Source: Prorocentrum cordatum
Taxonomy: Eukaryota
Length of the DNA stretch: 64,000 nt
Direction: 5' to 3'
Assembly: GCA_963575745.1 (NCBI GenBank)
Contig: CAUYUJ010000310.1
Span: 1 to 64,000, forward strand
Shown here: positions 1 to 64,000 of the stretch, in pieces
Position numbering within the stretch: position 1 is the first letter of the stretch
How the letters are laid out: each line of letters opens with the position of its first letter
Program-made: the position numbers and the translations under genes
Notes under the pieces: generated by a model
What the model was told of the DNA's origin: nothing
Databases searched by the model: none
Seen by the model: the letters and a program-made list of their open reading frames with translations, nothing else

Positions 1-186
1 CGGCAAGGTCGTGCATCGGTCGAGTGGTTTCGACTCTCCGTTCAATCGAATAAACGTGCAAATATGGAAAGCCGTCTCTTATGTCGCCGTCGCGAGGAGG
101 GGGGGGGAGAAGGGGGGGAGTTGCAGGAGAGGACCTAACGGGAAGCGAGTGTGACGTGGACTTGTCAGAACGTGTGCGAGAGGTTG

Positions 187-340
187 TCTGGCCCGTTTCG
201 TTTGAGACATCCTTCCAATACTGAGCTCCAAGATGTCGCTCGCGAGGTGGTCCGGCCCGTTTCGATTGAGCCATCCTCGCAGTGCGAGGCTCGAAACTGT
301 TGCGCGCGAGATAGTCTGGCCCGTTCTGCCTGAGACGTCT
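187..340. repeat. Three degenerate copies of a ~27-bp motif (GTCTGGCCCGTTTCG..TGAGACATCC), spacing ~63 bp
   Basis: Copies seen at ~187, ~250 and ~314. Confidence 0.55.
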
Positions 341-2344
341 CGTAGCACAAGGGCTCCAATCACAACCTCTCTCATTCCTTCTCCCGCCTCCCTTTTCCCA
401 CGTCCCGCCTGGCTCCTCTTCCCTCCTCCCTCCTCCCGCCTCCCGCTGCTGCGCCTCTGCCTCTGCCTCCCCGCCCCCGCCGTCGTCGTTTCTGCCGCCT
501 CAGCATCCGCCATGCGCGCGCTGCCTTCCGCCTTCCCCAGACATCCGACGTCGCGATTTTTCTTTTGAGACGTGCGCCGCGTACCTCTCGATATCACGCC
601 CGGGGGAACCATCGCGACATGCCCCCCCGCTTCCGCGCCCTCCTCCGCTTCCTCTTACAGTTGCTTCCGAATTCACAGCATGGCGGTGGGGCCTCTCGCA
701 GTGCCGACCCGACAGCTTACTCGTCGACCAGGTGCGAGAGAGTACGACACCCTCCAGCGTTAGCTTCCTGATAGGTATGCGTCACACAAGTTTTCGTGCA
801 AACATCTCATGTGCAAACACCGTGTAATCCTGTTCTAACATGCCATGCCAGTGCGCACTGGGCGGGCACGCAATCGACCTTGGAAACCGCAGTGGGTCTA
901 AAAACCCTGTTTTGGGATACTGCGCTCCGGCTATAATTTTGACAAGCGCTCATCTCCCCGACGAGTGGTTGTTCCCCGCGGCGTGCCCCGTCGCGCACGC
1001 TCACGCGGCGACCATGCGGTCTGCGGTCCGCCATTTGCAGCCTGCGGTCCGCCATTGCAGCCTGCGGTCCGCCACTGCGACGGTCTGCCACGGGCCCGCC
1101 ACTGCGGCTTCCCCGTGGCTCAGCCGATGATCTGCGGCACCTTCATTTTCAGGTGCTCCAGCGCCGCCTGCTTCTTCTGGGCGGGTGTGATGTTCTCGTA
1201 GTTGTAATCGTGTCCCTTCGCCTCGGCGATGTCCTTCCACTTCGTCTTCGTCAACTTCTTGACTTCCATTTCGATGGTTTTCCCTTTGTGTTCGCCCTCG
1301 CGAGTGACTCGTGCGACCCGCGTGCTCTTGAAGTCCCAGGCAATCGTAAAGCCAACGCCGCTCCCCTGGCCGCAGGCTCCTCGGGCGGACTGTCCGTCAG
1401 GTCAACGTGGATGACGCCGGGGTCTCCACTGTCCACTGGGCCCGGCGCTGACCGTGACGGCGCGACTGCGCTTTCGTCGCGGTCAGCGTCGGCGAGATGT
1501 GGAACGCTGCCGACGCTCATGTCGTCCCACATCATCCGGAGCAACCAAGGCGCGTCCTGAACATCCAGGCCAAACATTCGTCGCTTGAACTTTACCGCGC
1601 GCACAGGGCGCATCTCTGTGGGTTGGGTGCATCAGAGCACTCTTGGCGCGCGCCCTCAGGGTCAACGCCGACGGCGCTGCAATATTATCCGGCGGGCGCT
1701 GGTGCCCCCTTTCCCTCCCCCGCCCTGCCGGCGCGGTGCGTTGCCTCTTGCGGGGGGCCTCGGGGGAGGGGTCCGCGCCGCCGCCCAGACTCTTCATGGG
1801 GTCGTCATCCTCCTCTTCCTCCAAAGTGATTTCGCCGCCGCCTGCAGCTCTCCACGCCGCTGTCAGGAGCTTGTATGCGCGGCGCCCCTTCAACTGACCC
1901 TTCCTGACAACCTGGCGCGGAGGGCGCGCCCTCAGAATCCAGTCCTTCACCGAGGTCACGTGCGCAAGCGTCGCTGTCTCAGACTGCCTTGGAACGCTGG
2001 GATTCCCCGCCTGGATTGTCCGCGAGTCCTTCTTTGAGACGGCAGCCGGCCTCTTGCAATGGCCGCCGCTGACGCGCGGCGTCGTCTCTGCTGTGGGCGC
2101 CTCGCCCGAAGGCATTCCGCCGCTGCGGTCAGACGCATCCGCTGCAGCGCCGCGCAGCCGCTGCTGCGGGGGTCGCGGCCGCCGCTGCGGTTCCGCCGGC
2201 AGAGAGCGGAAGGCCGCGCGCGCAGGGGGGGGCCCGAGCCGCCTCGGGGGCCAAACGGCGACAGGACGGCCGACGAGGCTCCAGGGAGTGATCTGAGCTG
2301 AAATTCTCTGTGCGTTCAAACGGGTTAAAAACACCCTTTTGAAC

Positions 2345-2702
2345 GCAGGGCGAGGGCGAGGGCGAGGGCGAGGTGTGTGGGGGTTTGGTGGGTGGGTTGG
2401 TGTGGTGGGTGGTGGTTGGGGGGGGGCGAGGCGAGGGCGAAGGCGGGGTGGTGGTTTGGTGTGGTGTGTGCGTTGTATGTTTTGTGTGTGGTGTGTTTGT
2501 GGTGTGTGGTGTGTGTGTGGGTGTTGTGTGTGGTGTGTGTGTGTGTGTTTGTGGGTGGGTGGGGTGGGGTGGGGTGGTTGTGTGGTGTGGTGGTGGTGTG
2601 GTGTGGTGGTGGTGTGGTGGTGGTGGTGGTGGGGGGGGGGGCGGAGGGGGGCGGGGCGAGGGCGGGGGGGGTGCCGGGGGGGGGGGGGGGTGGCAGGGGG
2701 GG
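2345..2702. repeat. G/T-rich low-complexity tract ((GT)n, (GGT)n, poly-G)
   Basis: Direct inspection; the overlapping ORFs are low-complexity artefacts. Confidence 0.9.
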
Positions 2703-2756
2703 CAGATGTTCTTCCCAGCGCGGGCCTCGCATCCGCTACTGCGGCCGTCGCAGTTG

Positions 2757-5330
2757 CTAATGGATGCGGTCGCCGCGACGCGCTCGGCCGCCGCCGCTGC
2801 GTTCCAAGACCACTAGGTACTTGAATACATCGAGTGAACCTCTGAAACACCCGGCGTTCGGCACTCCGCGGTTGCGGTTTTGCGTGCGTCGGGAGTGCCC
2901 GTGCGATCCGTCTCGGCTCCTGTGCGATTGCAAAATTAATTTTCCCTGGCTGTCGAATGGCTGCTTCGCCGTCTTGAACTTCTTCGCCTGCCTCGCCTCG
3001 TCCGTCCGCCACGTTTCTGCCTCTGACTTCGTTTCCTTTTCCGCTGTGGCAGAGACCTCCGACGACAATTCCTTGCCCTTCTCCACGGGCGCCGTGTTCG
3101 CCAGCGCTGGCATTGTAATGGCCAGCGCTAAATTGGCCTTAGCAGGCATTGCGACTGCCGTCTCTTTCTCTGGGAGCTCCACGTTGAACAGCGCAAGTGC
3201 GCTACCTTCTTTCGAGGCGCGCTTCTGCCGCTCCGCCGCAGTGAGCCTGGTCACTGCCCAAAAGTACTGCATGCTCTCTTTGGTATCCCACTCCCACGTG
3301 GTCCCATGGGGTTCAACGTCCGCAGGCGTGGTGTTCGTCGGCAGCTTGACGTCTGGGTGGATATTCACAATTCGGTGTTCCAACGCCGACGAGGAGTCTG
3401 CCTTCTTCACATGCACATTCGCTCGCACTTTCTCGGGGTGCGTGCTTTTCTGGGCAACCTTCATGGATTTCCGGACGCGCGGCCAGAACTCGAGGGCCTC
3501 CGCCTCGCGTCTACGGGCGGCTACAATGCAGCGTTTGCCCGACGAAGCCCGCGCCTGCATGTCGACGCCCTCCGCCGCTACTGCGGCCAAGTGGTGCGCC
3601 CGCAGAGCCGCGACCACAGCGTCGCTGAAAGCGTGCGACATCCCCAACTCCTCCTTTGACGACGACTGAAACCACTCGGCCACAGACAGCGCTGTCCACT
3701 TGTTGTCCTTCGTTTCTGCTTCCCTGCTAATCTGGGATGTCGTTGGCAGCTGCGTCTCTGCGTCAAACGTCAGCACCTTGGGTTTCAGTGCTTCGCTTCT
3801 CGGCGCCGCTGCGTTATCTGCTGCAGCGGTCTGTTTGGCAGCAGGCAGTTTCGTGAAAACGAGCTACGTCGGTTTCTTAGGGTCGTCCAGACGCGCCGCT
3901 GCGCTTTCCAGTTTGCCGCGATCACCCTTGCTGTCCAAGCCGTCCAGAACTGTCTTGCAAGCGCGCGCAATCTCGATGCGAGCATCCACCAGACTAACCT
4001 TGTAGCGGGGGGTATCCTTGGCATATTCGCAAAGTGCGCTTGTGACCTCCGGGCGCACATTCGACCTGAACGCGAGCGGGTGTTCCATGGCGTTGACTGT
4101 GTTGGCCGCGTGATGCAAATGCATCACCATGACGGTATTGGCGCTGCAGACGATGTATCCACTCATGTCTTGACCAGAAAAGCTATGGACCTGGGCGCCA
4201 CGCCGCGGTATCATGCCTTTTTTTCAGAGGCGGTGCGTTCCTGTGGCAGCGCATGACCGCGGCCACCTTGACCCGCGGCGCGTCGACGGGCAACTTGTGG
4301 GCGAGCCCGTGGGCGCCGAGGCGCAGAGCTCGCCTTTTCCGAGTTCACGTATGCTGGGCAAAACTCAAGCAAGAGACCGATGAACGCTGCCTTGGTGCTT
4401 CCGGGACCGACCGCGAAATCGAAGAGCTCCACGAAGTCTGGATCGTTGACGGCCCGATCGAGTTGTTGCCTCAATTTTTCATGTATATATATATATATAT
4501 ATTTTATAGAACGCTGAAGAAAGGCACGTGGTCAGCGACTGCGTTATCCAGGGCCTTGTTCACTGCGGTGCACAGAGCGCGCAGCGCAGTGACGTCAGTC
4601 GTGCGCATGGCAAAATCGCCCCCCTTGTTCAAGGATTGGCGAATCAGCGATCCGCCGAGGGGTTCCTTAACCATTATCTCCCAAGAACGCACCTCCATGA
4701 ACATTCCCGGGTCCACGAGCTTTTTGGCGACTGGGTCGTTCTCCGCGACTGCGGCCATGTCGACGTAGCCGTTCTTACCCTTCAGCTTCTCCAGCCTGGC
4801 CCATTCTTGTTCGTTGAGATCCATGCCATCGGGGGTCGGCCACTTCGCGCCCGCCGCCACCGCCCGCAGCGCGAGACGCAAGTGGGAGTGTGACAGCGTC
4901 CCAAACTGCACCTGATGAAGAGCCCCCTCCGCTACTGCGTAAGAAACAAGCATTGAGGTGCACCCTCGCATTCTTCATGTTGAAATCAGTGTGCGTCTCG
5001 AACTCGGCGTTCTCCTTCGATTCGTCCACGAGATTTTTTTGTTTGGTGCTCTTTAATGCGCGCGCCCTCGTGGTCGGCTTCCGTCTGCGTGTGCCCAGCC
5101 GCGATGATCTGCATGACAGGCTCGCGCGCCCTCTCGTCCCGAGGGAAAGCGCCACCTCGATTTAGCGGGTGTGGGGCGAGCAGCTGCAGTGCGGTGCGGG
5201 CTTTGTCCTGGCCATCTCTCCGAAACCGCAGCCTGCGCGCGGCTGCCACCTGGGAGATTCCCAGCTGCTGGGCTGCCTCGCCATCCGTTGCGACTGCGCT
5301 GGCGCCAATTGTGCGGGCCCGCGGGCTGCG
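2757..5330 (-). pseudogene. Fragmented gene of unknown family (successive minus-strand ORF pieces)
   Basis: Protein-like pieces within 4986-5714 (HPLNRGG..AGHTQTEA), 4504-4971 (GTLSHSHL), 4211-4474, 3864-4214 and 2757-3776 (FWAV..MPALANTAPVEKGKEL) follow one another with frameshifts. The N-terminus is loosely ParB-like and the C-terminus loosely SET-like (inference only). Confidence 0.4.
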
Positions 5331-5914
5331 GGGCCAGGCTCCCAGAAAAAGCGCCGCGACTGCGGCCTGTCGCCGGGGCCGCCTTCGCGAGGAGGTGCGC
5401 AACTCGCGCCGCGCAGGCAGGAAGTAAGCAGCAGCTGTGATTGAGATGCAGCTGCAGCCCGGATGACAAGTGGTGATGCTGACGACGTTGATGCGGCTGG
5501 TGATGGTCGATGTCGGCGGTGGGATCGAAGCCAATGGGGAGTGTGGGGGCGAGGGGCATAGGGCGAGGATGATAGTGATGGCAATGAAGACGAGGGGGGG
5601 GTGGGTGCGCGGGGGGGGATGGGAGCAGGAAAACTGAGGAGACGAAGGGGGGGGAGATCTGGGTGAACGCATCAGGGGGGGCAGGAGGGGGGGGCGGAGG
5701 AGGAGGAGGAACATGAGGACGAAGGTGCTGGCGATCCTGGATGAGGATGCGGAGGGGGAGCAGGGGGGGGGGCGACGACGACGACGACGAGGGGGGGGGC
5801 AAGGAATAGCAGGAAGACGATTTTTTTCAATTGCGAATGCATGTGCTGTAGCTCATGCGCTCAGGCGGAGCTGTGTGCGCCCCCGCGCGAGGCGCCCGCG
5901 CCGTGACTGCAGGC

Positions 5915-6010
5915 TCTGACGCCGCTGCGCTTTAGGCTCACTGCGCCACTGCGCTGTAGCCTCACTGCGCCACTGCGCTTCGGGCTCACTGCGCCGCTGC
6001 GCTTGAGGCT
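5915..6010. repeat. ~24-bp minisatellite (GGCTCACTGCGCCACTGCGCT...) x4
   Basis: Tandem copies visible. Confidence 0.7.
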
Positions 6011-7070
6011 CGCAGGTCGCGGAGATCGACGTCCTTCTTCCAGGCGTCCCTCTTCCAGTCGTCCTTCTTCCTGTCGTCCTTCTTCCTGTGGGGCTTGGTG
6101 CGCTGCCTTTCCGCGGCGTTCTGGCCCTGGCGCCCGTGGCCGATGAAGATGTAGTTCTGGTGGGTGCCTTCCTTGTGGTGCTGCGAGTGGGTCTCCCAGC
6201 TCAACTGATGCTGTATCCCGCGATTGCGGTTTGCATCTTCCTGCCACTGTGGCATGTTGGGGACCGTGTCCCATGCCGATGAGATGGCGGAGGTGTTGGT
6301 CCTCGTCAGCCAGCGTGGCAGAGGCGGGGCAACGCGCTCTTGGTAGGTTGCCACTCGGACTTCGCACTCTCCAAGCGGCACGACCCAGTTCTGGTGTGTC
6401 ACGAGCTGGTGCTCGGCCACTCGCTGGAAGTGTATTCCCGCTTGGTGGAAGACCGCTATCGGCTGCGTGTTTGGAGCTCCGCAGTCGCGGAAGAACTCCG
6501 CCGCGACTGCGTTTGGGATGTCGAAGAGGCCGAGCACGAAGCGGACGTCCTTGTCGTGGATGGCCGTCAGGGCGCGGCGCTGCCAGTGCGCAGCGCCCCG
6601 CTGCCGCGGTTGGTCCGTGCATCTCGCGGTCGGCCTGCCACCTCGAAAAGACAGCGAAGTTCAGCGCGACCTCTGGGTTCCTTGTGGGGCCGCGCAAGTT
6701 GGTCCGGATGGTCCACCAGATGTGCGGCCCCGACGCTTCCTGTGCCGTGACTACGGCATCCTTGACCTGGCTGCAGCGCGGCAGCAGCATCCCAGCCTTC
6801 TCGTCATGGGGTGCCACCAGGCCCTCTTTGAGCCAATGCCTCTCCTCAGTGCTGTTGCGCGCCGTGGCGCTCTCCTCGAGGGCATGGACCAACGCCTTTG
6901 AGGCCCGACCATCGCTGCCGCGCGTGGCTGCGAGCAGGTCGGGGTCGTAGAGGATGAAGATGAGCTCAGCTTTGGCTTTCATGGCCCAATCCGCGACTGC
7001 GGCCGCGGCCGCCTCGCTCGCGAGGGCCGCCGAGTTGAAAGCCAGCGCGAGAGTGGGCGGGATGAACTCG
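5986..7070 (-). pseudogene. Frameshifted hypothetical coding fragment
   Basis: Non-low-complexity translation in parts of ORFs 5861-7348 and 5986-6537; no recognised domain. Confidence 0.3.
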
Positions 7071-8149
7071 CCCTGGTCTGCCCATGGGCGGGAAGCGTTC
7101 CACTGGGGCTGTGGCCCGCGGTGCGGCGCCCGCACTGGGGGCCGTGCTTCGCGAGAGTCACGCGGGCGTGCCTTCGGGGCAGCTCCTGCGAATCGCGGGT
7201 GGGGGCTCCGCGATCCGCGGTCGCGCCGACCCCCCTCCGGCGGGAGGAGATGCGCCAGTGGCGCGGGCGCGGGCGGCCGCGGGCAACGCAGGCGGCCGCG
7301 GTGCTCTTGCGCCGCGCTGCGGTTCTGTCCCTCGTCCTCGCCGTCCACCTCAACCTCGGCCTCGCTCGCCTCCCCCTCCTCGCCCCCCCTCCTCGGCCTC
7401 GTCGTCGAGAGTCGCGGGCGAGGGGTGGTCTACGCGACTGCGCTTGGCCCTCGCCCTCGACCTTCCTTTCGGGAGATTCTTCTTGATCGCCATCTTGGCA
7501 GCGTGCCGCAGCCGCGCTTTCTTGCGCTTGGCTGGCGGCCCCCTTGCCCTCGGCGGCGCCCTGCGCGTTCGCTCTTTCTTTGGCGGCGGAACTTCCGAAG
7601 GCGAAGGCTCTGCCGCGGCGCGCTCTTCCTGCTGCTGCTCCTCCGCGGCTGCGGTTGCATCCTCCTCCTCCCCCTCCTCCGCGTCCTCTTCCTCTTGCTC
7701 GGTGCTCGACAACTCGCCGTCAGACGACTTCTCTTCGTCCCAGTCGGCCTCTCTCTATCCTCCGCCGCCAATGCGAGGGTGGCTTCTGCCGCCTCCGCGG
7801 CTGCGGCTGCCTCGCGACGTGCCTGGTCGAAGGCCTCCAACTGAGCCCGCTTCTCTTCCAGTCTCTGCTTCAGCTCCTGGAGCTCCTGGTTCGTCTGGCG
7901 TTTCTTCGCCTTCGCCGCCGCCGCTGCGGCAGTGTCCGCTGCCGCGGCTCGTCTGCTTCCAGCTGCGCGTTTCGCCGTGGCGCAGCGCGAAGTGCCCCCC
8001 CCGCCCCGCTGGCGCCGAGCGCCCAACCGACGCCGCGTGAAGGGCACGGCTGCGGAGGGGGAGAACATGGGCCAGGGCGAGGGGGCGGGGTGGAAGAGGC
8101 GGCAGAGTTAATTGCGTCGAAGCCTCTGCTGGACGAGGAGGATAAGGGG

Positions 8150-8273
8150 AAAGGGGGGGCGGGGGGGGGGGGCGACGAGGGGGGGGCGATGAGGGGGGTG
8201 GGGGGGGGGGCGAGGGGGAAGGGGTGATGTGGGGTGGGCGTTAGTGTGTGTGTGGTGGTGTGTGTGTTTTGTG

Positions 8274-8332
<59 letters not shown>

Positions 8333-8425
8333 GTTGTTGTGTGTGTGTGTGCTCGTGTGCGCGCGCGCTCGGGGGGGGGGGGGGGGGCGGGGGGGGGCGG
8401 CGACGGCGAGGGGGGCAGGGGGGGA
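8150..8425. repeat. Poly-G / (GT)n microsatellite
   Basis: Direct inspection. Confidence 0.9.
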
Positions 8426-8559
8426 AAGGAGGCGGGCTCTTTTCTCTCGGCGCCCGCACCTGCTGCCGGAGCACGACGCCCGCCGCTGCGTTCCATAAGT
8501 GCCCCCCCGTCGCTGCGGCGGAGATCTCTGCGCCGCTGCGGTTCCGACCTCGACGGGGG

Positions 8560-9230
8560 CCGCGGTTTCAGGGTGCCATCCGCCAACAAATGCTTGACTC
8601 CACCTCGGCCCACAGGTGGGTCCTTGTGTGCCGTCGAACCTCCGTGTTGTTCCTGCGTGTCCACGGTCCTGTAGTGCTTGTGCGTCCCCGGGCCGTCGCC
8701 CTTGCCGAGGCCCTGCCGCGGCGGCCGCGCGTCCCTCCAGTGGGGCTCCACATCGTGCATGTTGAATTTCGTCTTCGACCATTCGGGGTGGGTGCGACTG
8801 CCCGAGCCGTCGGTGCGGCGCAGCAAGAAATCCCGCCTGTGCAGCTCTGTATTTGGGGGTCCCTCGCGACTGCGTTTCGCCTGCTTGTTGTGGTCGCGCG
8901 AGTTTGGGCGCGGGCGGATCTCGCAACTGACCGAGACAATGCTCCAATCTTTTCCATCGCCGCGCGCTGCGTGCCCCATCGTAGTTGCGCCCCGCTGCGC
9001 GACCATCTCCAACCGAAACCAGGGCGCGGTACTGTCGTCGCTGAACTCCCAGCTTGCGTTGTCCTGCCACTTCCGAGCTCTCCTGTTTTTCACGTTGGTC
9101 GGGGTAGTCTCGGCAGCGTCTGCATCGAAAACGCGCGTCTCTCAACGCCGCGTTGTGCTGCTTGTAGTTGCCGTTCCAGCCGTGCGCGTTGCATCTGGCC
9201 GACTTGTAGTTGAAGTCGTGGAGGTCGTAG
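8560..9230 (-). pseudogene. Hypothetical coding fragment (NYKQHNAALR ... RDFLLRRTDGSGSRTHPEWSKTK)
   Basis: Protein-like segment split over ORFs 8108-10090 and 7870-9093; function unknown. Confidence 0.3.
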
Positions 9231-10182
9231 GTTTGCGGCGCTGCCCCGGCAGCTGCGGCGGTGTGCGGCGCTGCCTCCGCGATTGCGGCATCCGCGCCTG
9301 GCGCGCCTGCGCCGTTCCCTTCGCGGCGCAACGCTGTGCCGTCCGCGAAGCCAGCCAGAGGGGACTGCGTCGCCCCCGCGAGAGCGCCTTGGGCGCTCTC
9401 GCGAAGCAACCGCCAGGGATTCTGCTGCGTTGGGGCAAGCGGGGCGCCTGTTGGCCGCGAGCCCCCCTCCTGCGCCGTGGGGCTGGTAGCTCCGCTCGAG
9501 CGGTCGCCCCCCCATCCGCTGCTGCGGCCGCCATCCCGCCCGCTCCGGCCGTTCCAGCTGCCATCGTTCCGCTCGCTCCAGCGGCCGTCTTCCCATGCCT
9601 CCGTGCGGCAGCCGCCCCGTGCGCCCCGGCGGTCCTGCGTGCCTTCGCCGCTGCGTTGATCTCCGCCGCCGCGGCCCTCGTGGCCCCAACCGCCGCCCCG
9701 TCCGTATCCCCGACCGCCGCCCCGTCCGCTATTGCGGCTGCCGCCCCATCCGCTACTGCCGCCAATCGCGACTGCGGGCAAGCCCATGTCCGCTACTGCG
9801 GTCGGGCCCGATGGCGGTGCTCCTGCTGGTCGCTGCCTCGCCAATTCATGCCGCCCTTCTCTCTCAAAGACGCCCGCTGCTTGCTGCCTCGCAATCTCTT
9901 CTTCGATTGCCTGCCTGCAGCGCGAAGGGGTCCCAATATCCGTGGATTCGGGTCCGCGCGGCCTCGCGAGCGCGCCGGCGCGCTTCGGCGCGAATTGCTT
10001 CCACGTAGTCAGGGCCAACGGCCATCTAGCAAAAGCGCTGAAGCGCTGCTTTGAGCCGGCGACGGCGACATGGGCGGAGCAGGTCATCATGATTCCTCGT
10101 CGCCCTCGTTATGGCGCCTCTCCTCCTCCTCCTCCTCCTCCTGCTCCTGCTCCTCCTCCTCCCCCTCCTCATCCTCTTTTAT

Positions 10183-10666
10183 GCTCCACAGGAAAGTTCA
10201 ATTCAGTTTTGGGAATTGCAAGGTGACCTTCTTATTGTGGACAGTGCAGAACCCCCAAATTACGCGCGCGCCCCCCCCTTGGGTGGCGCGCCCCCCGTCG
10301 GCCTCCTTCAAGCTCCACAGAAAAGTTTAAGTCCGTTTTGGGAATTGCAAGGCGATCTTCTTATTTTGGACAATGAAGAACTCCCTGCGCGCGCGCGCCG
10401 TGGGTGGCGCGCTCCCCGTCGGCCTCCTTAAAGCTTCGCAGGACAAATTAATTTAGTTTTTGGGAAATACTAGGCGATCTTCTTATTGCGGACAATGCGC
10501 GCGCCCCCCTTGGGTGACGCGCTCCCCGTCGGCCTCCTTGAAGCTCCACAGCAAAGTTCAAGTCAATTTTTTCGGAATTGCAAGGCGATCTTCTTATTGT
10601 GGACAATGCAGAACTCCCGCGCGCGTTATTAGGGAGTTCTGTATTGTCCACAGTAAGAAAATCGCA
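10183..10666. repeat. ~120-bp tandem repeat (about 4 units) ending in an inverted copy of part of the unit
   Basis: GGGAATTGCAAGGCGATCTTCTTATTGTGGACAATG recurs at ~10211, 10340, 10462 and 10574; 10585-10618 is imperfectly inverted at 10632-10666. Confidence 0.8.
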
Positions 10667-11392
10667 CCCTCCTCATCCTCCTCATCATCCTTTTCCTCGT
10701 CCTCCTCTTCATTAAGTGGTGGCGGTGATGGTGGTGGTGGTCATGATGGTGGTTGCGACGGTGGTGGCGGCCATGATGATGGTGGTGGCGGCGATGATGG
10801 CATTGATGGTGGTGTGATGGCAGTGATGATGGTGGTTGTGACGGTGGTCGCCGCTCCTTGTTCCACTGCGGCGCACCTGCTGCAACAACTCAACGAGCGC
10901 CACTGCGGTTGAGATCCCCGCCGCTGCGGTGGATATTTCTGCGCCACTGCGGTTGAAATGCCAACCGATACTGCGTAAAAACCTATGTGCCAAGGCTCAA
11001 AAACCTATGTGAAAAAGCCTTTGTGCGTTCAAAACATTTTTTCTCCCCCTTTTAACCCTAAATTCCTAAATTCCTTTGTTCGGGCTTTTGGATTATGGGC
11101 CAGGCGGGGGGGGATTCAGCCACCCAACGTCACAACCGCCTGGTCGCGGCCCACGGCGGATTCGGCGCTGGCCCAGGGAACGCCGCTACCGGGTCGTGGT
11201 GGTGCTCTTCGTGCTCCCAGGTAGCGGAATCTAGAGGCCCCGGCTGGCGGGCCCTTCTGGCCCCCCGGGAGTAGCTGCTGTCGTCGACAGCTGGCTACCC
11301 CCCGGGGTGCCGCTCGCTTCGCGGGGCGGCGGAGGTGTCCGCCGGCTCCCGACCACAGAGCGTCGGGGCGCGCGGGACAGACTCGCGGCCGT

Positions 11393-11778
11393 GAGGAAGA
11401 GGGGGAAGAGAAGGGGGAGGAGGAGGAGGAGGAGGAGGAGGAGGAGGAGGAGGAGGAGGAGGAGGAGGAGGAGGAGGAGGCGAGAGGAGAGGAGGAGGAG
11501 GAGGAAGAGAAGGAGGAGCGAGGAGGAAGATGAAGAAGGAGGAGGAAGAGGAGAGGAGGAAGAGGAGGAGGAGGAGGAGGAGGTATAAGATGATGATGAT
11601 GATGATGATGATGATGAAATGATGAATGAATGATTGATGATGTGATGATGCTGTTGACGATATGAGGATGATGATGTGATGAATGTGAGGAACAGGAGGA
11701 GGAGGAGCAGGAGGAAGTTGAGGAGGAGGAGGCAGTGAGGAGAGGAGGAGGAGGAGGAGGAGGAGTAGGAGTAGGAGT
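11393..11778. repeat. (GGA)n/(GAT)n microsatellite tract
   Basis: Direct inspection. Confidence 0.95.
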
Positions 11779-13447
11779 CAAGCTAGCCAGCTCGAGCGAG
11801 TCAAGCATGGCATGCCCAGTCCCACCCGCCCTCCCACAACATAAGAAGCAAAGCTGGCACAACTGGGGGCCGAAGTCACACCGGCCAGCCGGTTTGGTAC
11901 AGCTGATGCGGCCGCGATGGCGGTTGCCGACGGGAACTGGCGAGCGCGTGATGAATGCCGCGCACGCATTGCCAGACGAGTCGAGAATGGCCCGGTACAC
12001 CGCAGGAAGCCAGAGGTGGCCGGAGGAAGCCCGACGGTCTGACAGGACACCCCAAAGCATTTTTGTGAAAAAGCATTGGGTTTTTGATGTTTTTATGTTG
12101 AAATGCTTGCAAACACACGGTGTTCGGTAGGATTCTGACATGAACGCGCGAGTGTGCTCTTTGTTGTATTTTTTGCACAGGATTCGCGGCCTGGGTGCAT
12201 GACAGAGCATCGCGAGTGCACCGCGCGATGACGCGAAATCGCTGGATTTGACAGAACTCTTAAGATTCCTATGGTTTTCCTATGATTTCAGCAAGAGAGC
12301 CCGGGCGGGAAATTTGTACAATTTTTGTGAAAAAGCATTGGGTTTTTGATGTTTTTATGTTGAAATGCTTGCAAACACATTGTGTTCGGTAGGATTCTGA
12401 CATGAACGCGCGCGTGTGCTCTTTGTGGTATTTTTTGCAATGGATTATCGCCGTGGACGACAGGACGTCCATGTCGAGAGGAAAAAATAAGAAAAATGTT
12501 GATTTTGTATTGTTTTTTACAGGTTAGGATGGGACCCCCGGATGCGGCCCCTAATGGCCGGCCTGAGGGGGGAGTAGGAGTATATTCTAATAAGGAATAA
12601 GGATAGTAGAGTAGGAGTCAAGCTAGCCAGCTCGAGCGAGTCAAGCATGGCATGCCCAGTCCCACCCGCCCTCCCACAACATAAGAAGCAAAGCTGGCAC
12701 AACTGGGGGCCGAAGTCACACCGGCCAGCCGGTTTGGTACAGCTGATGCGGCCGCGATGGCGGTTGCCGACGGGAACTGGCGAGCGCGTGTTGAATGCCG
12801 CGCACGCATTGCCAGACGAGTCGAGAATGGCCCGGTACACCGCAGGAAGCCAGAGGTGGCCGGAGGAAGCCCGACGGTCTGACAGGACACCCCAAAGCAT
12901 TTTTGTGAAAAAGCATTGGGTTTTTGATGTTTTTATGTTGAAATGCTTGCAAACACACGGTGTTCGGTAGGATTCTGACATGAACGCGCGAGTGTGCTCT
13001 TTGTGGTATTTTTTGCACAGGATTCGCGGCCTGGGTGCATGACAGAGCATCGCGAGTGCACCGCGCGATGACGTGAAATCGCTGGATTTGACAGAATTCT
13101 TAAGATTCCTATGGTTTTCCTATGATTTCAGCAAGAGAGCCCGGGCGGGAAATTTGTACAATTTTTGTGAAAAAGCATTGGGTTTTTGATGTTTTTATGT
13201 TGAAATGCTTGCAAACACACGGTGTTCGGTAGGATTCTGACATGAACGCGCGCGTGTGCTCTTTGTGGTATTTGTTGCAATGGATTATCGCCGTGGACGA
13301 CAGGACGTCCATGTCGAGAGGAAAAAATAAGAAAAATATTGATTTTGTATTGTTTTTTACATGTTAGGATGGGACCACCCGGATGCGCCCGCTATCTGCC
13401 GGCCTGAGGGGGGAGTAGGAGTATATTCTAATAAGGAATAAGGATAG
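11769..13447. repeat. Two near-identical tandem 840-bp units, each containing an internal ~118-bp direct repeat; possible non-autonomous retroposon
   Basis: Sequence at 11769 matches 12609 at offset 840; internal repeat TTTTTGTGAAAAAGCATTGGG.. at ~12060, 12322, 12900 and 13162; the array is bounded by (GGA)n. Confidence 0.9.
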
Positions 13448-13527
13448 GAGGAGGAGGAGGAGGAGGAGGAACAGGAGGAGGAGGAGGAGGAGGAGGAGGA
13501 GGAGGAGGAGGAGGAGGAGGAGGAGGA
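13446..13527. repeat. (GGA)n microsatellite
   Basis: Direct inspection. Confidence 0.95.
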
Positions 13528-13567
13528 ACTCAAGGAGGAGCTCAAGGCAGGCGGGGTCCCTGCCAGG

Positions 13568-16500
13568 GTGAGTTCTTCGTTCCCCTTCGTTCGGCTCTCC
13601 CCACACGCGGCTGCCGCCATGGCGCCTTCACGCGGCGGCGGCGGCGGTAGCCGTGCCGCGGTGTCATTCTGGGCGACACTGCTGGCTACCAGCTGCGGCT
13701 CGCTGGCAAGGCGTTCGCCTGGCGGCGGCTCTCGCGTGAAGCGGGCGCCCGCAGGTTCGGATTTGGGCGGCTGGTGCGGGATGGGAGCGTCCAGCCCAGC
13801 GTGCTTGCGGAGCCAGGTTGCACTGACCGCGTACGGTGGCGACGGCTGCGTTGGCATGGGCTCCGACGGTCGGGGTGAGGCGATTCTGGCGAGCCGCGGA
13901 GGCTTCCTTCAGGTGGGCGGCACGATCGCGCCGCAGCTGGTCCTCAAGTGCAGCCGCGAGGAGGCGGACGACAGGGACATCCTCAATGGCGCTCCCGGCG
14001 TCGGACAGCTGATGCAGCTGGGCCTGATCGTCGTGTGCGACAGCCCCGCGGAGCAGGAGACGAACGTGAGGGCGGCGCGGACATGTGGGGAATCCACGGT
14101 CCGCCTCGGGCGCTTCAGGTTTCATCCGTTCTGTGCCCCCGCTTGGCTCGCCTCCACTCCGCCCCCCTGCTCTGAGTGGCCGATTCTGCTGCTTCGGGTG
14201 CTGACGATTGGGCTGAAAGTCGTCCCCCATGTAGTTCGGTACCCTTTCGAGTGGGCGCTTCTGTTCGCGATCGTTGGTCTCCCCATCGCCGCGTTCAGGT
14301 GGTTTCCAATTTCCCCGGCCCCCCCGGAACGACGGGAGGTGGTCTTGAGCGTCCTCCGGGCCCGCCAGGCTGGCAAGGCCCGGGTGAGCATGACTTCGAG
14401 GCAGCGGCGTCTTGTCATGCCACTGTGGAATAATTCAGCGGGTTCGGCCAGCAACCAGGGTGTGGTGGTGGCTAACGGTGGCTCCTGCCCTCCTACCGAC
14501 CCGACTGGCGGCTACGGCGGCAAGGCGGATACCTTTGGCGGCCCCTCTCCCTCCCCTCCCCTCCCCCAGTCTGTGGTGAGCGGTGGGGTGTCTCAGGCGA
14601 ATGCGGCGATTCGCGCCGACGGCAAACCGCCGCTCGAGGGGGGTCTCCGTCGAGCGCCCGCGGCGGGCGACGGTGCCGTTTTCCCCCTGGAGGGCTCTGT
14701 GGGTTTTGGAGCCCCTTTCTCTTCGGATTTGTTCCGGGGCGGGGCGTGGCCTTCCAAGGCGGCTCGGAGTAAACGGGGCGACTCTGCTAAGGTGTGGGAC
14801 GCGATCGCTGCACTGACGGCGGAGGTGAGGAGTCTGGCGCGGGGTCGGAAGCGGAACGGGCGCAAGCCCCGGCGAACGGCTGCGAAGCCGGCGGATGGGC
14901 CGAAGAAGCCGGCGGAGGAAACGACCGAGCTTTGGGCGGCGCTCGCGCCTGTGTTGAAAGCTCTTGTGGAAGCCCCGACCCCCCCTACCGACTCGGAGGT
15001 GGCTGGGCTCGTGTCGAAACTGGTGGACGTGGTGGGTCGGCGACGGCTCGGCACGGCTCTGGCGGCCCCTCCCGCGGCAGCCGGAACTCAGCCGGCGGCT
15101 AAGGCTGACGTTGCTGCCTCGGCGGGGGCTCCCGTTCAGAGCAGAGGGCTTAATGGGGACACCCCCCCAGGGGCGCCGGGGGCCGGGCCGGGGGCGGCTG
15201 AGGCTCCTGTGAAGCGCTGGGCGGACTTGCTCGGTGCTGCGCCAGTCGACGGGCAGCGGGCGCCTCGGGGTCCCCCTCCAGAGCCGCCCAAGGTCTTGTG
15301 GGAAGCCGCCTGGGCCCAGGACGGGAAGCCAGCTAAGGTTGTCCCAGTGGCGCGTGCGGCCTCCGTGCCGGCCGACGTTCCTCTTGTCGTCGTCGTTGCG
15401 TCCGAGGAGGAGGCGGCCAGTGCTCGCAGGTGGGTCGCGGCGGGGTCCCGGCCTGGCGGGACTACGGTGGTCCGCGTGCATTCGGGCGGGGTGTCTCGGG
15501 TCCTCGTTCGGGGTCGGGTGGGCCCCCAGCTGGCCCAAGCCACCGTGCAGCACTACGGGGACACGGCGCCGACGTGCTCGGTTGCCAACGCGCCAGCGGA
15601 CCAGGACGACCAGGCTCTGGGTGCTGCCGAGGACGTCGCTCGTCTGAGGTTGACGTTGGTCCGCGAGTACGCGGATTCTGATCTCTGGGATTTCGTTGCC
15701 GCGTCGCCGTCGGCCCTCGTCGCTGCTTCGCTGCCGGATTCGGCTCGTATTGGGATCCTTCGCACGGGGGCCGTGCAGAAGTATGAAGGAGAGGCCGCTT
15801 GGGTCCCTAGCGCCCTTCAGATGCAGTTGCCCCGGGGGGTGTTCCTGACCCCGCACAGGGCGTCTTCCGCCGGACAAATCTTGAACTGGGTCCGACGCGA
15901 CGGGAAAAATCCTGGGGAGTACTTCGAGGCGGCCCTTAGTGCGGCCCAGGCGGTCAAAGGGCCTCTGGCGTACCGCCCCGGCGGGGGGTCGAATTTAGGG
16001 GTGTGCGGGGCTGCCCCCGCGGCGCAAGGGTCCCTCGTGGCTCCCCGGTGGTATGTGTCTAACGTCCCGCTCGCCTGGACTCTGGACGAGATTCGGATCT
16101 GGATCGAGGGGCGGGGCGGGACCGATGTGGTCGGGGTGCCCCGCAGAGGACGCGCGGACGCCGCCTTCCGCGGGTGGCCGCCCGCTGGTTCGGAATGGAA
16201 AGGGGGCGCGGTCTTCTCTTCGGGGTTAGTGATCGCCCCCGCGCACGTTTCGAAACAGAAGAAACGCGGAGGTGCTCAGGCTTCCGCCCCAGCCCGGTGG
16301 GGGGTGGTCGACCCCTCCCCCACTTCCCAGGAAGCGGGGGGGCCAGCTGCGAGGCAGCAGGCCCGCAGTCCGCCAGCGGCCAAACCAGACCCAGCTCGTC
16401 CTGGCGACGCGGGTGGGGTTCCGTGGGAGGCGACCCTCGAGCGAGTCGAATGCGGGGGAGAGGGGGATTGTTTGTGGCTCTCCCTTGGCCACGCGCTGGC

Positions 16501-17080
16501 GCACCTGGTTGGCAAGACCCCTAAGCCTGGCCAGCTGGTCCCAGCGTCCCAGTACGTTGCTCAGCTCCGCACGTGGGCTGCTGATGAGATTTTGAAGTAC
16601 GGCACTCTGCATGGGCTGTTCGCTCAGGATCTGCAGTTGCACGCGGATAGGATCACCACCCCGCGGGAGTGGGGTGATCTGACGGCACTCCGGGTGATGG
16701 CGTCCTGGAGTAATCGCACGATCGGGGTGTGGTACCAGAGCCAGCCCGCCCCGGGTCACTCCATCGGGTGGTCTTTGGCCTTAGTGCGTCCGCGCTCTCG
16801 CGGGAAACCTCAGGCTCAGGGTGGCCCAGGAATTTGGCTGGTGCTCCAGGACGAGCACTACCAGTGGCTCCGCCCTCGGAAGGGGGCGGTGATCCCGGAG
16901 AAGGTCTGGTCTGCGAGGGCGGTCGTCGTCGCCCCAGGGTGCGACGAGTCACGGCTTCGGCATCTGTTCTCATCCCCTTCCGGCCCGGCGGTCCCGGCGG
17001 CGGTCGGCGACGGTTCGGGCGGGCCCCGAGGTTGCGACGGTGCCCCCGCGGAGGGATATGGCTCCCCTCACCGGCGGTGA
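13568..17080 (+). CDS. LINE ORF1-like protein with OTU-like cysteine protease domain (16440-16875)
   Basis: ERVECGGEGDCLWLSLGHAL ... EWGDLTAL ... IWLVLQDEHYQWL matches the OTU Cys box, WG and His box pattern; true start uncertain. Confidence 0.65.
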   Translation: MSSSFPFVRLSPHAAAAMAPSRGGGGGSRAAVSFWATLLATSCGSLARRSPGGGSRVKRAPAGSDLGGWCGMGASSPACLRSQVALTAYGGDGCVGMGSDGRGEAILASRGGFLQVGGTIAPQLVLKCSREEADDRDILNGAPGVGQLMQLGLIVVCDSPAEQETNVRAARTCGESTVRLGRFRFHPFCAPAWLASTPPPCSEWPILLLRVLTIGLKVVPHVVRYPFEWALLFAIVGLPIAAFRWFPISPAPPERREVVLSVLRARQAGKARVSMTSRQRRLVMPLWNNSAGSASNQGVVVANGGSCPPTDPTGGYGGKADTFGGPSPSPPLPQSVVSGGVSQANAAIRADGKPPLEGGLRRAPAAGDGAVFPLEGSVGFGAPFSSDLFRGGAWPSKAARSKRGDSAKVWDAIAALTAEVRSLARGRKRNGRKPRRTAAKPADGPKKPAEETTELWAALAPVLKALVEAPTPPTDSEVAGLVSKLVDVVGRRRLGTALAAPPAAAGTQPAAKADVAASAGAPVQSRGLNGDTPPGAPGAGPGAAEAPVKRWADLLGAAPVDGQRAPRGPPPEPPKVLWEAAWAQDGKPAKVVPVARAASVPADVPLVVVVASEEEAASARRWVAAGSRPGGTTVVRVHSGGVSRVLVRGRVGPQLAQATVQHYGDTAPTCSVANAPADQDDQALGAAEDVARLRLTLVREYADSDLWDFVAASPSALVAASLPDSARIGILRTGAVQKYEGEAAWVPSALQMQLPRGVFLTPHRASSAGQILNWVRRDGKNPGEYFEAALSAAQAVKGPLAYRPGGGSNLGVCGAAPAAQGSLVAPRWYVSNVPLAWTLDEIRIWIEGRGGTDVVGVPRRGRADAAFRGWPPAGSEWKGGAVFSSGLVIAPAHVSKQKKRGGAQASAPARWGVVDPSPTSQEAGGPAARQQARSPPAAKPDPARPGDAGGVPWEATLERVECGGEGDCLWLSLGHALAHLVGKTPKPGQLVPASQYVAQLRTWAADEILKYGTLHGLFAQDLQLHADRITTPREWGDLTALRVMASWSNRTIGVWYQSQPAPGHSIGWSLALVRPRSRGKPQAQGGPGIWLVLQDEHYQWLRPRKGAVIPEKVWSARAVVVAPGCDESRLRHLFSSPSGPAVPAAVGDGSGGPRGCDGAPAEGYGSPHRR

Positions 17081-17849
17081 CTGCCTCCCCAGAGGGGCCC
17101 GCGGCGGCGGCCCCGTCTGCGGGGCGAGTGGAGGCCCCCACCGAGGGGCCGGCGGAGGCCTGTCATCGCGACCCAGAGGTCTTGGCTGACGCGTCGAAGC
17201 GATCGGCCGAGGGAGCGGCGGACGAGGGCCGAAAGGAGAAGAAGCCTGCGACGGCCCCCGCGGCGGCGACGGCTCCGACGGCGGCGGCCCGTCGGCGGCG
17301 GCGGCGGCGCCGGCCGGGCCGGCGGCGACGGCTCCGGCGGCGGCCGCGGCGGCGACGACGACGGCGGTGTTCCCAGGCGGCGGAACCCGCCCGAGCCAGG
17401 GCGGAACGTCGAAGCCAGCGGCGTCCCCGGCGCTCTCGGCGCAGGCGCGGTCGCTTTTCGGGGCCCCTTCGCTCTCCTCCAGCGGGGGACGGACTGGGTC
17501 GGCGGCGGCCTGGTCCAGGAGCGGGTCGGCGGCCGGTCCTTTTTCGGCTCCGGTCCCCCATCGGAACGGCCGGCCGGCGCGGTCGGCGGCGTCCCCGGTC
17601 TCGTCGACGGCGGCGCGCTCGCTCTTCGGTGTCCCCCTGTCTTCGCCGGGTGTCGTTTCGGTGGGGCCTTCTCCCCCCTCGCCTCCCTCTCCCGCCCCGT
17701 CCGGCCCTCCCTCTCCCCCCGCCTCCCCCTCCCGTTCCTTCTCTTCCGTCTCCTCCGCTTCTTCCCCCCCGGGCGCCCTCCCTGGCTCCCTGTGGAAACG
17801 TCGAAGGTGCTCCGTCGGCGGGATCTTGCACTGCCGAAGGCGGCGACGG

Positions 17850-18486
17850 GCCCATGTGCCCGGACGAGCGGGCCCGGCGGACCTTCCAGTGCTCCTCGTG
17901 CGGGTGGTGGCCGCAGGAGGGGACCCGTCTCCGGCGGCAGGCGGACCAGCATAGCAAACAGTGCCAAGGCGCGCCAGCTCTGGTGTCGGCCGAGGCCGGT
18001 CGGGCGGCGAGGGCCGGGCTCATCACGGCGTGGTGGGCTAAAGGGGGAGCGGCTGTCCGCAGTCGACGGGTTCAAGCTTTCCAGGCGTGGCGGGCCCAGC
18101 GCCGGCCAGTTGTCCGCGCTGCCTCGTGCGACCCTGAATTAGACACCCCCTTTCACAAGGAACGAAGTGGCCAGCGCCCGCACGTGCAGTACGTGTGCAC
18201 GCGGTGCGGCGCGCAACGGGCCTTGTCGTTGATGCGCGTGGTGCCGTGCAGTAGGCGGCCGGCCGGCACGTTCCCGAGCGGCCGCCGTGACGCCCAGTTT
18301 CGTCGAGGGGTCGGGCTCGCGCAGCTCCCGCCTCGGTCCGCTGCCGCGAAGGTTCGGGGCGCCCAACGGAAGAGGGATTGGCGGGCGGCCTTGACCCCAG
18401 AGGCTCGCAAGGCCCATAACCGCGCACGCTATGAAGCGCGGACGTCCAGACGTGCGGCCCCGACCTCAGGTGATGCCGCTTCTTGA
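17850..18486 (+). CDS. Cys/His zinc-finger-like C-terminal part of LINE ORF1 (shifted frame)
   Basis: FQCSSCGW..HSKQC and YVCTRCG..PC in ORF 16729-18486. Confidence 0.45.
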
Positions 18487-18687
18487 CTCCTGGCCCCGGG
18501 CACCACCCACCCTTCTCTCCCCCTTCCCTTCCCTCCCTCTCCTGCCCCCGCCCTCTCCCCTTCCCGTCCCGCCCCTCCCTCCTCCTCCTGCCCCTCCCCT
18601 CCCCCTCCCTCCCCGCCCCTCTTCTTGGGTGGTGCCCGGCCTCGTGGCGAGGCGAATGTCGCGTCCGCATTGGGCGCACGGACGTCT

Positions 18688-21600
18688 AAGGTGCGGATCC
18701 TGTCGGTGAACGTCACGGTCCTGACCCGCGAAAGGGCCGCCGCTGTCCTTGACAGGGCCGACGAGTGGGGGTGCCACGCTGTGGCCCTCCAGGAGACGCG
18801 CCACTCGGACTCGCGCTACGGGTTCCGGTGGTGCCCACCGTACTTCCAGGCTCGGGGGTGGCGGGTCCAGTGGTCGGCGGTCCCCCCGCCGGCTGGCAGT
18901 CAGGGTCCCAGGAATCCTCGCGGCACGATCCGGCGCGGAAATCCCAGCGGTCTCCCCCCTCGCCCGCGGCAGGGAGGCACGGCTATTTTATGGCGGCCGG
19001 CTATGGGAAAAAGGTACGCCCGTGTCGAGCCCTGACGATTGGCGTCGCTGCCACCGCCGCTTCGATGGCTGGGCGATGTCGTCTGTGTATGGGCCCGTCG
19101 GCCACGAAGATTCGGTCTGGTTTGCGAGGATCGTTAGATGCTTTGTCCAGCGTGGCCGGCCCCCTCCCTGGGATTGTGGTGGGTGATTTCAATTGGAAGG
19201 CGGGGTATACTGATCTCGCCGAGGCGCCGTGGGCGGTCGCGAACTCTCCCCCGACCACGACTGCCCTCACTTCCCCCTCTCGCCTCGTCGGCCTTAGCTG
19301 CTCGGCGGAGGTGGCGGACGCGGCCCCCCTGCCGGCCGTCCCTCACCATTTCGGGGTTGTGTGCGACGTCGACCTCCCTCCCCCCCCGCCGGTGCAGGCG
19401 CGCCGCCTCCGGCGGGCGGCCCGCTACGAGTGGGTCCGCGCGCCCTCGCGGGACGAGGCGGGGCTGTTGGCCGCGGCGGCCAACGATTGGGGGGGCCCCC
19501 AGCATAGCTCCGCCCCCCCCCGCTTTTCCGATTGGGCAACCGAGGCTTTGGCGCGGTGGCACCAGCGCGCTGAGGCAGCGTTGACGGCGGCCGCCGCCCT
19601 AGGCGTGGCTACCGTCGCCCGGGCGGCCGAGCGACCGAAGGGCGTTTCGACCGAGACGCGGCCCGTGGCCCCTAGTGGCCCCACGCGGGGCGAGGCTACG
19701 ATCCGCGAGCGGCGCCTGCTCCGGCTCCACAGGCTGGTCGTGGCGGCCGGGAGAGCGAACTCTGCGGGCACCGAGGCGCCCTTGCCGCCCCTGGTCGCTC
19801 GCAAGTGGGGCTTCGCCTGCCAGGATGGGTTGGTCCAAGGGTTCCCCCCGACCCTCGGCGAGGCGGCTCAGGCTCTGTCCCGGGCGCTTATGGCGGAAGC
19901 TAAGGTCACCCAGGACCGCGCCCGGTCTCAGTTTCGCAAGTGGGGCGCCCGCACGGCGGCCGCGGCCGCCCAGACGATGCGGGAGCCCGCTCCTGCCCCA
20001 GCCTTCTCGGCTGAGGATATGCGGCGGGAGTGGGAGCCGTGGTGGGTCCCCGACCCTGGAGGTCCCCCCCTTGACTGGGTCGCCGTTGCTCGCGAGTGGG
20101 GCGTCCCCGAGGTCCCTGCTGACCCCGCTTGGCGCCCTCCCTCTTTCGAGGCTTTCCAGAGGGCCCTCCGGGACTCCCAAGGCGCGGCCGGGCTCGACGG
20201 GTGGGAGGCGGCCGAGCTGCAGGGCCTCTCTGAGCATTGCCCCGGCCTTCTCCGCGAGCTTTGGACCATCCTCGCTGCCGCGGTGGAAGGGGACGCTGGC
20301 CCGTGGCCCGACGAACGGCTGCGGGCTTTCGGGGCGTTGCGGGTGGTCGGCATCCCGAAGCGCGGGTCTGACGACGCCCGGCCGATCGCGATCGGGCCTG
20401 TCTGGATGCGAGCGTGGGGCCGCTGCCTCCTCGACGCACTCCCCCCGCCCCCTGCCGAGGCGTTCGGGGAGCGTGGCGCCGTGGCCTCCGTGGCTGACTG
20501 GGCGGCCGCGCCCGGCAGCGCGGGAGCTGAGGTGGACCTGAGGCGGGCCTACGACTCGGTGGACCACGGCGTGGCCGGCGCCGCCCTCAGCTACCAAGGA
20601 ACGCCGCCGCCTGCGGTGGCAGCTCTCGAGGCGGTTTGGCGGGCTCCCAGGTACTGCTCGGTGGCCGGCGACCTCGCGGATGCCCTGCATCCTACGCGGG
20701 GCCTGCCGCCAGGTGACCCCCCCTCGGGCCGGACCCTCAGCGTCGTGCTTCGACCCTGGCACAACGCGGTCCGCTCGGTTCCTAGGACCCGCGGGTGGTC
20801 CTACGTGGACGACCGATCCCTTAAGGCCGCTGCGGCGGTCGACCGGGACCGGGCCCTTGCGATCGCGGCGGAAATTGATCGGCGGCTGGGTTTTTCTGAA
20901 AATATCGGAAAACGGCAAGTGTGGTCGGGCACCCAGAGCGCCGAGCACTTAGGGGTTCGGGCTGCTGTGGGCGACGGCGCGGTCTGGCCTCAGCTGCCAG
21001 AGCCGCGCGACGGGTGGGATCTGATCCGCGCCCAGGTGCGCCGGCTCCGCACGGTCCCCGGTGGGCAACGGATCCGGGAGCTGGCGGCCTTAATGTGCGT
21101 CGCCCCTAAGCACAGATGGTCGGCCCCTTTCTGCGCGATCCCGCCGTCTGATCTGATCGCGCTCACGCTCAGGTCTGTGGTCCGCACCCGATGCACGTGG
21201 TGGTGCGCTCGGCGATGGTACGCCGAACGGGTCTCGCTGCACCCGATTTTCGGCACTGCGTGCGCCGTTCTGAAGGCTGCTCGGGGGGTTCCCGCGTCGC
21301 GGCTGTTGTCGGTGGCGCTCTCGGAGCACTCCGGGGTCCTCGGGTTGCGCCCGGTCTCGGCCAGGCCGCTCCCTGAGGGCGCGTGGCTGCTCCCAGCTCC
21401 GGGGCTCGATTCTAGGGCTGCGGCGGCGGTCGCTGCCGCTGCTGCCGACGACAGCCGCGAAGCTCGAACCCAGACTCCCGAGGGCCGCCCCCGCCCCCCC
21501 CGGGGGGCTTCCGACGCCTCGTCCGATCGCGGGCAGCACGTGCTCCGGGAGTGCGCCCGGGCGGTGCTCCTTCGCCCACGGGGATCTCCTGGGCCCGCGC

Positions 21601-22220
21601 GCCACGACGAGGACGGTATCGGGGATATCGATTTGGCTGCTCAGAGCGCGCCGCCCTGGGCCCAGTTCCGGCGGTCGTTGGGGCGATTCGAGGCGACGTT
21701 GCTCTCGGTGTGGCGTGGCGGGGCGGTGAGCACGCCTACCCGCAGGCGTGGCTCTGCCTCTCAGGGCGGCGCGTGCGCCTGCCCCTTCGGATGCGGGCAC
21801 GCCCTGGCCTCGGCTCGGCACTTCTGGGTCGAGTGCCCGCGTTTTGCCGGACGTCGCCTCGAGCTTGGGAAGGAGCTGCGGGTCGCGCCTGCCTGGTGGG
21901 GGGCCCAGCCCAGGGTCACCTCGAAGTCGGGGTGGATCACTAAGGTTGCTGGCGGCTCGGTTCGGCGCCGGGCTGAGCTGCAGGTGATGGCGTGCCGCCT
22001 CGGCATTGCCATTCTTCAGGCGCTTGCTGGCCTCTGCGGGGCCGGCCGCGGCGGCGGGTGGGCTTTCGGGGGCGCTGTCCATTCGCCGAGAGCTTTCCGG
22101 GGCCTCCCCCCCCTCCCCTCCCTGCCCCCCTCGGCGGGCGGCGGCGCGGCGGGCGGCGGGACGAGCGACGCCGACGCTGACGACCTCCCCCCTCTTCCTC
22201 CTGGTGGTGGTGGTGGTTGA
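18688..22220 (+). pseudogene. pol: LINE ORF2: APE endonuclease + reverse transcriptase + C-terminal zinc finger, with two frameshifts in the APE region
   Basis: RILSVNV, ALQETR, GGTAIL, SVYGP, VGDFN and PHH (APE) across three frames; AAGLDG, IPK..RPIAI, DLRRAYDSV, GLPPGDP and YVDD (20802-20813); CPFGC..HFWVEC. Confidence 0.88.
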
Positions 22221-22422
22221 GGTGTCGGTTGCTGCCGAAGTGGCTCGCTCCGGTCGTCACATGACGTCATTCCCGCTTCGCGCCCGGGCCCCCCCGGCCC
22301 GGGGGCGTCATAATTCCGCTTAGCGCCCGGGCCCCTCGGCTCGGGGGCTTTTCGAGATGTTTCACAGCGCTTCGCGCTGGCCCCAGCAGCCAGGGCAAAG
22401 GCACCTTGCTGCTGTCATTTTT

Positions 22423-22626
22423 GAGGAGGAGGAGGAGGAGGAGGAGGAGGAGGAGGAGGAGGAGGGAGGAGGAGGAGGAGGAGGAGAGGAGGAAGAGGAG
22501 GAGGACGAGGACGAGGAGGAGGAGGAGGAGGAGGAGGGAAGGAGGAGGAGGAGGAGGAGGAGGAGGAGGAGGAGGAGGAGGAGGAGGAGGAGGAGGAGGA
22601 GGAGGAGGAGGAGGAGGAGGAGGAGG
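22423..22626. repeat. (GGA)n microsatellite
   Basis: Direct inspection. Confidence 0.95.
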
Positions 22627-24266
22627 CTCGACAGAACGTTCATACAGTTTGTGGAGGACTTCCTGGGCGACGCCCTCGACGAAGACCAGCGGGCGCAATG
22701 CTTCCTCCGGTTCGCCGAGGGGGGCCTTGGGCTCGCCTCGGCCGCGCAGGCGGCGGCCGCCGCCTACCTGGGAAGCTGGGTGCTCACCCTCCGCAGCGTG
22801 GGCGCCTGTCTGGACGAGCCCTCCTGGGCGCTGTTCAAGGAGCGCTGCCCCCCGGTGGCCGAGGCCATAGCGAGGGCGGAGACTCGGCTCCAGGCGCAGA
22901 GCGGGGGGTCTCTCGAGGCGATCGATTGGACCGGCTGCATGGGCGAACCACTCCAGGGGATGCAAGGGAAGTGGGCGGGCGACCTCCGCAGCAAGGCACG
23001 CGAGCGGCTGCTGGCCTCTCTGGGGACAGACGACAGGGTGGACTTCCGCTCGTCAGGCGGCCCCGGCGCAGGAGGGTACTTGGAGCCGCCCGTCGTCCGC
23101 GAGGGAGAGACGCCCGCTAGAATGCCAGACGAACGCTTCCGCATCGCCCTCAAGGACAAGCTGCGCCTGCCTGTGTGCCCGCAAGGCCGACGGAACGCTG
23201 TGCGGGGAGGCACTCGACCGACGCGGCCGCCACGCCCTGAAGTGCCCGTGCGGCCCCTACCGCAACAACAAACACAACGGCCTCTGGGACTTCTGCGCCA
23301 ACTACCACCAGCGGACCACGGGACACGCAGCGCAGACGGAACAACGAGTTGTTGCTTGGGTCAGGGTGAACCCGCGGACAGGGCGCCTCGAAGAAGCGCG
23401 GCTCGACGTCGCCACCCGCGACGCGGTGACCGGCCAGACAGTGTTCTTGGACACGAGCGTGACCTGCGCGCACAGCGGCACCGCGCCGCGCCAGCAGGCT
23501 CGCTCGAACAAGGACGGCCTCGCCGCCACCAGCGCGGAGGACGCCAAGCGGGAGCGCTACCCGCCCGAGGTGGGCCCAATCATCCCGGTCATCTTCGAAA
23601 CAAGAGGCCGCCCGGGAGACGCCACCGTTGCGTACGTCCGCTCCTGGGGTCACGACGTGGCCCCTGCGGAGCGGACAGAGGTCATCCGCTATGGGTGGCA
23701 ACAGCTCAGCACCCGGCTGCATCTCGGCAGCGCCGAAACTATCTTGGCGGCCGTCGGGCGCTGAGGCTCTACCAGGAGCGCCCCGACTCTCTTGAGCCGA
23801 CGCTAGCAGGAAGGCGCTAGCAGGGCCACTGCCCGCGGCAACACCCGCGCCGACAACGACGCAGGGACCACGACGCCGACGACGGCGACGGCTGCGCGGC
23901 TGCTGCCCCCCGCCCCCCGCGCTCCGCCGCCCCCGCCCCCCACCGCCGACGACCGCTACGATGGTGGCGATGGTGGCCGAAGCCTCCCGCCCCCCGGACC
24001 CCGCCGCGGTGGCCTCCGCCCTCCGCCCCCGCCGACGTGATTCGACGCCCCCTCTCCTCCTCCTCTCCTTCGGCCGGTCGCCCCTGCTTGTTTTCTCCTC
24101 CTCCCCCGGTTTCACCGGCAGCGCGGCGCGCAACCGGGAGGGGGGTCTAGCGCCGACCCAGGAGGGCTCCGCGCGGACCCCCGTTTGGCAGGTGGGCTGT
24201 TCAGGACTACCTCCCCCCCCTGCTGCTGCTGCTGGCCCGCCTCTGTCCCTTCTCTCCTTCGGCGTG
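22627..24266 (+). mobile_element. 5'-truncated CRE-like (restriction-like endonuclease) non-LTR retrotransposon; coding remnant 22627-23764
   Basis: GGLGL thumb motif, AYLGSW and GAGGYL; after a frameshift CGEALD..GRHALKC (CCHC), KHN, ARLDV..FLDTSV..AEDAKRERY..FETRGR (PD-(D/E)xK-type RLE). Confidence 0.8.
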
Positions 24267-24700
24267 GAGGAGGAGGAGGAGGAGAAGGAGGAGGAGGAGG
24301 AGGAGCAGGAGGAGGAGGAAAAGGAGGAGGAGGAGGAGGAGGAGGAGGAGGAGGAGGAGGAGGAGGAGGAGAAGGAAGAGGAGGGAGGAGGAGGAGGAGG
24401 AGGAGGAGGAGGGAGGAGGAGGAGGAGGAGGAGGAGGAGGAGGAGGAGGAGGAGGAGGAGGAGGAGCAGGAGGAGGAGGAGGAGGGAGAGGAGGAGAGGA
24501 GGAGGAGGAGGGGAGGAGGAGGAGGAGGAGGAGGAGGAGGAGGAGGAGGAGGAGGAAGGAGGAGGAGGAGGAGGAGGAGGAGGAGGAGGAGAAGGAAGAG
24601 GAGGAGGAGGAGGAGGAGGAGGAGGAGGAGGAGGAGGAGGAGGAGGAGGAGGAGGAGGAGGAGGAGGAGGAGAGAGGAGGAGGAGGAGGAGGAGGAGGAG
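24267..24700. repeat. (GGA)n microsatellite
   Basis: Direct inspection. Confidence 0.95.
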
Positions 24701-25385
24701 GGGGAGTCATCCCCCCCTCCTCCTCGTCCTCCACCTCCCTCTTCCGCTCCCGCTCCCTCCTCCTCCTGCCTCCTCTACCGGCCTTCTGTTTTGAAATGCG
24801 GAGGGAGGGAAGGAGGAAGGAGGAGGGAGGGGGGATGACGAGCAGGAGGGAAAAGGGTATGGGGAGGACATGGGGACGAACAGGACGGAGAAGAAGTGGG
24901 AACAATGAGGACGAGGGCGAAACGGGCAAGGAAAACGGGAAGGAATGAACGGAATTTGAAGGGCTTCGGATTCGCGGTGTAGACAGAGCTGATGATAGCA
25001 GCCTCGCTCGACGCTCTGCGCCACAATTCGAGCTCCACCCGTGATAAGGGCGACGGCCAGGCAGAAGGCGAGGAGAAACTCGAGCAGATTAGGCTGCACT
25101 GTTATGACCTCTTGGAAGCTGTTGGAGCATGGGGGGGGGGGTGGACGAGGAGCGGCGTCCTGAACCGCCACGCTTCGCTCCCGTATGCGCGCCCGAAAGG
25201 GAGACAGGCCGAACGGCCGCCGTAGCAGACAGTCGCCGCATGCGCGAGGCCGGGATTCATATTAGAAGTCCAAGTCCTGGGAGATCGGTTCCCATGGCGG
25301 TGGATCTGTGGATGAGAAGGCAACCTCCTGGTAGGTCTTTGTGAAAAGAAGGAACGTTTGTTAGGCTCGGTTAAAAGGGCCATAG

Positions 25386-25670
25386 AGTCGAAAACAAGCT
25401 GGTAAGCTTAGGTATGTGTTACGCTTTAAGCGTTGCCATATCCCAGGCTTTGGCTCATATCGCATGAGCAAGAGAGCAAGACGAAGCATGGGATCTGGAG
25501 TAAAGGATAGGATGGGCATCGTCAATGGAAAAGGTATTTTCCGATCTCTGATGCAAGTCGTGCGCCTCGGTGAGGCACAATCACATATTTGGCCGGGCCC
25601 GGCTTGAGCCAGGCACGGCAGCGGTACATGCTCGATTTATACCTCGCCTTTAACCTTCTCCGTTTAAGGT
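25386..25670 (-). repeat. Copia-A 3' LTR (285 bp)
   Basis: Matches 41472-41756; the only mismatch seen is 25668/41754. Confidence 0.95.
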
Positions 25671-25775
25671 CGGAGGGGGAGGAGACGAGCAGGCACCGCA
25701 CTTCTACATTACGCGGAAAAGACAGTGCTAAGCAGCAGCGGCTGCCTACAAGGCAAGGGCGCGCGAGTAGCCTCG

Positions 25776-28700
25776 CTACCGGCGAGTTTCCTCGCTATTA
25801 AAGCGCACCTGCCCGCGGGTTTCCCCGCTAGCTCGGGAGGCAGGGCCGTCCTGAGACGACCTGCCCGCCCTATGCGGTGTATGTTTCTTCAGCTCGTGCT
25901 TGAAGGATTGCTGGCCGGCCATTACTTGTGGGAGCAACGCGCGGTCAATACTACCTTTGGTATGACCATCGGCAGTCATATCCCGCGTGTCACACCATTG
26001 AACGCTTTCAACGATTCCGCGCTCCATCATCTGGCGGATCCAGCTAATGTGCCCAAGCAGAGTACATTCTGTGGGCTTCTTCAGATCTTTGCTAGATAAA
26101 GACTTGAAGACAGACTCGGCATCAATAGTCAGAGTGACTTTGATACATAGACCACCCATTTCCAATATGTTCTTTAACTGTGTGGGGGTCAATGGTCCCG
26201 AGTGTAGCTCGTGGAGCGTTACAATGGTCGGGTAGCAGTCTTCCAAGTTGTGGGCTGCTGCCAGTGTTTCCGCAGAGTAGCTCGAACGCACCTGCAGTCG
26301 ATGAGACTTGCAGTATGCGTCCACCAGGTGCACGACGGGTTTCCCCGCTTGCGTGTGGCCACGCCTCAGCAGGTTAGCCCCGCGGATACCATAGCCTTTG
26401 ACTTCGTCGTCTTCATCTCCGTTGAGACGACGATAGCCAGAATCGCTATGCAGGTCGACTTCTCCTGTTGGGGTCATAGCTTGATACACGATCTTCTTCG
26501 GACCTGCCTGTAGTTTTCTGGTAACCGCGTTTAGTCGTCGTACCTGGATGTTTGTCGGTTCCTGGATACGTTGTAGTGAGACAACATAGACCATCAGCCA
26601 TACCTGCGTGATCAACGCATAGGCTAGAGCGCCACGAAGACTGACGAACATATCAGAAATCGTCTTTGTCGCTTTGCTCTCAGGATCAGCTCCTGTGAGT
26701 TCTGGATGTGTGATAGGACGAAGCTGTTTGATGTATTCGTCCTGATCAAGAGTGACGCTCCCATCATCGGTCTTGTTATACCGAACGGCACAGTTTGTGT
26801 ATGTGTGCTTGTTCAGTTTGCACTTCCCAAACGTATCTTCAACACACTTGACATACTTGTCAATAGCCTCTTCCTTCCCAGTCATATTGATGTCATCAAC
26901 GTGCTTGGCTGTCAAGAGGTTTGAGCTCATCTCGAACTCTTCGTCGTATGAAGTAGGCTGTAGCCCAAAGCTCCTAGTGATGGACCTGAGCTTCAGCGAG
27001 AATGCCCTGGGGGCATCCTTCGTGCCCGTCCCCGGCTTCAGACACCGAAGACAATGCTTTGATTCGTCATATGACTCAAAGCCTGGCAGTGTGCGAAGGA
27101 CAGCTGCTGACCCAGGTGGTAGTGTGAAGCACACCACGCGCTCTTTCTCGCCCGTTGCCGCGGCGAGCTCGCTATAGGTCAGTCCCTTCAAGAAAGCCAT
27201 GTTGATGTCCAGGGAAGCGATGATCCAAGCTTTGTTGCATGCAGCAGAACTTGCGAGCAGTCTCTGGCTTGACCTCCTTGCCGTGCCAGAGAAGGTTTCG
27301 ACATCAAAGGCTTCAAGGTCCATGAAGCCACGGAGTACCAAGCGTAACCTGATCGTCCTTTCCATTTCGCCCTTTTCGTTCTTGACAAACTTCCATTTGT
27401 ATACGTAGCGTGAAGTCATGATGTTAGACGCTTTGCTCAAGTCAGTCATCTGGAAGCATTTGTTGTCAAGCCAAGTCTTCAATTCTGTGTAAAGGGCTTT
27501 GGAAACTTTGACCGGATTTGCTTGGATGTCGGCCTTCGTGAGTAGATCGTCTTCCTTGACGACCACGGCACGTTTGGAAGCAGCACTAACGTATACTCGC
27601 ATAGTTGTGACGCTGCTGTCATCCAACAATCGGTGTTGCTGCTCGGACAGGACGACTTTGGACATGTCTGCTGTGAAGCAGAGCTCGATGTACTTCCCGT
27701 GCTCATCGGAGTCCAGATCATATTTACAGTCCGGATCCGTGGAGCATAAGGGAACGTAGTAAGAAGTGTCCATGTCGTATCCTGGCGGGTGACCCCGCTC
27801 CGGCAAGTGGCCTTGCACATCTTCACAGGTCGTAGAGACTAACACACACTGTGTGTCTGTCATGTATGTGGGAACTGCATGCATGACTTCTTCTGTGTCA
27901 GCTTCGAGGAGTGTTCTGTCATCCATCAGTTCAGCATACCACGACTTCAAGACAAAGGCATCCAGATCTTCTTCTGTTTCCTCTATGATGGTCGGGAGCC
28001 GACCATCGTTATCCGTAGGAGGCTCCTCAGGAGCAGCTGCTGGAGGTGACTCGCTTGGTGGTGGACCATCAGCGAGTTCCTCAAACTTAGTGAGGTCTCG
28101 GTCAAATCCAGCAGACGACTTCCTGGATTTAAGACGCTGGATGATGCGTGAGTGTGTAGATCCTGTGATGTCATAGATGTTCAAGGCAGTGCCATCAGCT
28201 TCATAGTAATGAAAACCAGGGGTCACATCATTATCATAGTGCACTAGTGTACAGCTGTCTGCATAGGGTGCAGCAGGCAACTTCGTCAGGCTCTTGGCAA
28301 GTCGTACAGCAACAACGTTTTCAATACGAAAGTAGTTGCGTATGAGGTACTGAAGAGCCAAGTGCACCTTAGGCGAAAGTCGGCTCGCAGCAGTCATCTG
28401 CAGCCGACCCTGTTTCGCTGGTAGATATCCGAAAGTCATGGCGGGTTTCCCCGCTGGCAGACCGGCAATAAAGGCCAATACTGTCCGAAGGGCCGTATTG
28501 TCCGATCCTATCTCGCGGACCATAAGTGCTTCGATGTACAGCGTGTGTCGTGTGTCAGGATACTGTACTCGCACCTCGCGACTGCCGACCTTCACGATGA
28601 CCTGGCCTCGGTCAGGTTCGTTGCGGATGACCGGGTATGGACCACTCCATCCACCCCAGTCGTCTTTCGTGGTGGTCGGGCGATGATAGTCCACGAGATC

Positions 28701-31700
28701 TCCCTCTTTGTAGTGAAATTCACCCGTAGCAGTAGTCTTCGTACGGAGAGCCCTGTTCGTCTTGGCAACCGCAGTGGCCTGCGTGATTGCCTCCAGACTA
28801 ACCCTCCTGATTGTTTCCTCCCTTGAGTGATCTGATGATTCAGCGGACTGATCATGATCCAAGACAGGGAAATCGGGAAGCATAGCTGGTTGTCTGCCAT
28901 ACAGCGCATTGTACGGAGACACTTCATTGTAGAAGGTAAATGCGTTGCTGGCAAACAAGGCTTCATGTAAGAGACGAGTGAAATTGAGAGGAATATTTAA
29001 TCTATTCAATTCTTCTCCCATCACGTGTAAGAGGTGTCGCAGGATGCCGTTCCTAGCTTCGATAGTTGTGGCGTGTTGGCCACGCGCTCGGATACGAAGC
29101 TCTGTTCCCTTAGCCTTAAGGATGGCCTTTGCTGTATCATTATTCAGTGCTCCTTCCCCATCGGAGTATAAGATTTTAGCAGGGCCATGTTGCATCCAAG
29201 TCGTATGATAGGCATCGAGAACAGTATGCATGGCTTTATCAGGAATCTCTGTGCCAGCTGCCCAGCGAATACAACGGTCGATGATGTGAAAAACAATATG
29301 TTCCTGTTTGTAAAAGAAAAGATCACATTCGACTTCCTCGTTGAAACGTCCTGGCAGTGACACAGAAGGCATCACCGTGTTGCCTGGTTTGTCCCAGGCT
29401 CGACATTCTCTACACGAGTCACAAATGCCTTTGATCAGACTCAAACGGGTTTCACCCAGACCAACCTTGGTTGGAATCATCCGCATTTTTGGCTCCTTGG
29501 CATGAAACCATCTCAAGTGGAGTTTGCGGAGTTCTCGCTGCACTACAGCTGGGTCGAAGCTGCGCAGGTTTTGGAGGCTGAGCTGAACGTCGAAGCGAGT
29601 CCAATCAGGGAGCCTTGGCCTTGGCCTCGGCTCTGCTTGAGGCTGCGGCGGTGGTGGAGGATCTCCTCCCTCCATGCGTCCGCGCCTTGCTGCAACTTGT
29701 GGCAGTCTACGGTGATCGTCAGAGCTGCCAGCGCCAGTGTTGCCACCATTAGCCCCTTCGGCTCTGGTGATGTCATGGCTGCTGGCGCCTGCGGTTGGAT
29801 CGCCCTCGCCAGGCCGTGGCGGCCTAGGCGCGCGTATGCGCGCTCTCGCGGCCGGCGCCGCTTTTGCGGCTGGCGCCGCTTCTGCGGCTGGAGCCGCTTC
29901 CGCGGCTGGCGCCGCAGGAGCGGCTTGCCCCGCCGGGCGCGGCTGGCCAAAGTTATCTGGCAGCTTCCATTTTTCGGCGAATCTGCATTGGCCAGATATC
30001 TTGGTGTGGTGAGGATTGCTCTTCTGATATTCCTTCTTACAGCTTGGACAGTCCCAGTAATACGGTTCAACATCATACCACCGACACATCTTCGGATCCC
30101 TGCTGTGCTTTGGTGATTGCTTGTAGTTGTTGTCCACGCAGCCAGGGCACCCAAGACCGCCAGGTGGTGGTCGCCAGATTTCTCCGTTTGGGTGTCTCCG
30201 GATTGTTGGGTCGTCCAAGTCGTAGCCAGCACTGTTTGTTACGAACGCATAGCTGCGTTCACGATTCGCGAATGGATCGCGACCGTAAGCAAACAGGTCT
30301 TTGGCGATTTGCACCGCATCAACGATCAGTGACTGCATTCTGTAGGTATACTGTGCCGCCCTTGCTAGTTCTTTGTTACAAGCATTGGCGTGCACATGAT
30401 TACCTGGACAACGCTTGCCTCTGAAAGGTGCCAACAACTCTTCTTTGTTTGCCATCATCTGTGTTGGCTTGCGGATGTATTGTCCAAATGAATCTTTGAG
30501 ACCAGTCGTGCACTGATCAATAATCGTTTGGCAAGTGACCTTGCGTTGTGCCAGTTCCTTCCATGGCTGGATCTCATCCACCCACGTGCCCATTGGTTGT
30601 TCCCTGAGAAAGAAACGTCTTAGGTCGTCTTGTAATAGAGCGACTGTTCCACAGAACGTGATGTGAGGCAGGTCCTCTTTGTGGTGTTTAAGCCACGTAT
30701 CATGATTGACCTGTGCATTGAAATAGGAAGGAAGTCCAGTAGTTCTGCAGCTTGGCTGCAGAATCGTGATCTTGACAAAGCAAGTCTTGAGGTAGTGGAG
30801 GACTGCTCTTTGTACTTCCGAGTTTCCAAGGTCAACCATAGATATCTTGTCAAGGTTCCCGCCTGACGAGAGTCCCCTCTTGAAGGCTAATATGGATATA
30901 CCACCCTTGCCCCCACATAATTCAAGCATGTCCACTTGATTGTTTCTGCCGTAGCATAATGACTGGACCATCGAGAAGACATCAGCATGTGAGTCAGCGG
31001 GTTGCCCCGCCGGTAACATCATGAAGATGTCCTCTGATTCGCTGTCCGAGTCCGAGTCGTCAAGAGGAACGTCGTTGAAATATGTGGAGCAGTCAAGCCC
31101 TTTGAGGTCCTCTCCACAGTCGTCGTTACCGTCTTCCACTTTCTTCGGGACTTTCTTCGGTTTGATGCCGGCCTCTTTGTCAGCTTTCTGCTTTTCTTTC
31201 TGTTTTATCCTGGCATCAGTGGGCAACGCAGTTTCCGCGGAGAGATCCGCTGCGGAGGAATCCGCTGTTAAGTCAGGAAATGGCGGAATTTCAGGAAGGT
31301 TGTTGGTGGGTCGCGTTTGGCAACGCTCAATCGAAGGGGGAGGAGATCGATCGTCGTCGACGATCGTCACACGCTTTGGGCGTGGCCTTCGCGACTCACC
31401 GTCGCCATGAAGAACTGGAGCCGGAGGCTCCCAGTATAGCCGAGTACTGATGTTTGTAACCCCATCAGGTAATGGAGCTACATAATTGTACCCAGTTGGC
31501 TGATCCTGAATTCTAATATCTTGAACGATCTTATTCGTGTCCAGGTCGGTCGTGACTCTACGAACAACATGGTCCCATTGAGGGCCCTTTTGTGGGCATT
31601 GGACGTAGTGTCTGACCTTTTTGTCAACGCGAGTACACACGCTGAGGTGTACCGCACTCCGCTCATTCCTGATCATGTTGGCTTTATCGAGTTGATCAAG

Positions 31701-32375
31701 GAAGCGTGCAATAATGATAGCCAAAGTTTTATACCGAAACTCGGCACGTTGCTGATCTTGGCCATACCAATCCAAATCATGCTCCTTGTGTGAGCCACAA
31801 GTACATTTCCATAAGTTTATCGGTATATGAGGACAAGATGTAGCAACTTGTATATAAGAACCACTGGGATATTTACTGGATCGGTCAAACTTGATACCGA
31901 AATGACAGAGTCTCATTCGTATAATGCTTAGCTTCAAATCTTCGATAACATCTTTGATCGGACCCTGTTTCCAGAAATACCCGGGTGGCCCCAGGATAAC
32001 TATCTGCATTCTCAGAGCACGCGCTTTGATCAGGAGATTTTGTATACGTTGATAATGTGGTCCCGCCCTCTTTCCTGGAGTACGAACGTACCAATCAGAG
32101 GGTGTGGCCACCCACAACATATTGTAGTCTCCTGCCAACAAATTTCCCAAATACTGTGTTCCAGTTGAAGTCATTACCTCATTATGGGTAATCCGGTCGC
32201 ATATATATCCACGGGTTCGGAGTTCAGCGCAAGCTGTGCGAATATCTTCGATGACAAGACATTTTGAATGATATTTTTCCTCTCGGGCCTCAGCGCGGCC
32301 AACGTATGTCGCGAGGAGGCCGGTATTCGGCTTCTCTTCGCAAGCGAGCGCCGCCGGCGCGCCCGCCTGCCCCCG
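25776..32375 (-). CDS. pol: Copia-A Pol: MTase-like domains, Cys/His repeats, integrase (~28880-29530), RT (~26700-27480), RNase H (~25920-26460)
   Basis: LHLRWFH..CDSCREC (HHCC), CDLF/SDGE/IEARN (DDE), SRYVYKWK, RLVLRGF, LDINMAFL, HVDD, HSDSGY, SSYSAE, IDAES, ADGHTK. The frame stays open upstream of the ATG at 32174 up to the TGA at 32376-32378. Confidence 0.93.
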   Translation of the reverse strand, partial: RGQAGAPAALACEEKPNTGLLATYVGRAEAREEKYHSKCLVIEDIRTACAELRTRGYICDRITHNEVMTSTGTQYLGNLLAGDYNMLWVATPSDWYVRTPGKRAGPHYQRIQNLLIKARALRMQIVILGPPGYFWKQGPIKDVIEDLKLSIIRMRLCHFGIKFDRSSKYPSGSYIQVATSCPHIPINLWKCTCGSHKEHDLDWYGQDQQRAEFRYKTLAIIIARFLDQLDKANMIRNERSAVHLSVCTRVDKKVRHYVQCPQKGPQWDHVVRRVTTDLDTNKIVQDIRIQDQPTGYNYVAPLPDGVTNISTRLYWEPPAPVLHGDGESRRPRPKRVTIVDDDRSPPPSIERCQTRPTNNLPEIPPFPDLTADSSAADLSAETALPTDARIKQKEKQKADKEAGIKPKKVPKKVEDGNDDCGEDLKGLDCSTYFNDVPLDDSDSDSESEDIFMMLPAGQPADSHADVFSMVQSLCYGRNNQVDMLELCGGKGGISILAFKRGLSSGGNLDKISMVDLGNSEVQRAVLHYLKTCFVKITILQPSCRTTGLPSYFNAQVNHDTWLKHHKEDLPHITFCGTVALLQDDLRRFFLREQPMGTWVDEIQPWKELAQRKVTCQTIIDQCTTGLKDSFGQYIRKPTQMMANKEELLAPFRGKRCPGNHVHANACNKELARAAQYTYRMQSLIVDAVQIAKDLFAYGRDPFANRERSYAFVTNSAGYDLDDPTIRRHPNGEIWRPPPGGLGCPGCVDNNYKQSPKHSRDPKMCRWYDVEPYYWDCPSCKKEYQKSNPHHTKISGQCRFAEKWKLPDNFGQPRPAGQAAPAAPAAEAAPAAEAAPAAKAAPAARARIRAPRPPRPGEGDPTAGASSHDITRAEGANGGNTGAGSSDDHRRLPQVAARRGRMEGGDPPPPPQPQAEPRPRPRLPDWTRFDVQLSLQNLRSFDPAVVQRELRKLHLRWFHAKEPKMRMIPTKVGLGETRLSLIKGICDSCRECRAWDKPGNTVMPSVSLPGRFNEEVECDLFFYKQEHIVFHIIDRCIRWAAGTEIPDKAMHTVLDAYHTTWMQHGPAKILYSDGEGALNNDTAKAILKAKGTELRIRARGQHATTIEARNGILRHLLHVMGEELNRLNIPLNFTRLLHEALFASNAFTFYNEVSPYNALYGRQPAMLPDFPVLDHDQSAESSDHSREETIRRVSLEAITQATAVAKTNRALRTKTTATGEFHYKEGDLVDYHRPTTTKDDWGGWSGPYPVIRNEPDRGQVIVKVGSREVRVQYPDTRHTLYIEALMVREIGSDNTALRTVLAFIAGLPAGKPAMTFGYLPAKQGRLQMTAASRLSPKVHLALQYLIRNYFRIENVVAVRLAKSLTKLPAAPYADSCTLVHYDNDVTPGFHYYEADGTALNIYDITGSTHSRIIQRLKSRKSSAGFDRDLTKFEELADGPPPSESPPAAAPEEPPTDNDGRLPTIIEETEEDLDAFVLKSWYAELMDDRTLLEADTEEVMHAVPTYMTDTQCVLVSTTCEDVQGHLPERGHPPGYDMDTSYYVPLCSTDPDCKYDLDSDEHGKYIELCFTADMSKVVLSEQQHRLLDDSSVTTMRVYVSAASKRAVVVKEDDLLTKADIQANPVKVSKALYTELKTWLDNKCFQMTDLSKASNIMTSRYVYKWKFVKNEKGEMERTIRLRLVLRGFMDLEAFDVETFSGTARRSSQRLLASSAACNKAWIIASLDINMAFLKGLTYSELAAATGEKERVVCFTLPPGSAAVLRTLPGFESYDESKHCLRCLKPGTGTKDAPRAFSLKLRSITRSFGLQPTSYDEEFEMSSNLLTAKHVDDINMTGKEEAIDKYVKCVEDTFGKCKLNKHTYTNCAVRYNKTDDGSVTLDQDEYIKQLRPITHPELTGADPESKATKTISDMFVSLRGALAYALITQVWLMVYVVSLQRIQEPTNIQVRRLNAVTRKLQAGPKKIVYQAMTPTGEVDLHSDSGYRRLNGDEDDEVKGYGIRGANLLRRGHTQAGKPVVHLVDAYCKSHRLQVRSSYSAETLAAAHNLEDCYPTIVTLHELHSGPLTPTQLKNILEMGGLCIKVTLTIDAESVFKSLSSKDLKKPTECTLLGHISWIRQMMERGIVESVQWCDTRDMTADGHTKGSIDRALLPQVMAGQQSFKHELKKHTPHRAGRSSQDGPASRASGETRGQVRFNSEETRR
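30320..30935 (-). other. C5 cytosine methyltransferase-like domain in Copia-A Pol, between PR and INT
   Basis: ELCGGKGG (motif I-like), LQPSC (IV-like), REQP (VI-like), DQC..GL..RKPT (VIII-like); conserved in Copia-B. Confidence 0.7.
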
Positions 32376-35300
32376 TCAGCGGCGGTCGTGTGACCACGTT
32401 GCCGTCTGACTCGGGGGCATGCTGTTAGCGGATGGCTCCGCAGGAGTCGCTGGTGCGGCTACGCTCACGATCTCCACGCGGGTTGGCCCCGCAGAGTCCG
32501 ACGAGCCTCCGCCCGTGTAGCTTGGTGGTGGTGGCGGTGTCGCGGGTGGCCCCGCTTGGTTCTCAGGCGTCCATTTATTCACCGCCTCCTGGACTGCCCA
32601 GAATATCTTAGACTTCAGGGCATCCTTCATATGTGGCCAGGTCCCCTCGGGACACTGTTGGCCCTCCCACCAGCTGTTCAGCGTCCTGTCCACGATCAAA
32701 CGGGTCGTGTCTTCCAGGAGCTGCTTGTCGAGATACGGCTCGACAATGTACGTATCAGTCGTGGCGGTCATGGACTGTCCCGTCGCGGGTTGCCCCGCTG
32801 TGGTCTCGGCGGGTGGCCCCGCACTTACTCCGGCGGGTGGCCCCGCACTTACTCCGGCGGGTGGCCCCGCACTGACGGGGTCCTCTTCGTTCTCCGTCTC
32901 GGTGTAGCCATCTCGACTGCTGCGGATTGTGAAGGTGTTCGTGACCGTCTGGCTTTTAGCCCCGTCATACAAACCGCAGGGGATCGCGAGATGTCCCGAG
33001 GGAGTTTTCTTCGCCCTCAGGACCTTGGCACCCCTTCCCAGCTTCAGGGTGTAGTCACCGCTGGGGAAGATAACCTTCTGGTAGCCTGGCTTCAGCACGA
33101 TGATCGTGTCACGTGCTTCCATGGCTCCTAGGCCCCAGATGGCCGGGAGATTGGCACCCGAGCCTTCTGCGATGTTGGAGGCATACTCCTCGATACGGGG
33201 GCTTGCCTCATTGGCGTATTGCACCCCGATCTTGAAGTTGCCCATCTTCCGACATATCGCAGCACCCTCACCGACACCGTTGATGTAGAGGGTCTTGCTC
33301 AGGGTGCATATGGCAGGTCTGTGATTGTACCTGGCCATAATCTCCTGGAAGGTTCGCGCCGTATTGGCTCCAATGATGTTCACGTTGGAGCCAATGTCTA
33401 GCATGAACGAGATGCAGGGCATACCGTCTTCGTCAGGAAAGAATGTCCCATTTCGCGCTGCCAGAGCCATTGTACCATGGTCATCGGTGTGGTACGTAAT
33501 CTGTGAACCGAGTGTGCCTTTCAACAGGCGTTGTTCAAGCACCCATTGACTCATGGTTAACTCGGTGCACCACATCTGCTCATATTGGCGGCGCTCCTCC
33601 ACGGTAATTGGTTCCTGTTCGAGAACCCAATAATTCGCAGAGAGTGTGGACATCCATTCACCTCCTGGCGGCAGCGTGTCCGTGTCGTCACGTGCATAGG
33701 TCAGCCCCTCTGTATCGATCATGAATGTGGTGTGGAACTGGGCTGCCTCCGCGCTCTCAGCGCTTGCCCGGCTCCTAGCGCTGACCGGGCTTGCCACACG
33801 TGAGGTCCTGGATGATCCAGTTGGCCTTCGAGTCCCGCCTCCGCTCCTGCCACTCCGCCTGATGTTGGCCTCCATTGCCCTCAGGAAACCTGGATTTGGA
33901 GGCCCATTTGCGGGTGGCCCCGCTTTGGCGGCGGGAGCCGCTTCAGCGGGTGGCCCCGCAGCTGGGGGCTCCTGTGCTCGAAGCGTAGGCAGGATTGGCA
34001 TCTGGATGCCTTGCTCTGGCGCTGGCCAGGGGTATGCCTGTGCAGCTGGGGCACGTGCGGATGGCTCCGCCGATTGTGCGGCTCGAGCCTCTAGTGCCTC
34101 CACTGCTTCCCGTAGCCGACGCATTTCCCGGGCATCTGCCGCGTACCTCTCCTGCTGGCGCGCTTGTTCTGACTCAGCGTCGCGCTGTCCAGCATATGGG
34201 AAATGTGCTATAACTATGCCCGGCCCACGACATACAGCGCAGGGGGCCTCGTTCGGCGCACCTGGCCGCTGATTGCGGACGTGCTGCTGTGCAACACGAT
34301 CCCAGCATATATCGTGGAAGAAGTGCCCACACGCCAGTCTCCACACTATGGTGCCCATCTCGTAGGTGTCCATACAGATTGGGCACTGTGTGAAGTTGTA
34401 GTCTGAAATAACTGGAGCAGGCACGTCTGGGCGAGTCCGAGCTTGGCGCTCGAAAGTGGTTTCGCCCTCCCGATATGGCGTCGGTGGCGGTCGTCTATCT
34501 GTCCGTTCAGCGGGTGGCCCCGCGTCTGCGGGTGTCCCCGCTTGGGTCTCACGCTCGATCCTTCTCTGGATCGCGCGTTGTTGGCGCAGCCTGGCGTTGT
34601 CCCGAGCCTGCTGCCTAGATGCCAGTATCGCTTGCTGCGTGTTGTGCACGTCGCGGATGTAGTCTGGCATGCTGCCCATAGCGGCTGGCACCGCGAGACC
34701 AGCTGGCTGAACTACGGTCTCGGGGTCCGTCGGCGTGGGCATGTAGGCGTAGTGCGGCATAGACTGCGCATCGACCGCTCGTGTAAACTGCAAACGAAAC
34801 ATCTCATTGGCAAGATTCCGAGTGTATTCGTTCGCAGGTGGCCCCGCAATCATAGGAGTGTTATTCATCTGCGCGTAGTACTCCGGGTACATCGGCGCGT
34901 CCATGGCCTGTGCCTCTGCTGGTCCATGATTGTCCCATCCATATATTGGGTGTGATGCTATTCCTGGAATAAACACCTGTCGATATGGATTCGTGGGATC
35001 AGCATTTGGAGCATCTTCAGAAGTCCAGCTCCAGAGAGGCCGAAAGTCGCCATGATTCGTAACATCTATGTTGCGGTTCCGCAACAGGCTGGGCACTCTA
35101 TCAGCTTGTTGCTGCAGAAAGGTAGCCTGTGCTCTTAAGTTGGCTGCCCGACGTTCATAGTCTGACCCTTGCTGTCCGTCAGCGGGTGGCCCCGCGTGTG
35201 CGGGTGGCTCCGCAGGCGTTCGCTCGGCGGGTGTCCCCGCAGCCACTCCTCCTTCACTACCCCTCGGAGTGCCAAAGGGAGTGGTCGCCTGGAGTGCTGC

Positions 35301-38300
35301 TGCGAGCGCCGGATTCCCGCGAATCGCCTGGAGTCTTTGCCACAAGCTGTTCTCGCTCGTTTCAGACGGCGGAGTCCGAAACGGCGAGCCACCATCTGAA
35401 CCGCCCATAGGGACAAACCTCGCACCTCCAGCTTGCTGCGGAGGGCGTTGTGGTTGTGGTCCTAGGACGCCTGGTGGCCCAGCAGGAGTGCGCAGGTTCC
35501 TCTGCTGTGCGTCTTGGATACCTGTATGCACTGCCCACGGGTCAGCACGATATAGCTGATCGGTCAGTCCAGAGACGTCGGCTGGTGTCAAATAGCTGTT
35601 GAGGGCCTGGACCCATGTCTGCTGGTCCGGCCTCCAAGGAGATGCTACCGTTGCTACTGGTGTGACCACTTGTTGCCATGAACCGTCCGAGGTGTCTACC
35701 GCGGGTGTCCCCGCACCTGCGGGTGGCCCCGCTTCAGGCATGACCTCGTCCTCCTGGGCATTCATCATGAGGACTGTCTGTGTGTCGTACGGTCGTGGAG
35801 CAACATCTTGCTCGGTCATGATCAAATTGAATGGGCGACCGTCCGTCTTAGTCCAGCCCTTTAGGTACATGGCGTGATCTTCCATTACACCCAGAGTTCT
35901 GTCACACATTTTAAGTGGCAGGTAGTCATCGGTGCGAATCCTGTCCGCGGGTTGGCCCCGCCTCCGCGACTTGTCATAAGCCAGCGGATTGCTCCAGGCT
36001 TCGCCGACCCGATATTTCGCAATGCTCACAATCTGGAGGATATGATCGGGCGGTATACGTCCGTCGTGGCCCCGTGTCATGACTATGTCATTTGCTGATC
36101 TCCATAGGGAGAAGCCACTGGACAGCATCTTGTTGATGCTGCAGAATATGAGCACCTCCGAGTCAGGACGGATGCCCGATTGAATCCTCGGGTCGCCCGG
36201 GAGGTAGGGGCAGCCGTGCACAAATTGGCGCCCCCCCTTCCTTTTAGGGTTGTCCTGTGCGAGGCATGAAAGGCCATTAGCAAGGATGTCCTTGACATAC
36301 TCCCACTGTGTCCCGTGGATGAAATATACTGGGTCGTCTGGTTCTTTCATCCATGTTGTGATCGGCTTATAAAGCGACTCGGGACAGTGGATGCCTGGAC
36401 TGCTGTGGCCGTTCGTGGCTCTGATGAAGTACTGTGGCCTGCGTGCCTTTGGTCGAAACCTGGGAGGCAGCAGCATGCTGTCCTCAACGCACTTCATCTG
36501 GAGCCTGCCCTTCTGCATGCCGTGATGGTCAATCATCTCACAGCAGTTTAGCAGCACCCAATACACGTATGACGTGTGGGGCCTGCCCTTGATCAGCACC
36601 TCGTGCATTTCACGATAGCCTTTCCACTGATCATTTTCAGTCCAGTTTGTCAGCAGATCGTCAACAACAACCCAGCCATCGTATGGATCGAAAGTGCTGA
36701 TCTTTTCGAAGTGTCGGCTGAATCCGTCCTTCCAATATGGACTATGGCGTAGGGCTGTAGAGAACCATATTGACACCTTGGTCATTTGCCCTTCGCGCGG
36801 CAAAGTCGGATCCATGCCGAACCTCTCCATGACCTTCAGGAGCTCTGCTTTATGCTGCGCAACGCGTAGTGGCGGCCTGTCTCGCAACATATTTCCCACG
36901 GTTTGTTGTTCACGTTCCCAGTCGTTGCGGCACTCGAAGTTACGACGATCAGGGCAATTAATGACCTCGTATCGGTCCGTATCGTCTCGAGTGACTCGTG
37001 GGTTTATGGTGCGCTTCGGGCCTTTGCCTTCAATGCCTTGCCAGTATTCGATGGCTCCCAGAGGGATGTTCCTAAGAACAGACATTACTGGCTGCCCGCG
37101 TGCGGGTGGCCCCGCTAATGCAGCTGGCGGCGCTTTAACGGGTGGCCCAGCAGAGCCTGCGGCTGACGAGGCAGCTCCAGCGGATGACTCCGCGCCAGGG
37201 TTCGGGTGACCTTGGTCAGCAACTGCATCATCGGTTAGTTTCTGTCGGTCGCCAAATTCTTTGAGGACTCTGAAGCGTTCTTCTCTTGAGAGAGTGCCTT
37301 CTGCGGGTGTCCCCGCTGCTGCAGCTGGCGCCGCTTTAGCGGGTGGCCCCGCAGAGCCATTGTCCTCCTTAGCCTTGGCGGCCGCTTCTGCCCGCACCGA
37401 CCTCGTCCCAGCTTCGGGCTTCGGCTGTGCTTTCATTCGTGCCGAACCTGGTCGTGGTGCAAGGCGCGGCTGATGCAGAGTTGGAGTCCAGTCACCTCGG
37501 AAGGCTGCCTTAGGCTGATTGCGAGCTTCATCCTTGACATCGCCTTGGGTCGCCGGTGGCATCGGGGTCGATGGTCCAGCAAAAGCCTTCCTCCTCTCCG
37601 TCACGGACAGACCGGGAGGATCTACCGGCTCAGGGTCGTCCGTCTTGGCGATCCCTCTGGCCTTCGCCCGCCCCTGTGTGCCTTCGGGGCTCTTGGACGG
37701 GTGCCTTTTCGCAGGAGTCGGTGAAGACGAGGAGTCGGCTTCAGGTCTTGGAGGTGGTCTGCTGCCCTTGCCCGGTTGTGGACCAGGAGGGTCTCTAGGA
37801 GGGCCTTCTGGCTGGCCATGATCATGGATGACCTGCCTCATCTGGTCGATGTCGGCAGTACCTTTTATGGCCAGCTTGTACTTGCCATTTTCATGGCGGT
37901 GAATTACCCTCGTGCAAAACCACTTCTGCGCCGAAGAGCTGTAGTACCAGCAGGCGCATCCATCAGGGAATGGATTCTCTGAGCCGTCTTCCGCCGCCCA
38001 TTCTTCATTCAGTTCGGTGTGGTCAGTGCCGGCGGCGGACCCAGCAGCAGATGCAACAGCTATCCAATCGTCGTCCGCGGACCCAGCGGCTGGCGCCGCG
38101 TCTGCGGGTGACCCCGCTTCTTTGCTGGATCCTGCGGGTGACCCCGCCTCTTTACTGGATCCTGCGGGTGACCCCGCCTCTTTATGGAATCGGAATCGGC
38201 GGTTCCATTCCTTGAGGCGATGGTCATTGGGAAGCTGTACCCAATTTTCCCTGACGATGTTGGCCACCTCTTCGGTCATAGGGACGCGATCGGCTTCGGT

Positions 38301-38657
38301 GATGCGCTTTCCTCCTCCAGGGACCTCCTTGTTAGGATCATGGACGTTGCCAGCGTCATCTCCATGAGACCAATTCCACGGGGTCTCACCGTGATGAGGA
38401 CTCCTGGAGGGGCGGTCCATTGGACAACTGCGCATGTGACCTTTGAAGGGCTCGCACTGACATACTAGTTTCCTGTATGTCTTGCGATCGTTGATGATCT
38501 CCTGTTTCTTAGCCCTTTTGTCCCAAGCCTCTGGCGTTTTGGTCTTGCCACCCTTGGTGCGTATTATCACGCCAGTTTCGTCCCTTTTGGTGCAGTACTC
38601 CTTAGAATACCAGTGGCGGATCACGTCCATCGAATAGGGTACCAGTTGATGTACCAA
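32376..38657 (-). CDS. Copia-A cargo-protease ORF: small Tudor/SH3-like domain, Tpt1/KptA, RING-H2, aspartic protease
   Basis: 2093-aa open frame; protease MLDIGSN (DIG at 33390-33398) ... PAIWGL. Confidence 0.88.
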   Translation of the reverse strand: MVHQLVPYSMDVIRHWYSKEYCTKRDETGVIIRTKGGKTKTPEAWDKRAKKQEIINDRKTYRKLVCQCEPFKGHMRSCPMDRPSRSPHHGETPWNWSHGDDAGNVHDPNKEVPGGGKRITEADRVPMTEEVANIVRENWVQLPNDHRLKEWNRRFRFHKEAGSPAGSSKEAGSPAGSSKEAGSPADAAPAAGSADDDWIAVASAAGSAAGTDHTELNEEWAAEDGSENPFPDGCACWYYSSSAQKWFCTRVIHRHENGKYKLAIKGTADIDQMRQVIHDHGQPEGPPRDPPGPQPGKGSRPPPRPEADSSSSPTPAKRHPSKSPEGTQGRAKARGIAKTDDPEPVDPPGLSVTERRKAFAGPSTPMPPATQGDVKDEARNQPKAAFRGDWTPTLHQPRLAPRPGSARMKAQPKPEAGTRSVRAEAAAKAKEDNGSAGPPAKAAPAAAAGTPAEGTLSREERFRVLKEFGDRQKLTDDAVADQGHPNPGAESSAGAASSAAGSAGPPVKAPPAALAGPPARGQPVMSVLRNIPLGAIEYWQGIEGKGPKRTINPRVTRDDTDRYEVINCPDRRNFECRNDWEREQQTVGNMLRDRPPLRVAQHKAELLKVMERFGMDPTLPREGQMTKVSIWFSTALRHSPYWKDGFSRHFEKISTFDPYDGWVVVDDLLTNWTENDQWKGYREMHEVLIKGRPHTSYVYWVLLNCCEMIDHHGMQKGRLQMKCVEDSMLLPPRFRPKARRPQYFIRATNGHSSPGIHCPESLYKPITTWMKEPDDPVYFIHGTQWEYVKDILANGLSCLAQDNPKRKGGRQFVHGCPYLPGDPRIQSGIRPDSEVLIFCSINKMLSSGFSLWRSANDIVMTRGHDGRIPPDHILQIVSIAKYRVGEAWSNPLAYDKSRRRGQPADRIRTDDYLPLKMCDRTLGVMEDHAMYLKGWTKTDGRPFNLIMTEQDVAPRPYDTQTVLMMNAQEDEVMPEAGPPAGAGTPAVDTSDGSWQQVVTPVATVASPWRPDQQTWVQALNSYLTPADVSGLTDQLYRADPWAVHTGIQDAQQRNLRTPAGPPGVLGPQPQRPPQQAGGARFVPMGGSDGGSPFRTPPSETSENSLWQRLQAIRGNPALAAALQATTPFGTPRGSEGGVAAGTPAERTPAEPPAHAGPPADGQQGSDYERRAANLRAQATFLQQQADRVPSLLRNRNIDVTNHGDFRPLWSWTSEDAPNADPTNPYRQVFIPGIASHPIYGWDNHGPAEAQAMDAPMYPEYYAQMNNTPMIAGPPANEYTRNLANEMFRLQFTRAVDAQSMPHYAYMPTPTDPETVVQPAGLAVPAAMGSMPDYIRDVHNTQQAILASRQQARDNARLRQQRAIQRRIERETQAGTPADAGPPAERTDRRPPPTPYREGETTFERQARTRPDVPAPVISDYNFTQCPICMDTYEMGTIVWRLACGHFFHDICWDRVAQQHVRNQRPGAPNEAPCAVCRGPGIVIAHFPYAGQRDAESEQARQQERYAADAREMRRLREAVEALEARAAQSAEPSARAPAAQAYPWPAPEQGIQMPILPTLRAQEPPAAGPPAEAAPAAKAGPPANGPPNPGFLRAMEANIRRSGRSGGGTRRPTGSSRTSRVASPVSARSRASAESAEAAQFHTTFMIDTEGLTYARDDTDTLPPGGEWMSTLSANYWVLEQEPITVEERRQYEQMWCTELTMSQWVLEQRLLKGTLGSQITYHTDDHGTMALAARNGTFFPDEDGMPCISFMLDIGSNVNIIGANTARTFQEIMARYNHRPAICTLSKTLYINGVGEGAAICRKMGNFKIGVQYANEASPRIEEYASNIAEGSGANLPAIWGLGAMEARDTIIVLKPGYQKVIFPSGDYTLKLGRGAKVLRAKKTPSGHLAIPCGLYDGAKSQTVTNTFTIRSSRDGYTETENEEDPVSAGPPAGVSAGPPAGVSAGPPAETTAGQPATGQSMTATTDTYIVEPYLDKQLLEDTTRLIVDRTLNSWWEGQQCPEGTWPHMKDALKSKIFWAVQEAVNKWTPENQAGPPATPPPPPSYTGGGSSDSAGPTRVEIVSVAAPATPAEPSANSMPPSQTATWSHDRR
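34225..34386 (-). other. RING-H2 zinc finger
   Basis: CPIC-x14-CGHFFHDICW-x18-PCAVCR. Confidence 0.88.
36030..36780 (-). other. kptA: Tpt1/KptA NAD-dependent RNA 2'-phosphotransferase domain
   Basis: S..LRH, DGWV.V..LL, KGRLQ, IRATNGHS, IHGT..ILANGL, RQFVH, SGIR, SANDIVMTRGHDGRIPP, all in canonical order. Confidence 0.87.
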
Positions 38658-40300
38658 TCCGGCACATGCTGAGCGGATACTCCAACGGAGTGCTCAGTAC
38701 TGTATGGATAGCCCGATGCATCATGTGTAGGGCGTCTGGGAGCTGAACGGCTCCTCCTGCGGGCTGGCCCCGCTGACGCACTACCACGTTCCATTGGCCT
38801 TTGATCGTCATGCTCTGAGTCTCGGGGAGGCGACGGTTGTCCCTCTTGGCGTAGCGCATGTCCTCCGAGTCCTCTGAGCTGTCCTGGACCATGAATACGT
38901 GTTGATACGGGCTTCGGAAGTACCCGATGTCGTTTAACTGCTCCATCGTGAGGTCGTTAAGGTCTATTTGATCACAACCTTGCATAAATACATCCATAGA
39001 CCAAGCGGGTGGCCCCGCTGTTGCGGCTGGCGTCACTTCGGCGGGTGACCCCGCTAGAGCCTGGAGTGCTGTCAGCATCTGAGGTGCCGACATGTCCGAA
39101 TCCAGGTATGGACGCAGCCGTGCAGCCCCTGGGCGCGACAGCAGGTCGTTCATGGTTATCTGCTGATGTGCTGGCGCACTCAGGAGTCGGATTGCTTCAG
39201 CGACCTGTTCTTGGAGCATGTCCTTATAGTCATCTTCCGCACCTTCGGAGTCAGAGTACGCGGGATGGCCCCGCATTTCGTCATCAGCGTCTCCCGCCTC
39301 CGAACCAGCTCGCGAAAGGTCTGGCAGCAACGGCGTGCCAATCACCTGCGGTGCCAGCGCGGCGGTGAGCTCTTCCTCGGTCGCCGGGACGGTCTCAGCT
39401 TCGGAGACCTCGTCGCCGGCGGGTGGCCCCGCTGGAAGACCGAACCAAGCATTGAACGCGACCTCGTCGACCTCGTCCCAGCCGTGGAACTCGTCGAAGA
39501 GGGTCACTGCGTAGTCTTCCAGGGCTACGGTTGCTTCAGCGTAGCGGGCCATCACGTAATACGTGGAGGAGCCCGCAGCGGGAGCCGCTTCTGGATTGAC
39601 GTAAAACTCGTAGTCAATGTAGTCTATGTCATCCATAAAAGAATTTTGAGCCAAATGTACGGATCCCTTTCCTTTCCCCTTCGGGCATTGATCGCGCAAA
39701 TGATCTGTGCTACCGCATGTATGACACTTCATAGTATTGCCAGAAGCGTCCCTAGGGTTGCCCCTCCGCCCTTTTCCCTTACCGGAGGTCCGCCTGTGAC
39801 CCCGACCTTTGCCTCCGATAAGAACTTCTTCAAAGGCTATATCAGTTAAGGACGTGAGGAAAGCAGTAATACCCCTACCATGCATACGGCGTCTGCGACC
39901 CCCTTTGCCACGACCCTTTCCATATCGTTTGAAATGTCGGCGTACTGCACGTCTCACTTTTCTGACTGGTTTCTTCATAAAGCGCCTCCAACGGCGTTTT
40001 GATTTGCGATAGGCCATAAAAGCGGCTTCCGCTCTTTGTTGTTCAGAAAGGTGAGTGTCATCCGCTGGATAGTCATTACCAGCAGAGACTATGCCATTGT
40101 GCTCATCGTCAGATGAGGTATCTGCGTCAGTGCCAGATTCAAACGGTGAGGGTGGCTGAGACCCTTGAGCGGATGACTCCGCTTGGCCCCAGAGGGTTGT
40201 GCCCGAGGGCGGGCTTGCAGTGTAGGCGGCGCCTGGCGAGTAGTTCGACCAGGCGTTCGCCTCAGCTGCCTCTGCCGATGCCTGGCCAGTCTGCCCTAAG
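38602..40300 (-). CDS. gag: Copia-A Gag C-terminal part with basic region and CCHC zinc knuckle (39685-39727)
   Basis: CHTCGSTDHLRDQC preceded by K/R/G-rich segment; in the +1 frame relative to the upstream gag ORF. Confidence 0.8.
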
Positions 40301-41605
40301 AAGGGCAGTGGCCTCGTTGGGCATATCGGCTGGGTCAGCCCAGGGATTTGGCTCGCCAGGACCAGCGGGTGACCCCGCAGTCGTGGCGTAGACACCTGCA
40401 TGTGAGTGGTGCCCTGTGAAGATACCCGCTATGTTGCCAGGAGAGCGCTCGGCAACATGTCCGTAGTTCCTCATCCTGGTCAGCAGCCTGTCATAGTCTG
40501 CTTGTGTTCGGGGCATCTGATGATTAAAGGGCTCCAGCAGGTGTTGGGCTCGTGACGCGCCAACGCCTAACGCTCTGAAGAGAATCAGCGTTAGGATCTG
40601 AAAGTTGGGGATGACAAATCCAACAGAGTTAGCCTCGTCACGGGCCATCTCGAATCGAGCTAACACTGAGTCGATTCGCTCGCCCCTTTCGACGCGAAAG
40701 TCGATAAGGGCAGTGCCAGAGTTGAGCTGGCGCTCATCTTCCAGATTTTCAAATTTGGTGCTCAGTAAGTACAGTATATATGTTACTGCATCCGTTGGCT
40801 GTCCATTGACAGTTACACCATAATTGATGATCTGGGAGGGGACCTGCATGGCGATACGACGAGCAAGACCTTGAAGGCCTCGTTGTAGTGCTGCAGCTTG
40901 TTGTGGTGGTGTCATATTGCCGCTCGTTACGTTTAACCATGCATGTACTTCGCGAACATATTCGCGAAAAGGCGTAGTACCGGCAGGGTCCCATGAGGGG
41001 CCAGTAGTACGCGTGTCGTCCATCCCCTGCCGCATGTATCCCACAGCACATCCCATTATTACCCACAGAATGCCGAAGATAGTTATCTTAATCCAGTGCA
41101 TGTGCATTTCGGCTTCGGTGATTGGTTTAGGCTGTGGTTTGTCAGGCTCTGGCGTAGTAGCCGTGAGGCGCCTGACTGGCACGGGATGCAGGTGGCCCCG
41201 CTGCGGGTAGCCCCGCAGGGTGACCACGTTCTCGATCGAGTTGCCGATTGGCATCTGGTGGAAGTCGGGAGTGAAGTGGCGCAGTGAAGTAGGAGAGAGC
41301 GTCTCGAGTTCGCGGGTTGCCCCGCTAGCTCGATCGCGGACTGGCTCCGCTCCTCGCAGAGCCGGCGCAACATGGTATTCCACCGTAGTAGTAGTCCACC
41401 AAGTTGTGCCGTGGATTACAGGAATCAGAGCGAGAGCCAGCCACACGAGAGTGTAGCCAGCTCCGCTACCAAGTCGAAAACAAGCTGGTAAGCTTAGGTA
41501 TGTGTTACGCTTTAAGCGTTGCCATATCCCAGGCTTTGGCTCATATCGCATGAGCAAGAGAGCAAGACGAAGCATGGGATCTGGAGTAAAGGATAGGATG
41601 GGCAT
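40262..41605 (-). CDS. gag: Copia-A Gag capsid-like N-terminal part with hydrophobic N-terminal extension
   Basis: GPSWDP..FREYVREVHAW, ALQRGLQGLAR, LIDFRVERGERIDSVLARFE; first in-frame ATG (41605) lies inside the 5' LTR. Confidence 0.75.
   Translation of the reverse strand: MPILSFTPDPMLRLALLLMRYEPKPGIWQRLKRNTYLSLPACFRLGSGAGYTLVWLALALIPVIHGTTWWTTTTVEYHVAPALRGAEPVRDRASGATRELETLSPTSLRHFTPDFHQMPIGNSIENVVTLRGYPQRGHLHPVPVRRLTATTPEPDKPQPKPITEAEMHMHWIKITIFGILWVIMGCAVGYMRQGMDDTRTTGPSWDPAGTTPFREYVREVHAWLNVTSGNMTPPQQAAALQRGLQGLARRIAMQVPSQIINYGVTVNGQPTDAVTYILYLLSTKFENLEDERQLNSGTALIDFRVERGERIDSVLARFEMARDEANSVGFVIPNFQILTLILFRALGVGASRAQHLLEPFNHQMPRTQADYDRLLTRMRNYGHVAERSPGNIAGIFTGHHSHAGVYATTAGSPAGPGEPNPWADPADMPNEATALLRADWPGIGRGS
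41461..41471 (-). other. Primer-binding site TGGTAGCGGAG, complementary to the initiator tRNA-Met 3' end
   Basis: Directly abuts the 5' LTR; TGGTAGC is the iMet-type PBS start as in Ty1. Confidence 0.85.
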
Positions 41606-41756
41606 CGTCAATGGAAAAGGTATTTTCCGATCTCTGATGCAAGTCGTGCGCCTCGGTGAGGCACAATCACATATTTGGCCGGGCCCGGCTTGAGCCAGGC
41701 ACGGCAGCGGTACATGCTCGATTTATACCTCGCCTTTAACCTTCTCCGTTTAAAGT
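41472..41756 (-). repeat. Copia-A 5' LTR (285 bp)
   Basis: Matches 25386-25670. Confidence 0.95.
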
Positions 41757-42336
41757 CATAGGCCATATTCAGCCAGACTAGACCCAGGAGAAAAGGGACA
41801 TTAGACGGGACTAAGCGGAAGTAAGCGGTACAATGCCGGATTAGGCCAGTGTTCGACCACAGATATACCAATCCCGATGCAGAATCAAACCTCCCAAGAA
41901 TTGCACTGGAGAGCGAAAGTCCCGGCCTCGGATCATCCGCTAGTCGAGCCGACATCAAAAGCGTCATACACAAGCTTACGCGCGGGCGCGCGGCGCGGGG
42001 GGCAAAGCAAGGGCCGCCGCACCACTCTACGTGCATTCTGGTCGATCGGGAGTTCCGATCCGAGCACGTCACTCAATGGCCTAACGTTACGCACGGGAGG
42101 AGGTCGGCGGCCCGCACAGGAGCGGGGGTGGGGGCGAGGGGTGCCCTTCTTCCGAGAAGGCAGGAGGCTTCATCTAGATGGCCTGGAGGCTTCAGAGGAA
42201 GGGCTCTCAGAGCGCGGGAGGGCATCTAAAAAGACCCCCCGCCCTACCTTTTCAAAAGGCCGGCGGATGGGCTCAGAGGGCTCTGGGGAAGGGCTCTCGT
42301 CAGAACGCTGGAGGGCTGCTAATAAAGAAAACGCTG

Positions 42337-45300
42337 GTTTCGCCCGAAACTGTTTTGCCCGCGGTCGAAAGATGTTCGCGCGAAACCCTTCCGGGCGAAA
42401 CCTTTACCAAAATAGACCGTCACTGGGCGAAATCGTCCCATTGAAAACGACCCGGCGAAAACAACTGGGCGAAAACGATGGGGCAGGCAGAACGAGGCAA
42501 GCGAAAGGCGATCGGGCGAACGCGATCGGGCGAACGCGATCGAACGTACGTGACCGGGCGAAACCGACCGACAGGGCGAAACCGACTGGGCGAAACAGTC
42601 CTGGGCGAAACCGTCCTGGGCGAAACCGGCCGGCCCAACATTACTGGGCGAAAGCAAAGTTGCGAGGCCGATCAAGCGACAACGATGGGGGGAAACGGTT
42701 TCGGCGAAGCCGCGCGACAGAACTCGCTCGGGCGATGCCGCTCGGGGGACTTTGATCGGGAGCATCTTCGTTGCGAATACTGCTCGCTCCTCCTATTCTC
42801 CACTCTCGCTCTCCTGGCTTCTGCCCTTCGTGTGTACTGTTCCTCCTGCCGCATCTTCCTGCTTTCGTTTCGTTTGGCCTTTTCGCTTTTATTTCCCCTC
42901 CTTCTTTGTTTTTGTCCTGGCGCTACTTCAAATCTCCTGCTCCTGTGTTCTCCTCCTGCTTCCTTCTGCACCTGCCGTCCAGCTTTTCTTTTGCCTCGCC
43001 CTCTTCATCCTCTCATCATTTTTCTCGCTTCGTCTGGCATCGCCGTGCTGCGATCTCTTCTTCCTCTCACCACTCTTGTTTCTCTCTCCTCCTCTTCGCA
43101 CTGCTCCCATCGTTTTTTCGGAACGCAGTGCTCGCAAGGATGCCATATCTCTGGCGCATGTGGCTACCTTGGTCGTCTCTTATGCTTTGCGTTACTCGTT
43201 GTTGGTGGGGAAACAATAGCTCGTCTTCTCGCGTACTCTTCCTGGCTCCGTGCTTTTCCTTATGCTATTGTTCTTCCTTCTCCTCATCCGTCTGTGCTTT
43301 TTACTTCATGCTTCCTCTGTTGGCCGATCTTGCGGGGCGGAAGTGCTACTCCGAGGGGTCAGGCGATGCGCCGGGAGATGCGGCATGGGGGCGGGCGGGG
43401 GGGCGCGGGGTCGGAGGGAGCAGGGACGGAAGAGGAGGAGCGCGGAGCAGAAGGTGCAGGACTGGCGAGGAAGACGAGGATAGAGGTACACACGGGGGAT
43501 GAATGGAAAACAGCACTGGCAGCAAGGAAAAACATCTACCTCGAAACGAAACGCTTCGGCGACATTGCTTGGATCAAAAGATCCCGCGACGCCGACTGGG
43601 CGAAAAGGCGAACCCAACTGGGAGAAATTGAACAAGCGAAACCGACCAAGCCAAACCCACATCGCGAAACCGACCAGGCGAAACCGACTGGGCGAAACCG
43701 ACCGGGCGAAACCGCCTGGGCGAAATAGACTGCGAAACCGTCCAGGCGAAATCATCCAAACAAAACCGACTGGGCGAAAACCATGTGGGCGAAAGCCACT
43801 GGGCAAGACACATTAAGCGAACATACCTATGAAGGAGAACACGATGCGAACAACACTGGGCGAAACCGACTGGGCGAACACCACCAGGCGAAACTGTCCC
43901 GGGCGAAACCGTCCCGGGCAAAACTGACTGAACGAAACCGACACTGGGCGAAACAAACACCAAACGAAACCGTCCTGGACGAAACTGTGCAGGGCGAAAC
44001 CGGCAGGGCGAACCAACTGTGCGAAATCCGCAATGGGGAATCCGTCCCAGGTGAAGACGTTACATGACCGACTGGGTGAAGAACGTGAAGCGAAGAGCAC
44101 CGAGCGCAGAACACCGAACGAAGAACACCAGGCGATAACCGACGGGCAAAAACTGACCAAACGAAACCGAACGGGCAAAACCGACACTGAGCGAAACCGT
44201 TCAAGGCGAAACCGCTCCAGGCGAAACCGATGCCGGGCGAAACCGAATGGGCGAGACCGACCAAGCGAAACCGACTTGGCGACATCGACTGGGCGATACC
44301 GACCAGCCAGACGAAACCGACCGGGCGAAGAGGGCCGAGTGAAGAACAACGAGCGAACTGCACTGGGCGAAAAAAACACGGCGAAAGCGACCAAGCGAAA
44401 ACCACCGGGCGAAACGGACCGTGCAAAAACTGCCGGGCGAAACCGACCGGGCCAAACCCTCCAGGCGAAACCGACACCGGGACAAACCGTCCTGGGCGAA
44501 ACCAACCGGGCGAAACCAATCGGGCGAAACACGTATCAAGCGAAACCGACAGCAGGCGAAACCGATGCCGGGCGAAACCTGACCGGGCGAAGCCGACGCC
44601 GAGCGACACCATGTCAGGCAAAATCAACTGGGCACAACCGACTGGGCGAAACCGTCTGAACGCTGACTGGGCGAAACAGACACGAGGCGAAACCGACTGG
44701 GCGAAAACCGCTCGGCGAAAAACACTGGGCGAAAAAAGGACATCAAGCGAAGATCATCGAGCGAAAAATACTGGGCGCAACCGACTGGGCGAAAACCAAT
44801 GGGCGAGAACCTCTGGGCAAAAACGTCCCCAGCGAAACCGTCCTTGGCGAAACCGATGCCGGGCGAGACTTGCCGGGAGAAACCGACTGGGTGAAACCCG
44901 CACCAAGCGACATCTGACTGGGCGAAACCGACACCAGCCGAAACCGACTCGGCGAAACCAGCCAGGCGAAAATCACCAGGCAGAAACCGCCGAGCGAAGA
45001 ACACCAGGCGACAAACATGAAGCGAAGAGCACCAAGCGACCGACCTGGGCGAAACCAATGCTGGGCGAAACCAACCTGGCGGAACCGACCGGGCGAAACC
45101 CGCGACGGGCCCAACCTGGCTGGGCGAATCCGATTGGGAGAAACCGACCGGGCGAAACGGGCCAGGCGGAACCGACCAGGTGAAAATGGCGGGACGACAA
45201 ACAAGAAGCACCGAGCGAAGAACACTGAGCGAAGAGCACTGGGCGAACAAAAAACTGGGCGACACCGACTGGGTGAAATCCACCGGGCAAAAGTCACTGG

Positions 45301-46278
45301 GAGAAACCGACAGGGCAGAACCGACACTGGGCGAAACCATCCTGGGCGAATCCGTCTTGGCGAAACTGTCCCAGGCGAAACCATGCAGGCGAAACCGACC
45401 AAGCGAAACCAAGGCGAAACCTGACTTGGCGAAATCGACTGGGTGGAACCAACCAAGCGAAACCGACCGGGCGAAAACCGCTGCGCAAAAAAACACCGTG
45501 CGAAAACCACCAGGCGAAACCCACACCGACTGGGCGAGACCGACGCCAAGCGAAACCGTCCCGGGTGAAACTGTCTTGGGAAAAATCGAAGCCGGGCGAA
45601 ACCCGAACTGGGCGAAGCCGACCGGGCGAAACTCGAACCCGGCGAAACCTGACTGGGCGAACACGAAAGGCAGGGCGAAACAAGCCAAGGGAAACCAAGG
45701 GGCGAAACCGACCGGGCCAAGCCGTCCGGGCGAAAGCCACCGGGCTAAACCGTCCAAGGCAAAACCGTCCCGGGCGAAACCGATGCGGCGCGAAACCAGC
45801 TGGGCGGAACGAAGCAGGCTCACCAAACGAAGCCCGCACCGGGCGAAACAGTCGACTGGGCGAAACCGACTGGGCGAAACCAACCAGACGATACCGACCG
45901 GGCGAAAATCGCTGGGCGAAAATCACTGAGCGAAAAGCAGTAAGCGAAGAGAACCGAGCAAAAAACATCGAACGAAGAGCACGGGGCGACAACCACCGGG
46001 CGAAACCGACCAGGCGAAAACCGACCTGGCGAAAACCACCAAGCGAAAACTATCGGGCGACACCAACTGGGTGAAACCAACGCCAAGCGAAACCGACTCC
46101 AAACGAAACCGTCCCGGGCGAAAGCGTCCCGAGTGAAACCGATGCCAGGCGAAACAAACCGGGCGAAATCGGCCAAGCGAAACCGACACCAGGCGAAACC
46201 GTCGCCAAAGCGAAACTGTCCTGGGCGGAACCGATGCCGGGGGCGAAACCGACCAGGCGAACCCCGCGCTGGGCGAAA
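42337..46278. repeat. Degenerate satellite of (CT)GGGCGAAACCGA-type units, interrupted at ~42720-43540
   Basis: Very many GGCGAAAC cores in one orientation at ~15-25-bp spacing. Confidence 0.92.
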
Positions 46279-47383
46279 CATAACCTGTCCTTCTAGAGTC
46301 CCCCCGCCTTGCCGGCCTAACAGGCCGCCCTGCCCGCCTCCCGGCGCGCCGCCGAAGTGGGTGTGGAGACGGCACGTTCAGCGGAGTCCGCTGCCATACA
46401 GCAGAGGTCACACCGAGCATGCGATCTGCTGCCCCCTCAGATCGCAGTCTAGCACAATAATGAAATTGGTTGAGAAGATCCCCTGCTTCCCCCGGCCCCT
46501 CCCCCTCACTCCGTCTCCTTCCTTCCGTCGCTCCCTCCCTCATCCCTACCTCCCCCCTCGCCTCCCCGCTCCCCTCCAGTATCCTCTGCTGTCCATCCCT
46601 ATCTCTTTCATTATGTCTTTCACACTGTTCCCCCCTCCCCCAAGGACTCGCCCGTCTCCTTTCCCTCGTCCCCGAGAACGCACATGTAGCATGCAAATGT
46701 CGTCCTCTTCTCCTCTTTCCTATCCCTCGCGTCCCGTCAAGGCCCTGGGGACATTGCAGAAACCAAGAGATTGGCGCACCCACGGAAACTGCAGCTGTGG
46801 GTCGAAATGATATCCCATCTTCATCTCGTCGCGCTAGATCTGGCAATGTTCTGTTTTGCTATAGTGCTCTGGTCTCCGGAGCCTCGATCCCGCCCCCCTC
46901 CCCCGACACCAGCGCCAACTCCTCCTCTTCCCTCTTCCCCTCACCGCCCCTCCCCCCGACCGTACAGGGGTTGCGCGCAACTGTCTGGGGCTCTGTGGCC
47001 GCCATTTCCTCAAGCAGCTGCGGGGAAGGTATGCAACGTAAAAGTTCGATGGTGTGGGTACGGAACAGCGATCGAATAAGAGGAGGAGGATTTTTAAAGA
47101 AGACGACGGAGGTGGACCCAGATCTGGAGTTGTGGCAAGAGGAAGAGTGAGAGCAGGAGCCGAAGTCGAGCTGGCCAGCTCAAACGAATCAGCGGGCCCC
47201 GCACGCCCCTGGCCGTCGCCCCATAACTTGAAAGTCAATGCTGTCACAAATGGATGTTGGGACTGGCGCGCGCTCCAACTCAGCCAGCGGAAGGGGATCA
47301 CGCGCGCTCGAGTAGGCTACCTATACGACCACCCTTCGGGTGATAAGGAGGTTATGTGGGGGGGGGGAGGAGGGGAACCAACA

Positions 47384-47892
47384 TCTCACTCAATCGATCT
47401 TACTATCGATCACACTCAACGGGACACCACGGGACACTACGGGACACTTGTCGATCTCACTATCGATCTCACTATCGATCTCACTATCGATCTCACTTAA
47501 CGGGACACCACGGGCCACCACGGGCCACCACGGGACACTACGGGACACCGCGGGACACCTCTCGATCTCACTATCGGTCTCACTATCGATCTCACTGTCG
47601 ATCTCACTCAGCGGGACACCATAGGACATCACGGGACACCTCGGGACACCACATCGATCTCACTATCGATCTCACTGTCGATCTCACTATCGATCTCACT
47701 CAACGGGACACCACGGGACAACTCGGGACACCTGTCGATCTCACTATCGATCTCACTGTCGATCTCTCTCAGCGAGACACCACGGGACACCACGGAACAC
47801 CTCGGGGCACCACATCGATCTCAATATCGATCTCACTGTCGATCTCACTCAACGGGACACCACGGGACACCACGGGACACCGGCGGGACACT
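47384..47892. repeat. Compound satellite: (ATCGATCTCACT)n blocks alternating with (CGGGACACCA)n blocks
   Basis: About six alternations of 12-mer and 10-mer arrays. Confidence 0.92.
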
Positions 47893-49631
47893 GGGGCCAC
47901 CGGCCGCCGGAGGAGAAACATTTGGTCCGGCCGCGGCCCAGCAACTGGAGGATTTCCTCTCGCCCGCCCACGCAGCTTCGCCTCGCCCGCACGCGCGCAC
48001 GGCACGCACGACACGAACCCGAAACCGAAATCGATTTCCCGGTAGGGGTGTTTCCGTTTCACGTCGGACTCACCCCCCAACCTCCGATACTTGCATGGCG
48101 CCGCAAAAGCTGTAGGGGCACAGTGGTGCGGCTTATCTAGTATGGCTATTTTGCTAGGTTTAGATTTGATGTCTTATTTCAAATGGCTTTACTCATATGA
48201 CATAGCTTGCAATGCGTATCTTGTACGTCTTAGTTCGAAGGGTTTACTGTGCCTGGTTTATGTTGTATGGCGTCTTTTTGTCTGGCTTAATATGCATGCC
48301 TTGCTGCTTCCTCGAACTCACTTTACACCGCTCTCTCAAACCAGCAATTGTCCCGTCGGCTTATCTTAGCAGGGGCTCCATGTTTGGGACTAGTTTAGCT
48401 TATCCTAGATTGTGTATTGAATACTGCATCTTTTGTATTGCTTTTCCAACACCGTTTACCTGGTTTGTATTATAGGTGTACGGCTTACCTAGTCTTTTCA
48501 GCTGATACGCTTACTTATTATGTTTTTTTACTGTAAGGCTTACTTGGTACAAATTTACTCAAACCCATCTCATACAGCTTCGTTCGGACTCTTCAACTGC
48601 GCCAGTGGAAACTTGTTTCGCTGGAAGTTCTTCGCGTGGTTTCTGTGTCGGGTACAATTTCAATTCAAATTAGCTTTGGTTCGAGCGAGCTAATTGCCTG
48701 CGCCGCGATGGCCCCAGGCTGTACCATACGTGTTCTGACTTGAGCGCTGGCTATTGGGATTCTATTTCATTTTGTTCCTAATTGGTGAACGCCGGGGTCT
48801 GCTACGCGGGGCGTGCGTGCCCATCGTCGTCTTCGTCGGCGGCTTGGCAGGCAGCTCGTTCTGCTCTTCCTCAGTGGCTGTTGCAGCGGTACCCATGGGA
48901 TTCTCCGTGGTGACTTTCTTTACCTCTACACGTTGCGAGATGTCTTTTGGTTTTTTTCACATCTCTACTTGTGGCGACGTTATGCCTTCGCGTCATCATC
49001 TCCACAAGGTCCGTTACTGTCTGGACCAATATTCTTTGCCACTGTTGGGGATGACGTCTGTCCGAAAATGCTATGTGATGCTGCGCAACTGTACGCAGTG
49101 GTCGCACTCGGTGGCGACCAGCTACTTTGGTTTGTCGTAGCTGTTCTTTGTTGTCGTATGTTTCACCGTGCAACTTCGTTTTTGTGCTGGTTTCTTCATG
49201 CGCGCTATGGCTCGCTGGTTGTTTTTTTGTTTGCGCGGTTTTCGAAATGGGCCTCGCTGTAGATTCACTTGTATGCGGCGTTGGCGAGGGCGCGGTGCAG
49301 TGTTCTTGCCTCAAAGTGGTTTGGGTCTTCTTCAATGTCTTCATGGTGTTGGTCCTGGCCGCGCCCGCTCTGAGTTGCTCTTAGCTGTTGAAGAACATAT
49401 TCCGTATTCAATACGTCGCAGCTAATACCAGAACTATGTGTCTTGCACTGCTTTGCTGAACGGCAATTGTTCGCCTGGGACTTGTTAGCGCAGGTTCTGC
49501 GATTCCGCGTGCGAGGCTGGTATGGCTTCGTTCGTGTGGTTTAGCTTGCATAGGTTCTGGATCCCACCCGCGCGTCAGCCAGTCGTCCCAGCGCAGCTCT
49601 GGCGGCGCGCCTCGCGGCAGGCGCGCCTCGC

Positions 49632-51200
49632 CTAGTCCCCCTGCAGGCGCGAGGACGCATCCACAGGATTCTTGGCCGACGGCGCGAAGCCGAAGACGCC
49701 CCGCGCGCCAATCGCCAGCTCCAGAGCAGAGTAGGCGCGCGCCACCTTGTTGAGCTGGTTGCTGCTGGAGCGGTGCTTGCTCAGCGCACGCATGTTGACC
49801 CATGCTGTCCAAAAGGTGCAAGAACGCGCGGCCCCTCACAGACGTCGCCCGGGCTCGCAACCGCAGCGCCATGAGCGACGCCTCGCACTCCAAGGTGTTG
49901 ATGTGCGTACCAATCTCGTGCCGCACCATTTGCGTTGCAACGCTCCAGTGCCAGTTCCGCGTCCACCTCCTGCCATAGGGAAATATTGCCAAGCACCCCT
50001 GAATTAATATCAATTCTCAAGTCGGTGCCATTGTGATGGCAATTTGTGACGAGCGCGGCCGCCACGCGCTACCCCTGGCTGAAAGGGCGCCATTCACCGC
50101 CTCCGCGCGGCGCCAGCCCCACCATCAGCACGCCCGCGTAGCACGGGGCGTTAGGAGGGCAGTGGCAGAGCAGCCGCGCGCCTCGCAGCTCCTCCAGCGC
50201 CTCGAGGAGCTCGGGCTGCCTGCGGAGCCAACCCGCGTGCGTAACCGCCGCGTCGCTCGCCGCCTGCTCCGGCACCGCGGGGAACGGGCTGTTCCGCACC
50301 GTCGGCGCCTACCCCCAGCGGCTCGAGCCGCCCCCGACGTTGGCCGCGCCTCTCCCGGCGAGCTCCTGCTGGCCGAGGCCCTCCTCCGCCCCCGCCTCGC
50401 GGCCACTCCACAGCGCCGCGCCGCCTGTCCAGAGCCCGAGGCCGCCAACCCCGCTGCGCGAGCTGTCGCGGAGCGCGCTCAGCGCAGACGTAGCCGCCGG
50501 CCAGCAGCCCGGCCCGCGCGGCGCAGTGGCCAAAGACCTACGCGACGACCTCGCATTAGAACGACATCTCGATGAGGGAGCGGCGCAGCGCCTCGGACTT
50601 CTCGGGCTCCGCCTTGGCCCTCGCGCTGGTCATGCACGGGGCCGCGCAGCCGCGCGGGCGGCCCATCGGCGCCTCCCTGACCAGCGTGGGCCGACGTGCT
50701 GGTGCTCCACAGCACGTTCGGCCGGGTACCTGTGAAGGTGGGCGCCGCGGATTTTGGGTGGGTCCGCCGCCCTCGCGCGCGCTGGCTCTTCAGGGCCCCC
50801 CCCTGCCGTCCTTCGGGGCAGCGGCGTTCGAGATGCCCGCGCAGGCTGCTCCAAGCGTTCAGCGAGCCTGCCGAGCCACACTGGAGACGGTGCTGCCGCC
50901 GGCGTCGGGGTGGCTGCCGCGGGGGAGCCGCTGGCTGGGCGAGGCCGAGGGCGAGCGTCTCCCGGCGTTCGCGCTGGGCGCCGCGGAGCCTGCCGACCCC
51001 CAGGCCAGCCAGCATCAAGGACTGCGCGCCGACGGAGCTCAAGCGCTGGGAGGCCGCACGCTACACTGCCCCGCCATGCCAGCTCCACGAAACGGACTGC
51101 TATCACCTTGCGGTCCACACGAAGCAAGACGTGATCCTGTTAGGGGTCCATCTGCCACGAACCCGTTCGAGATGCGACCGTGCTCCCTCAACTTCTAGGC
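49632..51200 (-). mobile_element. Degraded DIRS-like retrotransposon remnant: DUF4326-like segment (~50120-50355) and DIRS-type RNase H (~49632-49960); no RT seen
   Basis: HINTLECEA..AFLHLLDS..LSKHRSSS..LNK..SAKNPVDASSR across a frameshift; LEELRGARLLCHCPPNAPCYAGVL. Confidence 0.65.
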
Positions 51201-52619
51201 GAGGTCTTGGGGGTCGGCGAGCTTGATATTCCGAGGTTGTATCTTGTCATCGAGTTCGGCTGACATATTTTCACGAGGCCCTGGCAGGCCGCCGAGGGCC
51301 CCCTGGTCCTCCCCTCGGAATCTTGCCAACATACTCAGAAGCCTCCTCGACTTCATAAGAGGTCCCGCGTGGGCTTCCCGCGAAGCCTCTTGGGCCTGTG
51401 CTGTCGCTGTTTCTTCTCCACTTCGTCTGCCTTTGGTGCCAGCAGAAGTTATCGTCCCTTGTAAAACGTGTCATCCTTCAACCCTCCGAATAGAAACTCG
51501 CATTATGGTACGCGTATCCGACGCGTCAAACAACAAGTTGGGACTTTGAAAGAAGGTCCTGAAATCGACGTTATGTTTTTCCTTCGCCGGTGCTCGGCAC
51601 ACTTTGCGTCACTTTCAGTGCTACCTACTTGCACCCGACTATAATGCAAGACTGTTCGGACATCCCACGTCGCTCTCATATACACATGCGTACGCACGAG
51701 GGAGTACTTCTGAAGGCGGCACTTGGGGCCAATTTCTGTCCATAGGGCCGCGCATGGGGGCATTACATAGGGGCAGTACGTGGAAGGCGATGCAGGGGAC
51801 GGGGGGCAACACATGCGGGCATGAAACGAAGGCAAAACATGGGGTGAGACTCGTACTCGGGAATGCGCAGCGGTGGCCAAGGAGCCTCCGCCCATCTCCG
51901 CGCCCTTTTGCTCTCATCCGCACATGCGGGCGGATCAGAGTACGGCGGATTCGTGTCGTCACGACCTCGGCGTTGGCTTCTGACACCGCGTATTTAAGTC
52001 ATTCAATCTTCATCGATCGGCGGCTTTTGCATCACCAGGTCGTCCCACATTGGCAGACTTTGTGTCACCGGCTGCTTTCAGTCTTGAACCCTCGCGCTGG
52101 TTTCGCAGCCGCGTCGACACGACACGAATCTACCGTACACACACACACGCACACGTGCTAAAGAACAGTGCGCCGACGTTGCAGATCTCCCCCGCGCAAC
52201 ACGGCGCCGCCGGCGGCAGAGACCTAGGGCTCCTAAGGCGCCCGCCCCCGGCCTTCCCAAATCGCTGGGGAACGGGCCCGGGCCTCGCACCCTACCGTCG
52301 CAAGAGCCGCTCTCCCTGCTCCCTCTGCTGTTCTGCCCCCTCCTCCTCCTCCTCCTCCTCCCCGTGCTCCTCTCCATTGTCCAGCTCGTCCTCCTCTTCC
52401 TCGTGGTCGCCATCGTCTGCCTCCCCGTCCCCCTGCTCCACGATCCTGCTCCTCCTTCCCCTCCCCTCTGCGCCTCCCGCTCCTCCCTCCTATCGATCCC
52501 CCCATCTTCTTGCTCATCATGCTTCTCCTGCTCCTGCTCCTTGTCCTGTTCCCCTCTTGTCCCTCTCCTCCATCAAAGCGTGTGTCAATCTTACCCCTCT
52601 TCACCTCGGGAACCATTAT

Positions 52620-52728
52620 TGACTAGATGGTTTTGAACCAACACGACTGCGGAGCGAATCCGCCCCTCACAATCTCTCTCAGTTCCTTACCAAGGGTTAT
52701 GTAGAATGCACTGCTACACTCCTCCTCG
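52620..52728 (-). repeat. Candidate Copia-C PPT (GAGGAGGAG) and short 3' LTR starting with TG at 52718
   Basis: Minus strand reads GAGGAGGAG|TGTAGCAG...CTAGTCA downstream of the pol stop; the partner LTR is outside the window, so the end is unverified. Confidence 0.4.
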
Positions 52729-52833
52729 GCCAGGCGCCCTCGCGCCGCCGCCGAACAGCAGGCATTGAAACGCAAGCAGGCGCCCTCGCGCCTTCACGTC
52801 TTTCCTCGGCCGAACCTCCGGCCCAAGTCGTAA

Positions 52834-55800
52834 CTAAACCGCTGCCCTCAGGGAGAGCTCACTTCTACCCTCTTGAATCACAAACCCGCACTTGTCCATG
52901 AAGAAATCGATCTTGTCGCCGCTCAAGTGCTTCGTCATCAGGTCAGCAGTATTGAGCTCGCCTGGAACCTTATTCAACTTCGCAAGCTTCTCGTGGTAGA
53001 TAGCTTGAACCCATAGATACTGTGTATATAAGTGCCGCACCTTCCCAGCACCAAGCCTGAGCGCCATGCCACGCCCGGCTGTCGCATCCGTCTCGATGGC
53101 TAGGCCTTTCGTCATGCCGTAGTCCTTGCACATGCTTTGAGCGCCAAGTCCCACGCTCGTCCCTCGAACAATCGCATAAAACTCCGACTCGCCACTCGAT
53201 GAGGCAATCACAGACTGTGTGTTGGCGGTCGCCTTGAGCAGATGAACTCCATGATAAAGTGCAACTCCAGTAGTGCTCCTCCTTGTCAGCACGCAGCCCG
53301 CATGGTCTGAGTCGCAGTCTACCGTGATCTCGTCCGGCTCGTCCTGCTGGATGAACCGCTGTACTATTCTCGGCCGGCGTAGCAAGTAGCGTCCGATCCT
53401 CTTCACCATCTCCATGGCCACCTCGGTCGGCTTGTTCATCCACCTGGCCGCTTCCTTCGCCGCGTAGAGCAGGTCGATCCTGTCCATCGCGAGGTAGTTG
53501 ATGCGCATGCAGACGCTCCTGTATAGCGCCGCCTCTGCAGTACCAAGCGAAGGAGATTCAAGCAGCTCCTCCGCCGTCCTCTTGATGCCTGGCGATGTCA
53601 CCGCCTTGCTGCCCTTGTCGAGTCCGAGCTTCAGCGGGCTCGTGACGATCTCGACGTGACGGGCGTCAGCTTCCCACTCCAAACACGGAACGCCGGCCTC
53701 GGTCTTGTTTAGCCTGACGATCCTGTTGAGCAGCGTGATCTCCCGCAGGTCGCCGTCATCCCAACCAAGAACTCCTCGAACCTTCACAAGCAATCGCTTG
53801 GATAGCTCGGTCTTGAACCACTCCAGAGCGTCATCATCGCCCTCGCTCACGAAGTCGTCCCCGTGGTAGAACAACAATGCGTTCCTCTCGTCGTGCCTGC
53901 GCAGGCACGGGCAGAATACGCCGATTTTGAAACCCATCTTTCGCAGCACCTCCATCACCTCGTCAGCGAAGTTGGCCGCTGCGTCCCTCGTACCGTACAT
54001 GCTCTTGAGCAGCAGCGCGCAATATCCTTCTCGGTGCCGTTCAGGAGGTAGCTGAACAAACACTCGTCGCCGAGCGGGACTGTGGAAGTGCGCCCTACTG
54101 ATATCGATGAACATCAACTTGCGCCTCCGGCAGTCGCCCCGCTTTCGGCTCATCATCTTGCTGAACAGCATCTTGACACCCTCCTGCGGCGGGGTCGCCG
54201 AGAACACATCATCCCGGAAGATCCCAGCCCTCTGCTGCGCGCTCTTCAGCTCCTTTGCAACCGGCCTGCACCGTATCTCCGGGCGCTCCGTATCGCCCTT
54301 GTTGACGTCTACCCACTTGACTGGGATGGGCTTCGCCCTGGTCTCCTCCCAACAGAGAGACTCCGGGACCTCCTGGAGCACCTCCATGTCGTCCATGTAC
54401 TTGATCTCCTCCTCCCTGCCGGCCCGCGCCATCTTCGCGTCCAGCAGCTGGCCCGAGATATTGTCACGGAGCTCCTCGTACTCCTCCATGTCCCAATTCA
54501 CGGCGTCCTCCTCGCAGGTGACGCCCACGGTGAACGCGCTCAGGTCACCGTTGACCCTCGGCTGGGCCGTCAGACCCCTGAGTATTGCCGCCACTGGGGC
54601 AGGCGGGTAGTTCTGCGCCGGTCGCGTCCTCGCACTGCCAACCAGCGGTACATGAGCATGCAACTGGCTCCTGGGCAGACTCTCGTTCTCGCACCTACGG
54701 GATACTTCAGCCAAAATACAGGGTGAAATGCTCAGCCAGCCGGTGGGCTTGAGGACCAGCCCCACCTCGCCATCGTAGTCGACCGTCTGCTGGCCGAAGC
54801 AGCATTGGTGTCCCGTCACGCGTGAGACACCCTCCATCTCCATCAGCTCGACCATGAAGTCTAGCTTCCAACTCCAAGCTTGATCAGGATGTTCGTGCAG
54901 GAAGTAGCGTCCTTCTCGCACTTGCTTCTTGTACTGCCTCACGCAGAATCGAAGGTGCCTGATGCCCTCGATGACCTTCCGCTCGTACTCCTCTGGGTCG
55001 CGGTCCTTGTTCAGGTTCATGATGGCGCTGAAAGCTCTGCACATCGGCGACCCAATCTGGACGTGCGGCCTCTCATGGTCGATGATCTTCTCGCACAGCA
55101 CCTGTCGGTCGGGATCCGACAGATCCCACTGCACTCCGTTCTCGTCCTTCAGGCGCAGGTCGAACGCGTGCCCCGGGTTGAGGCCAAACGACTCCGCCCT
55201 GCTGGTGAACTTGCCCAGCCCGAACAGCTCCGACACGTGCACGCCGAAGAAGCCCAGATCCTTCACGAGGTCCTCGACCTCCCCCAGCAGGTTGGCGTCC
55301 ATGGTCTGCTCCACGCCTCGCGGCCCTTGACTATCAGCTAGCCGCTTCAAGGTCGTCCTCGAGCTCTCGTCCATCGCCTCCTGCGGTCCTGGGGTCACCT
55401 GGGTCTCGGCTTGCCTCTTCACGCCCGAGCCTGAGCCCTTGGTGAAGATCTCTCCTCCGAGCGCAGCGTGGACCAGCGCGCTCGATACTGAAATATCTTG
55501 ACCATGCTTAGCAGGTTGAGCTTGCCCAGCTGCCGTCCCTGCTGTGGCCGGTCTAGCAGCCGAGGATGGCGCTCTGCCGCTGCCTCCTCCGGTTGCCTCC
55601 TCCACGTCGACCGCCTGCTTCTCAGCCGCTCTCTTGATTCCTTGCCGTTCCTCGGCCATCCTTACTCGCTTCCTCATCTCGAAGTCATCCTCCATGAGCT
55701 TCGTGATCCTTGCCCTGCAGGCCTCACTGTGGCTGCGAGCTGGGAAGCCCAGGGCGTAGCTCTCGCATCCGATGCACCCCTCGGTCTTCCCGAACTTCTT

Positions 55801-56106
55801 GATCTCCACCTCGTTGCGGATGTGCACTCGCCTCGGTCCAGGAACTCCTCCTGCACCCGTTCCCGGCCGCAGTGTCCGCGGCTCAACTGGTAGAGGCGCC
55901 TCGTCGGACGCCTTCGCGATCGGGAATCGCGCCGCCGGCGCGTCCTCCCCGTCCTTGGTCACACCTGGCACTGGCCGCCATGGTGTGCCCTGCAGCTTCT
56001 TCAGCAGCTCGCCATTGTAGCGGTCGTCTCCGGCCTTCCGCTTGACAGCCCTGGCCCTGGCCACTCCCGACTCCAAGCCGATGTGCAGCTCCTGGCTCTT
56101 CAGCTG
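52834..56106 (-). mobile_element. pol: Copia-C pol 3' half: post-integrase region, DNMT-like domain (~54570-55243), RT, RNase H; interrupted by Copia-B
   Basis: SELFG, GSPMC, HEHP, HQCCFG..KPT; KWVDVNKG, IDISRAHF, LKSMYGTRDAA, HGDD (53854-53865); DSDHAG..RRSTTG, SSGESE, ADLMTK. The frame is open right up to 56106. Confidence 0.92.
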
Positions 56107-56407
56107 AGTCGAAAGTGAGCTTGGTAACTAAAATAGGGCATATAGCCTGTCATATAGCATCCGATTCCAAGGCGCTGACCGTGGACATCGGATGGCAAAT
56201 AGCGTCCATCGCTCTGCTGTAGCTGTGAAGGTAGTATGAGGGGTGGGCGGATAAGATAGGATAAGATCGATGTAATGATCTTTCCAGCACATAGCGAACA
56301 CTCGCGGTGTCCGGGCAAATAGGGCGCGCGTGCCTTGAGCCCAAGGCAGCGGCGCGCGAGCTATGCTCCCGATACTGTAACATCTCCCAAAGAGCTACCC
56401 TTAAAGT
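56107..56407 (-). repeat. Copia-B 3' LTR (inferred, 301 bp)
   Basis: Plus-strand ends AGTCGAAA...TTAAAGT match the Copia-A LTR ends, and the same purine tract follows. Confidence 0.75.
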
Positions 56408-59400
56408 CGGGAGGGGAGGAGACGGAGAGCATAGTCGCACGCAAAATTCGCGCGCACGACTGTTTGCAAAGAAATGAAAACAGTGCGTACAAACTGGCCA
56501 AACGCCAGAATGTAAGGCGAGTTTCCTCGCAAAGTATTTCACGCAAATACAGGACAGCCCCTTCAAATAATGAAGGGCTATCGGCCTAGTTAGAGGTAGG
56601 CCAAAATTAGGCCATACCTCACCAAGCAAATGTGTATTAAGGCAAAGAGCCTGAGTTGTATGAAGCCGGCTCGTTGCCAGGCGTGAAATATGAGGCTCGT
56701 TTCCGAGCAACTAAAGGGGCGCCTTTATAATAGGCGCCCGTGCTGGCAAACTGGACCGCGAGGGCAACAAGGACAGACTAAAATTGATTAGACTTGGGTT
56801 TGTCTCTGTCCTCGGGACCCCGAAAAGGAACAAATTGCTTCACGTCATACTTAAATGACTGAGTGCCTGACATCACTTCCAGAAGCAGCTCCCGATCGAT
56901 GCTTCCCTTTGTATGCCCATCTGCGGTCATATCCCTAGTATCACACCATTGCACGTTATGTACTATACCTATATCCATAAGCTCACGTATCCAACTGATA
57001 TGTCCAAGCAGAGTCCGTTCTGTGGGTATTTTGAGATCCCTGCTTGATCAAGATTTGCAGACGGACTCAGCGTCTATGGTCAGAGAGACTTCGATAGCAA
57101 GGCCTCCAACTTCACGCATATCTCGTAGTTGTCGTGGAGTCAAGGCCCCTGCCTTAATTAAGCTCATGGAGAGTAATGAGCGTAGGGTAACACTCATCAA
57201 GGTTATGTGCGGCTGCAAGTGCCTCCGCAGCATAACTGGACCTCACCTGTAATCGGTGTGATTTGCATAGTCCGTCACAGAGGTGAACGACGGACTTGCC
57301 TTGAGGCGAGTTTCCTCGCCGTAGTACGTTGGCCCCGCGAATGCCGTAGCCCTTGGTCTCGTCATCCTCCTCCCCGGTAAGCTTCCGATATCCCGAATCG
57401 CTATGGATGTCGACTTCATTCGTCGGCTTCATCCGAGGGAAGGTGATGCGTTTCGGACTGCTGATCAGCTTTCGCGTCACAGCATTCAAACGTCTGACTT
57501 GTAAATTGGTGGGCTCTTGAATTTTCTGAAGAGAGACCACATATACCATAAGCCAGATTTGAGTAAGAAGGGCATAGGCGAGGGCTCCTCGCAGGCTGAC
57601 GAACATGTCGGTAATAAGTTTCGTGGCTTTGGCGTCGGCCGCCGCTCCTGTAAGTTCTGGATGTGTGATGGGACGCAGTTGTTTGATATACTCGTCCTGG
57701 TCCATGATCACATCTCCCTGATCATTCTTAGTGTAGCGGACGGCACAGTTCGTATATGTGTGCTTGTTGAGCTTACATTTGCCAAAAACCTTTTCGACAC
57801 GTTGTACACAGTCGTCGATATTTTTCTCTAGACCTGTCATATTAATGTCATCGACATGTTTTGCAGTCAGAAGATCTTGGCTGAATTCAAATTCAGGATC
57901 GTAACTAGTCGGTGAAAGTCCTATAGCTCGTGTGGTCGTACGAAGTTTGAGAGAGAACGCTCTTGGGGCGTCCTTAGTACCCGTTCCTGGTTTGAGGCAC
58001 CTAAGACAGTGTCGACTTTCGTCGTAGGATGAGAAGCCGGGTAGGGTACGAAGTACCTGAGCGCTTCCTGGTGGAAGAGTAAAGCAGACCATGCGAGTTT
58101 CCTCGCCAGTGGCATGGGCAAGTTCCTCGTAGGTCAAACCTTTTAGGAATGCCTTATCGATATCCATGGATGCTAAGATCCACTCTGGATGACATGCCGC
58201 TTCACTTGCCAAGAGTCGTTGAGACTGCCTTCGGGCGGTTCCCGAGAATGTTTCCACATCAAAGGCCTCAGTATCCATAAATCCACGAAGGACCAATCTG
58301 AGACGAATGGTTTTAACGTTCTCGGTGCCCATCTTTACGAACTTCCACTTGTATACATATCTGGATGTCATGATGTTGGAAGCTTTGGATAAGTCGTACA
58401 TCTCAAAGCATCGGTTATCAATCCAGATCTTGAGCTCAGTATATAAGGCTTCACTAACCTCCTTTGGATGTGCTGCTATGTCGGCTTTGGTCAGTAGGTC
58501 GTCTTCTTTGACAACCACAGCACGTTTAGCAGCATTGGATACATATACTCTCATCGTTGCGACCATATCGGTATCGAGCTGTGCAAGTTGGGTCTGATCC
58601 AACACTGTATTTTGACATTTCTGATGTAAAGCATAGTTCAACGTAAGTACCATATTCATCACTGTCTAGGGAATAGCTCTCGTCGTTTGTGTTCGAACAA
58701 AGAGATACTAGACAAGACTCACATGAGTTAGGCTCGTCTCCGAGCATATCTGATGATGTAATATCATCTTCGTCCGCAAATGCTGAAACCAAAACGCATT
58801 GGTCAGGCAGCATAGTTGTTGGGACGCAATAGAGATAATCATCTGTAATCGTCGTAGGATGAAGGTCCATACGTAGTTCGTCGTACCACTCTTCCAGCAT
58901 CATGGCTTCGATATTGTGTTCCTCATTTTCCTCATAGATTGTCGACAGACGGCCTTCGCTAGGCGATGAAGCGTCTGGTGTGTCTGGAGAAGGCCTGTTT
59001 CCAGGCGACTCGTGTTCTCCAGACGTGTTGCTTGGATGCTGATATTTAGCCAGGTCATCGTGAAATCCTAAGGAAGGGACACGAGAAGTCAAGCATTGAA
59101 TAAGTCTGGAGTGAGTGCTACCAGTAATCTGAGAAATGTTTAGGCCGGTGCCCACACATTCATAGTAGTGGAACGCCGGGCTAATGTCATTGTCATAGTG
59201 GATCAGCGTAGACCCGGTGGCGTACTTTACTGCAGGTAGGCTTGACACACTCTTAGCCAATCGAACTGCTACTACATGTTCCACTCTGAAGTAATTTCGT
59301 ACGAGATACTGTAGTGCTAGGTGTACGCGCGGGTGAAACTTGCTATCGTCTGACAGGTTAAGGTTTCCCTTGTAGTCGGGAATATACCCGAAAACTTTGG

Positions 59401-62400
59401 CAGGTTTCCCTGCACTGAGATGTGCCACATAGGCAAGGACGGTTTGCATGGCCATGTTATCCATGCCAAGTTCCCGTGTGAGGAGACATTCGATGTATAG
59501 TGTGTGACGAGCATCAGGATACATCACAATTACCTCACGAGATCCTGCCTTGACAACAATATGTCCTCTTTCAGGCACGTTTCGGATCACCGGGAATGGG
59601 CCGTTCCAGCCTCCATGGTCGTCCTTGGTGGCAGTAGGTCGGTGGTAGTCGACCAAATCCCCTGATGAGTAGAGGCGAGCACCATCAGGAGTCGTCTTAG
59701 CCCTAAGAGCCCGATTTGTCTTGGCTACAGCAGTAGCCTGAGTTATGGCTTCGAGGCTGACTTCCCTTACACGACGTTCTCGTTCGTGTCCTGAAGTCTC
59801 GGGTCCCTTGGGAAAGTCAAGGGTATCGAGATCAGGAAGGAAGGAGGGCTGACGTCCTGTGTGTGCCTGATATGGCGATACTCCGTTATAAAACGTAAAC
59901 GCATTAGTAACGAAGATGCCTTCCGCCAATACTCTAGTGAATACAACAGGGATGTTGTGTCTATTCAATTCTTCCTCAATCATGTGGAGGACGCCTCTGA
60001 GAATGCCGTTTCGTGACTCAATTGAAGTCGCGTGTTGGCCCGGTGCTCGGATACGAAGTTCCGTGCCCTTATTGGCCATCATGCTTTTAGCGGCCTCATT
60101 ACTCAGGGCGCCTTCTCCATCTGAGTATAAAACTTTGAAGGGTCCGTGATAGGCAATCCAGCAGTAGTGGTAGGCATCGATGATTGTGTCGCGTTCTCTG
60201 TCGGAAATTTCAAGGCCTGCTGCCAGGCGAATACAACGATCCATAATATGAAATATGGTCCGTTTCTTGTAAAACATGAGGTCCATTTCCCCTTCATCGA
60301 GCCAGTTACCAGGGAGGCTTACCGATGGTAATGTCGAGTTTCCTGGACGTTCCCATGCTCTACATTCCCGACAGGTGTCGCATATTTCCTTGATCATGTT
60401 CAGTCGAACGTTATCAAGCCCCACCTTTTCGAGGATTAGCCTCATCTTCGGCTCCTTCGCATGATACCATCGCAGATGCAGTTTTCGGAGTTCCTTTTTC
60501 ACAACATGGGGTTCGTGACTGCGGAGACTCTGTAGACTGTGTTGGATGTCGAATCTCGTCCAGTCGGGTAGTCGTGGAGCCCCAGAGCCGGTGGAGGCAA
60601 GGGGGTTCCTTGTAGCTCTGCGTAGTTGATCCCCTGTGTTGACTGCGTCTGGAGGTGGTGGTACGCCTTGTAGACGTCCGCGGCGGGCCGCTACCTGTGG
60701 CGTATCGCTAGAAGACGCAGAAGGCGTGTTTCCACGCTCGGGGGCGTCTCGTAGCAGGTCGTAGCTGCTGGTACCAGATGTCGGATCGACGTTACCGAAG
60801 GAACGTGGTCGTGGTGGCCTGGCGTGTGCGCCTTGGCGGCCACCTGAAGCTGAAGCTTGGCCCTCACCAGGTTTAGGTAGGGGTTTCCACCAAGCTGGCA
60901 CGTTTTGCCTTCGGGGTCGTGGTCGTCTGGTAGTTTAAATGGTTCAGCAAAACGACATTTACCAGGTTCGGTATCAAGGTGATTCTTAACACCCTTGCTT
61001 CTCGTAAGATCCCTCTGACATGCTGGACATGGCCAGTATACAGAGATAGAGTCATGATATTTGCACTGCGTAGGGTCTCTGTTATGGCTAGGACTGTCCT
61101 TTCGGACGTTGTCGATGCATGCCGGGCACGTAGCCACCTTTGGGATGATACGATCACCGATGCGTCTCATACCTTCACCTGGTTCAGCTTGCTCAGGAAG
61201 GTCGGCAGGATAAGCATGTGCAGTATTTATAGGCGCGTTTCCGCGCGTGGTGTCAATGGCTTTCGCCAAGTAGACGGCTTCCACGAAGGCAGACTGCAGT
61301 CGTCGAGTGTATTTTTGTGCCAGTGAAAGCTCGGTGTTGCACGGTTGTGCGTGCACATGCTGACCGTTGCACTTGAGTCGCTCAAAGGGTTTAAGAATTG
61401 TCTTGTCGTTGCTGGTGATATTTGTCGGCTTCTTAATATAGTCGCCAGTCGTATCTTTAAGTCCAGTAGCGCATTGATCAATGCGTACGGTCGTGATGTG
61501 TGGTCGGTTGGCAAGCTTCGTCCATGGAGAGATATCGTCCACCCATGTTCCTGTCGGTTGTTCGCGTATAAACCACCTCTGAGCGTCATCTTGGGTAACA
61601 GCAATTTTACCACAATAGATTATGTGTGGTAAGTCTTCTTTGTGGTGCTGTTCCCAAGTGTTACAGTTGACTTTGTAGTTATAGTAAGATGGTGGTCCTG
61701 TGGTGCGGCAGCTGGGTTGCAGTATGGCAACTCGTACGTAGCATATCTTGAAGTAGTGATCTATCACCTGCTGCGCCGAGGGGTCTCCCAGGTCGACATA
61801 TGTAGTCTTGTCCAAGTTGCCGCCTGAGGACAGTCCCCTTGAGAAGGCAAGCTCTGAGATGCCACCCTCACCACCACAAAGCTCCAACATATCCACGCAA
61901 TTGTTATGGCCATAGCATAGTGTAGCAACTATGCTGTATATGTCAGCGTGTGTGTCGGGCATAGATGTGGGGAGGGTAAGGAACAGGTCATCGTCCTCGT
62001 CGGAGCTTATCAGCTCGACAGGGGCGTCAGTACTCCAGGTTGCCATAAGATCCTGTCCGAGTCCTGACAAGTCGTCGCCGCAATCGTCATTTCCGTCTTC
62101 GACGTGCTTTTTAATGCGGCGAGGCTTGATGCCTGCTTCCTTTTCGGCTTTGAGCCTTTCCTTCTGCTTTATACGCGATTCAGTGGGTAAAGCTTGCTCG
62201 TTTTGTTCGTCGGTCTGTGTACTCATTGTCGTGGTGGAATGGGTACATGCGTCAATCGCCAGAGTCGGGAGGGGGAGAGAACAGTCATCTATGATGACGC
62301 GTCTATGTTTCTGTGGTGATTGAGTAGGCTCGTTTCCGAGCAAGACCGGTTCCTCGGGTTGCCAATACAACCGAGTACTGATGTTGGCAACCCCTGCAGG

Positions 62401-64000
62401 TAATGGTGCATGCCAATCATACCCTGTTGGTTGATCGGTAACTGAGATATCTTGAATAACCGCGTTGGTATCCAATTGATTGTTACACGTCGGATAACTT
62501 CAGACCATTTTGGTCCTCCTTTATGAGTCGTCACGTAATGACGAGTATTATGGTCTGTACGTGTATACGTATTTAAGTATACGGGCACGTTTCCGTGCGT
62601 GGTGGTACTCCCCAGGATTTTGTCGTTTAGGTAACGGATGAGTGTAGTACGTGTCTGAGCCCGCCATTCAGCATGTCGTACCGTATGGCCGTACCAGTCC
62701 AACACATGTTGTGGTATGGCCTGCTTACAGGTACATGTCCACAGCTTCGAGCTAATCGGTATCGATGATGCTATCTGCATATATGTACCACTTGGTGTAT
62801 TGTCTTGCATATTGAACCGAATACCGAAATGACACAAACGCATCCGTATTACTGACAACTTCAGATCTTCCAGAGTATCACGTACTGGAGATAACTTCCA
62901 AACGTATCCTGGGGGACCGAATATGATGATTTTCATGCGGAGTTTCTTGGCTTTTATCAACAGGTTCTGGATACGTGACCAGTGTGGGGCCACTCTCTTT
63001 CCTGGAGTTCGTATATACCAGTCACCCGGAGTACTGATCCATATGAGAGTGTAATCTCCACTGATCACCGCACCTAGATAATTTGTGCCCACGCTTGTCA
63101 TAAGTTCGTTGTGGGAAATACGGTCACAAATATAACCTCGTGTGCGGAGGTCGGCACATGCCTCCCTCGTATCTTCAATGACAAAAGCCCTCTTACTAAG
63201 GCAGGTTGCCCCGCTGTCCTTGTTACCCCCCGGCTTTTCAGCCATCAGGCAAGACGACGAGGGGGCGACGTCGCCCTGCCATCTTCAAGATGAAGAAGAT
63301 GTGCCTACAATATCTGCCAACATCTGGGCTTCCCTCAGATGCTGGAGCTCAGCACTGCAGCGCGCCGTGGCCTCAGAGGCGGATTGCTCCGCAAATGCTG
63401 TCAGCATCGATGGATTATCCATCAGCTGTTTCAGCGCGCCTTTGGACCTAGCGTCGCTGACCGTATGCAATTCACGATTAGTGTATCCCATCACTATTTT
63501 ACGGCGGGACTGCACAGCGTCCATGGGTACACTACCACCATGCTTGGCCAGTGTCCTGGCAACAAAACAATCGAACGTCTCGAGATCGTCGATGTTGTCG
63601 CCTCGCATGGTGGCCTTGGCGAGCGTCTCCATCAACCCCTGGGGCAGGTTTCCCTGCAATTGATTGCGCTCCTGCGCTGGGGTCGGCTCGCCTGTCAGCA
63701 CTGTCTGGAAGGACGTGCTGCTTGAGCCCGAGGCGGGTTGCCCCGCAGCTCCAAAACGATCACACCTGATCGACAGATGCCCTGACGGCAACTTCGTCGT
63801 CGGCATGATTTTGGAGCCTTCCGGGAGCTCCATCTTGACCTGCCCCTTACCAGGGAATATCAGCTTTTCCTGGCCTCGTTCAAGCACGATGATCGTGCGT
63901 TTGTCCTGCATACTATCGAGACCTAGGATGGCTGGCAGGTCCTTTCCACAGCCTGACACAATGTTCGTCTTGTATGAATCGTGTTGGGCTGACCCCTGGT
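56107..64000 (-). mobile_element. Copia-B: diverged, frameshifted relative of Copia-A; its 5' part lies beyond the window
   Basis: ORF pieces 63285-63959 (PR C-terminus), 62289-63245, 60691-62475 (MTase-like), 58526-60901 (INT), 57154-58662 (RT) and 56778-57233 (RH) align motif by motif with Copia-A Pol. Confidence 0.93.

What the first reader, a model, noticed from the sequence alone, without database searches (positions are those of the whole stretch)
32340..32378. Conserved in-frame UGA plus 12-bp hairpin between protease and the rest of pol: candidate programmed readthrough
Seen in Copia-A: ORFs 32376-38657 and 25776-32174 share one frame and are separated only by a TGA, followed by CGGGG GCAGGCGGGCGC-GCCGGCG-GCGCTCGCTTGC. 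Seen in Copia-B: an in-frame TGA at the homologous place (63285-63287), followed by AGAT GGCAGGGCGACG-TCGCCCCCT-CGTCGTCTTGCC. Both form 12-bp stems (two G-U pairs each) with GCAG at +6 and CTTGC ending at +36, but the upper stem sequences differ, which indicates compensatory change. The protein between the stop and the next Met is conserved (VIED.R.ACA.LRTRGYICDRI.HNE). Known: UGA-CGG with a 3' structure is a viral readthrough class, and Candida Tca2 uses a gag-pol UGA. Inference: here the recoding site lies after the protease and controls MTase-INT-RT-RH levels.
Basis: partly seen in the sequence, partly recalled or inferred. Interest (0 to 1): 0.85.

Follow-up and report, generated by a model that had tools for sequence, protein, structure and literature searches.

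The report
Conserved leaky stop in giant retrotransposon
A 16-kb copia-type retrotransposon and its relatives in aquatic metagenomes all carry one in-frame stop codon just after the protease, followed at a fixed distance by a co-varying RNA stem-loop, which looks like a signal that lets a share of ribosomes read on into the integrase and reverse transcriptase.

Summary

**Copy A.** This is a young element at 25386-41762 on the minus strand, with near-identical LTRs. It has a single internal stop in 4294 codons, TGA at 32376-32378, followed by a 12-bp hairpin at 32340-32370. The degraded copy B has the same arrangement at 63285-63287.

**Relatives.** I fetched 17 related metagenomic loci.
- 15 of the 17 carry an in-frame stop at the same place: TAG in 13, TGA in 2.
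- With A and B, that gives 17 sequences that align without a gap from the stop to a Cys codon 12 codons later.

**Stem-loop.**
- RNAalifold predicts a 10-bp helix starting 5 nt after the stop.
- 6 of the 10 pairs show compensatory changes.
- A four-fold degenerate third position (column 36) is T in all 17.
- The hairpin loop is also complementary to a G-rich run 10-20 nt further on. This fits a pseudoknot, with moderate support.

**Reading frames.**
- The upstream frame is the same frame in all 16 sequences that have upstream DNA.
- In 11 of 18 sequences there is no AUG before the conserved downstream domain.

**Verdict.** The best reading is programmed UAG/UGA readthrough (confidence 0.75). 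It is inferred from comparison only and has not been measured.

The "MTase" label is unverified. The spacer is 5 nt, shorter than the 8 nt or more of known stimulators. I rate this a new variant of a known kind.

The parts
41472..41762 (-). 5' LTR of element A
   Evidence: Direct repeat D13: 291 nt, 99% identical, 16086 nt apart. The pairwise alignment is identical over about 283 nt.
38602..40401 (-). gag-like ORF (599 aa). It lies in the frame one base behind ORF2, so ORF2 is the +1 frame.
   Evidence: ORF list. zf-CCHC E=0.002 at 18.5 bits, below Pfam's cut-off of 20.8. The frame relation was read.
32379..38657 (-). ORF2, 2093 codons. It holds a Tpt1/KptA domain (36069-36680), a RING finger (34227-34388) and a retropepsin-like protease (about 32976-33401).
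   Evidence: Pfam PTS_2-RNA 1.6e-15 and zf-RING_2 1.5e-06. Protease: motifs LDIGS, PAIWGLGAM and GHLAIPC, and a fold model whose top hits are XMRV, Ddi1 and FIV proteases at E 2.5e-3 and weaker.
32376..32378 (-). In-frame TGA, the proposed readthrough codon, in the context UGA-CGG
   Evidence: the only internal stop in 4294 codons.
32371..32375 (-). 5-nt spacer CGGGG between the stop and the helix
   Evidence: Gap-free alignment A2. The helix starts at column 9.
32340..32370 (-). Stem-loop S1. The family-wide 10 bp are 32361-32370 with 32340-32349. Copy A adds 2 bp. The loop is 32352-32358.
   Evidence: Fold, RNAalifold and pair counts, covariance-model hit at 38.4 bits.
32328..32331 (-). Candidate 3' strand of a second helix: GCCG pairing with loop CGGC at 32353-32356. 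The placement is ambiguous in copy A. CCGGC at 32319-32323 and a site at 32298-32304 are alternatives.
   Evidence: Read from A2, the script table and the own-versus-permuted duplex energies.
25776..32375 (-). ORF3, 2199 codons. In order it holds a conserved N-terminal domain of unknown function (about 31690-32264), a region with an LELCGGKGG motif (30900-30926), integrase-like motifs (29151-29519) and RVT_2 (26685-27464).
   Evidence: Translation, Pfam RVT_2 8.9e-11, motif positions. There is no Pfam hit for the other parts.
25386..25676 (-). 3' LTR of element A
63285..63287 (-). In-frame TGA of the degraded copy B, in the context UGA-AGA
   Evidence: Copy B matches A at 42-77% amino-acid identity in six pieces that change frame.
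63248..63280 (-). Stem-loop S1 of copy B: 12 bp with a 9-nt loop
   Evidence: Fold, alignment, covariance-model hit at 36.7 bits.
63225..63231 (-). Candidate 3' strand of the second helix in copy B: GGGGGGT pairing with loop GCCCCCT at 63260-63266
   Evidence: Script table.

Best explanation
**Proposed mechanism.** The stop codon after the protease is a programmed leaky stop. Most ribosomes terminate there and release the upstream polyprotein, which in copy A carries Tpt1, RING and protease. A minority insert an amino acid at UGA (or UAG in most relatives). They continue in the same frame into the conserved N-terminal domain, integrase, reverse transcriptase and RNase H. The enzymes are therefore made in a fixed lower amount than the upstream products.

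**Proposed stimulator.** It is the 3' context (UAG-G or UGA-C) together with a conserved helix of 10 bp that starts 5 nt after the stop. The helix has an invariant base, CAGG paired with CUUG, including an invariant G-U pair. Its loop probably pairs with a G-rich run 10-20 nt downstream, forming an H-type pseudoknot.

**Shown:**
- the stop is conserved in position;
- the distance from the stop to the helix is fixed;
- the helix covaries;
- the two ORFs keep the same frame.

**Inferred:**
- that ribosomes read through the stop;
- that the structure stimulates this;
- how efficient it is.
For: **1. Stop conservation.**
- 17 sequences (A, B and 15 of 17 fetched loci) have a stop at the same place: TAG in 13, TGA in 4.
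- A 16th locus, L006, also has a TGA-C just after the same upstream motif, but with a different downstream structure.

**2. These are not decay mutations.**
- Copy A has near-identical LTRs and one stop in 4294 codons.
- In L004 and L010 the TAG is the only stop in the frame across the whole locus: 514+1207 and 521+1230 codons.

**3. Fixed geometry in a variable linker.**
- The 17 sequences align without a gap from the stop to column 39.
- The linker to the conserved domain ranges from 28 to 81 codons.

**4. Helix.**
- RNAalifold predicts columns 9-18 paired with 30-39. Six of the 10 pairs carry compensatory changes, and pair 14-34 has five pair types.
- Counted over 12 pairs, 87.3% of cells are paired, against 44.6-51.5% when the partner is slid by 1-3 columns.
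- The covariation score is 0.401 against 0.179 in shuffles; 0 of 500 shuffles reach it.

**5. RNA-level constraint at silent sites.**
- Column 36 is a four-fold degenerate third position in 17 of 17 and is T in all 17.
- Column 9 is four-fold degenerate in 16 of 17. It covaries with the Cys third position in column 39: A-U in 13, G-C in 4.

**6. Same frame.** All 16 sequences with upstream DNA have the protease frame open in the frame of ORF3, for 51 to 2105 codons.

**7. No start codon.** The first in-frame ATG lies 30-112 codons inside the conserved domain in 11 of 18.

**8. Context.** There is a G after TAG in 13 of 13 and a C after TGA in 3 of 4. AA precedes TAG in 10 of 12. These contexts are named as favourable in PMC10085805 (passages) and PMC13517186 (passages).

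**9. Second helix.** Loop-to-downstream duplex energies sum to -112.4 for 9 representatives, against a permuted mean of -81.5 (sd 7.7); 0 of 5000 permutations reach it.

**10. Specificity.** A covariance model finds only these 17 sites in 120,786 bases. The next hit has E=0.076 and lies on the opposite strand of a hairpin.

**11. Predicted proteins.** None of the 150 best-listed of 634 related proteins has its best stretch across the stop position. Two long ones, P0106 and P0103, begin inside the 3' arm of the hairpin.
Against: - No readthrough product, ribosome profile or reporter result exists.
- Tca2, the closest copia-type precedent, has a UGA and a predicted pseudoknot, yet its junction did not direct readthrough in S. 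cerevisiae (abstract, PMC2194720).
- The spacer is 5 nt. [quoted passage not shown] With the stop in the A site, the lower pairs would lie inside the ribosome.
- The hairpins are not unusually stable for their composition. 63-nt folds of L008, L005 and L010 give z -0.59, -1.62 and -0.10. 91-nt folds of A and B give z -0.91 and -1.99.
- The second helix could not be counted column by column, because neither the nucleotide nor the codon alignment lines up its 3' strand. In single sequences, shuffled downstream segments reach the observed score in 2-64% of trials. The two control regions also show a small own-sequence advantage (fractions 0.029 and 0.13).
- The 17 sequences are related, so counts of cells overstate the number of independent events.
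- L009 shows no motif, and L006 has a different structure.
- Copy B has UGA-A, a less favourable context.
- The invariant Gln (CAG) and Cys (TGY) codons could partly reflect constraint on the protein.
Confidence: 0.75

Rival explanations
1. The stop is a true terminator and ORF3 is made independently. The route could be an internal promoter or subgenomic or spliced RNA, or termination followed by re-initiation at a non-AUG codon. The conserved hairpin would then serve that process or something unrelated, such as packaging, dimerisation or RNA processing.
For: - In Tca2 a minor promoter lies in the junction, and the junction alone gave no readthrough in S. cerevisiae (abstract).
- The invariant CAG|G at columns 10-13 resembles a splice acceptor (my reading).
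- 7 of 18 sequences do have an ATG before the conserved domain.
Against: - An independent ORF3 would not need the frame of the upstream ORF, yet 16 of 16 keep it. All linker length changes are in whole codons.
- 11 of 18 lack an ATG before the conserved domain.
- The region from the stop to the domain stays open for 28-81 codons in every case.
- The helix keeps a fixed distance from the stop.
- One contig from an RNA library, X20 record 9, runs unbroken from 32258 to 32414 across the stop. This is weak evidence, because DNA can be present in such libraries.
Confidence: 0.13
2. The stop is removed at the RNA level before translation, for example by A-to-I editing of UAG or UGA to UGG directed by local structure, as at the hepatitis delta amber/W site (recalled), or by a short intron.
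For: Only UAG and UGA occur at the motif-bearing site. Both can become UGG by a single A-to-I change. An RNA structure lies nearby.
Against: - The stop codon lies outside the covarying helix.
- The RNA-library contig X20 record 9 covers the site with one differing letter in 157 bases and no joint.
- ADAR-type editing is known from animals (recalled), whereas the named relatives here are from an alga's transcriptome (Pyramimonas sp.).
- The preference for UAG and UGA is equally expected for readthrough.
Confidence: 0.04
3. The finding is chance or decay. Under this reading the TGA is a disabling mutation, and the hairpin in copy A is just one of the many in-frame GC-rich palindromes that encode AG.PA throughout the element.
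For: - The apex of the hairpin in A (32353-32366) matches the dispersed palindrome GCGGGNNNNCCCGC with one mismatch.
- AGAPA, at residues 2098-2102, is one of 23 AG.PA motifs in the polyprotein.
- The stability of the hairpin is unremarkable.
Against: - The stop and the helix recur in 17 sequences down to about 40-50% amino-acid identity. Most of them lack AG.PA at this place.
- The helix shows compensatory changes.
- Copy A is young and otherwise intact.
Confidence: 0.02

Closest known systems
Gammaretrovirus (MoMLV) gag-pro-pol readthrough signal: UAG-G, 8-nt purine-rich spacer, H-type pseudoknot
   Same: An in-frame UAG followed by G, then a helix whose loop pairs downstream. The element lies inside coding sequence, and the downstream ORF is in the same frame (passages of PMC13517186; here).
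   Different: - The spacer is 5 nt, not 8.
- The stop lies after the protease, not before or inside it.
- There is no sequence similarity and no Rfam match.
- UGA is used as well as UAG.
- The base CAGG/CUUG, with its G-U pair, is invariant.
- The second helix is only moderately supported.
Tca2 (pCal) of Candida albicans, a Ty1/copia element with gag-UGA-pol and a predicted pseudoknot
   Same: It belongs to the copia-type superfamily and has an in-frame UGA with a predicted 3' structure (abstract of PMC2194720).
   Different: The Tca2 stop lies between gag and pol. Here gag is in another frame and the stop follows the protease. The Tca2 junction alone did not direct readthrough in S. cerevisiae. 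No comparative covariation evidence was seen for Tca2 in the text I read.
Fission-yeast Tj1, Tosmo1-3 and Tcry1 (Ty3/gypsy) gag-TGA-pol
   Same: An in-frame stop conserved across related LTR retrotransposons in a favourable context. The Tj1 stop is reported as essential for transposition (passages of PMC10085805).
   Different: Those signals are a strictly conserved 8-nt context, GAA-TGA-CT, between gag and pol. The passages I read name no downstream structure. The superfamily is different.
Alphavirus and coltivirus UGA-C readthrough with an extended 3' stem-loop
   Same: UGA-CGG followed by a stem-loop. The review names UGACGG as an efficient hexanucleotide when the downstream structure is present (passage of PMC13517186). 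Three of the 4 TGA sequences here have TGACGG.
   Different: Those structures are long extended stem-loops that start 8 nt or more after the stop, in RNA viruses of animals. Here the element is compact, about 50 nt, and starts after 5 nt.
Skipper of Dictyostelium (Leng et al. 1998)
   Same: It is cited as an LTR retrotransposon that uses an in-frame stop (passage of PMC10085805). I recall that its protease is set apart from the rest of pol.
   Different: It is a Ty3/gypsy element. The paper is not held, so its details are recalled and not checked.

Membership tests
Programmed stop-codon readthrough signal with a 3' RNA structure | One in-frame UAG or UGA separates two long ORFs in the same frame | tested here: met
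   One stop in 4294 codons in A. The frame is the same in 16 of 16 sequences with upstream DNA.
Programmed stop-codon readthrough signal with a 3' RNA structure | The stop is conserved in position among diverged relatives | tested here: met
   A, B and 15 of 17 loci share it. L006 has a stop at the same place without the motif, and L009 is uninformative.
Programmed stop-codon readthrough signal with a 3' RNA structure | Favourable nucleotide after the stop (UAG-G, UGA-C) | tested here: met
   TAG-G in 13 of 13 and TGA-C in 3 of 4. Copy B has TGA-A.
Programmed stop-codon readthrough signal with a 3' RNA structure | Downstream structure supported by compensatory change | tested here: met
   A 10-bp helix with 6 covarying pairs. 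0 of 500 shuffles reach the covariation score, and slid controls show 45-52% paired against 87%.
Programmed stop-codon readthrough signal with a 3' RNA structure | Spacer of about 8 nt or more between the stop and the structure | tested here: not met
   The spacer is 5 nt in all 17. The review gives 8 nt or more for MoMLV, VEEV, SINV and CTFV.
Programmed stop-codon readthrough signal with a 3' RNA structure | A measured readthrough product that depends on the signal | not testable with these tools
   This needs reporter assays, ribosome profiling or proteomics.
Gammaretroviral readthrough pseudoknot, or any curated Rfam element | Match to a curated covariance model | tested here: not met
   Rfam scan of 32150-32500 at E up to 10 gave only a chance-level ybhL match on the other strand.
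H-type pseudoknot | The loop of helix 1 pairs with downstream sequence, and the pairing covaries | tested here: inconclusive
   - A complementary run of 4-7 nt is found in 17 of 17 sequences.
- Own-versus-permuted energies favour own pairing (0 of 5000 permutations reach it), with smaller effects in the control regions.
- A column-wise count was not possible.
Ty1/copia (Pseudoviridae) LTR retrotransposon | Long terminal repeats flank the coding region | tested here: met
   LTRs at 25386-25676 and 41472-41762, 99% identical.
Ty1/copia (Pseudoviridae) LTR retrotransposon | Copia-type reverse transcriptase (RVT_2) | tested here: met
   PF07727 at E 8.9e-11 and 42.3 bits, above the cut-off of 31.6.
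Ty1/copia (Pseudoviridae) LTR retrotransposon | Integrase lies before reverse transcriptase | tested here: inconclusive
   Integrase-like motifs (H..H, C..C, D, D) at residues 3047-3169 precede RVT_2. Pfam finds no integrase family there. The motif reading is recalled knowledge.
Retropepsin (protease upstream of the stop) | D-[TS]-G-like active-site motif and the retropepsin fold | tested here: inconclusive
   - D-[LI]-G-S and PAILGL motifs are conserved in 10-11 sequences.
- The model has mean pLDDT 58, with a core of 70-85.
- The top hits are retropepsins, but weak: E 2.5e-3, TM about 0.5 on the target.
- Pfam Peptidase_A2_2 reaches only E 0.25.
   - No Pfam hit.
- No PDB profile hit at E up to 10.
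- The fold model has pLDDT 41.6 and is unusable. My chosen segment began after the LELCGGKGG motif, which weakens that test.
- The Atlas lead to DNA_methylase, score 0.87, is for the other domain (the N-terminal one) and is below its 0.9 line.

The most novel reading that the evidence does not exclude
This would be a new class of eukaryotic readthrough stimulator. It is a compact pseudoknot of about 50 nt that begins only 5 nt after the stop. It has an invariant CAGG/CUUG base with a G-U pair, and it works with either UAG or UGA. It belongs to an undescribed lineage of giant copia-type retrotransposons that is widespread in aquatic samples and carries RING, and in some members Tpt1, domains. 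In this lineage the recoding point sits after the protease. The element would thus set the ratio of protease-containing products to integrase and reverse transcriptase, rather than the ratio of Gag to Pol. Because the base of the helix would lie inside the ribosome when the stop is in the A site, the mechanism may differ from the entry-channel roadblock proposed for the 8-nt-spacer signals.
Probability: 0.45. Interest if true: 0.72.

Novelty: new variant of a known kind. Interest (0 to 1): 0.62.

Why it matters
In-frame stops that are read through are known from gammaretroviruses and from a few LTR retrotransposons. Well-supported stimulatory structures are few, and nearly all come from viruses of animals and plants.

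Here the comparative evidence is unusually clean:
- the stop type switches while its position is kept;
- silent sites are invariant or covary;
- the two ORFs always share a frame.

The element itself differs from the known ones in three ways:
- the spacer is 5 nt;
- the stop is placed after the protease;
- the host lineage is a giant copia-type family found in many aquatic samples.

It gives a short cassette of about 90 nt that could be tested directly. If the short spacer works, it bears on the open question of how downstream structures act on termination.

It also warns annotators that these elements will be called as two genes, or as pseudogenes, when they are probably intact.

Tried and rejected
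**Sequence collections**
- No whole genome is held for this window, so copies within the host genome could not be counted.
- Earlier findings of the scan: nothing by place, sequence or words.
- Viral contigs: 14 pattern matches, none a relative.
The single-protein query gave one weak, unrelated hit, L018 at E 2e-4, which I did not use.

**RNA family and structure searches**
- Rfam: no family.
- Column-wise counting of the second helix failed. MAFFT on nucleotides and a protein-guided codon alignment did not line up its 3' strand.

**Protein annotation**
- Pfam at loose thresholds found no protease, integrase or methylase family.
- The fold model of the methylase-like region had pLDDT 41.6, so I did not send it to a fold search.
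- PDB profile searches with A7 and A1 found nothing useful.

**Sequencing runs**
- X21 laid nothing.
- X20 covers only 7 of 30 bins.
- Of 97 variant places, 40 were listed and none lies in 32319-32378. The other 57 were not shown, so I claim no absence of variants.

**Papers**
- Leng 1998 (Skipper) and Gao 2003 (recoding survey) are not held.
- My recollection that dinoflagellate DNMT retroelements are copia-type was wrong. They are LINE and DIRS elements, and Symbiodinium copia lack a DNMT domain (passage, PMC5890265).
- Searches for a description of this family listed none.

**Explanations considered and rejected**
- An altered genetic code: both TAG and TGA occur at this site only, and both also end ORFs elsewhere.
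- Selenocysteine or pyrrolysine: the stop type switches between relatives.

Full report
**1. What is in the window**

On the minus strand lies a 16.4-kb LTR retrotransposon, copy A.
- Its LTRs are at 41472-41762 and 25386-25676. They are 99% identical over 291 nt and identical over about 283 nt in a pairwise alignment. The insertion is therefore young.
- A gag-like ORF occupies 38602-40401. Its zf-CCHC match has E 0.002, below Pfam's cut-off.
- ORF2 (32379-38657, 2093 codons) holds a Tpt1/KptA domain (E 1.6e-15) and a RING finger. Near its end it holds a retropepsin-like region.
- TGA 32376-32378 follows ORF2.
- ORF3 (25776-32375, 2199 codons) follows in the same frame and contains RVT_2, the copia-type reverse transcriptase (E 8.9e-11).
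- Read through, the frame has one internal stop in 4294 codons.

Copy B (about 56790-63998, minus strand) matches A at 42-77% amino-acid identity in six pieces that change frame, so it is decayed. It still has a TGA at the homologous place, 63285-63287.

**2.

Everything quoted is present:
- the spacer;
- the two 12-bp stems, each with two G-U pairs;
- GCAG and CTTGC at the same distances from the stop in both copies;
- differing upper stems;
- the conserved peptide between the stop and the next Met.

Folding energy alone would not carry the case.
- The 40-nt pieces fold at z -2.06 (A) and -3.29 (B).
- In 91-nt context the scores are z -0.91 and -1.99, and the minimum-energy fold of B does not contain the hairpin.

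**3. Relatives**

A protein search with the start of ORF3 found 16 relatives, from metagenomes and from a Pyramimonas sp. transcriptome set. Most begin a few residues upstream of the conserved domain.

An alignment of this domain (A1) retrieved 17 metagenomic loci with DNA. In each, I walked upstream in frame from the domain to the first stop.
- 15 of 17 loci show the same arrangement: a stop, five bases, then CAGG ... CTTG, with a Cys codon exactly 12 codons after the stop.
- 13 of these have TAG and 2 have TGA. A and B add two more TGA.
- L006 has a TGA-C just after the same upstream motif (…TTDH…), followed by a different, larger predicted structure (z -2.33).
- L009 starts at a TAA at the end of its contig and shows no motif.

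The upstream frame is open in the same frame in all 16 motif-bearing sequences that have upstream DNA.
- It stays open for 51 to 2105 codons, often to the end of the locus.
- The peptide just before the stop is conserved (…VIPCD.Y…FWTDH…).
- In L004 and L010 the TAG is the only stop in that frame in the whole locus.

A search of 1.84 billion representative proteins found 634 relatives. None of the 150 listed has its best stretch across the stop position. Two with long N-terminal extensions begin inside the 3' arm of the hairpin. These are gene calls on short contigs, so this is only consistent with the stop being widespread and is not proof.

**4. The helix**

The 17 sequences align without a gap for 60 nt from the stop (A2).
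- T1, A11, G12, G13, C26, C35, T36, T37 and G38 are invariant.
- RNAalifold on its own predicts a 10-bp helix, columns 9-18 with 30-39. Six pairs show compensatory change, and pair 14-34 occurs as A-U, U-A, C-G, G-C and G-U.

For the 12-pair version:

| Measure | Observed | Control |
|---|---|---|
| Cells paired | 87.3% | 44.6-51.5% in six slid versions; 75.8% in shuffles (0 of 500 reach it) |
| Covariation score | 0.401 | 0.179 in shuffles (0 of 500 reach it) |

Silent sites show selection on the RNA.
- Column 36 is the third position of a four-fold degenerate codon in all 17 sequences, yet it is always T. It forms an invariant G12-U36 pair.
- Column 9 is four-fold degenerate in 16 of 17. It is A where the Cys codon ends in T (13 sequences) and G where it ends in C (4 sequences).

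A covariance model built from A2 finds these 17 sites and nothing else at E below 0.07 in 120,786 bases of window and loci. The element therefore occurs once per copy, at the stop. The 17 hits are the model's own training set. The informative result is the absence of other hits.

**5. A probable second helix**

In every sequence the loop, around the invariant C26, is complementary to a G-rich run 10-20 nt after the helix, and the two change together:

| Loop | Downstream run | Sequences |
|---|---|---|
| TGGCCC | GGGCCA | L003, L008, L013 |
| TGCCCTA | TAGGGCA | L004 |
| TGCCCTC | GAGGGCA | L005 |
| CCCCC | GGGGG | L010 |
| GCCCC | GGGGC | L011 |
| GCCCCCT | GGGGGGT | B |
| CGGC | GCCG | L001, L015; by my reading also A |

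The amino acid at the downstream run varies (Gly, Arg, Trp) while the bases GG are kept.

Duplex energies of each loop with its own downstream segment beat permuted pairings:
- 9 representatives: -112.4 against -81.5, sd 7.7; 0 of 5000 permutations reach it.
- All 17: -204.8 against -153.3; 0 of 5000.

Two control regions show smaller effects (fractions 0.029 and 0.13). Some of the signal is therefore shared base composition.

Against single-sequence shuffles the pairing is not significant: 2-64% of shuffles reach the observed score. The 3' strand could not be aligned column by column. I rate the pseudoknot as probable, not shown. In copy A its placement is ambiguous.

**6. Does ORF3 need the stop to be read through?**

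- The stretch from the stop to the conserved domain is open in every case (28-81 codons) and varies only by whole codons.
- The first in-frame ATG lies 30-112 codons inside the conserved domain in 11 of 18 sequences, copy A among them.
- An independently started ORF3 would lose conserved sequence and would have no reason to keep the upstream frame.
- G follows TAG in 13 of 13 and C follows TGA in 3 of 4. AA precedes TAG in 10 of 12. These contexts are named as favourable in passages of PMC10085805 and PMC13517186.

**7. What lies on either side**

Upstream:
- D-[LI]-G-S, NGVG and PAILGL.SM motifs are conserved.
- An AlphaFold model has mean pLDDT 58.4, with a core of 70-85. Its best Foldseek matches are XMRV protease (E 2.5e-3), Ddi1 and FIV proteases. 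The matches are weak but uniform.
- Pfam gives only Peptidase_A2_2 at E 0.25.
- A RING finger upstream of the protease is shared by L012, L011, L002 and L006.

Downstream:
- A conserved domain of about 190 residues has no Pfam or PDB match.
- A region with an LELCGGKGG motif follows. My fold test was also weakened by a badly chosen start.
- Integrase-like motifs and RVT_2 come next.

**8. Sequencing runs**

The stretch is found in runs of 15 studies, mostly aquatic metagenomes.
- In run X1, 4700 contig pieces were laid, with summed depths in the thousands. The element is highly repeated there.
- One contig from an RNA library (X20, record 9) covers 32258-32414 with one differing letter and no joint. 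This is weak evidence against splicing at the site.
- Rare variants in X1 shorten the linker upstream of the stop but keep the stop (tables 5c and 7).

**9. Comparison with what is known**

- Readthrough of an in-frame stop is an established strategy of gammaretroviruses and some LTR retrotransposons (passage with citations).
- The present element differs in four ways:
  - its spacer is 5 nt;
  - it has an invariant CAGG/CUUG base;
  - it uses either stop codon;
  - it lies after the protease.
- The review states that known stimulators have spacers of 8 nt or more and that shortening the MuLV spacer by a codon severely impairs readthrough. The short spacer is therefore both the main novelty and the main doubt.
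- Tca2 shows that a stop with a predicted pseudoknot is not proof of readthrough (abstract).
- Searches listed no paper that describes this family or this signal. Gao 2003 and Leng 1998 could not be read and may bear on the claim of novelty.

**10. Verdict**

- I estimate programmed readthrough at 0.75.
- I rate it a new variant of a known kind, with moderate to high interest for people who work on recoding and on transposable elements.

Noticed in passing
window 38602-38696, minus strand: The gag ORF ends at TAA 38602-38604. ORF2 is open from 38693 in the +1 frame, an overlap of about 90 nt. I saw no Ty1-like CUU-AGG-C heptamer. ORF2 has its own ATG near 38630. Whether ORF2 is reached by +1 frameshifting, by its own start or otherwise is open. 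It would be a second control point upstream of the stop.
   Followed up: partly
window 25815-41325 (35 sites), for example 32809-32870 and 38104-38177: The 14-nt palindrome GCGGGNNNNCCCGC occurs 48 times in the window against 8.9 expected (0 of 100 shuffles reach this count). 35 of the sites lie inside element A. Most read GCGGGT[GT][GAT]CCCCGC, lie in frame and encode AG.PA. There are 23 AG.PA motifs in the polyprotein. One, with a single mismatch, forms the apex of the readthrough hairpin.
   Followed up: partly
L003 359-376, 388-405 and 424-441: Members of the TAG clade carry an analogous in-frame palindrome, GTGCATGG(G/A)AACATGCAC. It encodes VHGNMH and is repeated in the linker. Variants such as RGNAHS and HGNLHS recur in other relatives. 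Short hairpin-forming repeats inside coding linkers seem to be a trait of the whole family. Their role is unknown.
   Followed up: partly
window 36069-36680, minus strand: An RNA 2'-phosphotransferase (Tpt1/KptA) domain (E 1.6e-15) sits inside the retrotransposon polyprotein of copy A. The relatives' upstream ORFs that I scanned show the RING finger but no Tpt1 hit, though most are cut by the locus end.
   Followed up: partly
window 42400-46200: Next to the 5' LTR lies a long array of 14-15-nt units of the type GGGCGAAACCGAC(C/T), in several repeat families (D2-D5, D8, D10-D12). AT skew reaches 0.65 at 44-46 kb.
   Followed up: no
window 22403-22694 and 24232-24560: 9-nt tandem repeats lie in very G+C-rich DNA (about 70%), next to two long ORFs (13568-17080 and 18765-22220, plus strand) that have no Pfam match.
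   Followed up: no
window 52834-56076, minus strand: A third copia-type ORF (1080 aa, RVT_2 at E 4.8e-11) is not matched by the polyprotein of copy A at E 1e-5. It is a different family of element, lying directly beside copy B.
   Followed up: no
L006 2758-2847: This relative has TGA-C at the homologous place but lacks the CAGG/CUUG element. A larger stem-loop is predicted from 7 nt after the stop (-38.3 kcal/mol, z -2.33). It may be a replaced stimulator.
   Followed up: partly
window 31376-33378 in run X1: Summed contig depth is 900-7700 across the stretch, with 4700 pieces laid. The element is present in very many near-identical copies in that organism.
   Followed up: no

What the first reader, a model, noticed from the sequence alone, without database searches (positions are those of the whole stretch)
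36030..36780. LTR retrotransposon carrying an apparently intact Tpt1/KptA (NAD+-dependent RNA 2'-phosphotransferase, ART fold) in its polyprotein
Seen: a full Tpt1 motif series sits in frame between the Gag knuckle and the protease of a young, complete Copia. It includes candidates for all four Arg-His-Arg-Arg catalytic residues (LRH at 36744-36749, KGR, RQFVH) and the HGT NAD-binding motif. Known: Tpt1 removes 2'-phosphates left by tRNA ligation, and several Tpt1 enzymes ADP-ribosylate 5'-phosphate RNA/DNA ends. Inference: because it lies upstream of the UGA, it would be made more abundantly than RT/IN and could be packaged. It might cap or protect genomic RNA or cDNA ends, or process the tRNA primer. 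I do not know of a characterised Tpt1-bearing LTR element.
Basis: partly seen in the sequence, partly recalled or inferred. Interest (0 to 1): 0.9.

Follow-up and report, generated by a model that had tools for sequence, protein, structure and literature searches.

The report
Tpt1 enzyme domain inside dinoflagellate Copia
A giant Copia-type jumping gene of a dinoflagellate carries a well-preserved copy of the RNA 2'-phosphotransferase Tpt1 inside its Gag-protease protein, an accessory enzyme I could not find reported for any retrotransposon.

Summary
Window 36015-36851 (minus strand) encodes a Tpt1/KptA domain: Pfam PF01885 E 1.6e-15, 58 bits against a cut-off of 26. The AlphaFold model has pLDDT 86, and its 22 significant PDB matches are all Tpt1/KptA/TRPT1. 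The Arg-His-Arg-Arg tetrad and HGT are present.

The domain lies in a 16.4-kb Copia element (25386-41762). The element has 291-bp LTRs differing at 1 base, a 5-bp target duplication, a tRNA-type primer site and an RVT_2 reverse transcriptase. An in-frame UGA follows the protease.

The domain is not private to this copy:
- A marine metagenome contig 46% identical in the domain reads Gag, knuckle, Tpt1, RING and protease as one 2653-codon frame.
- The transposon-type Tpt1s form one clade with support 100.
- dN/dS in the domain is 0.13, against 0.84 in the neighbouring linker.

One correction: this copy has three frame breaks between Gag and the Tpt1 frame.

The enzymatic role (2'-phosphate removal or 5'-phosphate ADP-ribosylation on replication intermediates) is inferred. 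I rate it a new variant of a known kind.

The parts
25386..41762 (-). Whole Copia-type LTR retrotransposon (16,377 bp)
   Evidence: Direct repeat pair D13 spaced 16,086 bp; boundaries and flanks read
41472..41762 (-). 5' LTR (291 bp)
   Evidence: 1 mismatch to the 3' LTR
25386..25676 (-). 3' LTR (291 bp)
41763..41767 (-). Target-site duplication CTATG, 5' side
   Evidence: read directly
25381..25385 (-). Target-site duplication CTATG, 3' side
   Evidence: read directly
41457..41471 (-). Primer-binding site TGGTAGCGGAGCTGG directly after the 5' LTR
   Evidence: the identical 15-mer sits at L001 1014-1028
40298..41479 (-). Gag N-terminal part (56% identical to L001 Gag)
   Evidence: tblastn; no Pfam family
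39679..39729 (-). CCHC zinc knuckle, in a different frame from Tpt1 in this copy
   Evidence: PF00098, 18.5 bits, below its cut-off of 20.8; conserved in L001
38621..40303 (-). Stretch holding three frame breaks (near 40300, 38837, 38630) relative to the family's single ORF
   Evidence: frames 2, 3, 2, 1. tables 4 and 7: other copies differ there by 1-base and 4-base indels
36015..36851 (-). Tpt1/KptA domain (two lobes; confidently folded residues 1-279 of the 300-residue query)
   Evidence: PF01885 at 36069-36680; AF2 pLDDT 86; Foldseek top 22 all Tpt1 family
36744..36749 (-). Arg649-His650 of the catalytic tetrad (LRH)
   Evidence: tetrad defined in PMC6333775
36504..36512 (-). Lys728-Gly-Arg730: third tetrad residue plus the ancillary Lys
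36309..36317 (-). His-Gly-Thr NAD-lobe motif
36216..36230 (-). RQFVH: fourth tetrad Arg822 and conserved His
34227..34388 (-). RING finger in the same frame, downstream of Tpt1
   Evidence: PF13923 and PF13639 above their cut-offs; also in P0007/L001
33387..33398 (-). Protease-like D-I-G-S motif
   Evidence: Read directly; conserved in L001; no Pfam match
32376..32378 (-). In-frame TGA between the Gag-Tpt1-RING-PR frame and the IN-RT-RNase H frame
   Evidence: a second element has TGA at 63285-63287 with similar context
28476..29378 (-). Integrase-like region (HHCC and D,D35E readable)
   Evidence: Read directly. Atlas: 21 of the 30 nearest named clusters belong to the set carrying PF00665 rve alone, best score 0.94, and further listed clusters carry rve with other families. 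No Pfam or PDB sequence match
26685..27464 (-). Copia-type reverse transcriptase
   Evidence: PF07727 RVT_2, 42.3 bits against a cut-off of 31.6

Best explanation
This is a member of a lineage of very large Ty1/Copia retrotransposons of dinoflagellates. The nearest named proteins are Prorocentrum cordatum gene models, and relatives occur in marine metagenomes.

The lineage acquired a eukaryote-type TRPT1/Tpt1 domain once. It keeps that domain, under purifying selection, inside the Gag-(Tpt1)-(RING)-protease reading frame that is translated before a leaky UGA.

Shown:
- the family assignment, the predicted fold and the full Arg-His-Arg-Arg tetrad plus HGT;
- the position inside LTRs;
- the same layout as one uninterrupted ORF in a relative 46% identical in the domain;
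- a single clade of transposon-type Tpt1s;
- dN/dS of 0.13.

Inferred:
- The domain is an active NAD+-dependent enzyme, produced at Gag/protease level and released by the element's protease.
- It acts on phosphate groups of the element's own nucleic acids in the particle. One option is erasing internal or terminal RNA 2'-phosphates on the genomic RNA or tRNA primer. By my recall (no call) such marks block reverse transcriptase. The other option is adding ADP-ribose to 5'-phosphate ends of RNA/cDNA intermediates.

This particular copy is young but carries three frame breaks upstream of the Tpt1 frame, so it probably cannot make the full Gag-Tpt1 fusion itself.
For: Family and fold:
- PF01885 E 1.6e-15, 58.1 bits against a cut-off of 26. 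PHROG 5470 'RNA 2'-phosphotransferase' E 2.7e-6.
- PDB sequence hits are to tRNA 2'-phosphotransferase 1 chains 7yw3 (E 2e-13) and 7yw2 (E 3e-12), named human and mouse.
- AF2 model on a 58-row alignment: pLDDT 86.1, pTM 0.80.
- Foldseek: all 22 matches with E<=0.001 are Tpt1/KptA/TRPT1. The best is 7yw2, E 7e-14, TM 0.82 normalised to the target.

Catalytic residues:
- All 19 columns conserved in at least 90% of the 58-row alignment carry the consensus residue in the window protein.
- Among transposon-type rows: Arg-His in 6 of 6 rows that cover the site, K-x-R in 9 of 9, the fourth Arg in 4 of 5.

Element:
- LTRs, 5-bp duplication, PBS and RVT_2.
- Relative L001 has one 2653-codon ORF Gag-knuckle-Tpt1-RING-PR and the identical PBS.
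- P0007 has the same domain order.
- Conserved in-frame UGA in two elements of the window.

Selection and spread:
- L001 against L002: omega 0.128 over 245 Tpt1 codons, 0.838 over 137 linker codons, 0.42 over 85 pre-domain codons.
- 12 transposon-type rows form one clade, SH-aLRT 100, apart from 86 other Tpt1s.
- Many near-identical contigs in three DNA runs: 40126, 658 and 3028 laid.
Against: - No activity was or can be measured here.
- The domain sits on a long stem branch (2.25) and has clade-specific changes: Q to N in the RAxQGHS motif and two helical insertions in the RNA-binding lobe. Substrate or chemistry may therefore differ from known Tpt1s.
- NCBIfam's bacterial equivalog model scores only 22.4 bits against a cut-off of 239.
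- Some transposon-type sequences lack tetrad or HGT residues: P0165 and P0019 have Ile for the fourth Arg, and P0011 and P0042 lack HGT. These may be decayed copies.
- This copy has three frame breaks between Gag and Tpt1.
- The dN/dS figure rests on one pair of metagenome contigs and on my own NG86 script.
- Protease and RNase H have no profile match, so proteolytic release is assumed.
Confidence: 0.6

Rival explanations
1. The domain is an active Tpt1 used for conflict with the host rather than for replication chemistry. It might repair RNAs cut by host ribonucleases and rejoined by a Trl1-type ligase, or modify host RNA or DNA ends, perhaps together with the neighbouring RING domain.
For: Phage and a few RNA-virus polyproteins carry KptA, and this is read as RNA repair in conflicts (PMC9503650, passages seen). 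A Trl1-like CPD/kinase-Tpt1 fusion protein (P0147) is among the hits, so 2'-phosphate-generating ligation exists somewhere in the organisms sampled by the library. Tpt1 and RING stay together in both lineages seen.
Against: No ligase, 2H or Macro partner domain was found in the element. Nothing here distinguishes host targets from self targets.
Confidence: 0.17
2. The domain is a pseudo-enzyme: a Tpt1 fold kept as an RNA- or NAD-binding or structural module of Gag, without catalysis.
For: Long stem branch, N-lobe insertions and the Q-to-N change. Purifying selection alone does not prove catalysis.
Against: The tetrad, the ancillary Lys, HGT and the other near-invariant family columns are all retained in the window copy and in the intact relatives L001, L002, P0007 and P0164. 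That is not expected if only binding were selected.
Confidence: 0.12
3. The domain is a passenger: a host TRPT1 fragment transduced by one element and carried along without benefit, or an assembly or annotation chimera.
For: Retrotransposons do capture host sequence. P. cordatum gene models containing this domain are chimeric with unrelated genes.
Against: The same layout occurs in relatives 43-54% identical from independent metagenome contigs. There is one clade with at least three sub-lineages, omega is 0.13, the ORF from Gag to PR is continuous in L001, and thousands of contigs in independent runs cover the region.
Confidence: 0.03

Closest known systems
Cellular TRPT1/Tpt1/KptA (e.g. mouse and human TRPT1, PDB 7yw2 and 7yw3; Clostridium thermocellum Tpt1)
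   Same: Same Pfam family and the same predicted two-lobe fold. It shares the Arg-His-Arg-Arg tetrad, K-x-R, HGT and the eukaryote-style PGDxRIxSGxR stretch.
   Different: It is embedded in a retrotransposon polyprotein rather than a free-standing cellular protein. It has two insertions in the N-lobe, Asn for Gln in RAxQGHS, and 24-25% identity to the solved structures over the structural alignment. It lies on a separate long branch.
KptA domains embedded in polyproteins of a few positive-strand RNA viruses, and KptA of jumbo phages, sawfly nucleopolyhedroviruses and Bodo saltans virus (Iyer et al. 2022, PMC9503650)
   Same: A Tpt1/KptA domain carried by a selfish replicon, in some cases inside a polyprotein (passages read).
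   Different: Those are viruses. That paper has 0 occurrences of 'retrotransposon', 'retroelement' or 'dinoflagellate'. Here the carrier is an LTR retrotransposon and the domain sits in the Gag-PR part.
Other accessory enzyme domains captured by retrotransposons: DNMT in Symbiodinium LINE/DIRS and Klebsormidium Gypsy (PMC5890265); AlkB-type m6A demethylase in orchid Ty3/Gypsy (PMC9289625, search listing only)
   Same: A host-derived nucleic-acid-modifying enzyme fixed in a retrotransposon ORF and kept under purifying selection. The DNMT cases report Ka/Ks below 0.2.
   Different: Different enzyme class (NAD+-dependent phosphotransferase/ADP-ribosyltransferase) and a different carrier (Copia). 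That paper states that Symbiodinium Copia elements lack a DNMT domain.

Membership tests
Tpt1/KptA/TRPT1 (Pfam PF01885, PTS_2-RNA) | Profile match above the curated cut-off | tested here: met
   58.1 bits against 26, E 1.6e-15, profile positions 28-177 of 177. The relative P0007 matches positions 5-177.
Tpt1/KptA/TRPT1 | Two-lobe fold: winged-helix RNA lobe plus ART-like NAD+ lobe | tested here: met
   Predicted model pLDDT 86.1. The 22 Foldseek matches with E<=0.001 are all Tpt1 family, with about 250-268 alignment columns spanning both lobes. This is a prediction, not a solved structure.
Tpt1/KptA/TRPT1 | Arg-His-Arg-Arg catalytic tetrad (PMC6333775) | tested here: met
   R649, H650, R730 and R822 of the 2105-residue frame align with the tetrad columns of cellular Tpt1s. 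Definition read.
Tpt1/KptA/TRPT1 | NAD+-lobe motifs (HGT; conserved His after the fourth Arg; SGxR) | tested here: met
   H179, G180, T181, R208, H212, S225, G226 and R228 of the query are among the columns conserved in at least 90% of the 58-row alignment.
Tpt1/KptA/TRPT1 | NAD+-dependent 2'-phosphate transfer or 5'-phosphate ADP-ribosylation activity | not testable with these tools
   Needs biochemistry.
Bacterial KptA equivalog (NCBIfam NF002014) | Score above the equivalog cut-off | tested here: not met
   22.4 bits against 239. It is not a bacterial-type orthologue, and the best sequence and fold matches are mammalian TRPT1.
Ty1/Copia LTR retrotransposon | Long terminal repeats with a 5-bp target-site duplication | tested here: met
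   291-bp LTRs with 1 mismatch, CTATG on both flanks.
Ty1/Copia LTR retrotransposon | tRNA primer-binding site next to the 5' LTR | tested here: met
   A TGG-starting 15-mer directly after the LTR, identical in L001. The matching tRNA was not identified, and no tRNA gene lies in the window.
Ty1/Copia LTR retrotransposon | Polypurine tract upstream of the 3' LTR | tested here: not met
   The sense strand just upstream of the 3' LTR is pyrimidine-rich, and a near-identical pyrimidine tract is at the same place in L001. The first roughly 25 bases of the LTR are purine-rich instead.
Ty1/Copia LTR retrotransposon | Copia-type RT (RVT_2) with integrase upstream of RT | tested here: met
   RVT_2 scores 42.3 bits against 31.6. 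The integrase-like region with readable D,D35E lies upstream of RT. 21 of the 30 nearest Atlas clusters belong to the set carrying rve alone, and further listed clusters carry rve with other families. Pfam and PDB sequence searches found no integrase.
Ty1/Copia LTR retrotransposon | Retropepsin protease (D-T/S-G) | tested here: inconclusive
   Only a conserved D-I-G-S motif is present. There is no profile match.

The most novel reading that the evidence does not exclude
A retrotransposon makes its own NAD+-dependent nucleic-acid-end enzyme at Gag stoichiometry and packages it. In the particle it either erases 2'-phosphate marks from the genomic RNA or tRNA primer, marks that by my recall block reverse transcriptase, or caps 5'-phosphate ends of RNA/cDNA intermediates with ADP-ribose. 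The RNA it would act on is studded with about 30 conserved GNNA-loop hairpins. This would be the first NAD+-consuming, ADP-ribose-based step in any retroelement life cycle, and a natural biological context for the long-puzzling non-splicing activities of Tpt1/TRPT1.
Probability: 0.3. Interest if true: 0.8.

Novelty: new variant of a known kind. Interest (0 to 1): 0.62.

Why it matters
Tpt1/KptA is widespread, but its role outside fungal and plant tRNA splicing is unresolved (PMC6333775, passages). A selfish element that has kept the enzyme under strong constraint through several diverged lineages offers a new and tractable context for asking what 2'-phosphate removal or 5'-phosphate ADP-ribosylation is good for.

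For transposon biology it adds a new class of captured accessory enzyme, alongside chromodomains, DNMTs and AlkB. It also shows that dinoflagellate Copia elements are unusually large multi-domain replicons: Tpt1, RING, a further conserved unknown domain, a conserved UGA and dispersed hairpins. [quoted passage not shown]

Tried and rejected
- **Own genome:** not held, so no genome-wide copy survey was possible.
- **Expression:** no RNA holder was listed for the stretch. One run guessed to be RNA (X20) gave 6 contigs, over 40011-41571 and 30985-31169 only. I take no evidence on expression from this.
- **Names for cellular-type hits:** The listing of cluster members gave a name for only 1 of the 10 proteins asked (P0141, P. 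cordatum). The donor lineage of the domain could therefore not be labelled.
- **Tree:** the careful search did not finish in 288 s and the quick tree was used. Of 162 candidate sequences, 97 plus the window were kept, namely those covering query positions 145-265. The rest, mostly short fragments, were dropped.
- **First metagenome scan:** A 4-row alignment worked.
- **Viral contigs:** 22 pattern matches, 0 relatives.
- **Protease, integrase, RNase H:** no Pfam match when scanned as separate pieces. No PDB sequence match for the integrase piece.
- **DNMT idea:** I suspected from memory that the conserved domain between PR and IN (30096-31058) is a DNA methyltransferase. This is not supported. 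There was no Pfam or PHROG match. The Atlas offered a methylase cluster only at 0.77. The single-sequence AF2 model was unusable, pLDDT 40. hhalign against the DNMT-bearing P0107 gave probability 0.1.
- **Other searches:** Rfam and tRNA scans of the window found nothing. Earlier findings of this scan returned nothing in three look-ups. A literature search for the four hairpin words found 0 papers.
Full report
**What is at the coordinates**

On the minus strand, a stop-free frame of 2105 codons runs from 38693 to 32376. Pfam places PTS_2-RNA (PF01885) at residues 672-875, i.e. window 36069-36680. E is 1.6e-15 and the score 58.1 bits against a gathering cut-off of 26. PHROGs gives 'RNA 2'-phosphotransferase' at E 2.7e-6.

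Against PDB sequences the best matches are tRNA 2'-phosphotransferase 1 chains 7yw3 (E 2e-13) and 7yw2 (E 3e-12), titled human and mouse. They share the stretch LPGDPxIxSGxR. NCBIfam's bacterial equivalog is far below its cut-off, 22.4 against 239 bits.

- LRH at 36752-36744
- the catalytic KGR at 36512-36504 (a second, irrelevant KGR lies at 36590-36582)
- HGT at 36317-36309
- RQFVH at 36230-36216

**Fold and catalytic residues**

An AlphaFold2 model was built on a 58-row alignment. It has mean pLDDT 86.1 and pTM 0.80, and only the last 21 residues are disordered. In Foldseek against the PDB, all 22 matches with E<=0.001 are Tpt1/KptA/TRPT1. The best is mouse TRPT1 7yw2, with E 7.3e-14 and TM 0.82 normalised to the target. 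The next matches are unrelated, at E 0.03 or worse.

The tetrad that defines the active site is Arg18, His19, Arg68 and Arg121 in C. thermocellum Tpt1, with an ancillary Lys66 (PMC6333775, passages read). In a 17-row alignment (9 transposon-type, 7 cellular-type, and P0107) it aligns with R649, H650, R730 and R822, plus K728.

All 19 columns conserved in at least 90% of the 58-row alignment carry the consensus residue in the window protein.

The transposon-type sequences differ from cellular ones in three ways. They have two insertions in the N-terminal (RNA) lobe, which the model folds as helices. They have Asn for Gln in RAxQGHS.

**The carrier is an LTR retrotransposon of Copia type**

- **LTRs:** two 291-bp direct repeats (25386-25676 and 41472-41762) differ at one position.
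- **Flanks, read in the sense of the coding strand:** the element is flanked by CTATG on both sides. The 5' LTR is followed at once by TGGTAGCGGAGCTGG, a tRNA-type primer-binding site.
- **RT:** the downstream frame (32375-25776, 2199 codons) has RVT_2 at 42.3 bits against 31.6.
- **Integrase:** upstream of RT lies a region with readable HHCC and D,D35E motifs. Of its 30 nearest named Atlas clusters, 21 belong to the set carrying rve alone and further listed clusters carry rve with other families. Pfam and PDB sequence searches see no integrase.
- **Protease and RNase H:** neither has a profile match. The protease is inferred from a D-I-G-S motif conserved in the relative.
- **UGA:** the Tpt1 frame and the IN/RT frame are the same reading frame, separated by one TGA followed by CGG GGG CAG G. 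A second, divergent element at the window's end also has a single in-frame TGA at the same junction, followed by AGA TGG CAG G. That argues for programmed read-through.

**This copy is not fully intact**

A JGI metagenome contig (L001, 8780 bp) is 46% identical in the Tpt1 domain. It reads Gag, CCHC knuckle, Tpt1, RING and the protease motif as one frame of 2653 codons, open at the contig end.

Aligned to that ORF, the window element changes frame three times upstream of Tpt1:

| Stretch | Frame |
|---|---|
| 41479-40298 | 2 |
| 40143-39334 | 3 |
| 38728-38624 | 2 |
| from 38621 | 1 |

I laid Logan contigs of four public runs on the element. At each break, other copies differ by an indel:
- one base fewer at 40300/40303;
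- four extra bases behind 38837;
- loose ends at 38637 which, read in the sense strand, encode the continuous peptide also seen in the P. cordatum model P0005.

Contigs with the window's version are also present in the same runs. The knuckle is therefore not in frame with Tpt1 here, although Tpt1, RING and protease are.

**Not a private capture**

- **Named hits:** protein searches found P. cordatum gene models 81-100% identical (chimeric with unrelated genes) and a 1627-residue ENA protein (P0007) with Tpt1, RING and the protease motif in the same order.
- **Exhaustive search:** it gave 703 proteins at E<=0.001. Many of the best are short fragments 45-60% identical. Cellular-type Tpt1s follow at about 30-38%.
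- **Other relatives:** a divergent lineage is also in P. cordatum (P0141, CAK0808503.1). Two EukProt entries labelled Pyramimonas sp. are 45-50% identical.
- **Metagenome contigs:** L002 is intact. L003 has the two lobes in different frames.
- **Tree:** in a quick maximum-likelihood tree of 98 rows, the 12 transposon-type rows form one clade (SH-aLRT 100) on a long stem (2.25), with at least three sub-lineages. The other 86 rows are separate. P0107, a Tpt1-DNMT fusion, falls among those and is an independent case.
- **Viral contigs:** no relative was found.

**Selection**

For L001 against L002 (467 aligned codons, Nei-Gojobori in my own script):

| Region | Codons | dN | dS | omega |
|---|---|---|---|---|
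| Tpt1 domain | 245 | 0.116 | 0.90 | 0.128 |
| Conserved stretch just upstream | 85 | 0.201 | 0.479 | 0.42 |
| Linker further upstream | 137 | 0.246 | 0.294 | 0.84 |

This is one pair only. Some transposon-type sequences have lost catalytic residues, as expected for decaying copies.

**How it most likely works**

Shown: a catalytically complete Tpt1-family domain is an integral, selected part of the Gag-to-protease frame of a Copia lineage, upstream of a conserved UGA.

Inferred: it is translated with Gag and protease, in excess over IN/RT, is cut out by the protease, and is packaged.

Known chemistry of the family comes from abstracts and passages seen. It comprises NAD+-dependent removal of internal RNA 2'-phosphates, removal of terminal 2'/3'-phosphates by some members, and ADP-ribosylation of 5'-phosphate RNA/DNA ends.

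For a retroelement the most economical uses are two. One is cleaning 2'-phosphate marks from the template RNA or tRNA primer. That such marks hinder reverse transcriptase is my recollection, not a result here. The other is capping 5'-phosphate ends of intermediates. I cannot tell these apart.

Rivals are a host-conflict or RNA-repair role, a non-catalytic binding module, and a passenger. The last is largely excluded.

**Comparison with what is known**

- Iyer et al. 2022 (PMC9503650) report KptA in jumbo phages, sawfly nucleopolyhedroviruses, Bodo saltans virus and a few RNA-virus polyproteins. The text has no occurrence of retrotransposon, retroelement or dinoflagellate.
- De Mendoza et al. 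2018 (PMC5890265) describe DNMTs in Symbiodinium LINE and DIRS elements and state that Symbiodinium Copia lack DNMT. Tpt1 and phosphotransferase do not occur in the text.
- A 2019 opinion article on retrotransposon accessory domains has no ADP-ribosyl or phosphotransferase term.
- Full-text searches combining retrotransposon with Tpt1/KptA/PTS_2-RNA listed no relevant paper among the 20 shown of 78. A search combining dinoflagellate with Tpt1/TRPT1 listed none among the 10 shown of 53.
- bioRxiv supplements and the unsearched part of PubMed Central could still hold a mention.

**Verdict**

The domain is a real Tpt1-family member by every testable criterion. The carrier is a Copia-type element, with one unmet criterion: no polypurine tract. 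The combination is, as far as I could search, undescribed. I file it as a new variant of a known kind (accessory-enzyme capture by a retrotransposon), interest about 0.6.

Noticed in passing
window 25815-41325 (33 sites), e.g. 32809-32870, 35182-35240, 38104-38177; L001 599-8507 (17 sites); L003 (5 sites): On the element's sense strand a 14-base unit recurs: a 5-bp G/C stem closed by a G-N-N-A tetraloop. Pattern hits number 39 in the window against 4.07 expected, and 33 of them lie inside the element. 29 of the 33 have a perfect stem. 27 of the 33 lie in codon phase 0 and encode A-G-x-P-A in linkers between domains. The relative 46% identical in the Tpt1 domain keeps the unit with G.U or A-U at the third pair, which pairs only as sense-strand RNA, and with the same Ala/Gly codons. 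Function unknown; it could be a packaging or protein-binding signal, protease sites, or both. No paper holds these words.
   Followed up: partly
window: joints 35195 to 32857, 39022 to 32855, 39434 to 33970, 32800 to 34507, 32801 to 40362, 35220 to 40362: Contigs of public runs join one hairpin unit to another, giving internally deleted or rearranged copies. The units seem to act as recombination or template-switch points (tables 5 and 5c).
   Followed up: no
window 25677-25697 (minus strand); L001 about 700-722: Where a polypurine tract is expected, just upstream of the 3' LTR, the sense strand is a pyrimidine tract. It is nearly identical in the divergent relative L001. The first roughly 25 bases of the LTR are purine-rich instead. 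Plus-strand priming in this family may be unusual.
   Followed up: partly
window 32376-32378 and 63285-63287 (minus strand): A single in-frame TGA lies between the protease frame and the IN/RT frame in two divergent elements. The downstream codons are similar (CGG GGG CAG G and AGA TGG CAG G), suggesting programmed UGA read-through.
   Followed up: partly
window 30096-31058, 61000-61917, 54568-55290 (minus strand): A conserved domain of unknown function lies between protease and integrase in three different Copia-like elements of the window. Invariant features include ELxGxG, P-x-C-R and F-x-x-E-x-P. From memory it recalled a C5 DNA methyltransferase, but Pfam, PHROGs, hhalign against a DNMT and a single-sequence fold gave no support.
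   Followed up: partly
window 34227-34388 (minus strand); P0007 residues 894-947: A RING finger (PF13923 and PF13639 above their cut-offs) is kept downstream of Tpt1 in both lineages. This is a second accessory domain of the Gag-PR frame.
   Followed up: no
window 56000-64000 and 52834-56127 (minus strand): Two further Copia-like elements lie in the window. One is related to the main element but has several frame breaks and runs off the window end before its Gag/Tpt1 part. The other has a 1097-codon frame.
   Followed up: no
protein P0107 (ENA contig, 1513 aa): A protein with an N-terminal Tpt1 domain (123 bits) and a C5 DNA methylase domain (108 bits). In the tree its Tpt1 falls among the cellular-type sequences, so it is an independent Tpt1 fusion, possibly another mobile element.
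   Followed up: partly
protein P0147 (1700 aa): A fusion of SPRY, kinase-like and tRNA-ligase CPD domains with a C-terminal Tpt1. It looks like a Trl1-type healing module joined to Tpt1 in an unnamed organism.
   Followed up: no
window 22403-24560, 42407-46190, 47394-47930: Dense short-period arrays flank the element: period 9 at 22.4-24.6 kb, period 14-15 (units ending GGGCGAAAC) at 42.4-46.2 kb, and period 12 at 47.4-47.9 kb.
   Followed up: no
P. cordatum gene models P0005, P0163, P0168: Public gene models join the N-lobe of Tpt1 directly to the protease region, or to unrelated genes. These are either internally deleted element copies or mis-spliced predictions.
   Followed up: no
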